From the NCBI GenBank assembly GCA_937871685.1, contig CALMOL010000128.1, positions 1 through 40,593 on the forward strand: DNA of 40,593 nt. Reading direction: 5' to 3'. This DNA comes from an uncultured Verrucomicrobiota bacterium (GTDB taxonomy: Bacteria; Verrucomicrobiota; Verrucomicrobiia; Chthoniobacterales; SZAS-18). The notes under the pieces are model-generated. The model ran no database searches. It was not told the DNA's origin and was given only the letters and a program-made list of their open reading frames with translations. Position numbers and translations under genes: made by a program. This document shows, in pieces, positions 1 through 40,593 of this stretch (position 1 is the first letter of the stretch; the number at the start of each line of letters is the position of its first letter).

Positions 1-97
1 CTCCATTTCCCTGCCGCCGCCCCTCGGCGACGATCCCCTCCAGCTTCGCGCGGAGCTGGGCACGGCGCTTTTCTCGCTGCTCTCGCTCGCGCAGGGG

Positions 98-1777
98 ATG
101 CACCTCGACACGCCCGCGCTGGCCGAGTTGGGGCGAGCCATTGGCGAGATGCGCTCGCCGTGGGTCTTCGCCGTCGTCGGCGAGGTGAAGGCCGGCAAGT
201 CGCAGTTTCTCAATGCCCTTTTCGGGCGCGACGTCTGCCGCACCGACCTCCTCCCGGCCACCGACCGCGTTCACCTCTTTCGCCACGCCCTTGAGCCACG
301 CGACGCGGCACCGGACGCGCCGGTGGCGGAGCACTTCCGGCCGGTGAATTTTCTGCGCGACTTCCACCTCGCCGACACGCCGGGCATGAACTCGCTGGAG
401 CCCGGCCACAACGCCGCCGTGGAGGCCTTCCTGCCGCGCGCTGACCTCGTCTTCTTTATCCTGCCCATCACCAATCCGTGGGGCGCCGCGCCCTGGGAGT
501 TCCTCGAGCGCATCCAACGGCGCGGCTTGCAGCGCGTGGTGCTCATTCTCCAGCAGTCCGACCTGCGCGAGGACGCCGAGGTGACCACCGTTCTCACCCA
601 CCTGCGGCAGGTGGCGCGCCAGCGCCTTAGCGGCGAGCGGCCCGTCTTCGCCGTCTCCGCCAAAAAGGCGCTGCTCGCCAAGACCACCGGCCACGACAAG
701 CCGCGCTTGTGGGCCGACTCCGGCTTCGGGCCGCTGGAGGAATGGATCAACCGCTTCCTCGCCGCCGATCCCCAGCGCATCGAGAAACTCCACCGCGCCG
801 CGCTCTCTGCGCTCCTCGAGCTGCGCAGCCTCACCGAGCGCGCGCGCTCCTCCCACCGCCTGCTCGCGGATGACCGCGGGCGCCTCATCGCCGTGGCCGC
901 GCGGATGCAGGAGCTGCTCGGGCAACAGCTCCATGCCATCGAGGGGATCCACTTCGACTTCGACCGCGCGCTGGCCCGCTGCTGGCAGCGTGGGGAGCAG
1001 CTCCTCGCCGAGCGCCTGCGCCTATGGCGCGCCTTGCGCGCGTCCCTCGGCCGGGACGACCGCCGCTGGATCGAGCGCTTCCGCGCCAGCCTCGAGCCGG
1101 GCCTGCGCGCCGCTCTCACCCGCGAGGTCGAGCGCGCGCTGCACCGCGTGCAGACCGAGATGCTGGCCGCGCGGGAAACCCTGCGCGGCCTCGTCCACCA
1201 GTGGGCCACCGAGGCCGCCGCCCCGGGGCGCGACGCCCGCGCGGACCGCGCCTCCGAGGACTGGCTCCTCCAGCGCCGTGGGCGCATTCGCGCGTTGGAC
1301 GAGGACGCCGCTCGCCAGCTTTCCGGTCCCGCGCTGGCGAATGACCTGCGCGATCTTTTCCTCGAGGCCGCCGGCGAGCTCCTCACGCACGGCCCTCGCT
1401 CCTCCGCCCTGCCGGCCGACTCGACCGAGGACCTCGCCACCTCGCTCTCGCGCCGCCTCACCGACCTCGCCCTCGACAGCGCCGTGGCCGGCATGCAGGA
1501 GATTCCCGGCGGCCTGGGCATGGGCGCCTCGCTGATCCGGCGCGTCCGCGTGCTGGACGCCTACCATGTGGCGATGTCCGGCCGCGGTGCCGCCATCGCG
1601 CGCTCGATCCGCACTTTGTTCGAGCGGTTGATCGAGACTTATTACGCGAGCCTGATCCGGTTCACCGCTCCCTTTGAGGATTTCCGCCTGACCGAGGAGC
1701 GCCGCTGGCGCGCGCTGATGGAGCAGCTCGGCGCCTTGGAGGCCACGCTGAGCCGCGCTGCTGCCCGACTGGGATGA
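98..1777 (+). CDS. dynamin-family GTPase (bacterial dynamin-like protein)
   Basis: 559-aa ORF with P-loop GEVKAGKSQFLNALFG, a DTPG motif, and a long helical Arg/Leu-rich C-terminal region. The frame stays open upstream to the window edge, so the true start may lie left of position 1. Confidence 0.7.
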   Translation: MHLDTPALAELGRAIGEMRSPWVFAVVGEVKAGKSQFLNALFGRDVCRTDLLPATDRVHLFRHALEPRDAAPDAPVAEHFRPVNFLRDFHLADTPGMNSLEPGHNAAVEAFLPRADLVFFILPITNPWGAAPWEFLERIQRRGLQRVVLILQQSDLREDAEVTTVLTHLRQVARQRLSGERPVFAVSAKKALLAKTTGHDKPRLWADSGFGPLEEWINRFLAADPQRIEKLHRAALSALLELRSLTERARSSHRLLADDRGRLIAVAARMQELLGQQLHAIEGIHFDFDRALARCWQRGEQLLAERLRLWRALRASLGRDDRRWIERFRASLEPGLRAALTREVERALHRVQTEMLAARETLRGLVHQWATEAAAPGRDARADRASEDWLLQRRGRIRALDEDAARQLSGPALANDLRDLFLEAAGELLTHGPRSSALPADSTEDLATSLSRRLTDLALDSAVAGMQEIPGGLGMGASLIRRVRVLDAYHVAMSGRGAAIARSIRTLFERLIETYYASLIRFTAPFEDFRLTEERRWRALMEQLGALEATLSRAAARLG

Positions 1778-1784
1778 GACGAAC

Positions 1785-1910
1785 GGAGAGGATGGAAGAT
1801 GGAGGCTGGCAGCGAGCGCGGCGAGGGACGCAACGCCGCCGGATCGCGCCAACCCGCGATGCTCGATCAACTCACCCGCTCGCTGCCATCTTCCATCCTC
1901 CATCTTCTCC
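1785..1910. repeat. heptamer-repeat hairpin element (GGATGGA/AGATGGA arms) between convergent genes
   Basis: Left arm ggagaggatggaagatggaggctggcagcgagcg is (imperfectly) complementary to right arm cgctcgctgccatcttccatcctccatcttctcc. It overlaps the 3' end of the Nudix ORF. Confidence 0.6.
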
Positions 1911-2363
1911 GTCCTTCTCCACCTCGATTACCTGCTCATGCACCAGATCGCCAGGCGCGACGGTCACGCGGCCTCGGAAGCGACGGCCGGCAAGGAAGTG
2001 CGGCATCCACTCGCGATCGTCCGCCCACATCTCGTCGTAGGGCAACGCGTCCACCGGGCACCAAAAGGGGATGGCCTCGTCGGTCTCGCGCGGTTCCCCC
2101 TCGTGGCCGCGCGCGAGGAAGATCCCGCAGCGCCACACCTTGTCGCCGCCGAAGTCGAAGACCAGCTCGCCGCGTTGCTCCAGGTCCCGCGGGGTCACGC
2201 AAACCTCCTCCTGCGTTTCACGCACCGCGGCGTCGTGCATGGACTCTCCGGGCTCCGCCTTGCCGCCGGGGCCATTGACCTTGCCCGCGCCAGGGCCACG
2301 CTTCTTGCGGATGAGCAGCAGCTTGCCCTCATGGAGGATGTAGCAAAGCGCGGCGTCTTGCAG
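1872..2363 (-). CDS. Nudix hydrolase (MutT-like)
   Basis: Nudix box GPGGKAEPGESMHDAAVRETQEEV lies in the 1872..2504 ORF. The only in-frame ATG (2504) lies inside a repeat hairpin, so a CTG at 2363 is assumed. The start is uncertain. Confidence 0.7.
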   Translation of the reverse strand: MQDAALCYILHEGKLLLIRKKRGPGAGKVNGPGGKAEPGESMHDAAVRETQEEVCVTPRDLEQRGELVFDFGGDKVWRCGIFLARGHEGEPRETDEAIPFWCPVDALPYDEMWADDREWMPHFLAGRRFRGRVTVAPGDLVHEQVIEVEKDGEDGGWKMAASG

Positions 2364-2366
2364 GGG

Positions 2367-2524
2367 GAAGGGAAGTTGAGGGTTGGGGGAAGAGATCGCC
2401 GTCCGCGGAAACGTGGCGCGGACGAAAAGAGAGAGGGGTGTTGCGAAGGGCTGCCCGCAAGACAGCGCGGCGGTTTCGTTTGGCGCATTTCCCTCAACTC
2501 TCAACTTTCAACCCTCAACTTCAG
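2367..2524. repeat. heptamer-repeat hairpin element (CTCAACT arms)
   Basis: Right arm ccctcaactctcaactttcaaccctcaacttc (2491-2524) is complementary to gaagttgagggttgggg (about 2367-2394). It lies between the mutM stop and the Nudix start. Confidence 0.5.
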
Positions 2525-3357
2525 CTCAGCCTCCTCGGCTGGCACGCCGGGCACCAGCACGTCGTGCGGCCGCCGACGGTCTCGCGCACTAGGCCGCCGC
2601 GGCAGCGTGGGCATTTGCCGCCGTCCTCCCAGCGATGCGGGAAAAGCCAGGAGTCCGGGTATTTCCAGTCGGGCGAGATCACGCGCACGGCGTCGCGCGT
2701 GACGCGGCGGACTGTGCGCCAGAGGTCAGCGACCTCGGCGGGGTCGAGTGACCCAGCCGGGGTCTCGGGATGAAGGCCGGCGCGCCAAAGGATCTCGTCG
2801 GCCATCCAGTTGCCGATGCCGGGGAAGCGCTCTTGCATGAGAAGCACCGCCTTAAGTGGGGCGCGCTTGCGCCGGGTAAGAAACGCACCGAGCGCCTTTG
2901 TGGTAAATTCGCCCGAGAGCAAGTTCGGGGGCAGATCGCGCCACCAGGCGGGATCTTCCGCGCCAGGATGGAAAAGCACGCGCCCAAAGTGCCGAGTGTC
3001 GCGGAAGACGAGCTTCCGGCCGCCGCGTTGATGCAGCACAAGGTGATCATGCTTGCCGCGCTCCCAGGGTTCCGGCGCGCCGGGCTCAGCCACAAGGAGG
3101 TCGCCCTGCATCCCGAGGTGCAGCCCCATGTGTGCGTGCGGCGGGGCGTCCGGCGCGGGGCCGAAGCGAAACAGCATCTGCTTGCCATGCGCCGCCGAGG
3201 AAAGGAGCACCGAGCCGACGAGCGCGCGCTCGAAGGCGCGCAGATCCACGCCGCGGAACACACGCACCTTCGGGCTGGTCGAGAGCGACTCAATTACCCC
3301 GCCGCGGCCCACGTCCCACAGGCGGCGGGCGAGTTCGACTTCGGCGAGTTCGGGCAT
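2521..3357 (-). CDS. mutM: formamidopyrimidine-DNA glycosylase (Fpg/MutM)
   Basis: 278 aa with N-terminal MPELAEVE (catalytic Pro2 signature) and a C-terminal zinc finger CPRCRGGL...CWCPACQ. Confidence 0.9.
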   Translation of the reverse strand: MPELAEVELARRLWDVGRGGVIESLSTSPKVRVFRGVDLRAFERALVGSVLLSSAAHGKQMLFRFGPAPDAPPHAHMGLHLGMQGDLLVAEPGAPEPWERGKHDHLVLHQRGGRKLVFRDTRHFGRVLFHPGAEDPAWWRDLPPNLLSGEFTTKALGAFLTRRKRAPLKAVLLMQERFPGIGNWMADEILWRAGLHPETPAGSLDPAEVADLWRTVRRVTRDAVRVISPDWKYPDSWLFPHRWEDGGKCPRCRGGLVRETVGGRTTCWCPACQPRRLS

Positions 3358-3444
3358 GAGCGGTGCGGGCGAGAGGGCGGCAAGAATAAGTTGCGGTCAG
3401 GGAGTGTCGAGCTAGTTTCCGGGTTCTGCGCAAACGGCTTGAAC

Positions 3445-3516
3445 GCCAGGGTAGCTCAGAGGTAGAGCAGGGGACTCATAAGCCCTTGGTCGGGAGTTCA
3501 ATTCTCCCCCCTGGCA
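3445..3516 (+). tRNA. canonical tRNA with CAT anticodon (Met, or Ile2 if lysidine-modified)
   Basis: Acceptor GCCAGGG/CCCTGGC, D arm GCTC-AGAGGTA-GAGC with GG, anticodon loop CTCATAA, T arm GGGAG-TTCAATT-CTCCC, A73. CCA is not encoded. G1:C72 argues against an initiator. Confidence 0.85.
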
Positions 3517-3840
3517 CTCCCAGAACAGAGGGCCGACGACAGGGTAAAAAGGACAAAGTCTCCATCGGAATCCGCTGCCCGTCGCTGAATCGCGGCGTTG
3601 CCGCAGGTGTCATCAAACATCCACCACAAAAGCCTGAAAGGCTTGGATTCGCCGAGACTGAAGGCGATCTACGTCGCCAATGGCACCATGGCGATCTGAG
3701 TCGGCTGCACGCGACGCGAGGCTCCCGCGAGCCAATTGGATGTCAACATCTGGAATGCCAGACAGCGATAGTGCCGACCGATGATGACACCTGCTGGACG
3801 GTGGGATCCAGGCGAATGACCGGGCGATTGCCGTCGTTTT

Positions 3841-4143
3841 GTGCGAGAGCCATCCATGCGGATCTCCGAGCACATCTTCGAGAACCAAGAAATCGTCCTC
3901 GACTTCGCGGAGTTCAACCACTGCGAGTTCAAGGGCTGCCGGATGAAGCTCTTCGGGCACGGCGACTTCTCGCTGATCAACTGCACGCTCGATGACCGGT
4001 GCCGCATCGAGATCGCGGGGCCGGCGGGCCGCACGCTCGCGATGCTCTCCAAACTCAGGCAAGCAGGCTTTTCCGACTTTGTGGATCGAGTGCTGGAGAG
4101 CGTCCGAAGCGGAAAGATTTCGGACTCGGGGGCCGAACTGTGA
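3841..4143 (+). CDS. hypothetical protein in an AT-richer island
   Basis: 100-aa ORF with protein-like composition (MRISEHIFENQEIVLDFAEFNHCEFKGCRMKLFGHGDFSLINC...). I recognise no family. An alternative start is at 3856. Confidence 0.45.
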   Translation: MREPSMRISEHIFENQEIVLDFAEFNHCEFKGCRMKLFGHGDFSLINCTLDDRCRIEIAGPAGRTLAMLSKLRQAGFSDFVDRVLESVRSGKISDSGAEL

Positions 4144-4391
4144 TGCTCCCCCGGAAGCTTTCGTGTGAGCAGGACTCTGCCTCGTCCGATCATGACACGT
4201 GCCACGGTTCGCGCCGGGAACTGCGTGCGCAACTGGAGATGGAGATTTCCGCGCGGCCACGATCGCGCTCGGTTTATGGAAGATCGCCGGCGCGACCGAT
4301 CACTACGCGGGTTTGCCTTCGCGGGCCTTGATCGAGCCGGCTGGATGTTACATCGCCTCCTTAAACTCATGCGCTAAGAAAATAGTTGCGA

Positions 4392-4437
4392 AGAAATCGA
4401 ATTTCTCTTTGACGGGTTACGTCTGGCCATTTAGCAT
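4392..4437 (+). promoter_or_regulatory. sigma70-like promoter with an upstream dyad
   Basis: TTGACG (4409-4414), a 17-nt spacer, then TAGCAT (4432-4437). It is preceded by the dyad AGAAAT-cga-ATTTCT (4392-4406). Confidence 0.35.
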
Positions 4438-4448
4438 CCGCCACTTCC

Positions 4449-4577
4449 ATGCACGAGATTCTTCAAAGCCTATGCCGCCAGTCGCGCGTCTCCGACGCCG
4501 CGAAGGCGTGGTTTTGCGACCTCGGGAGCGAAATGAATCCCGGTTACACCGTGCCGACGCGCTCCATCTCAGGCTGA
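4449..4577 (+). other. short transcription unit: 42-codon ORF (MHEILQSLCRQSRVSDAAKAWFCDLGSEMNPGYTVPTRSISG) or small RNA
   Basis: The ATG lies about 12 nt after the putative -10 (possibly leaderless). The unit sits between the promoter at 4409-4437 and the terminator at 4610-4640. No homology recognised. Confidence 0.2.
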
Positions 4578-4609
4578 CTCAAGTTCTCGAACTCTTTCCT
4601 TCCGTTGAA

Positions 4610-4640
4610 CCCTGTCAGCCTTCTGGCGACAGGGTTTTTT
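4610..4640 (+). terminator. rho-independent terminator
   Basis: Perfect 7-bp stem CCCTGTC/GACAGGG, an 11-nt loop, then TTTTTT. Confidence 0.7.
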
Positions 4641-4700
4641 GTTGTCCAGCTTTTCCCAGTCTCAACACGATGAAATAACCCAATCCTCCCCACACGGACG

Positions 4701-4739
4701 AAAAAGACCCCCGGAACCAGCGCTAACTGATTCCGGGGG
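4701..4739 (-). terminator. rho-independent terminator (minus strand)
   Basis: 9-bp stem CCCCCGGAA/TTCCGGGGG. On the minus strand it is followed by TCTTTTT. Confidence 0.55.
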
Positions 4740-5073
4740 CGATTCGGACGCAAAATCTAACGGACCTCGCGGGCCTCGCTCGAACTCTTTGTCCACGGCT
4801 AACGTGGCGCTGGAACGGGCAAAGTCAATCGCTCCTTCGGAGCGATATTAGGACCGCTTTGTCTGGGATTTAATTCCCCGCGGGAGGGAACACCCTTTTT
4901 CAATTCCAAAGGCCTTTATAGGAGGTGAGCCTGAATCACCGAAACAGCCGCCGTGAAAAACCTGCGGGCTGGTCCTCGAAAGAGGAGCAGGGGTGTTCAT
5001 TCATTGTTATTTCCGCGTGGGCAGGAGCGAGGCGAAGCCACACCACGGTTGCCCCTCCCCCAGCGCGATGATT

Positions 5074-5147
5074 GCGGTCGTCGTCCAACAGCAAGACGGC
5101 GCGTTGCCAACGCGCAGACCCCGGGGCGGCGCCGGGCGATCGCACCA
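5074..5147 (+). tRNA. tRNA-like, anticodon GCC (Gly)
   Basis: Acceptor GCGGTCG/CGATCGC (one G.T), anticodon arm GCGCG-TTGCCAA-CGCGC, T arm CCCGG-GGCGGCG-CCGGG, A73, CCA encoded. The D-loop has no GG. Confidence 0.6.
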
Positions 5148-5149
5148 AC

Positions 5150-5223
5150 ACGGCGGGCACCAGCTTGTGCGGCGAGGTCTCCAAAACCTTGCCGGCTCGG
5201 AGCAGCACCGAGACGCCGTGCCA
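5150..5223 (+). tRNA. tRNA-like, anticodon CCA (Trp)
   Basis: Acceptor ACGGCG/CGCCGT with A1:T72, anticodon loop CTCCAAA, T arm CTCGG-AGCAGCA-CCGAG, G73, CCA encoded. Confidence 0.55.
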
Positions 5224-5238
5224 GTTTTCTCAAGAAAT

Positions 5239-5314
5239 GGGGGCGCATGTTCCAGAGGGGCGATGCTGCCTTGCAAGCAGCGTGTGGCGGGTGCGAGTCC
5301 CGTCGCCTCCACCA
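5239..5314 (+). tRNA. tRNA-like, anticodon TGC (Ala)
   Basis: Acceptor GGGGGCG/CGCCTCC including G3:T70, anticodon arm GCTGC-CTTGCAA-GCAGC, T arm GCGGG-TGCGAGT-CCCGT, A73, CCA. The D stem is poorly paired. Confidence 0.65.
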
Positions 5315-5323
5315 TTTTTCAAC

Positions 5324-5396
5324 TGCGGGAAGCCCTGGGGGCCAGCCGGTCTCATAAGCCGCGCTGCGCACGGTTCAAATCCGTGTCCCGCAACCA
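5324..5396 (+). tRNA. tRNA-like, anticodon CAT (Met/Ile2)
   Basis: Acceptor TGCGGGA/TCCCGCA, anticodon loop CTCATAA, canonical T arm CACGG-TTCAAAT-CCGTG, A73, CCA. Confidence 0.65.
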
Positions 5397-5413
5397 TTTC
5401 AGCTAATCCCAAA

Positions 5414-5506
5414 GAGGGGTCGTAGGCCCGTAAAGATCGGGCGCTGCCTGTAACGCAGATGCGGCGGACGCCGCCAACGTCGGAGCATTACCGACCGGCC
5501 CTACCA
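5414..5506 (+). tRNA. tRNA-like, anticodon GTA (Tyr), class II
   Basis: Anticodon arm CTGC-CTGTAAC-GCAG, long variable arm GCGGC-GGAC-GCCGC, D stem CCCG/CGGG, T arm GTCGG-AGCATTA-CCGAC, A73, CCA. The 5' acceptor strand is only partly complementary, so the 5' end is uncertain. Confidence 0.5.
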
Positions 5507-5510
5507 TTTT

Positions 5511-5582
5511 AGGTCCGTGGAGGATGAGTTCTCTCACCGCTCTGTCGAAGCGGGGAAGCGGGTGCGAGTCCCGCCGGGCCTG
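5511..5582 (+). tRNA. tRNA-like, anticodon GTC (Asp)
   Basis: Acceptor AGGTCCG/CGGGCCT (one G.T), T8, D stem GAGG/TCTC, anticodon arm CCGCT-CTGTCGA-AGCGG, T arm GCGGG-TGCGAGT-CCCGC, G73. No CCA. Confidence 0.65.
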
Positions 5583-5650
5583 GTCGTCAGGAGGCGCGGA
5601 AGGCCGCGGCCGTGGTCGGGGGGCCACGCCGCGGCCGCGCCATGGCGACA
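5583..5650 (+). other. acceptor-like 7-bp stem enclosing a long GC hairpin (not a cloverleaf)
   Basis: GTCGTCA/TGGCGAC closes a roughly 13-bp hairpin GGCCGCGG(c)CGTGG-tcgggggg-CCACGCCGCGGCC. It is followed by aGTTTTT and may be a terminator or processing element inside the array. Confidence 0.3.
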
Positions 5651-5665
5651 GTTTTTATCTTCAAA

Positions 5666-5738
5666 CGCGCGCGAGGGAGCCAGCGAACCCGCCTGCCTTG
5701 GGAGCAGGAAACGCCCGGCGCCACACCGGGGCGCGCGA
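5666..5738 (+). tRNA. tRNA-like, anticodon TGG (Pro)
   Basis: Perfect acceptor CGCGCGC/GCGCGCG (C1:G72), anticodon arm CCTGC-CTTGGGA-GCAGG (G37), T arm CCCGG-CGCCACA-CCGGG, A73. No CCA. Confidence 0.65.
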
Positions 5739-5760
5739 GATTTCCCAACCGCTTCACCAC

Positions 5761-5843
5761 GCCGGCGTGGCCGAAAGCGAAACCAGACCATGCGCGCCGC
5801 GAAGACCGGCGCGGCCTTGAAGGGGCAATTCCTTCCGCCGGCA
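5761..5843 (+). tRNA. tRNA-like element, anticodon unclear
   Basis: Perfect acceptor GCCGGCG/CGCCGGC, T arm GAAGG-GGCAATT-CCTTC, internal arm GCGCCG-CGAAGAC-CGGCGC (would read AAG with G33). The 5' region is oversized; A73. Confidence 0.35.
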
Positions 5844-5854
5844 GATTCTTCAAC

Positions 5855-5930
5855 GCCCACGAATACAAAGAGACGCGTGACCTGGCCTTCATCCAGGAGC
5901 TAGCCGGTGCGAGTCCGGCCGTGGGCGCCA
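5855..5930 (+). tRNA. tRNA-like, anticodon TTC (Glu)
   Basis: Perfect acceptor GCCCACG/CGTGGGC, anticodon arm CCTGG-CCTTCAT-CCAGG (C at position 33), T arm GCCGG-TGCGAGT-CCGGC, G73, CCA. Confidence 0.6.
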
Positions 5931-5944
5931 TTTTCCTTCCCTGC

Positions 5945-6015
5945 TGCCAGGTGGCGTAACCGCAACGCATCCGGCCCACACCCGGAAGTCCAGGGTGCAA
6001 CTCCCTGCCTGGCAA
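5945..6015 (+). tRNA. tRNA-like, anticodon CAC (Val)
   Basis: Perfect acceptor TGCCAGG/CCTGGCA, D stem GCGT/ACGC, anticodon arm TCCGG-CCCACAC-CCGGA (C33), T arm CAGGG-TGCAACT-CCCTG, A73. No CCA. Confidence 0.6.
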
Positions 6016-6022
6016 GACTTTC

Positions 6023-6093
6023 CGCTTCGTAGCTCAATAGCAGAGCAGCCGGCTGATAACCGGCCGACGGCGGCGCGATACCGCCCGAAGCGA
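6023..6093 (+). tRNA. tRNA-like, anticodon GAT (Ile)
   Basis: Perfect acceptor CGCTTCG/CGAAGCG, TA, D arm GCTC-AATAGCA-GAGC, anticodon arm GCCGG-CTGATAA-CCGGC, T arm GGCGG-CGCGATA-CCGCC, A73. No CCA. Confidence 0.7.
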
Positions 6094-6105
6094 TTTTCCC
6101 CATTC

Positions 6106-6180
6106 CGCTGCGTAGCTTATGCAGAAGAGCGTTGCCCTGAAGAGGCAAAGGAGCCGGTGCGACTCCGGCAGCAGCGGCCA
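6106..6180 (+). tRNA. tRNA-like, anticodon GAA (Phe)
   Basis: Acceptor CGCTGCG/AGCAGCG (6 of 7 pairs), D arm GCTT/GAGC, anticodon arm TTGCC-CTGAAGA-GGCAA, T arm GCCGG-TGCGACT-CCGGC, G73, CCA. Confidence 0.65.
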
Positions 6181-6190
6181 TTTTTTCAAA

Positions 6191-6262
6191 GCGCGACTGA
6201 TGTATCAGCTCGCATGGCGGTCTTCCAAACCGCTCGGCCCGGGGCAGCACCGGGGTCGCGCA
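6191..6262 (+). tRNA. tRNA-like, anticodon TCC (Gly)
   Basis: Perfect acceptor GCGCGAC/GTCGCGC, D stem ATGT/GCAT, anticodon arm GCGGT-CTTCCAA-ACCGC, T arm CCCGG-GGCAGCA-CCGGG, A73. No CCA. Confidence 0.65.
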
Positions 6263-6273
6263 CGTCTTTCCAT

Positions 6274-6346
6274 TCCCGCGTGGCAGATCGAGCTCATGGC
6301 CCCTCCCGTAAAGGGGACCACGCCGGTGCAACTCCGGCCGCGGGAT
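6274..6346 (+). tRNA. tRNA-like, anticodon CGT (Thr)
   Basis: Perfect acceptor TCCCGCG/CGCGGGA, anticodon arm CCCCT-CCCGTAA-AGGGG (C33), T arm GCCGG-TGCAACT-CCGGC, T73. The D arm is poorly defined. Confidence 0.55.
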
Positions 6347-6357
6347 CATCTTTTCAT

Positions 6358-6438
6358 CGGCTCGTGGTTTAGCGGGAACAGCAGACCGTTCCGCCTCAGA
6401 AGCGGAGAGCCTTGGGAGTGCAAGTCTCCCCGAGCCGA
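6358..6438 (+). tRNA. tRNA-like, anticodon CAG (Leu) without a long variable arm
   Basis: Perfect acceptor CGGCTCG/CGAGCCG, anticodon arm TCCGC-CTCAGAA-GCGGA, T arm GGGAG-TGCAAGT-CTCCC, A73. The extra nucleotides sit between the D and anticodon arms rather than in the variable region. Confidence 0.5.
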
Positions 6439-6447
6439 CGATTTCAT

Positions 6448-6524
6448 CACGCGCATGCCAAAGGAGCCGAGGCGGCGGATTGCAAACCCGCTCTTACCCG
6501 GTGCGAGTCCGGGGCGCGTGTCCA
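6448..6524 (+). tRNA. tRNA-like, anticodon GCA (Cys)
   Basis: Perfect acceptor CACGCGC/GCGCGTG, anticodon loop TTGCAAA on a GCGG/CCGC stem, T arm CCCGG-TGCGAGT-CCGGG, T73 (a Cys-type discriminator), CCA. Confidence 0.6.
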
Positions 6525-6532
6525 TTTTCAGC

Positions 6533-6604
6533 GGGGGCGTCGTCCAAGAGCCGGATGCCGCGCCGACATCGCGAAGATCGAGGCGCCAACTCCTCGCTTC
6601 CCCT
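6533..6604 (+). tRNA. tRNA-like, anticodon GAC (Val)
   Basis: Acceptor GGGGGCG/CTTCCCC (6 of 7 pairs including one G.T), D stem GTCC/GGAT, anticodon arm CGCG-CCGACAT-CGCG (C33), T arm CGAGG-CGCCAACT-CCTCG (8-nt loop). Confidence 0.45.
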
Positions 6605-6614
6605 CCTCTTTCAT

Positions 6615-6689
6615 TGACCAGTAGCTCAACAGTAGAGCCGCCGGCTGTTAACCGGAAGGCTGATGGTGCGAATCCATCCTGGTCAGCCA
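6615..6689 (+). tRNA. tRNA-like, anticodon GTT (Asn)
   Basis: Perfect acceptor TGACCAG/CTGGTCA, TA, D arm GCTC-AACAGTA-GAGC, anticodon loop CTGTTAA on CCGG/CCGG, T arm GATGG-TGCGAAT-CCATC, G73, CCA. Confidence 0.7.
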
Positions 6690-6697
6690 TTTCCCAT

Positions 6698-6781
6698 TCC
6701 GTCGAGGCGTCCGCAGCGACGCGGCCTGTGGGATGCGGGGCGAACCCCGTCGCAAGCCCGGGCAACGGATCGGAGTTTATA
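6698..6781 (+). other. GC-rich multi-hairpin spacer (no cloverleaf found)
   Basis: Contains hairpins GCGTC-cgcagc-GACGC and CGGGG-cgaa-CCCCG plus the palindrome GCCCGGGC. I found no 7-bp acceptor pairing or anticodon loop. Confidence 0.25.
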
Positions 6782-7007
6782 CCAACATGCAATCGAAGCT
6801 ACAAGATGGCGCATTCCGGCCGTTGTAGAGGCGGCTCTGTCCGCGAATGCGGACGTGCCGCCTGAAGCTTTCTCCCGGGTGGATGCTGCGGGATGCCCAA
6901 CTGGCGTCCACCCAAGAAGGGATCAGAGGCGGCACGTCCGCATTCGCGGACAGAGCCGCCTCTACAACCGGGGACTCGCCGATCTCGCAACTCTGATCGC
7001 GTGTTGG
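6782..7007. repeat. 226-bp nested imperfect palindrome (MITE/REP-doublet-like) inside the tRNA-like array
   Basis: Core arms 6822-6865 and 6923-6968 are reverse complements except for a 2-nt indel. Each arm is itself a hairpin (GGCGGC..GTCCGC-gaat-GCGGAC..GCCGCC). The inner stem is GGGTGGA/TCCACCC, and the outer pairing CCAACATGC/GCGTGTTGG carries mismatches. Confidence 0.7.
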
Positions 7008-7013
7008 TTTCAC

Positions 7014-7087
7014 GCGCGAGTAGCTCAGCGGAAGAGAGCGCCAGCGTTCTAATCTGGATGTCGCAGGCTCGAATTCTGCCTTGCGCG
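7014..7087 (+). tRNA. tRNA-like, anticodon TCT (Arg)
   Basis: Acceptor GCGCGAG/CTTGCGC (one G.T), TA, D arm GCTC-AGCGGAAGA-GAGC (GG present), anticodon loop GTTCTAA, T arm GCAGG-CTCGAAT-TCTGC, G73. This is the most canonical unit of the array. Confidence 0.7.
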
Positions 7088-7127
7088 TCACCGCCGAGAC
7101 CGAGCCGCGGCCCACGCACATTTTTTC

Positions 7128-7202
7128 GGGTCCATCGTCCAACACGTAGGACAGCCGGCTTTTACCCGGTCGATCTCGGTGCGAATCCGAGTGGGCCCAC
7201 CA
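7128..7202 (+). tRNA. tRNA-like, anticodon TTT (Lys)
   Basis: Acceptor GGGTCCA/TGGGCCC (one G.T), D stem GTCC/GGAC, anticodon arm GCCGG-CTTTTAC-CCGGT, T arm CTCGG-TGCGAAT-CCGAG, A73, CCA. Confidence 0.7.
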
Positions 7203-7210
7203 CTTTCCCT

Positions 7211-7302
7211 GGATGCCGTAGCGGACAAGCGCGCCGCCGCCGGTTGGAAGCCGGCTGAGACTGCCCCCATGGCGGTCTGCGGTGCAAGTCCGCCGGCATC
7301 CG
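7211..7302 (+). tRNA. tRNA-like, anticodon GGA (Ser), class II
   Basis: Perfect acceptor GGATGCC/GGCATCC, anticodon arm GCCGG-TTGGAAG-CCGGC, 7-bp long variable arm GACTGCC-cccat-GGCGGTC, T-loop TGCAAGT, G73. Confidence 0.6.
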
Positions 7303-7310
7303 GATTTTTT

Positions 7311-7388
7311 GGGCGCGAGGTGTCAACAGCTTCGCACACACGGCTCTTACCCGTTGAGGCTGGGGTGCAATTCCCCACGCGCCCACCA
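7311..7388 (+). tRNA. tRNA-like, anticodon probably CTT (Lys)
   Basis: Perfect acceptor GGGCGCG/CGCGCCC, D stem GTGT/ACAC with a 12-nt loop, anticodon loop CTCTTAC on a short stem, T arm TGGGG-TGCAATT-CCCCA, A73, CCA. Confidence 0.45.
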
Positions 7389-7392
7389 CCTT

Positions 7393-7484
7393 GGAGAGTC
7401 AACCGGACAAGCGTGCCGGAACCGCCTCGAAAACGGTTTGGACCTGGGAACAGGTCTGCGGGGCGGGACCGCGACTCTCCGCCA
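7393..7484 (+). tRNA. tRNA-like, anticodon CGA (Ser), class II
   Basis: Perfect acceptor GGAGAGT/ACTCTCC, D stem CCGG/CCGG, anticodon loop CTCGAAA, long variable arm GACCTG-ggaa-CAGGTC, T arm TGCGG-GGCGGGA-CCGCG, G73, CCA. Confidence 0.65.
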
Positions 7485-7491
7485 TTTCAAC

Positions 7492-7563
7492 GCCGACGTG
7501 GAGGATAATCTCGCCGCCCTTGTAGCGCGGAGGATGCGGGTGAAAGCCCCGCCGCCGGCTCCA
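7492..7563 (+). tRNA. tRNA-like, anticodon TGT (Thr)
   Basis: Acceptor GCCGACG/CGCCGGC (6 of 7 pairs), T8, anticodon loop CTTGTAG on CCGC/GCGG, T arm GCGGG-TGAAAGC-CCCGC, T73, CCA. Confidence 0.55.
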
Positions 7564-7574
7564 ATTTTTCAAAA

Positions 7575-7647
7575 GCTCGGGTAGCCCAACCGCAGAGGCA
7601 AGGCGTCGAGAACGCCGCCAGTGAGGGTGCAACTCCCTTCCCGAGCA
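7575..7647 (+). tRNA. tRNA-like, anticodon GAG (Leu) without a long variable arm
   Basis: Perfect acceptor GCTCGGG/CCCGAGC, TA, anticodon arm GGCG-TCGAGAA-CGCC (C33), T arm GAGGG-TGCAACT-CCCTT, A73. Class I length (73 nt). Confidence 0.5.
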
Positions 7648-7660
7648 CTTCTTTTTCAAA

Positions 7661-7732
7661 GTTCCCGAAGCGCAATAGACGCGCGCCGCCCTGCGAAGGC
7701 GGAGGGTGCTGGTGCAACTCCAGCCGGGAACA
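7661..7732 (+). tRNA. tRNA-like, anticodon GCG (Arg)
   Basis: Perfect acceptor GTTCCCG/CGGGAAC, D arm GCGC-AATAGAC-GCGC, anticodon arm CCGCC-CTGCGAA-GGCGG, T arm GCTGG-TGCAACT-CCAGC, A73. Confidence 0.65.
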
Positions 7733-7743
7733 CGCTTTCCCAC

Positions 7744-7814
7744 AGCCCCATGGGGTAACGCAGCACGGCGGTCTTTGAAGCCGTTCGGTGATCGTTCGAG
7801 TCGATCTGGGGCTG
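7744..7814 (+). tRNA. tRNA-like, anticodon TTG (Gln)
   Basis: Perfect acceptor AGCCCCA/TGGGGCT (weak A1:T72), anticodon arm GCGGT-CTTTGAA-GCCGT (two G.T pairs), canonical T arm GATCG-TTCGAGT-CGATC, G73. Confidence 0.55.
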
Positions 7815-7824
7815 CTTTTCTCTC

Positions 7825-7885
7825 GGATCGTAAACCGGACAAGCAAGCCGGCGCGCGGTGCTAACGCGACGGACGACGGCCATCC
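7825..7885 (+). pseudogene. truncated tRNA-like unit, anticodon GCT (Ser)
   Basis: The 5' half parallels the Ser(CGA) unit (GGATCGT aa a CCGG-acaagcaag-CCGG, loop GTGCTAA). There is no variable or T arm before the acceptor-like GGCCATCC. Confidence 0.3.
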
Positions 7886-7969
7886 ATGCCGTGGTTGAGG
7901 GGCAGGCCCTCTGCGATCCGCATTTTCCCGATGGATGGACACCCGCCGCGCGGCGCCACCACTCTGCCC

Positions 7970-8551
7970 ATGAACCACCTCGACCAAATCACCGTCCTCG
8001 TGCTCAACCGCTCGTGGCAGGCGATCCACGCCAAGACGCCGGCGCAGGCCTTCGTCATGATGGCGTCAGACGCGGCCACCGCGCTCGACATCGAGAACGA
8101 CCGCATGACTCCGGTGCGTTGGGCCGACTGGCTCAAGCTGCCGGTGCGCGAGACCGACGCCCGCGTGCAAACCGCGCGCGGCCCGGTGCGCATTCCCACC
8201 GTGCTCGTGCTCGCCCGCTACGCCAAGGTGCCGCGCCGACGCCCGCGCTTCTCGCTGCGGGCGGTGTGGGAGCGCGACGGCGGCCGCTGCCAATACACCG
8301 GCCGCACGCTGGCGCTGGGCGAGGGCAACATCGACCACGTCCTCCCGCGCTCGCGCGGCGGCCGCACGAGCTGGGACAACTGCGTGCTCGCCGACCGCGC
8401 GGTGAACTCGCGCAAGGGCGACAAGCTCCCCGAAGAGGCGGGCCTCAAGCTCGCGCGCCGGCCGACCATGCCGCCCGCGCTGCCGGCGACGGTCGCGCTG
8501 CGGAACCCAAGGAACATTCCCGAGTGGGATCTCTTCCTGCGGCGCGGTTGA
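7970..8551 (+). CDS. HNH endonuclease
   Basis: HNH core GRCQYTGRTL...GNIDHVLPRSRGGRTSWDNCVLADRAVNSRKGDK. The start is taken at MNHLDQITVLVLNRSW (ATG 7970) rather than the ORF-track ATG 7886, which overlaps the last tRNA-like unit. Confidence 0.8.
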   Translation: MNHLDQITVLVLNRSWQAIHAKTPAQAFVMMASDAATALDIENDRMTPVRWADWLKLPVRETDARVQTARGPVRIPTVLVLARYAKVPRRRPRFSLRAVWERDGGRCQYTGRTLALGEGNIDHVLPRSRGGRTSWDNCVLADRAVNSRKGDKLPEEAGLKLARRPTMPPALPATVALRNPRNIPEWDLFLRRG

Positions 8552-8660
8552 GTGCGCCGTGACAACGCTGGATTGCGCACTGCGGCGAGTCTCTTCATTC
8601 TCGCCGCAGCGCCATCTCATCTCGCTCCCGGGCAAGCGTCAGAGGCCGCCAAGGAATTGC

Positions 8661-8684
8661 GCCCGCCTTCGGCCGGGATTTTTT
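8661..8684 (+). terminator. rho-independent terminator after the HNH gene
   Basis: GC hairpin CCCGCC-ttc-GGCCGGG followed by aTTTTTT. An additional perfect 10-bp hairpin CTGCGGCGAG/CTCGCCGCAG lies at 8580-8609. Confidence 0.5.
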
Positions 8685-8785
8685 CTGAGGGGAATTCTGT
8701 CGATCAACCACTCATGGATGAGTGATCTGGTCGCGAGGCTCGAATCCCGATTCTTTCGAGCCGAGCGAGCGACGTCACAGAAATC

Positions 8786-9481
8786 GTGTCCAACCTGCCA
8801 ATGCTTCAGGATTCGCTCTGCCTTTTGTCGAGCAACGATGTCGTCGGCTTGGCAGCGGGAATCCCGGAAGACCGTCATTCATCGGAACAGCCGGCCGACC
8901 AAGCCAGCCGATGGGACGAGATCGACGAGGTCTTTCACCAACTGCTCCCGCGGATGCAGCGCAACGATTTGGCGGCCTGGGACGAGTTCTTCCAGGTCGC
9001 ATGGCCGTTGGTGTTTCGGACGATTTTCCGGCTCTCCGGCAAGTTCACCCACGAGGATGCCGAGGAGATTTCGCAGGACACGCTGGCGACCGTTCACGCG
9101 TCGCTCGATACGTTCCGCGGCGAGAGCAAGTTTCGGGTTTGGATGCTTGGGATCGCTTGGCGAAAGGCCCAGGGCAGAATCGCTCACCAGAATGCCAGGA
9201 AGCGACGAGGCGAGCAGGTCGAACTCGATTCCGAGATCGTGGATGAGGCCGCTTGCCGCCCTTCCGATGCCATCGCGCAAAAGGAGGATTCGGAGAGGAT
9301 CCGATCGGCCCTTGGACGGCTCCAGGATCATTGCCGCGAGGTGATCGAGCTCCGCTACTTTGCCGAGCTTCCATACGACGAGCTGGCCGACCTCTTCGGC
9401 GAAAACGTGAAGACGATTGGCTCCCGGCTTTCCCGCTGCCTCGCCGCCTTGGGAAAGCTCTTCCACGCCTCAAGACGATGA
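8786..9481 (+). CDS. ECF-type RNA polymerase sigma-70 factor
   Basis: Region 2-like DEFFQVAWPLVFRTIFRL...EDAEEISQDTL and region 4-like CREVIELRYFAELPYDELADLFGENVKTIGSRLSRC. The N-terminal start is uncertain. Confidence 0.8.
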   Translation: MSNLPMLQDSLCLLSSNDVVGLAAGIPEDRHSSEQPADQASRWDEIDEVFHQLLPRMQRNDLAAWDEFFQVAWPLVFRTIFRLSGKFTHEDAEEISQDTLATVHASLDTFRGESKFRVWMLGIAWRKAQGRIAHQNARKRRGEQVELDSEIVDEAACRPSDAIAQKEDSERIRSALGRLQDHCREVIELRYFAELPYDELADLFGENVKTIGSRLSRCLAALGKLFHASRR

Positions 9482-10158
9482 GACCACATGACGATTTCCA
9501 AAGCGATGAGCCTCCGCGGCGAGCTATCCCGCGCCGTGGCTTGGAATGGAATGGTCGGGCAGCGAAGAATCCGGCAGGACATCGCGGCCAACTGCCAGCT
9601 CCCGTGGACGGCGGCGCAGCGTCTGCCCGGCCAGATTGGGAAGGGAGCGCGATGTCCGCGCTCGAGCGGGAGAGGCGCCGGCGGGACGATGATCTGTCGC
9701 CGGAATCGCTGACCATTCCGCCGGTGATTCGAAACCGCTTGCTGCGGCAAGCGTGGGCGGGAAGCGAGGCCGTGGAACGAAGCTTGGCGCCTCGTCGAAC
9801 GTCACCTGCCAGATGGCTCGTCCCGGCGGCCGCGGGCCTGCTTGTGTCGCTCGCGTTTCTGTCCCTGAGGGACAGCACGGATCCGCGTGCTTTCGCGGCC
9901 AAGACGAATGACTCGACCTTGTCGGTCCAAGACTGGGCGTGGGAGGCAAGCTCGCCAGATCCGTTTTCAGGCAACTTGGCTTTTGAGGAAAGCCTCCTCG
10001 CCCGCCTCGGAATCCTCGCGCGAAAGGATGCGGAAGTCTCATTCACGAAGCTCGTTGTGATCGACCGGATGGTCTTGGAGCCGCGGGTGCTCCTTTCCAA
10101 CCGCTTCCGCATGGCCATTGGATTGGATCTGACCGCGATCGAGGCGGATGGGAGCTGA
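9478..10158 (+). CDS. putative anti-sigma factor (single-pass membrane protein)
   Basis: The ATG overlaps the sigma stop (ATGA coupling). One hydrophobic segment, WLVPAAAGLLVSLAFLSL. No recognisable domain; an alternative start is at 9652. Confidence 0.45.
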   Translation: MRPHDDFQSDEPPRRAIPRRGLEWNGRAAKNPAGHRGQLPAPVDGGAASARPDWEGSAMSALERERRRRDDDLSPESLTIPPVIRNRLLRQAWAGSEAVERSLAPRRTSPARWLVPAAAGLLVSLAFLSLRDSTDPRAFAAKTNDSTLSVQDWAWEASSPDPFSGNLAFEESLLARLGILARKDAEVSFTKLVVIDRMVLEPRVLLSNRFRMAIGLDLTAIEADGS

Positions 10159-10265
10159 TCGCGCGGTAAGCGTGAAAAACCTGCACGCGCCGATGAACGC
10201 GCGGATGGGCGTCACGCCAATCGGCGAACGTTTTCGGATTTCCCGCCCCGCCGGATCGAGTCGCG

Positions 10266-10385
10266 TTTTGGAGGGCGGTGGCAAGCGACAGCGCTTTTGA
10301 CTACAAAGCCGCGCCCTCATGCCAAAGCGGTGTCGCGCTGTCGCTTGCCACCGCACTCCAAAACGTCGGCGACCTTCCGCAAGCC
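10266..10385. repeat. dispersed palindromic repeat, GGAG(T/G)GCGGTGGCAAGC family, copy 1
   Basis: Arms ggagggcggtggcaagcgacagcgc and gcggtgtcgcgctgtcgcttgccaccgcactcc, with tail aaaacgtcggcgaccttccgcaagc. Confidence 0.65.
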
Positions 10386-10442
10386 GATCGTAAGGAGAGC
10401 GAGGCTTGGGCAACTTTCGTGATCCTCGACAAGGAGGATGCG

Positions 10443-11066
10443 TCACTTTTTCGGCGTCCCGCCCGGCCGGGCGTCAGCCTTCGGGGCGATGGGCTTGGCC
10501 TTATTCAGCGTCGCCACGGCGTCGGTGGTGAAGTCGAAGGCCTCCTTGCTGAAAAGGATGACCGGCACGCTGCTCAGGCTTTGCCCAGACTTGTCGAAGA
10601 CGAGTTCATACCCGCCTGCCTTTACCCGTTCGCTGACCACCTGCATGATGTCCTCGACGATGGCGTTGCGCATGCGAGTCGCCATCTCCTGGAGATGCCG
10701 TTCACGCGTGGTTTTGAACTCGGTGATCTCACGCTCCAGGTTGCGCACCTCGGCGATCTTGTCGTCGCGCTGCTTCCCCTTCTGCTCGCGCGCGCCGGCG
10801 GAAAGCTCCGGCTTCTCCATGTCGCGGTTGAGGGCGTTGATGTCCTCCAAGACCTTGTTGCGGGCCTCCAGGCGGTCGTCCATCTCCTTTTTGGCCGAGA
10901 GCCGCGACTCGTTCATGCGCGCTTCCGCCTCCTTGGTCTTGAAGTAGTCCTGGAAGACCTTGCTCATATCCACGGTCCCCACCTTCAACTCGGCCTTCGC
11001 CTCACGCGGAGGAATGGCGCAGGCGAGGACAAACGGGAGCGCGAGAAAAGCGATGAGCTTGGACAT
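10443..11066 (-). CDS. skp: OmpH/Skp family periplasmic chaperone
   Basis: Signal peptide MSKLIAFLALPFVLACA, then a Lys/Glu-rich coiled region (VDMSKVFQDYFKTKEAEARMNE...) typical of OmpH. The ATG is at 11066. Confidence 0.75.
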   Translation of the reverse strand: MSKLIAFLALPFVLACAIPPREAKAELKVGTVDMSKVFQDYFKTKEAEARMNESRLSAKKEMDDRLEARNKVLEDINALNRDMEKPELSAGAREQKGKQRDDKIAEVRNLEREITEFKTTRERHLQEMATRMRNAIVEDIMQVVSERVKAGGYELVFDKSGQSLSSVPVILFSKEAFDFTTDAVATLNKAKPIAPKADARPGGTPKK

Positions 11067-11406
11067 GAGTTTTTCGAATCTGAGGATTTCGGAGGGAGGG
11101 AGCCCGCGTTGACCCGCGGTCACGCGTTCCCAAATGCGTGAGTGCGAAAACGGCCCGGAGTTCCCTCGCGACTTTCTTCGAAATCATCCCGGCCTTCGAC
11201 GACGCAGCGAGATCCGTGACGGACCCACCAGTGCCGGCGGATCGATTGCACCGTGCTCTGCGGCAGGAAGGCCGTGGACAAGGGCCGGCCCCTTTCCGCC
11301 GCCGCGCCGACTCGGGCAAGCGCTTCCCTCACGGCGTGCCGCGACAGAAGAATGGACGCCGCGCGGAGCTTTGGCGATGCTCGTCCCATCCCGAGACCAT
11401 CGCGCC

Positions 11407-11619
11407 ATGGAACGCACCCCTGTGACCTCGTCGTATCTCGAAGCCATCGGCTATTCCTACGACGCGCGGGTGCTCGAGGTCGAGTTTCGCGCCGGCGGCG
11501 TTTACCAATACGATGGCGTCCCGGAGAACCGCTACGAGGCCCTCATGCGCGCGAGATCGAAGGGGCGATACTTCCGCGCCCAAATCAAGGATCGGTTTCC
11601 CACCCGGAAAGTGGGCTGA
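11407..11619 (+). CDS. KTSC domain-containing protein
   Basis: 70 aa: SSYLEAIGYSYDARVLEVEFRAGGVYQYDGVPENRYEALMRARSKGRYF, matching the KTSC pattern. Confidence 0.65.
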   Translation: MERTPVTSSYLEAIGYSYDARVLEVEFRAGGVYQYDGVPENRYEALMRARSKGRYFRAQIKDRFPTRKVG

Positions 11620-11787
11620 AGGAAGCGCGACGGGCTGCTCACTCGCGACGCGGCGCGGAGGCACGGGCCGCAGCCCGCTCCCCACCGAACTCCAAATCCT
11701 CTCTGCCACCGGGCGGCGCGTCCCCCGCGAGAGGCCGCCGGCGGGTTGGACGCCGGACGGGGTTCAAGCGCCGCCACGCGCGTGAGA

Positions 11788-12741
11788 TCAGGGCAGCTCG
11801 TAAACTTCCACGAGCGCGGTGCCGGGCACGTTGTTAGCCGAGGAAATCACCGCGGTGAACGGGCCGGCCGGCAGGGTGAGGATGGAGGCTGCCTCGTTGG
11901 CGTTCGTCGGCGCGAGGCCCAGCGACTGGATCTCGGCGGCGGCGGCGTCGGCCTGCCAGTCGTCGTTGCCGCCCACCAGTTGGCCGGCGGAGTTGAAGAC
12001 CTGGAAGCTCGGGTTGGCCAGCGGGTTGGCGACGCGGCTCGCGGACAGGGACGGACCGAGAGCACGGATCAGCACGCGCTTGGTGTCGGCGCCCTGGATG
12101 ACGAAGCCGGCGATCATGCGGTCGTCGCCCGCCTCGACCTTGCCGCGGGTGGACAAGTTGATGAGGCGGCGCGTGGTGGCCGGAGCCGTCTGCGTGAGGC
12201 CGGTCACGGCGTAGGAGTCGATGCGGCCGTCGAGCTGGCCGTTGTCGGAGCGGAATTCGATGGTGCGCTTGTTGTCGAAGGCCGTGGCCGGGAACTGCTG
12301 CACGGGCAGCGCGGTGGAGGAAAGGAGCGCCACGTTGTTGGACTCGAGGCGCGTCTTCACCTTGATGTTGTTGAAGCCGTTGACGGTGAAGCGCGAGTCG
12401 TTCTCGAACTCGTAGCCGTCCTCGGTGGCACCGTTGGTGATCTCGATGGTGGTGCCGGTGGTGGAGAAGGTGTAGTCCCCCACGAGGAAGGAGAACGGCG
12501 CGGCCGAGGTTTCGAACTTGCCCCCGGTGGCGGAGGGATCGCGGTCCGGCGCGGCGAGGTCCACCTGCGTGGTGAGCACGAAGGTGGTGCCGGCGACGAC
12601 GGTGGAGTTCCACGCGCCGGACACGGAGGTGACCGTGCCGCGCACGGTGATGACCTGGAAGTCAGCGGCGCGCAGGAACGCGAAGGGCAAAGCGAGAAGG
12701 GCGCCGGCGACGATGGGACGGAGGAGACAAGGAAGGGGCAT
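11788..12741 (-). CDS. secreted hypothetical protein
   Basis: Signal peptide MPLPCLLRPIVAGALLALPFAFLRAADF. The body is beta-rich and the composition is coherent throughout. Confidence 0.6.
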   Translation of the reverse strand: MPLPCLLRPIVAGALLALPFAFLRAADFQVITVRGTVTSVSGAWNSTVVAGTTFVLTTQVDLAAPDRDPSATGGKFETSAAPFSFLVGDYTFSTTGTTIEITNGATEDGYEFENDSRFTVNGFNNIKVKTRLESNNVALLSSTALPVQQFPATAFDNKRTIEFRSDNGQLDGRIDSYAVTGLTQTAPATTRRLINLSTRGKVEAGDDRMIAGFVIQGADTKRVLIRALGPSLSASRVANPLANPSFQVFNSAGQLVGGNDDWQADAAAAEIQSLGLAPTNANEAASILTLPAGPFTAVISSANNVPGTALVEVYELP

Positions 12742-12949
12742 GGCGAACGAAGGGATGGGCGGGTTGCGTTGATGGAGGCGGAAATGCGGGCGCAAAGGGC
12801 GGCGGCCCCGGGGCATCGAAAATCCGCGCGGATGCCGGCGAGAAGTCCGGCGCGCCCAAGGGAAAGCGCGATGGATGCCAAGCTGTCGTCCGCCCCCCGT
12901 TCCGCGAGAAGGCAACGGTAACGCGCTTGTTACTTTTGGCGGGCCGCCC

Positions 12950-14305
12950 CTACGCCGTCGCTCGCGGAACCCGCAGGCGAAACTCCGTCCCGGCGGCGTC
13001 CGAGCGCACCAGCGCGACCTCCCCGCCGTGCGCGAGGGCCAGCTCACGCGCGATGCTCAGGCCTAGGCCATGGCCGGAGGTAGCCTGGTCCGTCCGGACG
13101 CGATAGAATCGGTCGAAGATGCGCGACACCGCCTCGGGCGGGATAGGCGCGCCGGTGTTTGCCACGGTGACCTCCACCTCGCCCGTGGACGTCTGGGCGG
13201 CGAGCCGGACCGTGCCGCCGGCATCGCCGTATTTGACCGCGTTCTCCATCAGATTCTGGAGAATCATCGCCATCGCCGAGCGGTCCGCGCGCAATGGGAG
13301 GCTTGCCGGCAGGGTCCACCGGACGGTCAGCCCGCGCGGCTCGGCGAGCACGTGCGCGTCGTCGAGCACGCCGTCCAGCACTTCCCGCAGGTCGAACTCC
13401 TCGCGCTGCAGGTCCAGCCGACCCGCGTCGGCCCGCGCCAGCAGCAGGAGATTCTCCGAGATGGAGGTGAGCTGGCGGACTTGCTGGAGGAGCGCTTCCG
13501 CGCGGGCCGCCTGCCGCGGCGGGGTCTGCGGGTCGGTCAGGATTTCCTCGATGCCCGCGCGCAGCACGGCGATCGGGGTCTTGAGCTGGTGCGACGCGTC
13601 GGTCGAGAATCGCTTCGCCTGCTCGAAGGAGCGCTGGAGGCGGTCGAACGCCGTGTTCAGCACCGTGATCAGCCCCGCGATCTCGTCGCGCGTCGGCGGC
13701 ACCGGCAGGCGCGCGTCCAGGTTTTGCGGCGAGATGTTTCCGGCGGCCTGGCGGATCGCCTCCACGGGCGCCAGCGAACGGCGCGCGACCCACCGCGCGC
13801 CGAGGACGGAGACCACGAGCACCGTGGGGATCGCGAAGATCATGCCCATCAGGATGTCGCGGCCGATCTGGTTGATCTCGCTCAGGTCCACGCCCACGCG
13901 CAGGCGCAGCCCGTTCTCGGCGAACTCGCCCATCCGCACGGAGCGGCCGCCGATGGAGCGCGTGTGGAACTCGCGGACGCCGTCGTCCGCGACTGGGCCG
14001 GGCAGATTGGGGGAAAGATAAAGCACCACGCCGTCCTCCCCGCGCACCTCGACGAGGCGGTCCCGCAGCGCGAGCGGCATGAAGTCCGCCGGGAGGGAGC
14101 GGCGGTTCTGGGTCGGGCCGCCCTCGAAGTTCTCCACGTCGCGGAACAGTTCGCGCGCGTCCATCTCCAGCCGGCGGTCGAACGCGGCGACCTGCGCGCG
14201 GCGCATGAAGATCCACGTCGTCGCGGCGCCCGCGAGCGTGGCGACGACGGCGAGCGTGGCCGCGTAGAGCGCGACCTTCCAGCGCAGCGGCCAGCGCGTC
14301 ATCAT
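12950..14305 (-). CDS. sensor histidine kinase
   Basis: TM-HAMP-HisKA (FSTDASHQLKTPIA) and HATPase (NLMENAVKYG...GHGLGLSIAREL). The ATG at 14305 overlaps the response-regulator stop (ATGA). Confidence 0.85.
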   Translation of the reverse strand: MMTRWPLRWKVALYAATLAVVATLAGAATTWIFMRRAQVAAFDRRLEMDARELFRDVENFEGGPTQNRRSLPADFMPLALRDRLVEVRGEDGVVLYLSPNLPGPVADDGVREFHTRSIGGRSVRMGEFAENGLRLRVGVDLSEINQIGRDILMGMIFAIPTVLVVSVLGARWVARRSLAPVEAIRQAAGNISPQNLDARLPVPPTRDEIAGLITVLNTAFDRLQRSFEQAKRFSTDASHQLKTPIAVLRAGIEEILTDPQTPPRQAARAEALLQQVRQLTSISENLLLLARADAGRLDLQREEFDLREVLDGVLDDAHVLAEPRGLTVRWTLPASLPLRADRSAMAMILQNLMENAVKYGDAGGTVRLAAQTSTGEVEVTVANTGAPIPPEAVSRIFDRFYRVRTDQATSGHGLGLSIARELALAHGGEVALVRSDAAGTEFRLRVPRATA

Positions 14306-14964
14306 GGCTCGCGCACGGTGTAGCCGAGGTGGCGCACGGTGTGGATGAGCGGCGGATCGGCGATCTTCTTCCGCAGCCGCCCGATGAAGACCTCGACGAG
14401 CTTCGTGTCGTATTCGTGCTCCCGCTCCCACACCCGCTCGCACAGCTCGGTGCGGGTGAAGATGCGTCCCGGCTCGCGCATCAGCACCTTGAGCAGCGCC
14501 CGCTCGCGCGAGGAAAGGTCGAGCACGCGCTCGCCGCGACGCACCTCCTGGCTGGCCAGATGGAGGCGGAGGTCGCCGACCTGCAGCGCCTGCGCGGGCG
14601 CCTCCGGGTAGCGGCGGCCGAGCGCGCGCACCCGCGCCAGCAGCTCCTGCATGGCGAAGGGCTTCGGCAGGTAATCGTCCGCGCCGAGTTGCAGGCCCGT
14701 GACGCGGTCCTGGATCTCGCCGCGCGCCGTGAGCATCAGCACGCGGGACGAAATCCCCCGCTCGCGCAGCCGGCGCAGCACCTCGAAGCCGTCGAGGCCG
14801 GGCAGCATCACGTCGAGCAGGATCAGGTCGAAGGCGACCCTCTCCGCCGCGGCCACCGCCGCGGGGCCGTCGGACACGGTTTCCGAGTCGTGCCCCGCCT
14901 CGGTCAGCGCCGTGGCGACATGCCGGGCGAGCGACGCTTCGTCTTCGACGATCAGGATGCGCAT
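14302..14964 (-). CDS. OmpR-family response regulator
   Basis: MRILIVEDE...DLILLDVMLPGLDG receiver domain plus a winged-helix C-terminus (RLRKKI...IHTVRHLGY). Only the last 220 codons of the 598-aa ORF are used. Confidence 0.9.
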   Translation of the reverse strand: MRILIVEDEASLARHVATALTEAGHDSETVSDGPAAVAAAERVAFDLILLDVMLPGLDGFEVLRRLRERGISSRVLMLTARGEIQDRVTGLQLGADDYLPKPFAMQELLARVRALGRRYPEAPAQALQVGDLRLHLASQEVRRGERVLDLSSRERALLKVLMREPGRIFTRTELCERVWEREHEYDTKLVEVFIGRLRKKIADPPLIHTVRHLGYTVREP

Positions 14965-15102
14965 CGGTCTGGGGGGAAAGCCACCGTGCCGCCGCGAGGC
15001 GGGCGCACAAGCAGGTTTCAACGGCCAGCCCCGCGGCAAGGTAACGGCGGCGTTACCTTTCGCGGTTCGACGGCCGGGCGGCGCGTGGGATGAATCGCCG
15101 CC

Positions 15103-15915
15103 ATGAAAAAACTCCTGTTCCCCTCGTTGAGCGCACTCGCCTTGCTGATCGCGCCCGCCATCCTCCCGGCCGGCATCCAAGACCGGCTCTACGACTTCAC
15201 CGACGCCTATTACTTCCAAAACGGCGTCAACCCCGCCGCCATCGACGGCCGCCGCCAGCCCGGCCCGCTCGCCGCCAGCGACACGCCCAACTTCGGCTAC
15301 CAGCGCCCCGTCCGCGCGCTGCTCACGCTCCCGGCTTACGACCACAGCGGCAACGCGTGGTATTTCACCGTGCTCGGCGGCCTGAATGCGGACGCCTTCA
15401 CTCCCAACGCGGCCGGGCAGAACGCGCGCCAGGTCGCGGACCGCTCGAAGGAATACATCTTCCCGCGCCAGGGAACGGATCCCATCGGGCTCGGCGCCTT
15501 CCGCCAGTCCGTGGTGCTCGACATGCGCGGCGGCTACTTCTCCAATAATCCGCTCGGCCTCTGGCTCCACACTTGGGTGAGCTATACCTCCAAGGCCCTG
15601 AACACGGCTGACGGGATCAAGGTCCTCAACGACCTGGCAAAGAAGAACGGGCGCGACCTCGACGGCACGCCGATCCTCAACTCCGCGAGCGACATCGAGA
15701 ACCTGACCCAGAACGGCTACGTCACCCAGACCAACCGGCCGCCGAGCGACCCGCTGCGTTACGCGATCTGCCCGGTGATCAAGGACCCGCGCGACGGCGG
15801 CATCGCGCGGGACCAGTTCCTGGCCATCACGCGCAAGGCGGACGGCACCCCCCTTGAAGCCGGTTTCCTCGAGAATTTTAACAGCCTCCAGTCCACCGGC
15901 CGGCCGGTGCGTTGA
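15103..15915 (+). CDS. secreted hypothetical protein
   Basis: Signal peptide MKKLLFPSLSALALLIAPAILPAG; 270 aa; divergent from the two-component operon. Confidence 0.6.
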   Translation: MKKLLFPSLSALALLIAPAILPAGIQDRLYDFTDAYYFQNGVNPAAIDGRRQPGPLAASDTPNFGYQRPVRALLTLPAYDHSGNAWYFTVLGGLNADAFTPNAAGQNARQVADRSKEYIFPRQGTDPIGLGAFRQSVVLDMRGGYFSNNPLGLWLHTWVSYTSKALNTADGIKVLNDLAKKNGRDLDGTPILNSASDIENLTQNGYVTQTNRPPSDPLRYAICPVIKDPRDGGIARDQFLAITRKADGTPLEAGFLENFNSLQSTGRPVR

Positions 15916-15970
15916 GCGAGGGCTTCTTCTAGAGCATTTCCGATCCGACTTGTCGCGCTCGCGGGCGGCG

Positions 15971-16118
15971 GTTTGCGGAAGGTCGGACGCAAGGTGGAGT
16001 GCGGTGGCAAGCCTAAGCGCGACACCGCTTTCGATTCCATAGCCGCGCCTTCGTGCCAAGGCGGTGTCGCGCTTAGGCTTGCCACCGCACTCCAACACGT
16101 CGGTGCCCTCGCGTAAGC
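15971..16118. repeat. dispersed palindromic repeat, GGAGTGCGGTGGCAAGC family, copy 2
   Basis: Arms ggagtgcggtggcaagcctaagcgcgacaccgc and gcggtgtcgcgcttaggcttgccaccgcactcc, with complementary outer tails ttgcggaaggtcggacg / cgtcggtgccctcgcgtaa. Confidence 0.7.
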
Positions 16119-16339
16119 TGCCGTGACCAAAGGCGACTACCTGGATCGAAATGGTCTAGCCGCGACTGGCGGGTGCTCACCAAGGTTGCCGGCTGGGACG
16201 ATCAGAGCGCGGCCCGCTCTTCGCTCCGCATCATTCGTCCTGGACGGGCGTCAGCCTTGCAACTTCGGGTTTCGCCGCCGCTCCCAGGAGGAAGTCGGCG
16301 GCGGGCCTGAGGTTGGGTTGTGAGTGAACCAGACTTGGC

Positions 16340-16850
16340 CTGGACGGGTCATTCGCATGAGGCATTCGGGTCATGCCCATGGCAGGGGGCGGTCCTTCGC
16401 CTGACCCCAGCTACCCCTGTGCAAGGCCCAGGTAGGTCATGCGCATGACCCGGTTGGGTCCTGCGCATGGCCGGGTGCGGTCATGCGAGTGGCTCCCGAG
16501 GCCAGGCGCATGACCTTCCATGCCTTGCGCATGACCCGGTGAGGTCATGCGCATGGGACATTTGGTCCTGCGCATGACCTTCCAAGCCCTGCGCAGGACC
16601 CCTTGGGGTCATGCGCAGGCCTCGTTGTGCCAAGTGCATGGCACGACGAGCCAAGCGCCTGACCCTCGGAGGTCAGGCGCAGGGCTTGGTTTGGCATTCG
16701 CCTGACCCGCCGGGTCAGGCGCATGGGTCAATTAGTCAGACGCATGGCACTACCCGGTCAGGCGCAGGGCAGGAAGGGGTCATCCGCCTGGCACGAAACG
16801 CCAAGCGCATGGCTGGGGAGGGCATTCGCCTGGTCCATGGGGGCCGCGCA
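16340..16850. repeat. degenerate tandem array, about 21-bp period, core GGTCATGCGCATGACC
   Basis: About 23 successive copies of YGCGCA(T/G)G(A/G)CC-like cores spaced 19-25 nt apart (mostly 21). The best copies form the perfect 16-bp palindrome ggtcatgcgcatgacc. Confidence 0.7.
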
Positions 16851-16922
16851 GAAGCTCGTGAGCCATCGGGCTCAGCCACTTGGACAGGGGCGGAGCCTCC
16901 CGGGTTGACCAGAAGGGGGATG

Positions 16923-18305
16923 CTACCTCCGCGTTTTCTGCTTGAGGCGAGCCTGCCATTTCACCAGTTCTCGGCGCACGTTCGCGGGCGAGGGCGCGCC
17001 GGGCGCGCGGCGGGCGGCGAGGGAGCGCGGCACGGAGAAGAGCTTGCGCGCCGAGACCGCATCGAGCGAGGCGTGCGCGGCGGGCCATTCCTCATCCGGC
17101 AGGCGGTCGAGCGGAGTCTTGAGTTTCTCCGCGCGCGCCACGAGGCGGCCGGTGATCTCGTGGGCCTGCCGGAAGGGCACGCCGGCGCGCACGAGATGAT
17201 CGGCGAGGTCCGTGGCGAGCAGCAGCGGGTCGGCAGCGGCGGCGGCCATGCGCGCTTCGTTGGCGCGAGCCTCCCCGAGCATCGCGGCGAAGACTTGAAG
17301 GGCCGCGCGCACCGTGTCGGCGGCGTCGAACACGCGCTCCTTGTCTTCCTGCAGGTCACGGTTGTAGGTCATCGGCAGGCCCTTGAGCGTGGTGAGCACG
17401 GCGAAGAGGTCACCGTAGAGCCGGCCGGTCTTGCCGCGGGTCAATTCGGCCACGTCGGGGTTCTTCTTCTGCGGCATCAGCGAGGAACCGGTGGTGAAGG
17501 CGTCGCTCAGCTTGAGGAACCCAAACTCGCTCGTCGCCCACAGGATTACGTCCTCCGAGAGGCGGGAGAGGTGCATCCCGATCATCGCGGCGGCGTAGAG
17601 GAAGTCGCAGGCGAAGTCGCGGTCGCTGACCGCGTCCATCGAGTTGGCGCTCACGCGGGCGAAGCCGAGGCGCTTGGCGACGAGGCGACGGTCGAGCACG
17701 AGCGTGGAGCCGGCGATGGCCCCGGAGCCGAGCGGCATCACGTCGAGGCGGCGGGAGCACTCGCCGAGGCGATCGTGGTCGCGCTCGAGCATCTCGACGT
17801 AGGCGAGAAGGTGGTGCGCGAAAAGGACCGGCTGCGCGCGCTGGAGGTGCGTGTAGCCGGGCATCACCGCATCGGGATGCCGGCCGGCGAGGCCGACGAG
17901 CGCCGTCTGGAGCCCGCGCACGGCGTCTTGGGCGGCCGCGCATTCGTCCCGCAGCCACAGGCGGAGGTCGAGAGCCACCTGGTCATTGCGCGAGCGGGCG
18001 GTGTGGAGCTTCGCTCCCGGCGCCCCGATGCGGCGGGTCAGCTCGGCCTCCAGGTTCATGTGGACGTCCTCCAGGTCCTCGCGCCACTCGAAGCGACCGG
18101 CCTCGATGTCGGCCGTGATCTCGTCCATGCCCTGGTTGATCGCGCGCTCCTCGGCCGCCGTGAGGAAGCCGGCCGCGCGCAGGGCCGCGGCGTGCGCGCG
18201 GGAGCCTTGGAGGTCATGCCGCCACAGGCGGCGGTCGAAGGACACCGACTCGGAATATCGGCGCAGGAGATCGTGCGTGGGTTCTTGGAAGCGGCCGGTC
18301 CACAT
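16923..18305 (-). CDS. argH: argininosuccinate lyase
   Basis: MWTGRFQEP..., GYTHLQRAQP, and the fumarate-lyase signature GSSLMPQKKNPD. The ATG is at 18305. Confidence 0.93.
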   Translation of the reverse strand: MWTGRFQEPTHDLLRRYSESVSFDRRLWRHDLQGSRAHAAALRAAGFLTAAEERAINQGMDEITADIEAGRFEWREDLEDVHMNLEAELTRRIGAPGAKLHTARSRNDQVALDLRLWLRDECAAAQDAVRGLQTALVGLAGRHPDAVMPGYTHLQRAQPVLFAHHLLAYVEMLERDHDRLGECSRRLDVMPLGSGAIAGSTLVLDRRLVAKRLGFARVSANSMDAVSDRDFACDFLYAAAMIGMHLSRLSEDVILWATSEFGFLKLSDAFTTGSSLMPQKKNPDVAELTRGKTGRLYGDLFAVLTTLKGLPMTYNRDLQEDKERVFDAADTVRAALQVFAAMLGEARANEARMAAAAADPLLLATDLADHLVRAGVPFRQAHEITGRLVARAEKLKTPLDRLPDEEWPAAHASLDAVSARKLFSVPRSLAARRAPGAPSPANVRRELVKWQARLKQKTRR

Positions 18306-18319
18306 GGGGAGGGAAGTTC

Positions 18320-20774
<2,455 letters not shown>

Positions 20775-20782
20775 ACCGCGGC

Positions 20783-20934
20783 GAGAAACTCGAAACTCGA
20801 AGTCCGAAACTCGAAACAAGCTCCGGAAGGAGGAAGCCCCGAAAGCCGCATCGCGCGCGGCTGGGGAAGGCTTTCGGCGCTTGCCGTTCTTTTCGGCGCT
20901 TGTTTCGAGTTTCGAACTTCGAGTTTCGAGTTTC
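20783..20934. repeat. heptamer-repeat hairpin element (TCGAAAC arms) between convergent genes
   Basis: gagaaactcgaaactcgaagtccgaaactcgaaacaagc versus gcttgtttcgagtttcgaacttcgagtttcgagtttc. Confidence 0.75.
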
Positions 20935-20951
20935 CGCGCGTCCCGCGCGGC

Positions 20952-21854
20952 TCAGTCTGTCAGCCGCTGCGTGAGGCCGGCGTAGGCGTCGATGCGGCGG
21001 TCGCGCAGGAAGGGCCAGTGGGTGCGCTGTTCCTCGACGCGGCGGGGCTCGATCTCGGCGAGGAGGATTTCCTCGTCGTCGGAGCCGGCCTTGGCGATGA
21101 GGGTGCCGCTGGGGTCGGCGATGAAGGATTGGCCCCAAAACTGGATGCCGGCGCCGCCGGCCGGGTTCTCGTGGCCGACGCGGTTGGGGACGACGACGTA
21201 GCAGCCATTGGCGATGGCGTGGCCGCGCTGGATCGTTTCCCAGGACCCATGCTGGGCGTGGCCGTATTGGTCCTTTTCGCCGGGGTGCCAGCCGATGGCG
21301 GTGGGGAAGAAGAGTGTTTCCGCGCCGGCCATGGCGGTGAGGCGGGCGGACTCGGGGAACCATTGGTCCCAACAGACGCAGACGCCGATGGGGCCGCGCT
21401 CGGTGGACCAGGAGCGGAAGCCGAGGTCGCCGGGGGTGAAGTAGAATTTCTCGTAGAAGAGGGGGTCATCCGGGATGTGCATCTTGCGGTAGCGGCCGAG
21501 CATGGCGCCGGTGGCGTCGAAGATGACGGCGGTGTTGTGGTAGAGGCCGGCCGCGCGGCGCTCGAAGAGGGAGGCGACGAGGACGATGTCGAGTTCCTTG
21601 GCGAGCTTGCCGAGGCGCTTGGTGGTGGGGCCGGGGATGGTGTCGGCGAGCGCGAAATATTTGTGGTCCTCTTCCTGGCAGAAGTAGAGAGAGCGGTAGA
21701 GCTCGGGGAGGCAGACGACGTTGGCGCCCTGCTTGGCGGCGTCGCGGAAGTGCTTCTCGGCGGCGCGCTGGTTCTTGTCCGGGTCTTCGACCATGCGCAT
21801 CTGGATGGCGGCAACGACGGTCTTGGAGTTCTTCGAGTGGGCGCGGCGGGGCAT
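20952..21854 (-). CDS. aguB: N-carbamoylputrescine amidase-like carbon-nitrogen hydrolase
   Basis: CLPELY..YFC, YRKMHIPDDPLFYEKFYFTPGD, CWDQWFPE, WPFLRDRRIDAY. Confidence 0.8.
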   Translation of the reverse strand: MPRRAHSKNSKTVVAAIQMRMVEDPDKNQRAAEKHFRDAAKQGANVVCLPELYRSLYFCQEEDHKYFALADTIPGPTTKRLGKLAKELDIVLVASLFERRAAGLYHNTAVIFDATGAMLGRYRKMHIPDDPLFYEKFYFTPGDLGFRSWSTERGPIGVCVCWDQWFPESARLTAMAGAETLFFPTAIGWHPGEKDQYGHAQHGSWETIQRGHAIANGCYVVVPNRVGHENPAGGAGIQFWGQSFIADPSGTLIAKAGSDDEEILLAEIEPRRVEEQRTHWPFLRDRRIDAYAGLTQRLTD

Positions 21855-21861
21855 GGGGAGG

Positions 21862-21998
21862 GAAGCTTCGAGCTTCAAGCCTCAAGCTTCAAGGAAGGAC
21901 GGAAAGGAGGGAAAAGACGAAAGGATGACGCGGACGCCGGTCTTTCCACCTTGTGACTTCCCCCTTCCTTGAAGCTTGGCACTCGAAGCTTGAAGCTT
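21862..21998. repeat. heptamer-repeat hairpin element (CAAGCTT arms), second copy, divergent intergenic region
   Basis: gaagcttcgagcttcaagcctcaagcttcaaggaagg versus ccttccttgaagcttggcactcgaagcttgaagctt. Confidence 0.75.
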
Positions 21999-22007
21999 TT
22001 CCCACCT

Positions 22008-22664
<657 letters not shown>

Positions 22665-22680
22665 TCTTTGCTGCTTTCGA

Positions 22681-22716
22681 AGGCGGCCTCGCCCGTGGGG
22701 TGGGGCCGCCTTTTTC
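22681..22716 (+). terminator. rho-independent terminator
   Basis: 8-bp stem AGGCGGCC/GGCCGCCT followed by TTTT. Confidence 0.7.
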
Positions 22717-22962
22717 CATTTCCCCGGCCAGCCGGTTCCGGGCCGCGGGCTCCCGATCTCCAGATGCGGGCTTGCCCGGAAAGTTTCGGGCAAAAAAATT
22801 TCGGGCCGCGCACGCTGAGGAATCTCACGAACCAGCGTGCGCGGACCCGAATCACCTTAACCTGATACATTCGACCAGCGCCAAAGGCCGACGTTCAAAG
22901 CTCGTTGGAATTTTTTTGCGGACGGGCCGCGCCTTCTGGGTGGAGGGCGTTATCATCCCGCG

Positions 22963-24309
22963 ATGCCCCCCGTCCTCGCCCTTGAATCCGTCGCCCGCCG
23001 GGTGGTGGAGCGGCTCCGCGCCGGGGGACACACGGCCTACTACGCTGGCGGCTGCGTGCGGGACGCTCTCCTGGGCGGTGAGCCCAAGGATTATGACATC
23101 GCCACGGATGCCCACCCAGAGCAGGTGCAGGCGCTGTTTCCGCGCCACGAGGCGGTGGGCGCGCACTTCGGCGTGATCCTCGTAAAGGAGGCGGGGCAGC
23201 AATTGGAAGTCGCCACTTTCCGCGCGGATGGCACCTACCTCGACGGCCGGCGCCCGGAGAGCGTCCATTTCACCACGGCCGAGGAGGACGCCGCCCGGCG
23301 CGACTTCACCGTGAACGGAATGTTCCTCGACCCGCTGGCGGATGAGGGTCGGGGGCGCGTGCTCGACTTCGTCGGGGGCCGGGCGGATCTCGACGCGAAG
23401 GTCATCCGCGCCATCGGCGACCCGGCGGCGCGCTTCGCGGAGGACCGCCTGCGTCTGCTGCGCGCGGTGCGCTTCGCGGCGCGGCTGGGCTTCGAGATCG
23501 AGCCAGCCACGCTGTCCGCCATCCAGGCGGTGGCGCCAGAGATCCGCGTGGTATCGCCCGAGCGCATCCGCGAAGAATTGGTGCGCATCTTCACCGCGCC
23601 CACGCGCGTCGCCGGATGGGACTGGCTCGACCGCTCCGGCCTCATGCGCGAGGTCCTGCCCGAATTGGAAACGCTCAAGGGCGTGGAGCAGCCGCCGCAG
23701 TTTCACCCCGAGGGCGACGTCTTCGTCCACACGCGCCTCGTCCTCTCGCACCTGCCGCCGGAGAAAGTGAGCGTGCCGCTGGCCTTCGGCGCGCTGCTCC
23801 ACGACATCGGCAAGCCCGGCACGATGACGGTGCATCCCGAGGAGGACGGCCGCATCCGCTTCTCCGGTCACGAGCACGTCGGCGCGATCATGGCCGAGCG
23901 CGTGATGCGGCGGCTGCGCTTCTCCAACGAGGAGATCGAGCGCACCGTGGAGGCCGTGCGGATGCACATGGCCTTCAAGGACGTGCCGCGCATGCGCACC
24001 GCGAAGCTCAAGCGCTTCATGGCGCGGCCTGGCTTCGGGGACGAGCTCGCGCTGCACCGCGCCGATTGCCTCGGCTCGCACGCGATGCTCGACAACCACG
24101 CCTTCCTGCTCGCCAAGGAGGAGGAATTCGCCAACGCGCCGCTGATCCCCACGCCCCTCGTGAACGGCGGCGACCTCATCGCGCTCGGCTGGAAGCCGGG
24201 GCCCAAGTTCAAGGAGGTGCTGGAAGCCGCGCTGAACCGGCAGCTCGAAGGCGGCTTTGCTGGCCGCGAGGACGCCCTGGCTTGGCTGCGGGGGCAAAGT
24301 GAGAAGTGA
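22963..24309 (+). CDS. cca: CCA-adding enzyme / poly(A) polymerase family tRNA nucleotidyltransferase with HD domain
   Basis: GGCVRDALLGGEPKDYDIAT, RDFTVNGM, and the HD region LLHDIGKP. Confidence 0.85.
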   Translation: MPPVLALESVARRVVERLRAGGHTAYYAGGCVRDALLGGEPKDYDIATDAHPEQVQALFPRHEAVGAHFGVILVKEAGQQLEVATFRADGTYLDGRRPESVHFTTAEEDAARRDFTVNGMFLDPLADEGRGRVLDFVGGRADLDAKVIRAIGDPAARFAEDRLRLLRAVRFAARLGFEIEPATLSAIQAVAPEIRVVSPERIREELVRIFTAPTRVAGWDWLDRSGLMREVLPELETLKGVEQPPQFHPEGDVFVHTRLVLSHLPPEKVSVPLAFGALLHDIGKPGTMTVHPEEDGRIRFSGHEHVGAIMAERVMRRLRFSNEEIERTVEAVRMHMAFKDVPRMRTAKLKRFMARPGFGDELALHRADCLGSHAMLDNHAFLLAKEEEFANAPLIPTPLVNGGDLIALGWKPGPKFKEVLEAALNRQLEGGFAGREDALAWLRGQSEK

Positions 24310-24449
24310 TCGGTGAGAGGTGAGAAGTGGCCCGAGGCGCCCGACCTGGATGGACGCGGCGCCCCAAGGCGGTTCCGTAGGTCGGCCGACGCGGCACCGT
24401 TTTGTTGCGTTCGCCCCCCACTTCTCACCGCTCACTTCTCACCTCTCAC
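24299..24449. repeat. heptamer-repeat hairpin element (GTGAGAA arms)
   Basis: gtgagaagtgatcggtgagaggtgagaagtgg versus ccacttctcaccgctcacttctcacctctcac. The left arm contains the cca stop codon. Confidence 0.75.
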
Positions 24450-24513
24450 CTTTCCCTACCGCCGGCTGCCTTTTCGATTCCCAAGCGGCCCTTCCTCTCC
24501 TTATCCTCCGCCC

Positions 24514-26130
24514 ATGTCCACCGACCCCGCCCCGTCCCCCGCGCAGCTCTGGCAGCGTTTTCAAAAGCATTTCCTGACCCTCGGCACCACCGGGATCACG
24601 CTCGACGTGAGCCGGATGCGCTTTCCGGATGACTTCCTGGATCGCATGGCCGAACCGGCCCAGCGCGCCTTCGCGGCGATGCGCGACCTGGAGGCCGGCG
24701 GCATCGCGAATCCCGACGAGAAGCGCATGGTCGGCCACTACTGGCTGCGCGACGCGGCCCTCGCCCCCGCGCCGGCCGAGCGCGACGCCGTCGAGAAGAC
24801 CAACGCGAAGATCCGCGAGTTCGTCGAGGGCGTTCATTCCGGCAAGATCGCCCCGCCCGGCGGCGGGAAGTTCAAGCGCGTGCTCGTGATCGGCATCGGC
24901 GGCTCCGCGCTCGGACCGCAGTTCATCGCCGACGCCCTCGGCCAGGACGGGGCCGACAAGATGATCCCGCACTTCCTCGACAACACGGACCCCGCGGGCT
25001 TCGACCGCGTCCTCGGCGCGCAGCTTACCGGCAAGCTCGGAGAGACGCTCACCGTGGTCATCTCCAAGTCCGGCGGCACCAAGGAAACGCGCAACGGCAT
25101 GCTCGAGGCCGCCGCCGCCTACGAGCGCGCGGGGCTGAAATTCCCCGCCTTCGCGGTGGCCGTCACCGGCGACGGCTCCGAGCTGGACAAGCACGCCATC
25201 GCCCAAGGCTGGCTGGCGCGCTTCCCGATGTATGACTGGGTGGGCGGCCGCACCAGCGTGATGAGCGCGGTGGGCCTGCTGCCGATGGCGCTGCAAGGCG
25301 TGGACTTCGATGCGCTGCTCGCCGGCGCGAAGACGATGGATGCCCACACGCGCACGCCGGACGCGCCGAAGAACGGCGCCATGATGCTCGCCCTCATGTG
25401 GCATTTCGCCGGCGGCGGCCGCGGCGCGAAGGACATGGTCGTCCTGCCCTACAAGGACCGCCTCACGCTCTTCTCCAAGTATCTCCAGCAGCTCGTGATG
25501 GAATCGCTCGGCAAGGAGCGCGACCTTGAGGGCAAGGTCGTCCACCAGGGCATCGCCGTTTACGGCAACAAGGGCTCCACCGACCAGCACGCCTACGTGC
25601 AGCAGCTCCGCGACGGCGTGAACAACTTCTTCGCCACCCTCATCGAGGTTCGGCGCGCCCGGAGCGGCGCGGGCATCGAGGTGGAGCCGGGCGTGGCGAG
25701 CGGCGACTACCTCCAGGGCTTCCTGCGCGGCACGCGCACGGCGCTCTACGAGAACGAGCGCGACACCATCACGCTCTCGCTGCCCGAGGTCTCGCCCACC
25801 ACGGTCGGTGCGTTGATCGCCCTCTACGAGCGCGCGGTCGGCTACTACGGCTCGCTCGTCGGGATCAACGCCTACCACCAGCCCGGCGTCGAGGCCGGCA
25901 AGAAGGCCGCCACGCGCCTGCTCAAGCTCCAGGCCGACGTCAGCGCCGACTTGGAGAAGCACCGCGGCGAGACGGCCAGCGCGGAAGAAATCGCCCGCCG
26001 CATCGGGGCCGACGCCGAGGACGTGTATCACGTCCTCACCCATCTCGCCGCCAACCGCGCCGGTGTCCGCCACGAGGTGGGCGATGGTCCCGCGGCGGCG
26101 AAGTTTGGTCTCGCCGAGAAGCGCGGCTGA
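24514..26130 (+). CDS. pgi: glucose-6-phosphate isomerase
   Basis: 538 aa with [23 protein letters not shown] and other PGI family motifs. The ATG is at 24514. Confidence 0.9.
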
Positions 26131-26372
26131 GCGTTTGGCTTGGCGGTTGGGGGCTCAGCCGGCGCAAGACGTTTTGCACAATGCCCGGAGCGAAAATCTC
26201 GCTCCGTGCAAAACGCTCTTCGCGCCAGAAGAAAACCAACGCCGCTGGCTTCGGAAAACCCGTTTCCCAGAAGCGAAGGCCGACAGGACAAGTGGGCATG
26301 CGCCCTGCATGGAGTTCTGCCGAATGCCGGCGCGTGCCGGTCCAGAGCCCAAACCTGAAATTCCAGACCGCC

Positions 26373-26567
26373 ATGACCTCGACCATTTCCGATCTTTATC
26401 CGTCCATCCCGCCCGCTGGTGCGATCCGCAACGGATTGCGCGTGCTTGGCATTCTCGCCCTCGCGCTCGCCGCGCTGGCGCAGACCGCCTGCAACACGAC
26501 GGCTGGCGCCGGCCGCGACGTTTCGGCCGTCGGCCGCGGCGTGACCGGTGTCGCTACCGGTCGCTGA
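26373..26567 (+). CDS. entericidin EcnA/B-like small lipoprotein, paralog 1
   Basis: ...LALALAALAQTACNTTAGAGRDVSAVGRGVTGVATGR has a lipobox plus the CNT..G.G.D motif. The start may be further downstream. Confidence 0.6.
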   Translation: MTSTISDLYPSIPPAGAIRNGLRVLGILALALAALAQTACNTTAGAGRDVSAVGRGVTGVATGR

Positions 26568-26610
26568 GTGCCAAAGCTCTCCCAACCAAAACCCAGACCC
26601 AAACCCAGAC

Positions 26611-26751
26611 ATGAAGACCGCCCGCCTCCTTGCTGCCCTGACCCTCGCGCTCGCTACCCTCGCTCAAACTGCCTGCAACACGACGGCCGGCGCCGGTCGC
26701 GACGTTTCGGCCGTCGGCCGCGGCGTGACCAACGCTGCCACCGGTCGCTGA
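26611..26751 (+). CDS. entericidin EcnA/B-like small lipoprotein, paralog 2
   Basis: MKTARLLAALTLALATLAQTACNTTAGAGRDVSAVGRGVTNAATGR. Confidence 0.7.
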   Translation: MKTARLLAALTLALATLAQTACNTTAGAGRDVSAVGRGVTNAATGR

Positions 26752-26788
26752 TTCCGTTGCCATTCATCACGTCTATCCAGAACCAGAC

Positions 26789-26932
26789 ATGAAAACCCCT
26801 CGCATCCTTGCCGCCCTGATCCTCGCGCTTGCCGCCTTGGCCCAGACCGCCTGCAACACCATGGCTGGCGCCGGCCAAGATGTTAACGCCGTCGGCCGCG
26901 GCGTGACCAACACGGCAAACTCTGCCCGCTGA
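26789..26932 (+). CDS. entericidin EcnA/B-like small lipoprotein, paralog 3
   Basis: Hand translation gives MKTPRILAALILALAALAQTACNTMAGAGQDVNAVGRGVTNTANSAR. It falls below the ORF-track size cutoff. Confidence 0.65.
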   Translation: MKTPRILAALILALAALAQTACNTMAGAGQDVNAVGRGVTNTANSAR

Positions 26933-27007
26933 GCGGGCAAGGCGCTGAATTTCTTTCGTATTCTGCCTGCGACTGCGGTTGCTGGGTTTGACGGAAGACA
27001 TAGGACA

Positions 27008-27049
27008 CCGGGGCGGCGGTTCACAAACCGCTGCCCCGGTTTTTGTTTT
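27008..27049 (+). terminator. rho-independent terminator
   Basis: 12-bp stem CCGGGGCGGCGG/CCGCTGCCCCGG (one G.T) followed by TTTTTGTTTT. Confidence 0.75.
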
Positions 27050-27164
27050 AGAGGTGGCGCTGTCGGCGCGGCGGACGCACCGCCTCTGAACAGGTGCGGA
27101 CAAATATCTCAGCATCGCCATCCGTGTCGCAGAACGACGCACCGAGATTCTTTTCCGCATTCAC

Positions 27165-27962
27165 TTAGAGCGCAGCCAGCCGTCGCACCACCTCGCCGGC
27201 CGCCGCGAGGCCCATCGCGGCCGTTACCCAAACGGCGGTGCCGAAGCCGCTCGCGCAGTCCAACCGCAGCGGGCTGCCCGGCTCCGGCTGGGCGCACACG
27301 CGGCCGTCGGTCCATGGATAGACCGGCGCTTCGGCTGACCACACGCACGGCACGCCGAATTGCCCGCCCGCCCCGCGCGGGAAGCCGAAGGACTGGCGCA
27401 GCTTCTTGCGCACTTGGCGCAGCATCTCGTCGCTCTCGGAGGCGGCGAGGTCGCTCACGCGGATCGCGGTGCCGTCGCGCCGGCCGCCGGCCGAGCCCAC
27501 CGTGAGGACCGGGATGCCATGAGAGCGCGCCGCCACGATCACGGCGCACTTGTGCGAGCGCCGGTCCACGGCCTCCACCACGAAGTCGAAGCCTGACGCG
27601 AGGATGGTCTCCGCGTTCTCGGCCGTGACGTAGTCCGCCACGGTCTCCACGGCGATGCCCGGCGAGATGAGGCGCGCCCGCTCGGCGAGGACGTCCGCCT
27701 TGGGCCGGCCGTAATTGCCCTCCAGCGCCGGGAGCTGGCGGTTCGTGTTCGTCAGGCAGATGTCATCCAGGTCCACGAGCGTGAGCGCGCCGACGCCCGA
27801 GCGCGCGAGCCCCTCAACCGCCCAGGAGCCAACCCCGCCCAGACCGATCACCGCGACGCGCGCGGCACCGAGCCGCGCGAGCGCACCACGCCCGAGCAGC
27901 CGCTCCACACCGCCGAAGCGCGTGGCGCGGGCCGCGGCGATTTCACGCGAGGGATGGTCCAC
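27165..27962 (-). CDS. tcdA: ThiF/HesA-family protein, TcdA-like tRNA threonylcarbamoyladenosine dehydratase
   Basis: RFGGVERLLG...VAVIGLGGVGSWAVEGLARSGVGALTLVDLDDICLTNTNRQ. The start is uncertain (GTG at 27962 assumed); the ORF extends to 28103 through a repeat. Confidence 0.7.
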   Translation of the reverse strand: MDHPSREIAAARATRFGGVERLLGRGALARLGAARVAVIGLGGVGSWAVEGLARSGVGALTLVDLDDICLTNTNRQLPALEGNYGRPKADVLAERARLISPGIAVETVADYVTAENAETILASGFDFVVEAVDRRSHKCAVIVAARSHGIPVLTVGSAGGRRDGTAIRVSDLAASESDEMLRQVRKKLRQSFGFPRGAGGQFGVPCVWSAEAPVYPWTDGRVCAQPEPGSPLRLDCASGFGTAVWVTAAMGLAAAGEVVRRLAAL

Positions 27963-28081
27963 GAGGCAGCCGTGCCTGCGTGAGGACGCGGCGTCAACCG
28001 ATGGGACGAATAGGACCCATGGGACGGACAGGATGACGGCAAAGCTTCCCTTTCCGCCTGCTCCGTGCTCTCCGTGCCTCC

Positions 28082-28891
28082 GTGGCCCATTCATCCGCCC
28101 CACCCGCCGACGTCCGCCACTTCATCCTCGTGGACTACGAGAACGTGCAGCCCTCCGACTTCGGCCGGCTGGCCGGGCGCGACGTGGAACTGTGGATCTT
28201 CGTGGGCCAGCAGCAAAAGAACCGCCTGCCGTTCGACCTCGTGGAGGCCGTCGTCGCCAGCAAGCGCCTGACGCGATTCGTGGCCATCTCGGGCTCCGGC
28301 CGCAACGCACTCGACTTCCACCTCGCCTTCTACGCCGGCCGCCTCGCCGCGGCGCACCCCGGCGCGGCCTTCCACCTCGTCTCGCGCGACCGCGGCTTCG
28401 ACCCGCTCATCGTCCACCTCGAGGAAATGGGCCATCACGCCCGGCGCACGCCGGACTTGCCCGCCGCTTCCGCGTTGCCTCTTGCCGAGGGCTTCGTCTC
28501 CGCCCCAAACCCAGCCCCGGAGGAGCCGTTCTTCGCCCCAGCGCCGACCGCGCCAAAGACCACGGCAGCGTCCAAGGCCACGGCCGCGCCGAAGGCCACC
28601 GCCCGCCGGATTCGGCGCCGCGCCACGGCGGACGCTCCCGCGCCTGCCCCTGAGCCCGCGGCCGTGCCCCAGACGGATTCCATCGCCGAGTTGCTGACGC
28701 TGTCGGTGCGCCGCCTCGAGAGGGCAGGTCCGAACGGCCGCCCGAAGACGCGCCGCCGCCTGGAATCCTCGCTCGCCGCGCTGCCCCCGGTGAAGCCCTC
28801 CGCCGACCTGCTCGCCGAGGTGATTGGCCGGCTGGTCGAGATGGGTCACCTCTCCTTCGACGACAAGGGCCGGGTGACCTATCCCGCATGA
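28082..28891 (+). CDS. PIN/NYN-like nuclease-domain protein with an Ala/Pro-rich linker
   Basis: The N-terminus FILVDYENVQP...IFVG...ISGSGRNALDFHLAFYAG...LVSRDRGFDPLIVHL resembles LabA/NYN-type PIN-like folds. A low-complexity AP-rich middle and a small C-terminal domain follow. Confidence 0.5.
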   Translation: MAHSSAPPADVRHFILVDYENVQPSDFGRLAGRDVELWIFVGQQQKNRLPFDLVEAVVASKRLTRFVAISGSGRNALDFHLAFYAGRLAAAHPGAAFHLVSRDRGFDPLIVHLEEMGHHARRTPDLPAASALPLAEGFVSAPNPAPEEPFFAPAPTAPKTTAASKATAAPKATARRIRRRATADAPAPAPEPAAVPQTDSIAELLTLSVRRLERAGPNGRPKTRRRLESSLAALPPVKPSADLLAEVIGRLVEMGHLSFDDKGRVTYPA

Positions 28892-29040
28892 GGGGGCGTC
28901 ATATGACACGGGAGCGGTGACCCTCGGTTTTGGCTCCAACGGCTTCCAGAAAAGTCCCTGAAGGCAGACAAGCCGGCCTTTCCGAGGCCATGCGAGGCGC
29001 ATGACCTTGGCGCCCGAGTGGACTTTCGGGCCGTTGGGCG

Positions 29041-29850
29041 ATGGTTTGGTCACTTATGTCCAGCGTTCTCTCGGCGGTTCCGTCGTGGGTTTGGTGGGTT
29101 GCCATCGGGGTGGTTCTTTTGTCCGGCCTGCGGGTGGCGCAGGAATACCAGCGCGGCGTGGTCTTCCGCATCGGCCGTTTCGCGGGGATGCGGGGGCCCG
29201 GCCTGTTTTGGATCGTGCCGCTCGGCATTGAGCGCGCCGTCATCGTGGACATCCGCACCAACGTGATCTCCGCCGAGCAACAGGAGACGATCACCCGCGA
29301 CAGCGTCACGGTGAAGGTCAACGCCGTGCTGTGGTATCGCGTCACCGACGCGGCCAAGTCCGTGATCGCGGTGCTTAACTCCCAGGCCGCCGTGTATCAG
29401 CTCGCGCTGACCAGCCTGCGCAACATCATCGGCCAGCACGACCTCGACGAGATCCTGCAGGAGCGCGACAAGATCAACGACCTGCTCCGCGAAGGCATCG
29501 CCCCCTCCACCACCGGCTGGGGCATGGAAGTGGAACGCTTCGAGATGAAGGACGTGGAACTGCCCGAGGCCATGCAGCAGGTGATGGCCATGCAGGCCGA
29601 GGCCATCCGCGAGAAGCGCGCCCGCATCATCAAGGCCGAGGCCGAGCTGGAGGCTTCCGAGAAGCTCGCCCAGGCCGCGCGCCAAATGGCCTCCAATCCC
29701 GTGGCGCTGGAGCTGCGCCGCATGCAGATGATCTCCGAGGTCGGCGCGGAGAACAACACGACCACCGTGATCATGATCCCCTCCGAGTTCGCCACGCTCG
29801 CCCGCAACGTGAGCGATTACGTGCAGGACCAGACGGCGAAGAGCCGCTGA
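29041..29850 (+). CDS. SPFH/stomatin (slipin) family protein
   Basis: N-terminal TM, then EYQRGVVFRIGRF...VDIRT...TRDSVTVKVNAVLWYRV and a coiled C-terminus. Confidence 0.85.
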   Translation: MVWSLMSSVLSAVPSWVWWVAIGVVLLSGLRVAQEYQRGVVFRIGRFAGMRGPGLFWIVPLGIERAVIVDIRTNVISAEQQETITRDSVTVKVNAVLWYRVTDAAKSVIAVLNSQAAVYQLALTSLRNIIGQHDLDEILQERDKINDLLREGIAPSTTGWGMEVERFEMKDVELPEAMQQVMAMQAEAIREKRARIIKAEAELEASEKLAQAARQMASNPVALELRRMQMISEVGAENNTTTVIMIPSEFATLARNVSDYVQDQTAKSR

Positions 29851-30064
29851 GGAAGTCCTCTTGGCCACGGCCACCGGGATGCCCTTCGGTGTCGCCCTCG
29901 AATCTCGCACCAGCCCAGGCTTGCCAAAGTCTGCCACAGGCAAGCGAGGCAGGCCGCCGCGCTTGCTTCCAGAAGAAGCAATGCCTTCCCCTCTCGGCCG
30001 GCCACGCTTCCAACGGGATTCAGCGCATTTTTCCCCCTCCGTCCGAAGCCTGCTCAGGGCAATT

Positions 30065-30432
30065 TCGGGCTTCTCATGAGGACCTCGGGATTGGTCGCGA
30101 GAGGTTGCCAGAGTCCTCACGAGGACCTTGGAGGTGGTCGTGAGGACTTCCCGACTCCTCACGAGGACCCTCTTGGGTGCTCACGAGGAGTCGCGAGGTG
30201 CTCGTGAGAACCTCGGAGGGTCCTCACGAGGACTCGCGAACTCCTCGTGAGGACTTGGAAAGTCCTCGTGAGCACCTTCGAACTGCTCGTGAGGAGTCGG
30301 GAGGGTTCTCGCGAGGACCTTCGGAGGTGCTCGTGAGGACCCCGGAGGGTGGTCGTGAGGACCTCGGAGGGTCCTCGCGAGGACCCCGGAAGGTGCTCGT
30401 GAGAACCTCGGAGGGTTCTCACGAGAAGGTGC
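30065..30432. repeat. degenerate tandem array, about 21-22-bp period, core CTC(G/A)(T/C)GAGGAC
   Basis: About 17-19 copies (e.g. cctcacgaggacc, gctcgtgaggacc, gtcgtgaggacc) spaced 19-23 nt apart and alternating in orientation, so neighbours can pair. Confidence 0.7.
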
Positions 30433-30543
30433 GGAGGTGGCCTCCCAGAGAGTGGAGGCCGGGTCCGCTTCTGGTGGACGGACGGACGTCCCCCCTTACG
30501 CCCGCTGAGCCAGAGAAAACACCTCGACCCGGCGAACCCGCTT

Positions 30544-30951
30544 TCAGCCGGGCGTGCCTTCCGCGACCGGCTTGCCGAAGTGGGGGTTCTCGATGATCGC
30601 AAGCACGTTGCCGAAAGGGTCGAGCACGGCGGCCACCTTGATGCCGCTGCCCACCTCACGCACGGCCGAATGCTCGCGCGCGCCCAGGGCGAGGAGCCGC
30701 GCGAAGGTTGCGTCCGCCTCGGCCACGCCCCAATACGCCGTCACGCTTCCCGGCCCGGCCGGCGCGGCGTCGGGGTCCGGGTCCAGGCCCAACTCGAAGC
30801 CGCCGACGGAGAAGCCGACGTAGAACGGTTCGTCGAAATACGGCTCGATGCCCAACGCCGTCGCATACCATTTCTTGGCGAGGGCGAGGTCCGGCGCGCG
30901 GTAGATCGCGGTGCGGAGGCCGAGGAAAGGGAGCGCGGCGGGATCAGGCAT
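30544..30951 (-). CDS. VOC/glyoxalase-bleomycin resistance family protein
   Basis: 135 aa with the typical VOC fold pattern (RTAIYRAPDL...GFELGLDP...VLDPFGNVLAIIE). The ATG is at 30951. Confidence 0.7.
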   Translation of the reverse strand: MPDPAALPFLGLRTAIYRAPDLALAKKWYATALGIEPYFDEPFYVGFSVGGFELGLDPDPDAAPAGPGSVTAYWGVAEADATFARLLALGAREHSAVREVGSGIKVAAVLDPFGNVLAIIENPHFGKPVAEGTPG

Positions 30952-30963
30952 GGGCGAGGAAAC

Positions 30964-31075
30964 GTGAGAAGTGAAAGGTGAGAAGTGAGAAGTGGGGAAG
31001 CGGGGCTTTTTCTTTGCTCGGGCACGCGCCTCCTGCAGGCCGCGGTTGCTGCCACTTTTCACTTCTCCCTCTCCC
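30964..31075. repeat. heptamer-repeat hairpin element (GTGAGAA arms)
   Basis: gtgagaagtgaaaggtgagaagtgagaagtgg versus ccacttttcacttctccctctccc. Confidence 0.65.
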
Positions 31076-31974
31076 TACTCCCCCTCCGTCTTCTTCAGTG
31101 CCTCGACCTTGAACTGCGTTTCCAAGTCGCTCCGCGAGTTGAAGCGCCCGCCGAAGGCCGAGTTCAGCGCGGAGTCGAACGAGGAGCCGCGCGCGCCCTC
31201 GGCCAGAAACTGCGCGAACTGGTCCGCGCTCTGGGCCTTGAGGTAGGAGACAAGCTTCTGCGCCTCGATGTAGAACGCGAGCACCTCGCGCTCCGCCGTC
31301 GGGTAGGATGTGGCCGAGGCCAGCCGCTCGAGCGGCAGGAAGTCCTCCGCCGTGAGCACCGCGAATCGCGGCTTGGCGCGGTAGCCGCGCGCGCGGTAGA
31401 AGGCCGCGTAGAGCACGCGCGAGATGTGCTCGGCGTAGCCCTCGTTGAGCCACAGGGGGATGCGGTCGCCGAAGAAGCGGTGCAGCACGAGGTGCGCGAC
31501 CTCGTGGCCGAGCGAGGCGCCCTGAAACTTGTCGCCTTCGCGCTTCACGAAGAGCTCGTTGCCCACGTAGGCGCCGCCGGTCCACGGGTCGAGCTTCACG
31601 GCGCGGCGGAAGGCGTCCCAGTCGCCTGGCCCGTCGAAAATGAAGATGCGCGCCTTGCCGGAGCCGCGCTCGCCGGCCTTGCGGAGGTCGCGCGCGATCA
31701 CGCGGAAGTAGAACTCCGCCTCGATGGCCACCTGCTTGGCCGCGGCCGGGTCGCGGAAGTGGTAGATGAAGTTCTCGGTTTCCGCGTGCTTCCACGCCTC
31801 GCGCCGCACGGCGAGCGCGGCTTGGCCGGGGGCGTTGGGGCTCGGCGAGGAAAGCTCGCCGATCGCCACTTCCTTCAATCCGGCCTCGGCCACGTTCGGC
31901 GCCGGCTCCTGGGCGGGCGAGGCGGTCGCGGCGAGGAGCGCGAGGAGCACGGCGGGAAGACGCATGGCGGCCAC
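31075..31974 (-). CDS. secreted putative zinc metallopeptidase (HEXXH)
   Basis: Signal peptide MRLPAVLLALLAATASPAQE, then HEVAHLVLH...NEGYAEH, a gluzincin-like motif. Confidence 0.6.
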   Translation of the reverse strand: MAAMRLPAVLLALLAATASPAQEPAPNVAEAGLKEVAIGELSSPSPNAPGQAALAVRREAWKHAETENFIYHFRDPAAAKQVAIEAEFYFRVIARDLRKAGERGSGKARIFIFDGPGDWDAFRRAVKLDPWTGGAYVGNELFVKREGDKFQGASLGHEVAHLVLHRFFGDRIPLWLNEGYAEHISRVLYAAFYRARGYRAKPRFAVLTAEDFLPLERLASATSYPTAEREVLAFYIEAQKLVSYLKAQSADQFAQFLAEGARGSSFDSALNSAFGGRFNSRSDLETQFKVEALKKTEGE

Positions 31975-32030
31975 CCATTGGAGGCGGGGGCGCCGCCTTC
32001 CGCAAGCCGCGATCCCCGCGCCGAGGCGCC

Positions 32031-32186
32031 GCGTTTTGGAGTGCGGTGGCTGCCACCCCTCTCAACACGGCAACGCTGAGGGCCGAGGTCGCGGACTATT
32101 TTCGGTCGGGCCGATTTGGTGGCAGCGCGTGTTGAAAGCGGTGGCAAGCCACCGCACTCCAAAGCGCGCCTGGCCTTCCGCAAACC
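32031..32186. repeat. dispersed palindromic repeat, GGAGTGCGGTGGC family, copy 3 (composite)
   Basis: ttttggagtgcggtggctgccacc ... gcggtggcaagccaccgcactccaaagcgcgcctggccttccgcaaacc. Confidence 0.6.
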
Positions 32187-32231
32187 GGTCGAGGAGATGC
32201 GAGGCTGGGGCAGCCCCCGTGGTTCTCCTTG

Positions 32232-33593
32232 TCATTCCTTCCCCGTCGCCACCGAGCGCGCCTCGCCGTCCGCGAAGTGCGTGACCAGGATCATGCCCGC
32301 GCGCACCTCGGCCACGCCGCGCACGGGTTCGCCGGCGGCGTCGGTGGTGAAGGTCCAGCCACGATCCAGCGTGGCGCGCGGGCCGAGCACGCGCAGGAGG
32401 TCATCGGCCCGGCGCAGCGCCGCGCGCGCGTCGGACAGGCGTTGGGCGGGTCGCGTGCGAAGGCGCTCCCGGAGGGAGTCGAGCGCGTGCCGCGCCGCCT
32501 CCAGCCGCGCCGCCAGCGTGTGCGGCTGCACCGCGGCGGACAAGCGTGCGAGGCGCTGCGCCTCCGCGTCAAGCCGCGCGCGCACGCCCCGGTGAAGCTC
32601 CTCGGCCAGGCCATCGAGCCGCTGCTGCTCCTCCTCCAGCCGACGGCGCGGCGCGCGGTGCAGCTCGCCGCGGCCAAGGTATTCCAACTGGTCGCGCGCG
32701 CGCTCCACCCAATCGCGGAGCGCGCGGCGAAGGAAATCGCTCTGTGCCCGGAGCCGGGCGAGCAGCTCGGCGGCATCCGGCGCGATCAGCTCGGCCGCGG
32801 CGCTGGGCGTGGGCGCGCGCAAGTCGGCGGCGAAGTCGCAGATGGTGAAATCAATCTCGTGCCCCACGGCCGACACGACCGGCAGCGCGCTCGCAGCCAC
32901 GGCACGCGCCACGATCTCCTCGTTGAACTCCCACAGGTCTTCCAGCGAGCCGCCGCCGCGCCCCACCACGATCACGTCCACCGCGAGATCCGCCCGGCCG
33001 GCGGCGCGCCACGCGTTGAAGGATTCCACCGCCGCGGCGATTTCCGCCGCCGCGCCTATTCCCTGCACGCGCACGGGGTGCACCAGCAGGCGCAGGAACG
33101 GCGCGCGGCGGGTGAAGATGTTCAGCATGTCCTGCAGCGCCGCACCGGTGGCCGAGGTGACCAGGCCCACCGCGCGCGGGAAGCGCGGCAAGGGTTTCTT
33201 CCGCGCCGGGTCGAACAACCCCTCCGCGGCGAGCTTTGCCTTGAGCGCGTCGAACCTGGCCTGGAGCGCGCCGCGGCCGCGCGGCTGGGCGAGGCGGACG
33301 TTCATCTGGTATTGCCCGCGCGCCTCATACACGGTGAGCGCGCCATAGAGCTGCACCTGCCGGCCATCGCCGAGGTGCTGTGCGCCGCCGCCGAGCTGGG
33401 CGCCGCGCCACATCACGCAGCCGAGCTGCGCGCGCTCGTCCTTGAGCGTGAAATACAGGTGCCCGGAGGGCTGCGGCCGGAAGTTCGACACTTCCCCCTC
33501 CACCCACACGGAGCCGACGCCCTTTTCCACGGCCGCCCGCACCTCGGCCGTGAGCTGCGAGACGGTGAAGACCTGGGGTTCGGCGCCGGACAT
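32232..33593 (-). CDS. xseA: exodeoxyribonuclease VII large subunit
   Basis: OB-fold N-terminus VWVEGEVSNFRPQPSGHLYFTLKD, a catalytic core, and a long coiled C-terminus. The ATG is at 33593. Confidence 0.9.
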   Translation of the reverse strand: MSGAEPQVFTVSQLTAEVRAAVEKGVGSVWVEGEVSNFRPQPSGHLYFTLKDERAQLGCVMWRGAQLGGGAQHLGDGRQVQLYGALTVYEARGQYQMNVRLAQPRGRGALQARFDALKAKLAAEGLFDPARKKPLPRFPRAVGLVTSATGAALQDMLNIFTRRAPFLRLLVHPVRVQGIGAAAEIAAAVESFNAWRAAGRADLAVDVIVVGRGGGSLEDLWEFNEEIVARAVAASALPVVSAVGHEIDFTICDFAADLRAPTPSAAAELIAPDAAELLARLRAQSDFLRRALRDWVERARDQLEYLGRGELHRAPRRRLEEEQQRLDGLAEELHRGVRARLDAEAQRLARLSAAVQPHTLAARLEAARHALDSLRERLRTRPAQRLSDARAALRRADDLLRVLGPRATLDRGWTFTTDAAGEPVRGVAEVRAGMILVTHFADGEARSVATGKE

Positions 33594-33601
33594 TGACTGA
33601 G

Positions 33602-33732
33602 GTGAATCGTGAATGGTGAGTAGTGAATCGTGGCCACCGACCGTTTGCATCGCGCCAGCGTGGCTTGACCCCCACGATTGCCCCATTCACCCTGGCTGTC
33701 TCGCCTCGCTCGGCTCACCATTCACGATTCAC
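33602..33732. repeat. heptamer-repeat hairpin element (GTGAATC arms)
   Basis: gtgaatcgtgaatggtgagtagtgaatcgtgg versus ccacgattg..ccattcac...ctcaccattcacgattcac. It contains the motif caccctggctgtctcgcctcgctcgg, also seen inverted at 34885-34913. Confidence 0.7.
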
Positions 33733-33755
33733 CGCTTCGGCTGCTCACCGACGTT

Positions 33756-34973
33756 TTATATGAATTCGGCCCCCACCGCATCGGCCACCAGGCGGCCGCG
33801 GCGCGTGAGGGCCACGCGGCCGGCGGGGAGCGGGGCCAGCAGGCCCTCGGCGAGCAGGGACGCCACGCGGCCGGACCACGGCGCGAGGTCGGCAAGGGCC
33901 ACGCCGTCGCTCGTGCGCAGGCCGAAGACCACGGCTTCGCGGTGGCGCACCTCGGGTGGGGTCGGCTCGGAGAAGTCCTCGGCGCTTTGGCCGGCCAGGA
34001 TGCGCGCGGTGTAGGCGGCGGTGTCGCGGACGCTGGACCAGCGCCGGCCGCCGACGGTCGAAAAGGCGCTCGGGCCGAGGCCGAGGTAATCGGCGCCGCG
34101 CCAGTAGGCGCCATTGTGCGCGCAGCGGCGGCCGGGACGGGCGAAGTTCGAGATCTCGTAGGGCTCGTAGCCGGCGGCGGCGAGGAGGTCGGCCGTCTCC
34201 TCGAAGAAGCCGGCGTCGTCATCGGCGTCCTGCGTGTATTCGCCGGTGGAGAAGCGCCGAAAGAACTCGGTGTCTTCCTCGTAGGTGAGGTTGTAGGCGG
34301 AGATGTGGTCGGGGGCGAGCGCGATGGTCTCGCGTAACGAGTCGCGCCAGATTTCGCGCGTCTGGCCGGGCACGGCGAAGATGAGATCGAGGTTGACGTT
34401 GTCGAAGCCCGCCCCGCGCAGGATCGCGTAGGAGCGCCGCGCCTGGTCGGCGGAATGCACGCGGCCGAGCGTGCGCAAGATGGCCGGGTCCCACGATTGC
34501 ACGCCCATCGAGATTCGGTTCACGCCGAGATCGCGGAGGAGCCGTGCCTTCTCCAGCGAGACGGTGGCCGGGTTCATCTCAAAGGTCCATTCCGCCAGCG
34601 CCGAGAGGTCCAGCCGCGCGCGGAGGCCGCCGAGGAGATATTCGAGCTGCGAGGGCGAGAGCGCCGAGGGCGTGCCGCCGCCGAAGAAAATCGTCTCGGG
34701 CCGAAGCGCGGGGCCGGTCGCCTGGCGCTGGTCCAGCTCGGCGAGGACGGCGTCGAGGAAAGGCCGCGTCTTGTTTCGGTCGCTCGCCTCCTTGTAGAAG
34801 GAACAATACGGGCACACCTTCGGACAGAAGGGGACGTGGACGTAAAGGTGCGGGACGGGCAAGCGGACGAAGGACGTGAGAAGTGAACCGAGCGAAGCGA
34901 GATAGCCAGGGTGCCGGGGGCAAAAGTGGGTCAGGCGGGCGGGCGGCCTTTGATTCTGTCGTCGCTGATTCAT
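33756..34973 (-). CDS. hemW: radical SAM heme chaperone HemW / oxygen-independent coproporphyrinogen oxidase-like
   Basis: LYVHVPFCPKVCPYCSFY (CxxxCxxC) plus HemN-family core. The start is either ATG 34973 or TTG 34862. The upstream part of the 598-aa ORF is rejected. Confidence 0.85.
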   Translation of the reverse strand: MNQRRQNQRPPARLTHFCPRHPGYLASLGSLLTSFVRLPVPHLYVHVPFCPKVCPYCSFYKEASDRNKTRPFLDAVLAELDQRQATGPALRPETIFFGGGTPSALSPSQLEYLLGGLRARLDLSALAEWTFEMNPATVSLEKARLLRDLGVNRISMGVQSWDPAILRTLGRVHSADQARRSYAILRGAGFDNVNLDLIFAVPGQTREIWRDSLRETIALAPDHISAYNLTYEEDTEFFRRFSTGEYTQDADDDAGFFEETADLLAAAGYEPYEISNFARPGRRCAHNGAYWRGADYLGLGPSAFSTVGGRRWSSVRDTAAYTARILAGQSAEDFSEPTPPEVRHREAVVFGLRTSDGVALADLAPWSGRVASLLAEGLLAPLPAGRVALTRRGRLVADAVGAEFI

Positions 34974-35559
34974 CGTCTCGTGCGTTTCGATCCGCCCGAT
35001 TGTTCGCCATGGTTGGACAAGGCGGCGTGCGCAGGTTGAATGGGTGTTCCCGATGCCTCCTGACGCAGCCGCCGACTCGCCCGATCCTTCTCCCGAGCTG
35101 GCCAACGCGCCCGCGCACCCCGGATCGGAAGGTTCGGAAGGTGGGGGCCGCCGCCGGCGCGGGGGTCGCGGCCGGCGGCGGGAAGGCGGGCCGCTCATCC
35201 CGCCGGGCGAGCAAGTTTCCCGCTCGGAGCCCGTGGAATGGCGGCCGGGCCAGGGACGCGCGGAACGGCCTGGCGGTGGAGAAGCGCCGGCCGCAGACCA
35301 GCCCCGGCCCCCGCGCCGGGAGCGCCCGCCACGCGAGCCGGCTCCGCCGTCCGACGAGAGAGCGCGCCCAGAGGTGACATCGAATAGGACGGATGGGACA
35401 CATAGGTCCCATGGGTCGTCTAAGTCCCATCCGCCTGCGGAACGTCCCCCGCGTGACCGGGGCGAGCGTGCCGCCAAGCCTTCCCGCGAGCGCGGCGGCC
35501 GCGCCCCGCGGTCCGACCGCGGGCCGGAAGAGCCCCGCGCCACCGTGCCCATCCCGAAG

Positions 35560-36603
35560 ATGGACTACGCCAAGGAGCTCGGCGGTGACCTCCTCGCCGG
35601 CGTTTCGCGCTCCTTTAATCTGACGATCCAGCTCTTGCCCGAGCCGGTCCGCGCGCCGGTGAGCCTCGGTTACCTCCTCGCGCGTTTGCTCGACACGATC
35701 GCGGACGCCGCCGAGGCCGCGCCTGCCGCCGTGCGCCGCGAGCGCCTGCGCGACTTCGTCGTGATGCTCAAGCACGGCCCCGACGCCGAGGCGCTCGCCG
35801 CGCTGCGCAAGGACATCACGCAGCGCCTGCCCGAGGGCGACGAAAAGCGCCTGCTCGGCCAAGCCCTGCCGCTGCTCGGCTGGCTCGCCTCCATGCCGGC
35901 GGGCGACCGCTCCGACCTTGCGCGCGTGCTGCTGCGCATCGGCCACGGCCAGGAGCTGGACCTCATCCGCTTCGGCGACGGCACCCGCGCCGAGGATCCC
36001 GCCCAGCGCGGGGCCAAGGCTCTCGCCACCGCGCGCGAACTGGAGGATTACACGTATTTCGTGGCCGGTGGCGTGGGGGAGTTTTGGACCCGCGTGTGCG
36101 CGCGCCACCTCGGCGAGGATTTCGCGGAGTTGCCCGTCGCCGAGATGCTGCGCCTTGGCCGCCACTACGGCAAAGGCCTCCAGGTCATCAACGTGCTGCG
36201 CGACCTCCGCGCGGACCTCGAAAACGGCCGGAGCTACCTGCCGCTGGAGGAACTGCAGCCCCTCGGCCTCGCGCCGGGCGACCTCCTCTCGCACCCCCGC
36301 GAGGCGCTGGCGGTGATCGACCGCTGGCGCGAGCGCGCCGTGGCCTTGCTTGACGACGGATGGCGCTACGTGGGCGCCATCAAGGAATGGCCGCTGCGCT
36401 ACGCGTGCGCGCTGCCGATCCTCATCGGCCTGGAAACGCTCGGCCTCGTCGTCGAGCAGAACCCGCTGGAGCAGGCTGGTCCCGTGAAGCTTCCGCGCTC
36501 CAAGACGATGGCCACGCTCTTCAAGGCCAAGCTCGGCCGCCTCGCCCAGGCATGGCTCAACGGCATGTATGCCCGTCGCCGGAAGAAGGCCGCGGGCGGG
36601 TGA
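35560..36603 (+). CDS. squalene/phytoene synthase family protein (HpnC/HpnD-like)
   Basis: SRSFNLTIQLLP, LLARLLDTIAD, YFVAGGVGEF, NVLRDLRADLENGRSYLP. The start is taken at ATG 35560; the in-frame upstream 172 codons are low-complexity. Confidence 0.8.
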   Translation: MDYAKELGGDLLAGVSRSFNLTIQLLPEPVRAPVSLGYLLARLLDTIADAAEAAPAAVRRERLRDFVVMLKHGPDAEALAALRKDITQRLPEGDEKRLLGQALPLLGWLASMPAGDRSDLARVLLRIGHGQELDLIRFGDGTRAEDPAQRGAKALATARELEDYTYFVAGGVGEFWTRVCARHLGEDFAELPVAEMLRLGRHYGKGLQVINVLRDLRADLENGRSYLPLEELQPLGLAPGDLLSHPREALAVIDRWRERAVALLDDGWRYVGAIKEWPLRYACALPILIGLETLGLVVEQNPLEQAGPVKLPRSKTMATLFKAKLGRLAQAWLNGMYARRRKKAAGG

Positions 36604-36654
36604 AGCGTGCCGGCTTTCCGCTTTTCCTCGCCGGCCACGATGCCAAGTTAGGGC

Positions 36655-37227
36655 ATGAGCAAGCGCGCGGAACTACTGCCGGCGATGCCCCTGCACCGCT
36701 TCACGGTGAAGGACTACCTGCGCATGGGTGAGACGGGCATCCTGGACGAGGACGACCGCGTCGAACTCATTGACGGCCAGATCATCGCCATGTCCCCCAT
36801 CGGTTTCCGACACGCCAAGATGGTGAATCGCCTCACTCGTATCCTCGTGCGCTTGGCCGGCGACGAGGCGGAGGTTTCGCCGCAGAATCCGGTCGAACTC
36901 GACCGCTATGGGATGCCGCAGCCGGACTTGGCGCTCATCTCGGCGGAATGCACCGCGCACGCGCGCCCAAAAGACACGCACTTGGTAATCGAGGTATCCG
37001 ATTCCACGCTGAACTTCGACCTCAAGGTCAAGGCACAGCACTACGCCCGCACCGGCATCCGAGAATATTGGGTCGTGGACGTGGACAACGAGGTGCTTTG
37101 GATTCACCGCAGCCCGCGCCGCAATGGCACCTACGCGAGCGTCGTGGCGCTCGAAGCGAATGAGACGGTGATCTGCGAATCACTCCCCGCGGTGCGTATC
37201 ACGCGGGCCGACTTGGGGTGGAAGTAA
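36655..37227 (+). CDS. Uma2-family (DUF820) endonuclease
   Basis: FTVKDYLRMGETGIL..RVELIDGQI..MSP...PDLALI...LVIEVSDST...DLKVKAQHYARTGIREYWVVD. Confidence 0.8.
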   Translation: MSKRAELLPAMPLHRFTVKDYLRMGETGILDEDDRVELIDGQIIAMSPIGFRHAKMVNRLTRILVRLAGDEAEVSPQNPVELDRYGMPQPDLALISAECTAHARPKDTHLVIEVSDSTLNFDLKVKAQHYARTGIREYWVVDVDNEVLWIHRSPRRNGTYASVVALEANETVICESLPAVRITRADLGWK

Positions 37228-37230
37228 CCT

Positions 37231-38400
37231 TCAGATCGCCGCCAGCGCGTCGCGCAAGTCGGCGATGAGGTCGTCGCAGTCCTCCACTCCGACGGACAGG
37301 CGGATGAGGTTGTCCGTGACACCGAGGGCATTGCGTTGCTCGACGGGGATGGAGCCGTGGGTCATCAGCGCGGGGTGATTCACGAGGCTCTCGACGCCAC
37401 CGAGGCTTTCAGCGAGCGAGAAGAGGTGCGTGTTCTCAAGGAAGCGCCGCGTGCCGGCGAGGTCGGTCTTCAGCGTCGCGGAGACCATGCCGCCGAAGCC
37501 CTTGGGCATCTGGCGCTTGGCCAGCGCGTGCTGTGGATGATCCGGGAGGCCGGGGAAGTGAACCTTTGCCACCTGCGGTTGCTCGGCGAGCCAGGGGGCG
37601 ATCCGCGCGGCGCTGGCGCAGTGGCGCTCCATGCGCAGCGCGAGGGTTTTGATGCCGCGCAGCGCGAGGAACGAGTCGAAGGGCCCCAGCACGCCGCCGA
37701 TGGCGTTTTGGAGGTAGCCGACGCTCTCGGCCAGCTCGGCGTGGCGCGGGTCCTTCCCCACGATCGCGAGGCCGCCGACCATGTCGGAGTGGCCGTTGAG
37801 ATACTTGGTGGCCGAGTGGATCACCACGTCGAAGCCGAGGTCGAGCGGGCGCTGGAGATACGGCGTCGCGAAGGTGTTGTCGGCCACCGACCACGCACCG
37901 TGCCCGCGCGCGATCTCGGCCACGGCGGCAAGATCGATCAGCTTAAGCATCGGGTTGCTCGGGGTTTCGACCCAGATCATGCGCGTCTCGGGCCGCAGCG
38001 CCTTCTTCACGGCGGAAGGGTCGCTCATGTCGAGGAACGTGAACGAGTGCCCGGCCGAGCGCTTGCGCACGCGCTCGAAGAGGCGGTAGGTGCCGCCGTA
38101 GAGGTCGTCGGACGCGATGACGTGCGAGCCGGCGTCGAGCGCGTCGAGCACGGTGGACATCGCCGCGAGGCCGGAGGCGAACGCGAAGGCGCGCGAGCCG
38201 TTCTCCAGGTCCACGACGCAGCGCTCCAGCGCGGAGCGGGTGGGGTTGATCGAGCGCGCGTAGTCGTAGCCCTTGTGCACGCCGGGCGAGTCCTGCACGT
38301 AGGTGCTCGTGGCGTAGATGGGCGGCATGATCGCGCCCGTGGACGGGTCGGGCGACTGGCCGGCGTGAATAACGCGGGTGGCGAAGGCGTGCGAAGACAT
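37231..38400 (-). CDS. PLP-dependent cystathionine gamma-lyase/gamma-synthase family enzyme
   Basis: TRVIHAGQ..., YARSINPTR, and a SATKYLNGHSD-type lysine motif (HSATKYLNGHSDMVGG). Confidence 0.9.
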   Translation of the reverse strand: MSSHAFATRVIHAGQSPDPSTGAIMPPIYATSTYVQDSPGVHKGYDYARSINPTRSALERCVVDLENGSRAFAFASGLAAMSTVLDALDAGSHVIASDDLYGGTYRLFERVRKRSAGHSFTFLDMSDPSAVKKALRPETRMIWVETPSNPMLKLIDLAAVAEIARGHGAWSVADNTFATPYLQRPLDLGFDVVIHSATKYLNGHSDMVGGLAIVGKDPRHAELAESVGYLQNAIGGVLGPFDSFLALRGIKTLALRMERHCASAARIAPWLAEQPQVAKVHFPGLPDHPQHALAKRQMPKGFGGMVSATLKTDLAGTRRFLENTHLFSLAESLGGVESLVNHPALMTHGSIPVEQRNALGVTDNLIRLSVGVEDCDDLIADLRDALAAI

Positions 38401-38410
38401 GAGCGGAAGT

Positions 38411-38890
38411 TCAGGCATACACGGCGTCCAGGTCCACCGTCGCACCGGTGCCAGCGTCCGTGACTACGCCGCTGGTGTGCTGTTCCGGGCGGCTGCTGCG
38501 GCTTAGAATCGTCAAGGAGCGAAACTCCGGCGCGAACAGCCACACCGTGTCCACGCCAAGGCGGTGGTAATCCCGCACCTTGCGCGACACCTCGCCGAGC
38601 GTTTGCGAGGGGGACTGGATTTCCACCACGAGCGGCGGAACGCGCGATTCTACCGGAGGCTCGTTGGCCCAATCGCTGGGCTGGAAGGGCAGGAGGCAGA
38701 GGTCTGGGGTCATCTTCCTGATCGTCGGGTCCGGCTGGATCGTCAGCTCTGGACAGACCTCGTAGCGATCCTGCCGGAGAAGCTGCGCGGTGAGCCTTCC
38801 CTGCACGCGGGAGTGATTGACGTTTGGCATGGGCTTTCCTCGCTCCTCCTCGTAGGTGAACTGACGCTCGGCGACGACATCGGTGCTCAT
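38411..38890 (-). CDS. Uma2-family (DUF820) endonuclease
   Basis: FTYEEERGKPMPNVNHSRVQGRL...PDLCLL...PLVVEIQSPSQ...RKVRDYHRLGVDTVWL. It sits 10 nt upstream of the gamma-lyase gene and 43 nt downstream of the CBS gene. Confidence 0.7.
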   Translation of the reverse strand: MSTDVVAERQFTYEEERGKPMPNVNHSRVQGRLTAQLLRQDRYEVCPELTIQPDPTIRKMTPDLCLLPFQPSDWANEPPVESRVPPLVVEIQSPSQTLGEVSRKVRDYHRLGVDTVWLFAPEFRSLTILSRSSRPEQHTSGVVTDAGTGATVDLDAVYA

Positions 38891-38933
38891 GATTTCAAAG
38901 GCTACCGCGCCCCCCGGCGCGGGCAAACGCCGC

Positions 38934-40328
38934 TCACTTCATCTTCCGCCGCAGATACGTCAGCAGGTCGGTGCGCGTGATGAGGCCGTGGAAGCGGCCT
39001 TCCTCGCACACGATCACGACGAGGTTGCGGTCGAGGATGGCCATCACTTTTTCGATGGAGTCGCTCGGCGCGACGGTCTCCAGGCCGCCGGTCATCGCGG
39101 TGCGCACGGGGTCGCGGTAGCGGTCGGGGTCCTCGTGGACGCGCACCAGCACGTCGGACTCGTCGAGGATGCCGGCCACGGTGCCGTCGGCGGCGAGCAC
39201 GGGCACCTGCGAGATGTCGGCCAGGCGCATGCGCTTGAACGCGGTGAGCAGCGTGTCGTCGGGGCCGACGGAGATCACGTCGGAGTCCTCGTGGCGGCGC
39301 GAGATCACGTCGCGCAGGTCGCCGTAGTTGGCGCGGTCGAGGTAGCCCTGCTCGATCATCCACGTGTCGTTATACATCTTGGAGAGGTATTTGTTGCCGG
39401 AGTCGCACACGAAGGTGACCACGCGCTTGGGCGAGGTCTGCTCGCGGCAGTAGCGCAGCGCGGCGGCCAGGAGCGTGCCGGTGGACGAGCCGCCGAGGAT
39501 GCCTTCCTCGTGCAGGAGCTCGCGCGCCACGCCGAGCGCCTCGGCATCAGGGACCGTGTAGCCCTTTTTTGTCAGGCTCATGTCGCAGATGCCGGGGATG
39601 AAGTCCTCGCCGATGCCTTCCACGACCCAGCTCCCGGCCTGGCCGATGCGGCCGGTCGCGATGTAGTCCACGAGGATGGAGCCGGCGGGGTCCGCCAGCA
39701 CCATCTCGCAATGCGGCTGCACGGAGGCGAAGAAGCGTCCGAGGCCGGTGAGCGTGCCGCCGGAGCCGACGCCGACCACGACGGCGTCCACATCGTGGCC
39801 CATCTGCTCCCAGATCTCCGGGCCGGTGAGGCGCTCGTGGGCGCGGGGGTTGTCGGGGTTGTTGAACTGGTTGACGTAGAACGCGCCGGGGATGGTCTGC
39901 GCGAGGCGCTCGGCCACGTCCTGGTAATATTCCGGGTGGCCTTTGCCCACGTCGGAGCGCGTGATGCGGCACTCGGCGCCGAGACCCTTGAGGTGGAAGA
40001 CTTTCTCCTGCGCCATCTTGTCGGGGATGACGAGGATGATGCGGTAGCCCTTGGCGCGCGCGACGAGGGCGAGGCCGAGGCCGGTGTTGCCGGCGGTGGC
40101 CTCGATGATGGTGCCGCCGGGCTTGAGCCGGCCGTCAAGCTCGGCGGCCTCGACCATCGCCAGGGCGATGCGGTCCTTGATGGAGCCGGTGGGGTTTTGG
40201 TTCTCCAGCTTCACGAAGAGCCGGCAGGGGCCGGTGTCCAAGCGGGTGATCTCGACGAGCGGCGTGTTGCCGATGAGGGCGAGCACGCCGGGGGGCGCCA
40301 TTTCCGAAGCGGGGGCAGGGGAAGTCAT
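38934..40328 (-). CDS. cystathionine beta-synthase (PLP cysteine-synthase fold plus tandem CBS domains)
   Basis: GNTPLV...NPTGSIKDR, GSGGT, and a C-terminal CBS pair (VISVGPDDTLLTAFKRM...ISQVPVL...GLITRTDLLTYL). The ATG is at 40328. Confidence 0.88.
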   Translation of the reverse strand: MTSPAPASEMAPPGVLALIGNTPLVEITRLDTGPCRLFVKLENQNPTGSIKDRIALAMVEAAELDGRLKPGGTIIEATAGNTGLGLALVARAKGYRIILVIPDKMAQEKVFHLKGLGAECRITRSDVGKGHPEYYQDVAERLAQTIPGAFYVNQFNNPDNPRAHERLTGPEIWEQMGHDVDAVVVGVGSGGTLTGLGRFFASVQPHCEMVLADPAGSILVDYIATGRIGQAGSWVVEGIGEDFIPGICDMSLTKKGYTVPDAEALGVARELLHEEGILGGSSTGTLLAAALRYCREQTSPKRVVTFVCDSGNKYLSKMYNDTWMIEQGYLDRANYGDLRDVISRRHEDSDVISVGPDDTLLTAFKRMRLADISQVPVLAADGTVAGILDESDVLVRVHEDPDRYRDPVRTAMTGGLETVAPSDSIEKVMAILDRNLVVIVCEEGRFHGLITRTDLLTYLRRKMK

Positions 40329-40355
40329 GCGGTTCCTTAGCCGGGAAGCGGAGGG

Positions 40356-40476
40356 GTGAGAAGTGAGAAGTGAACGGTGAGAAGTGGGGCAGGCCGGAGC
40401 ACGACGTTTTCGACCCGGTCGGATGCTCCCGGTTTCCGCTTGCGCCACTTCTCACCTCTCACTTCTCACCGATCAC
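40356..40476. repeat. heptamer-repeat hairpin element (GTGAGAA arms)
   Basis: gtgagaagtgagaagtgaacggtgagaagtgg versus ccacttctcacctctcacttctcaccgatcac. Confidence 0.75.
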
Positions 40477-40593
40477 GCCTCCAACGTGCGTGGCAGCCAC
40501 GCGTCCATCGCCGCGATCCATCTCGTCAAATCGGGCGTGGTCGCGCCGGGCGCGGGGCCGTCAAGCGCGGGAAACGCGGCGCGGGCGGGCGGG
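40472..40593 (-). CDS. 3' end of an unidentified gene (partial at the window edge)
   Basis: The minus-strand frame is open from the window edge to TGA (complement of 40472-40474), ending ...WIAAMDAWLPRTLEA. No family assignable. Confidence 0.25.

Follow-up and report, generated by a model that had tools for sequence, protein, structure and literature searches.

A tRNA array of 28 units occupies positions 5074-7920 (+ strand) of the window, a 40,593-nt stretch of contig CALMOL010000128.1 from an uncultured bacterium of the phylum Verrucomicrobiota. It is assigned, with high confidence, to the HNH-linked L-arrays (also called tRNA array units) as a chromosomal member, within a lineage spread over Verrucomicrobiota. 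Taken as a whole, the locus is probably best explained as an HNH-linked accessory L-array acting as a reserve tRNA set. The order of the module is terminator, leader RNA, array, optional Ro/RlaP/RtcB RNA-repair genes and HNH gene, also with high confidence. A Verrucomicrobiota-wide module of this layout looks new.

Detection and extent of the array

Covariance model R1, trained on 92 class I tRNAs from related arrays (a few window units among them), gives 27 tRNA-like matches on the + strand at 5074-7814 (E<0.01, 14-80 bits). Across the rest of the 40 kb a single match is comparable, that of the housekeeping tRNA-Met at 3445 (51 bits); non-tRNA sequence elsewhere in the window reaches 13.8 bits at most. 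R1 misses two class II Ser units that also fold as cloverleaves, giving 28 units in total. Nineteen amino acids are covered; no His unit is present. The array is under-called by standard tools. ARAGORN by default reports 11 tRNAs only, within 5510-7815, and Rfam RF00005 at the gathering score reports 10 in the array. With ARAGORN thresholds of 90% and 80%, 19 and about 23 + strand tRNAs are recovered, and their anticodons are those listed in the first-pass annotation. The dense head-to-tail array and the 19-amino-acid inventory without His that were proposed there are thus confirmed. The final Ser(GCT) unit, described there as truncated, is full length (7825-7920), and the array ends at 7920, not at 7885. 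The segment had also been called AT-richer: the direction is correct, the size of the difference small (GC content 64.2% for the array and 68.0% for the remainder of the window), and the compositional signal weak.

Array units and their variant elbow

All units lie on the + strand. The 5' part consists of tRNA-Gly(GCC) (5074..5147; T-loop GGCGGCG, D-loop without GG, CCA encoded; R1 58.4 bits, ARAGORN ps90), tRNA-Trp(CCA) (5150..5223; T-loop AGCAGCA, CCA encoded; R1 16.7 bits, MFE cloverleaf with z -2.4), tRNA-Ala(TGC) (5239..5314; T-loop TGCGAGT, CCA encoded; R1 34.1 bits), a CAT-anticodon tRNA, Met or Ile2 (5324..5396; canonical elbow TTCAAAT, D-loop GG, CCA encoded; R1 25.4 bits, ARAGORN ps90), class II tRNA-Tyr(GTA) (5416..5506; T-loop AGCATTA with A54...T58, CCA encoded; ARAGORN ps85, R1 24.5 bits), tRNA-Asp(GTC) (5511..5582; T-loop TGCGAGT; ARAGORN default, R1 57.5 bits) and tRNA-Pro(TGG) (5666..5738; T-loop CGCCACA; R1 33.1 bits, ARAGORN ps90). 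A degenerate unit follows at 5761..5843 (R1 33.2 bits; fold z -1.2), with acceptor stem and T-arm intact and the anticodon loop degenerate. Its anticodon is not assignable, in agreement with its earlier listing as unclear; by position and T-arm it aligns with Arg(TCG) of the related arrays L001 and L002.

The middle part consists of tRNA-Glu(TTC) (5855..5930; C33, T-loop TGCGAGT, CCA encoded; R1 45.4 bits), tRNA-Val(CAC) (5945..6015; C33, T-loop TGCAACT; ARAGORN default, RF00005 53.5 bits, R1 66.6 bits), tRNA-Ile(GAT) (6023..6093; T-loop CGCGATA; RF00005 57.3 bits, R1 80.5 bits), tRNA-Phe(GAA) (6106..6180; T-loop TGCGACT, CCA encoded; RF00005 47 bits, R1 66.6 bits), tRNA-Gly(TCC) (6191..6262; T-loop GGCAGCA; R1 51.3 bits, unit outside the training set), tRNA-Thr(CGT) (6274..6346; C33, T-loop TGCAACT; R1 51.4 bits, ARAGORN ps90), tRNA-Leu(CAG) (6358..6438; short variable arm, large D-region, A73; R1 33.4 bits, ARAGORN ps90), tRNA-Cys(GCA) (6448..6524; CCA encoded; R1 44.8 bits, ARAGORN ps90), tRNA-Val(GAC) (6533..6604; C33, 8-nt T-loop; R1 38.1 bits, ARAGORN ps80) and tRNA-Asn(GTT) (6615..6689; D-loop AACAGTA, T-loop TGCGAAT, CCA encoded; RF00005 60.4 bits, R1 75.8 bits). 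The degenerate unit at 6698..6770 (R1 17.8 bits) is doubtful, possibly a decayed tRNA. Its fold is no better than that of shuffles (z -0.2), and alignment does not place it with relatives' His units. The array is then interrupted by an insertion missing from related arrays, an imperfect 228-bp palindrome (6781..7008) with perfect 42-nt arms at 6822-6863 and 6927-6968.

The 3' part consists of tRNA-Arg(TCT) (7014..7087; near-canonical elbow CTCGAAT, D-loop GG; RF00005 49.6 bits, ARAGORN), tRNA-Lys(TTT) (7128..7202; T-loop TGCGAAT, CCA encoded; RF00005 56.2 bits, R1 67 bits), class II tRNA-Ser(GGA) (7211..7300; T-loop TGCAAGT; ARAGORN default, R1 14.1 bits), tRNA-Lys(CTT) (7311..7388; T-loop TGCAATT, CCA encoded; R1 52.4 bits, unit outside the training set), class II tRNA-Ser(CGA) (7393..7484; T-loop GGCGGGA, G73, CCA encoded; fold z -4.2, spacer context), tRNA-Thr(TGT) (7492..7563; T-loop TGAAAGC, CCA encoded; RF00005 34.7 bits, R1 35.8 bits), tRNA-Leu(GAG) (7575..7647; class I length, C33, A73; RF00005 38.1 bits, R1 59.2 bits), tRNA-Arg(GCG) (7661..7732; T-loop TGCAACT; RF00005 58.1 bits, R1 72.5 bits), tRNA-Gln(TTG) (7744..7814; T-loop TTCGAGT with T55; RF00005 43.7 bits, R1 46.6 bits) and an aberrant class II tRNA-Ser(GCT) (7825..7920; 5-nt T-loop; z -2.9). 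The fold of tRNA-Ser(CGA) shows acceptor stem, D-arm and long arm, and its 5' half repeats the 5' halves of the other Ser units (repeat family D5). tRNA-Ser(GCT) forms a 97-nt MFE cloverleaf followed by the usual CATTTTCC spacer, in a region conserved with L001.

Identity features named at first pass are present: G3:T70 in Ala; T73 in Cys; G73 in Asp, Glu, Asn, Gln, Trp and Ser; C1:G72, A73 and G37 in Pro; long variable arms in Tyr and Ser. Likewise, CCA is encoded in about half of the units (14/28) and not in the nearby tRNA-Met at 3445, and a TTTYC run lies 3' of nearly every unit. Spacers are regular in form: discriminator-(CCA or decayed CNN)-TTTYC-N2-4. A point absent from that annotation is that the Leu units are without the long variable arm that is expected in tRNA-Leu of bacteria. 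Within anticodon families compared between genomes, stem pairing is 92-99% (ARAGORN-detected units, somewhat biased towards well-paired stems), and 6-15 of the 17 stem columns per family show compensatory changes. Discriminator bases are largely amino-acid specific across related arrays, and the consensus of the array tRNA alignment is a cloverleaf with 19/20 pairs covarying. Judged from these comparisons, the array units are real tRNAs kept by structural selection, as their stems stay paired through compensatory changes and their discriminators are amino-acid specific; the earlier preference for real tRNAs over random hairpins is upheld. Several strongly deviating units may be inactive. Examples of such deviations are T-loops of 5 or 8 nt, a C at position 33, the A56 of Thr(TGT) and, at 5761-5843, the degenerate anticodon loop.

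U55 and G18 are near-universal among tRNAs, and few tRNA positions are as conserved. In related arrays, G55 is found in 323/369 array tRNAs (88%). The D-loop GG is absent from 299 of these 323, and the dinucleotide is AG in 261. T55 array units carry GG in 43/44 cases (Fisher's exact test p = 1.6e-37), as do 17/18 non-array flanking tRNAs with T55. Elbow positions 18 and 55 covary strictly across array tRNAs (A18 with G55). In the window the elbow is altered in 24/28 units, whose D-loops read A18-G19 and whose T-loops read N54-G55-C56-R57-N58; this replaces the inner G18:U55 contact and leaves the outer G19:C56 pair in place. The adjoining tRNA-Met (3445) has a canonical elbow. The A18/G55 elbow of array tRNAs looks new. 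Hypothetically, it would allow reserve tRNAs to be told apart from housekeeping tRNAs. Array tRNAs might resist T-loop- or elbow-directed tRNases, of the kind of CdiA-CT E479, whose cleavage site inside the T-loop is the conserved T and pseudouridine (PMC9086364); as the other option, they might escape U54/U55/G18 modification and surveillance enzymes.

Borders of the module and related loci

Homology with related loci starts at ~4609. On its 5' side the conserved module is bounded by an intrinsic-terminator-like hairpin followed by a T-run (4610..4645, + strand; ACCCTGTCAGCC...GGCGACAGGGTTTTTTGTT), conserved in L001, L002 and L016. Between this and the leader lies a 15-bp hairpin (4707..4740, + strand), conserved in alignment and consensus fold; in a simple scan it is terminator-like on the minus strand. 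The structured leader RNA (4917..5008, + strand, ~92 nt; 85.9 bits with model R2) immediately precedes the first array tRNA and has three hairpins (P1 GGTGA/TCACC, P2 CCGC/GCGG, P3 variable), an invariant GGTGT and a T-rich tail. It is present in 25/25 loci having a visible array 5' border. In its alignment 98% of cells are paired, both-side changes occur in 10/17 pairs, and 0/500 shuffles attain these values. No Rfam family matches at E<=10, and the leader appears to be new. With three covarying hairpins and a T-rich tail, the leader would fit either an attenuator-like switch or a processed small RNA; for a terminator/antiterminator alternative the covariation is mixed (1 compensatory change, 1 wobble, 3 disruptions).

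The module ends 3' with a gene (7970..8551, + strand) for an HNH endonuclease of 193 aa (Pfam PF13395); its N-terminal ~95 aa form a conserved beta-rich domain, and its HNH_4 domain is Cas9-like. Its AlphaFold2 model has a pLDDT of 88.8; PDB structures match the HNH core only. Homologues number >5300, the top matches being 63-78% identical. By tblastn its full length aligns at ~31% identity with the HNH genes that adjoin the plasmid arrays of Nostoc and Acidiphilium, where 21 and 37 tRNAs, respectively, surround the gene. It also matches HNH genes on plasmids of Tolypothrix, Acaryochloris and Mycolicibacterium and in tRNA-rich phages.

A contig scan found at least 577 HNH relatives, the best 80 all from Verrucomicrobiota. 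The window array is collinear with those of L001, L002 and L016. Presence and absence in relatives, a comparison suggested at first pass, was scored at 52 HNH loci having enough upstream sequence: arrays are found at 28 and not at 17. Related arrays have 3 to 28 units each. Ro/TROVE, RlaP or RtcB lies between array and HNH in 19/28, which fits the earlier back-up or decoy idea. The window module is a reduced version, with RtcB, Ro and RlaP absent; its link to RNA repair is therefore by module homology and not by local gene content.

Accessory status, proposed function and known relatives

The set looks accessory, and the window and related loci point to supernumerary tRNAs, because a canonical tRNA-Met adjoins an array carrying its own CAT unit, His and many anticodons are missing, array size varies from 3 to 28 units among relatives, and array-less HNH loci occur. 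The first-pass reading as an accessory or mobile module is thus retained in its first part. Mobility is not supported here: mobility genes and an att repeat were looked for in the window and none was found, and the flanking genes are housekeeping.

By analogy and gene linkage, the array most likely serves as a reserve of tRNAs that is induced by stress and tied to RNA damage. The terminator at 4610-4645 would insulate the module. A promoter upstream of the leader would drive transcription of the array as a single precursor, and read-through would be controlled by the leader or a factor bound to it. The regular spacers would be the cleavage sites of this precursor, with RNase P acting at 5' ends and RNase E or Z in the U-rich trailers. 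The host CCA-adding enzyme, for which a candidate lies in the window (22963-24309), would complete the units that lack CCA. Mature array tRNAs would be charged and serve as a reserve pool upon housekeeping tRNA damage or stalled translation; such a role is shown for the Anabaena trn operon, and it matches phage replacement tRNAs.

The role of tRNA arrays had been called poorly understood in the first-pass annotation. The class is already described: L-arrays are long accessory tRNA arrays with linked HNH, known from cyanobacteria, with HNH and rtcB linkage and stress induction of the Anabaena array, of which 23/26 tRNAs are aminoacylated in vivo (PMC8421152). The Anabaena trn operon is repressed by TrcR (PMC10272220), and damaged tRNA is a substrate of RlaP and RtcB action (PMC12776372). 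The HNH and rtcB linkage described there is the same as in the Verrucomicrobiota module, of which the window carries the version without RtcB. Its proposed reserve role is like that of phage tRNAs, which substitute for tRNAs cleaved by defence nucleases.

Extent and units of the tRNA array

Dense array of 28 tRNA units at 5074-7920, every unit on the + strand. Density is about 9.8 units per kb (28 units in 2847 bp); spacers are mostly of 5-22 nt. Nineteen amino acids are represented, and His, which the first-pass annotation had not found either, is absent. A tRNA array unit is formally defined by at least 20 tRNA genes and a density of at least 2 per kb (Tran et al., PMC4758250); the window array has both.

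Detection depends strongly on the model used. The first-pass annotation had proposed a check with ARAGORN and Rfam RF00005, and at standard settings these return 11 and 10 array units, respectively, and more when relaxed. ARAGORN by default places its 11 tRNAs in 5510-7815 and adds a canonical tRNA-Met at 3445-3517; thresholds of 90% and 80% give 19 and about 23 units on the + strand and reproduce the anticodons read earlier. RF00005 finds its 10 units in a whole-window scan at the gathering score (29 bits), with Thr(TGT) as an eleventh match (34.7 bits) in a permissive scan of the sub-region; 17 other units are below the gathering threshold. A covariance model of class I array tRNAs (R1) was trained on 92 class I tRNAs of related arrays, a few window units among them. 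With filters off, R1 yields 27 + strand matches within 5074-7814 (E<0.01, 14-80 bits), including units outside both the training set and the standard calls: Gly(TCC) at 51 bits, Lys(CTT) at 52, Glu(TTC) at 45, Val(GAC) at 38 and Trp at 17. On both strands of the other ~37 kb a comparable score is reached only by the tRNA-Met at 3445, and the best non-tRNA match is of 13.8 bits, which confirms the dense same-strand array. Standard tRNA finders miss more than half of its genes; such arrays are therefore under-annotated in metagenome-assembled genomes.

Cloverleaf with 7/4/5/5-bp stems and a 7-nt anticodon loop, two degenerate units excepted. In the alignment of the 92 relatives 19 of 20 pairs of the consensus cloverleaf covary, and the window alignment to R1 is concordant. 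Compared across genomes, the stems of each anticodon family are 92-99% paired and compensatory double changes are present in 6-15 of 17 stem columns; this pairing is supportive rather than unbiased, because ARAGORN detection favours paired stems. Discriminators are largely amino-acid-specific (A73 in Leu, Ile and Lys; G73 in Asn, Gln, Glu and Asp). Structural alignment bears out the identity features recorded in the first-pass annotation: G3:T70 in Ala, T73 in Cys, C1:G72 with A73 and G37 in Pro, G73 in Asp, Glu, Asn, Gln, Trp and Ser, and long variable arms in Tyr and Ser units. Units follow one another by the pattern discriminator, CCA or decayed CNN, TTTYC, N2-4, next unit. CCA is encoded in 14 of 28 units, in agreement with the earlier estimate of about half, and the regular TTTYC spacer corresponds to the TTTTC-type run noted after the units. 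Tandem periodicity is not detected within the array, similarity being confined to T-arms and to the 5' halves of the Ser units. Genes of a single orientation, spaced tightly enough for co-transcription and without periodicity, are a mark of L-arrays (PMC8421152) that the window array shares.

Three units require separate description. tRNA-Ser(GCT), 7825-7920 (+), had been taken as truncated; its free-energy fold is instead a full-length class II cloverleaf of 97 nt, in which the T-loop has 5 nt, and the usual CATTTTCC spacer comes after it. The unit at 5761-5843 (+), formerly unclear, matches Arg(TCG) of related arrays by position and T-arm, but its anticodon loop is degenerate. The unit at 6698-6770 is weak and doubtful, with a fold no better than shuffles; a decayed His identity is rejected, since alignment with the His units of relatives fails. 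The latter two are probably dead, and units with 5-nt or 8-nt T-loops possibly so.

An imperfect palindrome of 228 bp (6781-7008; perfect 42-nt arms at 6822-6863 and 6927-6968) separates the Asn unit from Arg(TCT) as an insertion that related arrays lack. It could represent a MITE-like element or form a long hairpin.

Searched as a whole by BLAST against plasmids and phages, the array gives only matches of single-tRNA size. An 83% match of the Asn unit to tRNA-Asn of L5-like mycobacteriophages is judged generic, because the phage tRNA has the canonical GG/TTC elbow.

Variant elbow, short tRNA-Leu and C33

Position 55 of cytoplasmic elongator tRNAs is nearly always U (pseudouridine), paired with G18. 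The window array, in contrast, bears the G55/A18 type across most of the set: 24 of 28 units combine G55 with a D-loop without GG, T55 is present only in the CAT, Arg(TCT) and Gln(TTG) units, and the G18-G19 and T54-U55-C56 combination of canonical elongators is thus not that of this array. The adjoining housekeeping tRNA-Met is canonical, and T55 tRNAs outside the arrays of related loci have GG in 17 of 18 cases.

The same elbow, that is, the D-loop/T-loop contact of positions 18/55 and 19/56, was surveyed in 369 array tRNAs from Verrucomicrobial loci. G55 is present in 323 (88%), 299 of which are without GG in the D-loop, while 43 of 44 T55 units have it (Fisher's exact test, p = 1.6e-37). 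Positions 18-19 are AG in 261 G55 units. By these counts the outer G19:C56 contact is retained and the inner G18:U55 contact is replaced coordinately. The 54:58 pair is mostly T:A, with swaps to A:T (about 40 units), C:A (about 25) and G:G (about 10). Covariation of 18 with 55 is so strict that the elbow appears to be under selection and not drifting, and it would scarcely be expected if the folded L-shape were not selected for. The generic T-loop RNA motif, known from RNase P, rRNA, T-box RNAs and riboswitches, is U-[G/U]-N-R-A. The UGCRA loops of the array conform to it, G being allowed at the second position of the motif, and a normal L-shape is therefore plausible.

Outside the Verrucomicrobial arrays the G55/no-GG elbow is found in 0 of 37 tRNAs of an Acidiphilium plasmid array and in 2 of 21 of a Nostoc plasmid array. 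It is sporadic in low-GC phage arrays beside HNH homologues and dominates two mid-GC IMG/VR contigs. In the literature searched, neither a whole tRNA set with G55/A18 nor a description of the elbow variant, of the leader RNA or of Verrucomicrobial arrays in detail was found.

Leu units are of class I length in 86 of 86 cases in related loci (69-76 nt as parsed by ARAGORN) and in the window (6358-6438, 81 nt; 7575-7647, 73 nt). A73 is kept; the long variable arm of typical bacterial tRNA-Leu is absent. Of 386 array tRNAs, 46 (12%) have C33 where U33 is near-universal; they are concentrated in Leu(GAG) (19/20), Ile(GAT) (11/17) and Val units. Window units with C33 are Glu 5855, Val 5945, Thr 6274, Val 6533 and Leu(GAG) 7575.

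Leader RNA, HNH endonuclease and related loci

Structured leader RNA of about 92 nt, 4917-5008 (+), with three hairpins and covariation. Occurs in relatives at 5952-6043 (L001), 7827-7920 (L002) and 4378-4472 (L003), and in 21 other loci; directly 5' of the first tRNA in 25 of 25 loci with a visible 5' array border. In the leader alignment 98% of cells are paired, both-side changes are present in 10 of 17 pairs, and none of 500 shuffles attains such values. The 3' part has an invariant GGTGT and a T-rich tail. The leader is more conserved than the array tRNAs and is confined to this array type, its IMG/VR occurrence being four contigs only. Rfam 15 covariance models with permissive filters gave no match overlapping 4917-5008 at E<=10. 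The leader could be a riboswitch- or attenuator-like element, or a processed small RNA. A general element of RtcB operons was considered and rejected, since the leader occurs only 5' of arrays and in the four IMG/VR contigs. Pairing of ACACCG with CGGTGT as a terminator/antiterminator switch has mixed support: changes that compensate P1 in the window and in related locus L055 disrupt it, and a single compensatory change, in L001, accords with it. Terminator/antiterminator switching by the leader is conjectural.

Upstream of the leader are a conserved terminator-like hairpin with a T-run (4610-4645) and a second conserved hairpin of 15 bp (4707-4740), which mark the 5' edge of the region common to L001, L002 and a third related locus, L016. 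A spacer-like TTTTCAA motif and a conserved AAGGGCTTC are situated just upstream of the leader.

HNH endonuclease of 193 aa (PF13395), 7970-8551, directly after the array. Homologues number more than 5300; the top 120 are 63-78% identical, and identity is about 65% across the phylum. The HNH core is Cas9-like. The N-terminal domain (about 95 aa; motif VLVLNRxWQAI...TPxxAF) equals the nuclease core in conservation; a fold search against the PDB gave matches confined to the HNH core and none for this domain. PADLOC gave only domain-level HNH matches (Cas9, PtuB, type II REase), which do not indicate a defence system; the weak similarity to PtuB, the nuclease of tRNA-cleaving Septu/retron systems, is to the HNH motif only. 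By tblastn the protein is similar over its full length (30-33% identity, E 1e-13 to 1e-15) to annotated HNH genes of Nostoc and Tolypothrix plasmids, and by this comparison it is taken as a homologue of the linked HNH of cyanobacterial L-arrays (all8564-type), the known long accessory tRNA operons. Relatives at about 31% occur on plasmids of Nostoc, Tolypothrix, Acaryochloris, Mycolicibacterium and Acidiphilium and in tRNA-rich phages; the homologous gene is directly before the 21 tRNAs of the Nostoc plasmid (L008) and amid the 37 tRNAs of the Acidiphilium plasmid (L007).

Flanking genes are chromosomal: dynamin-like GTPase, Fpg and Skp/OmpH, and further a histidine kinase, argininosuccinate lyase (ASL), LigA, a candidate CCA-adding enzyme, PGI and ExoVII (XseA), among others. 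GC content of the window is about 68%, with 57.5% in 4001-5000. Pfam and PHROGs searches of neighbouring ORFs gave no integrase or phage gene, the HNH being the sole match of this kind. Integration at tRNA-Met was rejected, as the 3' end of this tRNA is repeated nowhere in the window (no att repeat); integrase, structural genes and att repeats of a prophage or integrative element are thus all lacking. RtcB, Ro (TROVE) and RlaP are absent from the window. ORFs in 3518-4608 and 8559-10400 have no Pfam, PHROGs or PADLOC matches and are not conserved in the syntenic L002. A PIN7-domain protein adjoins an SPFH/Band-7 protein (28082-28891, 29041-29850), and two Uma2-family putative endonucleases are encoded at 36655-37227 and 38411-38926; an array link is apparent for neither pair.

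On the contigs first examined, close HNH homologues are all downstream of a same-strand tRNA array, in some loci with RtcB or RlaP between array and HNH. A scan of one genome per species gave at least 577 HNH relatives. The best 80 of these are all Verrucomicrobiota and span Chthoniobacterales, Verrucomicrobiales, Akkermansiaceae, Opitutaceae and Methylacidiphilum; cultured carriers of HNH relatives include Chthoniobacter flavus and Prosthecobacter fluviatilis. In P. fluviatilis KACC 12649 (L062), 13 or more array tRNAs are accompanied by TROVE, RlaP and HNH genes, and complete chromosomes that bear an array are OY970277.1, OY969777.1 and OZ260079.1. Of 52 loci whose upstream sequence extends for at least 6 kb, 28 have arrays, 7 only a few tRNAs and 17 none. 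Related arrays have 3-28 units. The array abuts HNH in 9 of the 28, the window included; TROVE/Ro, RlaP or RtcB genes are between array and HNH in the other 19. The window array is collinear with those of L001, L002 and L016. Its left flank (Fpg, tRNA-Met) is shared with L002, a Chthoniobacterales MAG, and the module flanks of L001 differ from both. The module looks largely vertically conserved within Verrucomicrobiota.

Some genomes hold two copies of the HNH locus, differing in array or repair-gene content: L011 and L030 on one 2.0-Mb contig, L066 and L082 in Verrucomicrobium sp. BvORR106. On many putative phage contigs of IMG/VR (L092-L138) HNH homologues of 45-61% identity lie beside tRNA clusters. 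L137 and L138 (GC about 0.52) have mostly G55-type tRNAs; L092-L136 (low GC, up to ~230 kb) have mostly canonical tRNAs and a few of the G55 type (His, Cys, Trp, Val, Gly). The complete Verrucomicrobial module, leader included, is present on three IMG/VR contigs.

Proposed function and relation to known systems

With the anatomy of array and module, the phylum-wide conservation, the linkage of repair genes in relatives and the elbow covariation established, a mode of action can be outlined. Transcription would be polycistronic and would start upstream of the leader, which presumably controls array expression; RNase P and RNase E/Z would process the precursor at the U-rich spacers, and the host CCA-adding enzyme would complete the CCA ends. 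The array tRNAs would most likely serve as a reserve pool in RNA damage or translational stress, by analogy with the Anabaena array (PMC8421152), with phage tRNAs, which replace cleaved host tRNAs (PMC11555353, PMC13096335), and with RtcB and RlaP, which have a role on damaged tRNA (PMC12776372). A tRNase that cuts in the T-loop, at the conserved T and pseudouridine, is known (CdiA-CT E479, PMC9086364), and the altered elbow might, hypothetically, make the reserve set resistant or invisible to T-loop- or elbow-directed enzymes.

A further-reaching reading is more tentative, possible rather than probable. Verrucomicrobiota would keep a distinct second tRNA set, marked by the A18:G55 elbow with 54:58 swaps, by Leu without the long arm and by C33 in some isoacceptors, controlled by the leader as a riboswitch- or attenuator-like RNA not described before, and placed in an operon with Ro, RlaP, RtcB and conserved HNH genes; its elbow would evade a T-loop- or elbow-directed tRNase or surveillance and so let translation restart during repair of the housekeeping tRNAs.

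It is unlikely that the units are not translation substrates at all and act as tRNA-like decoys or sponges for tRNA-targeting toxins, or as cofactors or substrates of Ro, RlaP and RtcB in the manner of Y RNAs. Linkage to these three genes in most related arrays is in favour, as are the altered elbow, C33, aberrant T-loops and class I Leu, which suggest relaxed translational constraints, and a sponge role has been raised for Anabaena (PMC8421152). A pure decoy, however, has no need of G3:U70 in Ala, class-specific discriminators, long arms in Ser and Tyr and CCA ends, all of which are kept, nor do anticodons for 19 amino acids fit it; the Anabaena relatives are aminoacylated in vivo, and the window and 8 other arrays are without Ro, RtcB and RlaP.

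Quite improbable is a selfish cassette, in which a homing HNH spread a phage-derived tRNA cluster that now decays into pseudogenes of no function for the host. In cultured phages and on numerous large phage contigs of IMG/VR, HNH homologues do adjoin tRNA clusters, and SegB is a precedent (PMC13096335); the differing flanks of L001, the 10-11 of 28 units that pass standard tRNA thresholds, the decay of CCA in half of the units, the two degenerate units and the palindromic insertion also agree with it. Yet stems are kept paired by compensatory evolution across genomes, 18/55 covariation is strict, and the leader is conserved beyond the tRNAs. The HNH is about 65% identical phylum-wide and is kept without arrays at 17 of 52 loci, which argues against a purely selfish, short-lived homing endonuclease; the window is without phage or integrase genes.

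Just as small a likelihood is given to a prophage or mobile-element remnant of anti-defence nature, whose nuclease-resistant tRNAs serve the virus or element and not a host stress response. Phage tRNAs bypass tRNA-cleaving defences (PMC11555353, PMC13096335, PARIS preprint), and a putative anti-defence role is under discussion for mycobacterial arrays (PMC12803027). L137 and L138 contain G55-type units, which low-GC phage arrays show sporadically, and three IMG/VR contigs hold the complete module with leader; the high-GC contigs of IMG/VR may be misclassified chromosomal fragments. Against a remnant are also the core housekeeping flanks (Fpg, Skp, ASL, LigA, PGI, XseA), the left flank common to a second genome, and the window's lack of an integrase, of an att repeat and of any phage family match save HNH.

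That the array is the organism's primary tRNA operon is very improbable: although 19 of 20 amino acids are served in one place, His is missing, many anticodons that a 68% GC genome needs are absent (Ala-GGC, Pro-GGG/CGG, Arg-CCG/ACG, Glu-CTC, Gln-CTG and Ser-TGA among them), a canonical tRNA-Met is 1.5 kb upstream, related arrays have as few as 3 units or, at 17 of 52 loci, none, and the non-array tRNAs flanking related loci are canonical.

The joining of array and Ro, RlaP and RtcB in one gene string of many relatives supports the idea of tRNA replacement alongside repair after damage. The conserved leader, as a candidate regulatory RNA, could reveal the signal that switches arrays on. The elbow swap affects nucleotides among the most conserved of tRNA and is available in hundreds of sequences; this natural covariation therefore bears on what RNase P, synthetases, EF-Tu and the ribosome need of the elbow, and also on the contributions of TruB, TrmA and TrmH. 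Long accessory tRNA arrays are widespread, and experimental study has so far been of the Anabaena member only.

L-arrays were described as long, supernumerary, horizontally spread tRNA operons in seven phyla, Verrucomicrobia among them, with a conserved HNH and frequently rtcB as neighbours (Santamaria-Gomez et al. 2021, PMC8421152). The Anabaena array is induced by translational stress, with 23 of 26 tRNAs aminoacylated in vivo (PMC8421152). On this basis the window array as such is a member of this known kind. The first-pass interpretation was largely right, but the class of array had already been described; what gives the locus its value is the covarying elbow, the leader RNA and the coupling of array and RNA-repair operon, and not that an array exists.

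Cyanobacterial L-arrays are likewise long, dense and same-strand, are supernumerary as the window array probably is, cover most amino acids, encode many CCA ends, have short Leu and are linked to a homologous HNH (~31%, full length), with rtcB often a neighbour; the Nostoc plasmid array has short Leu units and, in its 2 variant units of 21, the TGCAA/no-GG elbow. They differ in being plasmid-borne, whereas the window array is chromosomal among housekeeping genes; in having HNH upstream, not downstream as in Verrucomicrobia; in the variant elbow, sporadic there and present in 88% of Verrucomicrobial units; and in that Verrucomicrobial relatives hold Ro, RlaP and RtcB inside the same gene string. 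The trn operon of Anabaena sp. PCC 7120 is repressed by the DNA-binding TrcR (PMC10272220), which binds DNA direct repeats, in place of which a structured leader RNA is found here.

Arrays of Acidithiobacillus ICEs, Mycobacterium plasmids and phages and the Acidiphilium plasmid (PMC4758250, PMC5966550, PMC12803027) have an HNH homologue within or beside the array, but canonical TTCRA T-loops, GG D-loops, class II Leu and mobile replicons. Phage tRNA clusters (T4 SegB, T5-like; PMC13096335, PMC11555353) adjoin a small nuclease gene, and escape from tRNA-cleaving systems by variant tRNAs is an established idea for them; known escape variants, however, alter the anticodon or variable loop, not the elbow, and the window has no phage context. 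Large IMG/VR contigs have HNH relatives of 50-60% identity adjoining tRNA clusters. The nuclease SegB belongs to the GIY-YIG and not to the HNH enzymes.

RNA-repair operons of the Rsr(Ro)-Y RNA-RtcB/RtcA type were reportedly described by Hughes et al. in 2020 (cited in PMC12776372). The window copy itself is not such an operon, and Rfam detected neither a Y-RNA family nor RtcR in the loci examined. Such operons with RlaP (PMC12776372) are matched by the TROVE/Ro, RlaP and RtcB string of 19 of 28 arrays, and both systems encode non-coding, tRNA-like RNAs beside repair enzymes; those RNAs are Y RNAs there, and full tRNA sets with anticodons and identity elements here.

Follow-up and report, generated by a model that had tools for sequence, protein, structure and literature searches.

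Are the tRNA-like units that crowd part of this Verrucomicrobiota contig decaying relics, or are they real tRNAs whose elbow is built differently? The question arises because most of them carry G where U55 is nearly universal. We examined it in the whole 40,593-nt stretch of DNA (the window) and in related loci from phages and bacteria.

G55 in an array of 28 tRNA units

Three independent methods, i.e., the Rfam tRNA model RF00005, ARAGORN (run at default and lowered thresholds) and R1, a purpose-built covariance model seeded with G55-class tRNAs, gave an identical T-stem register. Automated alignment did not turn the loops into canonical TTC; rather, it kept G at position 55, as in the RF00005 alignments of GGUGCGAAUCC and GGUGCAACUCC. 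R1 detected 24 units at E<0.001, all of them within 5074-7813 and + strand, and the Trp, Ser(GGA), Ser(CGA) and Ser(GCU) units were added by reading and orthologue alignment, giving a total of 28. The array, which the initial annotation had ended at 7732, runs on to 7922:

5074-5147 (+), tRNA-Gly(GCC): T-loop GGCGGCG, D-loop CAACAGCAA (A18 G19), CCA; ARAGORN -ps90, R1 61.5 bits
5150-5223 (+), tRNA-Trp(CCA): T-loop AGCAGCA (orthologues GGCAGCA), A1:U72, G73, D-stem directly abutting the acceptor stem (no 8-9 linker); orthologue alignment A1
5239-5314 (+), tRNA-Ala(UGC): T-loop UGCGAGU, G3:U70, CCA; R1 29.7 bits (5239-5310) and direct reading
5324-5396 (+), tRNA-Met/Ile2(CAU): canonical T-loop UUCAAAU, GG D-loop; ARAGORN -ps90, R1 15.8 bits
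5416-5506 (+), tRNA-Tyr(GUA): long variable arm, T-loop AGCAUUA (A54/U58 swapped); ARAGORN -ps80, R1 19.2 bits
5510-5583 (+), tRNA-Asp(GUC): T-loop UGCGAGU; ARAGORN default, R1 53.3 bits
5666-5738 (+), tRNA-Pro(UGG): T-loop CGCCACA (orthologues GGCAGCA); alignment A2, R1 19.3 bits
5761-5843 (+), tRNA-like unit, possibly Leu(AAG): T-loop GGCAAUU, D-arm and anticodon arm both irregular, no orthologue among the array loci compared; ARAGORN -ps75, R1 30.7 bits
5855-5930 (+), tRNA-Glu(UUC): T-loop UGCGAGU, CCA; R1 38.5 bits, 9 orthologues
5945-6015 (+), tRNA-Val(CAC): T-loop UGCAACU, D-loop AACCGCA (C18 G19); Rfam 53.5, R1 65.6 bits
6023-6093 (+), tRNA-Ile(GAU): T-loop CGCGAUA, D-loop AAUAGCA; Rfam 57.3, R1 74.6 bits
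6106-6180 (+), tRNA-Phe(GAA): T-loop UGCGACU; Rfam 47, R1 53.7 bits
6191-6262 (+), tRNA-Gly(UCC): T-loop GGCAGCA, CAGC in D-loop; R1 47.6 bits, 9 orthologues
6274-6346 (+), tRNA-Thr(CGU): T-loop UGCAACU; ARAGORN -ps90, R1 35.6 bits
6358-6438 (+), tRNA-Leu(CAG): no long variable arm, T-loop UGCAAGU; ARAGORN -ps90, R1 31.3 bits
6448-6524 (+), tRNA-Cys(GCA): T-loop UGCGAGU, U73, CCA; ARAGORN -ps90, R1 30.1 bits, 11 orthologues
6533-6604 (+), tRNA-Val(GAC): T-loop CGCCAACU, 8 nt; ARAGORN -ps80, R1 42.2 bits
6615-6689 (+), tRNA-Asn(GUU): T-loop UGCGAAU, D-loop AACAGUA; Rfam 60.4, R1 63.6 bits
7014-7087 (+), tRNA-Arg(UCU): T-loop CUCGAAU (U55), GG D-loop; Rfam 49.6 bits
7128-7202 (+), tRNA-Lys(UUU): T-loop UGCGAAU; Rfam 56.2, R1 65.6 bits
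7211-7302 (+), tRNA-Ser(GGA): long variable arm, T-loop UGCAAGU; ARAGORN default
7311-7388 (+), tRNA-Lys(CUU): T-loop UGCAAUU, CCA; R1 44.3 bits
7393-7484 (+), tRNA-Ser(CGA): long variable arm, T-loop GGCGGGA; direct reading; resembles an unannotated stretch in Mesorhizobium phage Cp1R7A-A1
7492-7563 (+), tRNA-Thr(UGU): T-loop UGAAAGC (G55 A56), D-loop without G (A18 U19); Rfam 34.7 bits
7575-7647 (+), tRNA-Leu(GAG): no long variable arm, C33, T-loop UGCAACU; Rfam 38.1 bits, 25 orthologues
7661-7732 (+), tRNA-Arg(GCG): T-loop UGCAACU; Rfam 58.1 bits
7744-7814 (+), tRNA-Gln(UUG): canonical T-loop UUCGAGU; Rfam 43.7 bits
7826-7922 (+), tRNA-Ser(GCU)-like unit: long variable arm, T-loop GGCAGGC; direct reading; called by none of the automated callers; D-arm repeated across the three Ser units, 5' part conserved in 12 loci

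G occupies position 55 in 25 of the 28 units, close to the 23 or so of 27 that had been proposed, and the only U55 units are the three already singled out, Met-CAT (TTCAAAT), Arg-TCT (CTCGAAT) and Gln (TTCGAGT). C56 and A58, said to be mostly kept, were retained in 27/28 and 22/28 units, respectively (manual count). The further claim that most D-loops lack the G18-G19 pair was right only in part: GG is indeed absent, but G19 stays and position 18 is altered, mostly to A (AACAGCA, AAUAGCA, AACAGUA) and, in the model alignment, to C in Val-CAC, Lys-UUU and Leu-GAG. The Thr(UGU) unit fits a class with a UGA T-loop and an AU D-loop that is also present in other loci. The adjacent housekeeping tRNA-Met (3445-3517) is canonical, and compared with it and with the Anabaena and phage arrays described below, the G55 pattern lies far from chance.

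Together the units cover 19 amino acids, with no His unit among the 28; about half encode CCA, and their anticodon loops are mostly proper 7-nt loops. The window copy lies on the divergent side of its family, with a median R1 score of ~41 bits compared to roughly 50 (by eye) in relatives, and with Pro and Trp T-loops that deviate from the GGCAGCA invariant in other copies. As anticipated, such genes are easily missed: default ARAGORN detected 11 of the 28 and Rfam, at its gathering score, 9. The contig's gene caller annotated a 248-aa ORF across the array.

Position 18 covaries with 55, and 19 with 56

The initial annotation had read the changes on both sides of the elbow as a coherent alternative tertiary design and had proposed testing the two loops for covariation. 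We measured it in 2,219 array tRNAs from ~240 phage and bacterial loci, a set gathered by a G55 T-loop search, which hence gives no estimate of prevalence, with the U55 tRNAs of the same loci serving as internal controls. Among tRNAs with 7-nt D-loops, 271 were A18/G55, 142 were G18/U55 and 8 were mixed. Alignment-free mutual information between positions 18 and 55 in these tRNAs reached 0.77 bits, compared to a permutation maximum of 0.036 (1,000 permutations) and to at most 0.10 for every other D-loop/T-loop pair. In the viral set, GG was found in 518/540 U55 tRNAs and AG in 346/377 G55 tRNAs (Fisher p ~1e-197), and an independent set of genome contigs gave the same picture (AG in 793/868 G55 tRNAs, GG in 290/317 U55 tRNAs). 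Between tRNAs of identical layout, columns 18 and 55 were the only strongly class-discriminating ones. Positions 19 and 56 covaried as a Watson-Crick pair (G:C, A:U, U:A, C:G); since the G19:C56 pair is retained, the elbow is re-specified rather than lost. The signal is thus specific to 18/55 and 19/56, and supports the proposed design.

The A18/G55 design was met again in several hundred tRNA genes of phage contigs and bacterial genomes. Could it be a neutral, near-isosteric variant that arose to fixation a single time, in the mobile array from which the others descend, and then spread, in functional tRNAs, by hitch-hiking with the array, phage and HNH element? Arrays are mostly G55 or mostly U55, as whole-array descent predicts, and no elbow-specific factor turned up among the conserved neighbours. 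Moreover, the two classes occur together in only three clusters at ≥88% core identity, so that switches are rare among close relatives and much of the 18/55 signal goes back to old lineages instead of numerous recent switches. However, each isoacceptor of such an ancestor would have had to undergo its own double substitution, some 20 or more independent ones in all, and all amino-acid identities are represented in both classes. Loci with the class also range from 30 to 76% G+C and come from many phyla as well as from phages, and mosaic arrays carry small blocks of G55 units. Finally, in the one system tested, a yeast suppressor tRNA, single G18-U55 mutations were inactivating (PMC4117946). We regard neutral spread as possible, yet clearly the less likely account.

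Stems and identity elements are maintained

Compensatory change in orthologues speaks to whether the array is what remains of a tRNA cluster that was acquired and is now decaying, its odd loops being accumulated damage. In 15 Trp sequences (alignment A1), 13/20 pairs showed double changes and 2 of 300 cells were broken; for Pro (alignment A2) the figures were 10/20 pairs and 4 of 220 cells. Stem-disrupting changes are thus far rarer than compensatory ones, which also maintain the anticodon stems, and a cloverleaf kept in this way argues against decaying pseudogenes. Decay would fit several features of the window copy: the deviant T-loops of Pro and Trp, the irregular 5761-5843 unit, C33 in Leu-GAG, the missing His and a 320-bp gap that breaks the array. 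It is contradicted at the family level by the compensated stems and by identical substitutions at exactly two positions in >1,100 tRNAs from unrelated loci, as well as by the conservation of leader, gene order and HNH gene across loci (below), and we consider it highly improbable.

Identity elements for synthetases are likewise retained: Ala keeps G3:U70, Cys keeps U73, Trp keeps both A1:U72 and G73, and Ser and Tyr have their long variable arms.

A conserved leader RNA and HNH gene flank the array

Three further features accompany the tRNAs:

4921-5002 (+), structured leader RNA that precedes the tRNAs, opening with a Shine-Dalgarno-like GGAGGUG and forming four helices
6822-6968 (strand not assigned), perfect inverted repeat of 42 bp with a 63-nt spacer, found by repeat search
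7931-8551 (+), HNH endonuclease (Pfam HNH_4) of an array-associated homing-type family

The leader, folded with RNAalifold from alignment A3, was conserved by BLAST in >25 loci and had no Rfam match at E<=10. Its covariance model R2 scored 82.4 bits in the window and matched 38 further loci, all upstream of tRNAs on the same strand, and 95.2% of its cells were paired vs 36-51% in slid controls. The inverted repeat sits within the 320-bp gap and had no homologue across the fetched array loci. The HNH gene, which likely starts at ATG 7931 rather than GTG 7886, belongs to a family found in 56 array loci, and its product is 54% identical to that of another array (L240). Thirty-eight loci share the order leader, tRNAs, (Ro60/RtcB), HNH. 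Ro60 (TROVE plus vWA) lies in or beside 35 array loci and RtcB in or beside 29.

This neighbourhood raises the alternative that the units are non-translational tRNA-like RNAs, acting as decoys or as ligands or substrates of Ro60/RtcB surveillance, comparable to the tRNA-like domains that bacterial Y RNAs carry. The poor scores that general tRNA models give many units, and irregular shapes such as the linker-less Trp and the Leu units without a long variable arm, would agree with it. Yet the window has neither a Ro60 nor an RtcB gene, and the amino-acid coverage, anticodon loops, encoded CCA, identity elements and compensated anticodon stems described above speak against it. In addition, an array of homologous kind in Anabaena yields aminoacylated tRNAs (23 of 26; PMC8421152). 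We deem a non-translational role improbable.

Collinear homologous arrays were found in Verrucomicrobiota MAGs and in one viral contig. Taken together, these results make it very probable that the locus is a horizontally acquired L-array operon (leader, 28 tRNAs, HNH), in which real tRNAs with a widespread A18/G55 elbow class are maintained by selection.

Canonical elbows in the Anabaena L-array and four phage clusters

L-arrays ('tRNA array units', Tran et al. 2016), such as the trn operon on plasmid delta of Anabaena/Nostoc PCC 7120, are the nearest known kind of locus: they too hold tens of co-oriented tRNA genes at ~10 per kb, are patchily distributed in a way that suggests horizontal transfer, include Leu tRNAs without a long variable arm, have RtcB as a recurrent neighbour, and adjoin a homologous HNH endonuclease (31% identity to that of the window, E=6e-22). 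In contrast, the Anabaena elbows are canonical (UUC with GG in 23/24 units; G55 in 1/24), and that array is regulated via promoter direct repeats, where the window and 38 related loci have the structured leader. The L-array literature searched made no mention of T-loops or D-loops.

Phage tRNA clusters, which are dense (13-26 tRNAs) and often hold HNH genes, are similar as well. Individual window units are 73-83% identical to phage tRNAs, and viral contigs contain arrays of homologous units, one (L063) with a portal gene. However, the four isolated phages compared (Mycobacterium phage Alice, Caulobacter phage BL57, DSS3_MAL1 and Mesorhizobium phage Cp1R7A-A1) have canonical U55 with GG, and G55 in 0/84 tRNAs. 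We found no description of A18/G55 tRNAs in the searchable literature, and the class is apparently undescribed so far.

A possible structure and role for the A18/G55 elbow

In the elbow that we propose, A18 replaces G18 and G55 replaces U55, while the outer face, G19:C56, is kept or covaries. The T-loops UGCRA, CGCRA and GGCAG, with a presumed intercalating adenosine, match a T-loop motif known from FMN and cobalamin riboswitches, in which the loop is YGNRA and the intercalating A forms a hydrogen bond with the sugar edge of the second-position G (bioRxiv 10.1101/2022.12.26.521914). The likeness extends to the UGNRA/CGNRA consensus, the G at position 2 and an A as the covarying partner base, and the GGCAG loops resemble the GGAAG-type T-loop of rRNA. 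Given this match, the L-shape is expected to be preserved. Riboswitch T-loops, though, dock onto receptors inside one large RNA, whereas here the motif would lie at a tRNA elbow that keeps the tRNA-specific C56:G19 pair, a geometry so far unobserved in tRNA. By chemistry, G55 cannot become pseudouridine-55 and A18 cannot become Gm18, and the altered elbow may also affect how TruB, RNase P, EF-Tu and the ribosome deal with these tRNAs.

As to role, translational stress induces L-arrays (PMC8421152), and by analogy with Anabaena the operon is probably a reserve tRNA set for a damaged translation apparatus or tRNA pool, as the recurrence of Ro60 and RtcB inside related arrays also suggests. The altered elbow may, speculatively, shield such a set, whether a reserve or carried by phages, from enzymes or toxins that recognize the canonical form; as the data identified no such enzyme or toxin, this adaptive reason is a guess.

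Animal mitochondrial tRNAs and tRNA-Pyl have neither G18G19 nor a T-psi-C sequence, and in them the D-loop/T-loop contact is lost or weakened and the loops are often shortened. Unlike these, the array tRNAs have loops of normal size and keep both tertiary pairs through covariation.

A dense tRNA array largely overlooked by standard finders

The window covers the initial 40.6 kb of a metagenome contig that is 64 kb long (ENA ERZ22865502 NODE_28). Its G+C content is ~68%, and the neighbourhood of the array consists of ordinary Gram-negative chromosomal genes (a dynamin-like GTPase, NUDIX, Fpg, OmpH/Skp, an ECF sigma factor, a two-component system, argH and ligA). The array itself, with every unit on the + strand, is placed between a canonical tRNA-Met gene (3445-3517) and an HNH endonuclease gene. 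Default ARAGORN called 11 of its units, and Rfam RF00005 found 9 at the gathering score (29 bits), with a permissive search adding 1 more. Lowering the ARAGORN thresholds raised the count to about 25, and R1, a covariance model trained on the variant tRNA class described below, recovered 24 units at E<0.001. To the latter we added four: Trp-CCA, which has orthologue support, a pair of Ser units whose variable arms are long, and a Ser-GCU unit at the end of the array. The result is 28 co-oriented units in 2.85 kb, covering 19 amino acids.

5074-7922, + strand: array of 28 tRNA units
7826-7922, + strand: additional Ser(GCU)-like unit, T-loop GGCAGGC, variable arm long; missed by all tRNA finders

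Since the Ser(GCU)-like unit overlaps the listed ORF start of the HNH gene, this gene probably begins at ATG 7931 and not at GTG 7886. A His candidate (6698-6769) was rejected, being a weak R1 match (E=0.59) with no convincing fold; no convincing His unit was found in the array. The public gene call places a 248-aa ORF at 6119-6865, across seven tRNA units; we regard it as an annotation artefact, because the tRNAs there went undetected. Standard tRNA finders overlook more than half of the genes of this kind, and protein gene callers lay ORFs over them, so that the tRNA counts given for Verrucomicrobiota, Planctomycetota, Myxococcota and many phages are probably underestimates.

Most units replace G18 and U55 of the elbow

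Outside mitochondria, tRNAs are taken to carry G18, G19, U55 and C56 almost without exception, and no tRNA modification is considered more conserved than pseudouridine-55. The array departs from the conserved elbow set (G18, G19, U54, U55, C56, A58), retaining G19, C56 and mostly A58. G55 is found in 25/28 units. The initial annotation had described non-canonical T-loops with U55 kept only in Met-CAT, Arg-TCT and Gln-TTG, and this held: alternative placement of the T-stem does not restore UUC, as Rfam aligns U54-G55-C56 (e.g., GGUGCGAAUCC), with ARAGORN and R1 in agreement. Sixteen units have a T-loop of the UGCRANN type. A C54 type is represented by CGCGAUA (Ile), with the variants CGCCACA (Pro) and the 8-nt CGCCAACU (Val-GAC), and six units belong to a G54 type (GGCAGCA, GGCGGCG, GGCGGGA, GGCAGGC, GGCAAUU and, in Trp, AGCAGCA), in 5/6 of which position 58 is also G. 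Of the remaining odd loops, Tyr has AGCAUUA and Thr-UGU has UGAAAGC.

The accompanying claim, that the D-loops lack GG, required amendment. GG is indeed mostly absent, but one of the two guanosines, G19, is kept: typical loops are AACAGCA, AAUAGCA and AACAGUA, i.e., A18-G19. An unambiguous GG was seen only in Met-CAT and Arg-TCT, the two U55 units with regular D-loops.

A18 and G55 covary across related phage and bacterial loci

We assembled two sets of related loci. For a viral set, IMG/VR was scanned for two neighbouring GGTGCRANTCC T-arms, yielding at least 120 loci; for a genome set, an independent scan of one genome per species for three neighbouring arms of the same sequence yielded at least 119. 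The latter loci, among the matches listed, came mostly from Verrucomicrobiota, Planctomycetota and Myxococcota, with Gemmatimonadota, Latescibacterota and others also present and isolates included. Opitutaceae bacterium EW11 and Verrucomicrobium sp. BvORR034 are cultured carriers. ARAGORN called 969 tRNAs in the viral loci among the matches listed, and in these U55-C56 occurred with GG in 518/540 and G55-C56 with AG in 346/377 (Fisher p about 1e-197). The genome set, again among the matches listed, gave the same association (G55 with AG in 793/868; U55 with GG in 290/317).

In an alignment-free version of this comparison, we used only tRNAs with a 4-bp D-stem and a 7-nt D-loop, which leave no alignment freedom. 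Among the matches listed, mutual information between positions 18 and 55 was 0.77 bits, that of all other D-loop/T-loop pairs was at most 0.10, and the permutation maximum was 0.036. The 18/55 counts in 7-nt D-loops were A/G 271, G/U 142, A/U 4 and G/G 4, also among the matches listed. When G55 and U55 tRNAs of identical layout were compared, columns 18 and 55 were the only strongly discriminating ones. Detection bias of ARAGORN was rejected as the source of this covariation, because a finder rewarding GG and UUC should pick up mixed combinations more readily than A18/G55, yet mixed combinations are rare. G+C content was likewise rejected as the cause of G55, with G55 arrays ranging from 30 to 76% G+C. 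An Rfam run on 17 related loci returned only tRNA among its best 150 of 228 matches.

The neighbouring contact, 19:56, behaves as a Watson-Crick pair: loops beginning UUU occur with GA, UUA with GU and UUG with GC, and further pairings comprise UGA loops with AU and UGG loops with AC or AU. The Thr-UGU unit of the window, whose D-loop has no G, obeys this rule. Positions 54:58 of G55 tRNAs were U-A in 1118, A-U in 83, C-A in 34 and A-A in 14 cases, and the arm GGGGC[AG]GCACC occurred 103 times in 58 loci, both among the matches listed. Taken together, these results describe a large, naturally occurring class of tRNA genes from bacteria and phages in which one of the two elbow contacts is swapped by specific covariation.

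The stems evolve under pairing constraint

The initial annotation had proposed a coherent alternative design in place of decay. Collinear homologous arrays, with 70-90% identity per unit, were found in the viral contig L039 (L-numbers denote fetched related loci) and in MAGs of Chthoniobacteraceae, Akkermansiaceae and other Verrucomicrobiae, and the phage contig L063 carries homologous units together with a portal gene. Across 15 orthologues of the Trp unit, 13/20 predicted pairs changed on both sides with pairing kept, and 2/300 cells were broken; across 11 orthologues of the Pro unit, 10/20 pairs were compensatory and 4/220 cells broken. Disrupting changes are thus less frequent than compensatory ones (2 against 13 in Trp, 4 against 10 in Pro), unlike what a decaying pseudogene would present. 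The loop GGCAGCA is invariant across Trp, Pro and Gly-UCC orthologues while the underlying stems vary.

The units belong to the tRNA family, whose cloverleaf combines an acceptor stem of 7 bp with D, anticodon and T arms; ten of them reach the Rfam gathering score. They retain identity elements as well: G3:U70 in Ala, U73 in Cys, A1:U72 and G73 in Trp, and the long variable arm in Ser and Tyr. The anticodon loops are mostly of 7 nt, and nearly every one carries U33; Leu-GAG, with C33, departs from this. The window copy nonetheless looks somewhat worn: its Trp and Pro loops deviate from the invariant motif, its R1 scores lie below those of its relatives, the unit at 5761-5843 is irregular and Leu-GAG has the C33 just mentioned.

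A riboswitch-type T-loop may build the elbow

The canonical elbow has two contacts: G18, inserted between 57 and 58, is bonded to Psi55, and G19 forms a pair with C56. T-loops of FMN and cobalamin riboswitches follow the consensus YGNRA (UGNRA 88.7%, CGNRA 10.9%), their intercalating base, almost always an adenosine, forms a hydrogen bond with the sugar edge of G at position 2, and a GGAAG T-loop is known from rRNA (bioRxiv 10.1101/2022.12.26.521914). The Y-G-N-R-A pattern is present in the window as UGCRA in 16/28 loops and as CGCRA in 1 (Ile); among the matches listed, the 5-nt loops of relatives were tgcaa (531), tgcga (519), cgcga (18) and cgcaa (16). Judging from the matching loops UGCRA, CGCRA and GGCAG together with A18, the array tRNAs appear to use the riboswitch-type motif, and the covariation of A18 with G55 is as this motif predicts, A18 being the putative intercalating base. 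The G19:C56 platform, which is specific to tRNAs and a stacking site for other molecules, would be kept. Sequence and covariation thus suggest that a tRNA elbow can be built with a riboswitch-type T-loop.

In yeast, a suppressor tRNA tolerated no single mutation at G18-U55, G19-C56 or U54-A58 (PMC4117946), which fits the near-absence of mixed 18/55 combinations. As a matter of chemistry, neither Psi55 nor Gm18 can be made in A18/G55 tRNAs, so that this set would have to work without them. A two-nucleotide swap would thereby allow direct tests of what TruB and TrmH do and of how RNase P, the ribosome and toxins recognise the elbow.

The locus resembles an L-array with a variant elbow

L-arrays are long, co-oriented and horizontally spread tRNA arrays with an HNH endonuclease neighbour and often rtcB; that of Anabaena is silent until translation is impaired and yields 23 aminoacylated tRNAs (PMC8421152). 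In its tRNA genes and HNH neighbour, the locus matches the L-array described by Santamaria-Gomez et al. 2021 (PMC8421152). It has the size of one (at least 20 tRNA genes, at least 2 per kb, co-oriented), and its array-associated, homing-type HNH (7931-8551) is homologous to the HNH of the Anabaena array (E=6e-22), with homologues in 55 other array loci among the matches listed. However, the Anabaena L-array has canonical elbows in 23/24 tRNAs, and four isolated phages with large tRNA clusters have G55 in 0/84, unlike the window array. G55 is therefore typical neither of phage tRNAs nor of L-arrays as a whole, and the elbow variant is a sub-class, not a trait of all arrays.

The array may be a horizontally transferred supplement to the housekeeping tRNAs: besides the homologous arrays in MAGs and in a viral contig and the portal gene of L063, G+C is 57-66% across the array island and 67-72% in its flanks. 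Integration at the neighbouring tRNA-Met was rejected, as neither an integrase nor a repeat of the tRNA's 3' end was found; nor was any att repeat found for the array. BLAST of GenBank phages and plasmids gave single-tRNA similarities only, and a similar mycobacteriophage tRNA-Asn has the canonical loop UUCGAAU, so that no annotated phage or plasmid record explains the array.

Ro60 (TROVE plus vWA) was found in 35 loci and RtcB in 29, among the matches listed; the window has neither gene. Within or beside many G55 arrays, these genes lie on the same strand, downstream of the leader described below (L206, L209, L235, L237, L216, L220, L137, L150, L179, L242, L246 and others). The arrangement suggests a combined tRNA replacement-and-repair operon.

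A structured leader RNA precedes the array

4921-5002, + strand: conserved, structured leader RNA of 82 nt just upstream of the first tRNA, with four helices, one of which shows strong covariation

The 5' end of this RNA is a perfect Shine-Dalgarno-like GGAGGUG. A model built from 15 homologues (R2) located the leader in 39 places (the window and 38 loci), one per locus and always upstream of the tRNAs on the strand of the array, among the matches listed. Examples of homologues are as follows.

L039:692-779: R2 leader match
L167:2731-2811, - strand: R2 leader match
L231:7544-7630, - strand: R2 leader match

In its alignment, 95.2% of cells were paired versus 36-51% when partners were slid, and double-change cells numbered 63 versus 19.6 in shuffles. 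Rfam has no family at 4921-5002 (E<=10). The leader may regulate these tRNA operons and would then be a regulatory element of a new kind. While tRNAs and L-arrays as such are already known, the elbow design and the leader appear to be new. Full-text literature searches, in which subscription journals are thinly covered and an earlier mention is possible, returned no description of A18/G55 tRNAs, and neither kind of loop is treated in the main papers on L-arrays and on tRNA clusters of viruses.

Why whole arrays carry the variant elbow

The variant elbow is carried by whole arrays of about 20 isoacceptors. In loci with at least 10 tRNAs, the G55 fraction is bimodal, mostly >80% or <30%, among the matches listed, and every amino-acid identity is present in both the G55 and the U55 class. 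Sharing across whole arrays implies either directional selection or descent from one ancestor with the double change in every gene. Our preferred reading is insulation: the variant would shield a tRNA set, kept in reserve or borne by phages, from factors recognising the canonical elbow. The argument is weak at this point, and we identified no such factor. A neutral founder effect, corresponding to the descent just described, is a serious rival that we consider possible, if somewhat unlikely.

Insulation could also form part of a broader, more speculative scheme, which we hold to be unlikely as a whole: the A18/G55 elbow as a deliberate orthogonality device of a mobile replacement-and-repair module. 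The elbow would mark a mobile, stress-induced or phage-borne reserve set that evades canonical-elbow readers (T-loop nucleases, of which the Burkholderia CdiA-CT, cutting between 54 and 55, is an example; phage or host tRNA depletion systems) and is independent of TruB or TrmH. The previously undescribed leader RNA would sense translation state and control expression, and together with Ro60 and RtcB the set would form a mobile tRNA replacement-and-repair module.

Further unusual elements in the array and in related loci

A 320-bp gap inside the array holds a perfect 42-bp inverted repeat (arms 6822-6863 and 6927-6968, 63-nt spacer), which has no homologue in any fetched locus and may represent either a strong hairpin or a small element that was inserted. 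A G+C-rich hairpin with a T run behind it separates the Asp and Pro units (5584-5665); it, too, has no homologue among the fetched loci and may be an internal terminator or processing site.

The Trp unit (5150-5223) and its 14 orthologues (alignment A1) have an unusual cloverleaf, with a covariation-supported D-stem directly after the acceptor stem, no 8-9 linker, and an anticodon stem lengthened to 6-7 pairs. The Leu units (6358-6438 and 7575-7647) are only 75-80 nt long and are devoid of the long variable arm usual for bacterial tRNA-Leu; the same was seen in L039, in L063 and in the Leu tRNAs of the Anabaena L-array (L125:45054-45590). Mesorhizobium phage Cp1R7A-A1 (L002) has a Met tRNA with the T-loop AUCAUAA (L002:2257-2332), its other tRNAs being canonical, and an unannotated Ser(CGA)-like unit with the T-loop AUCAAGA (L002:3001-3093) that resembles window positions 7393-7484.
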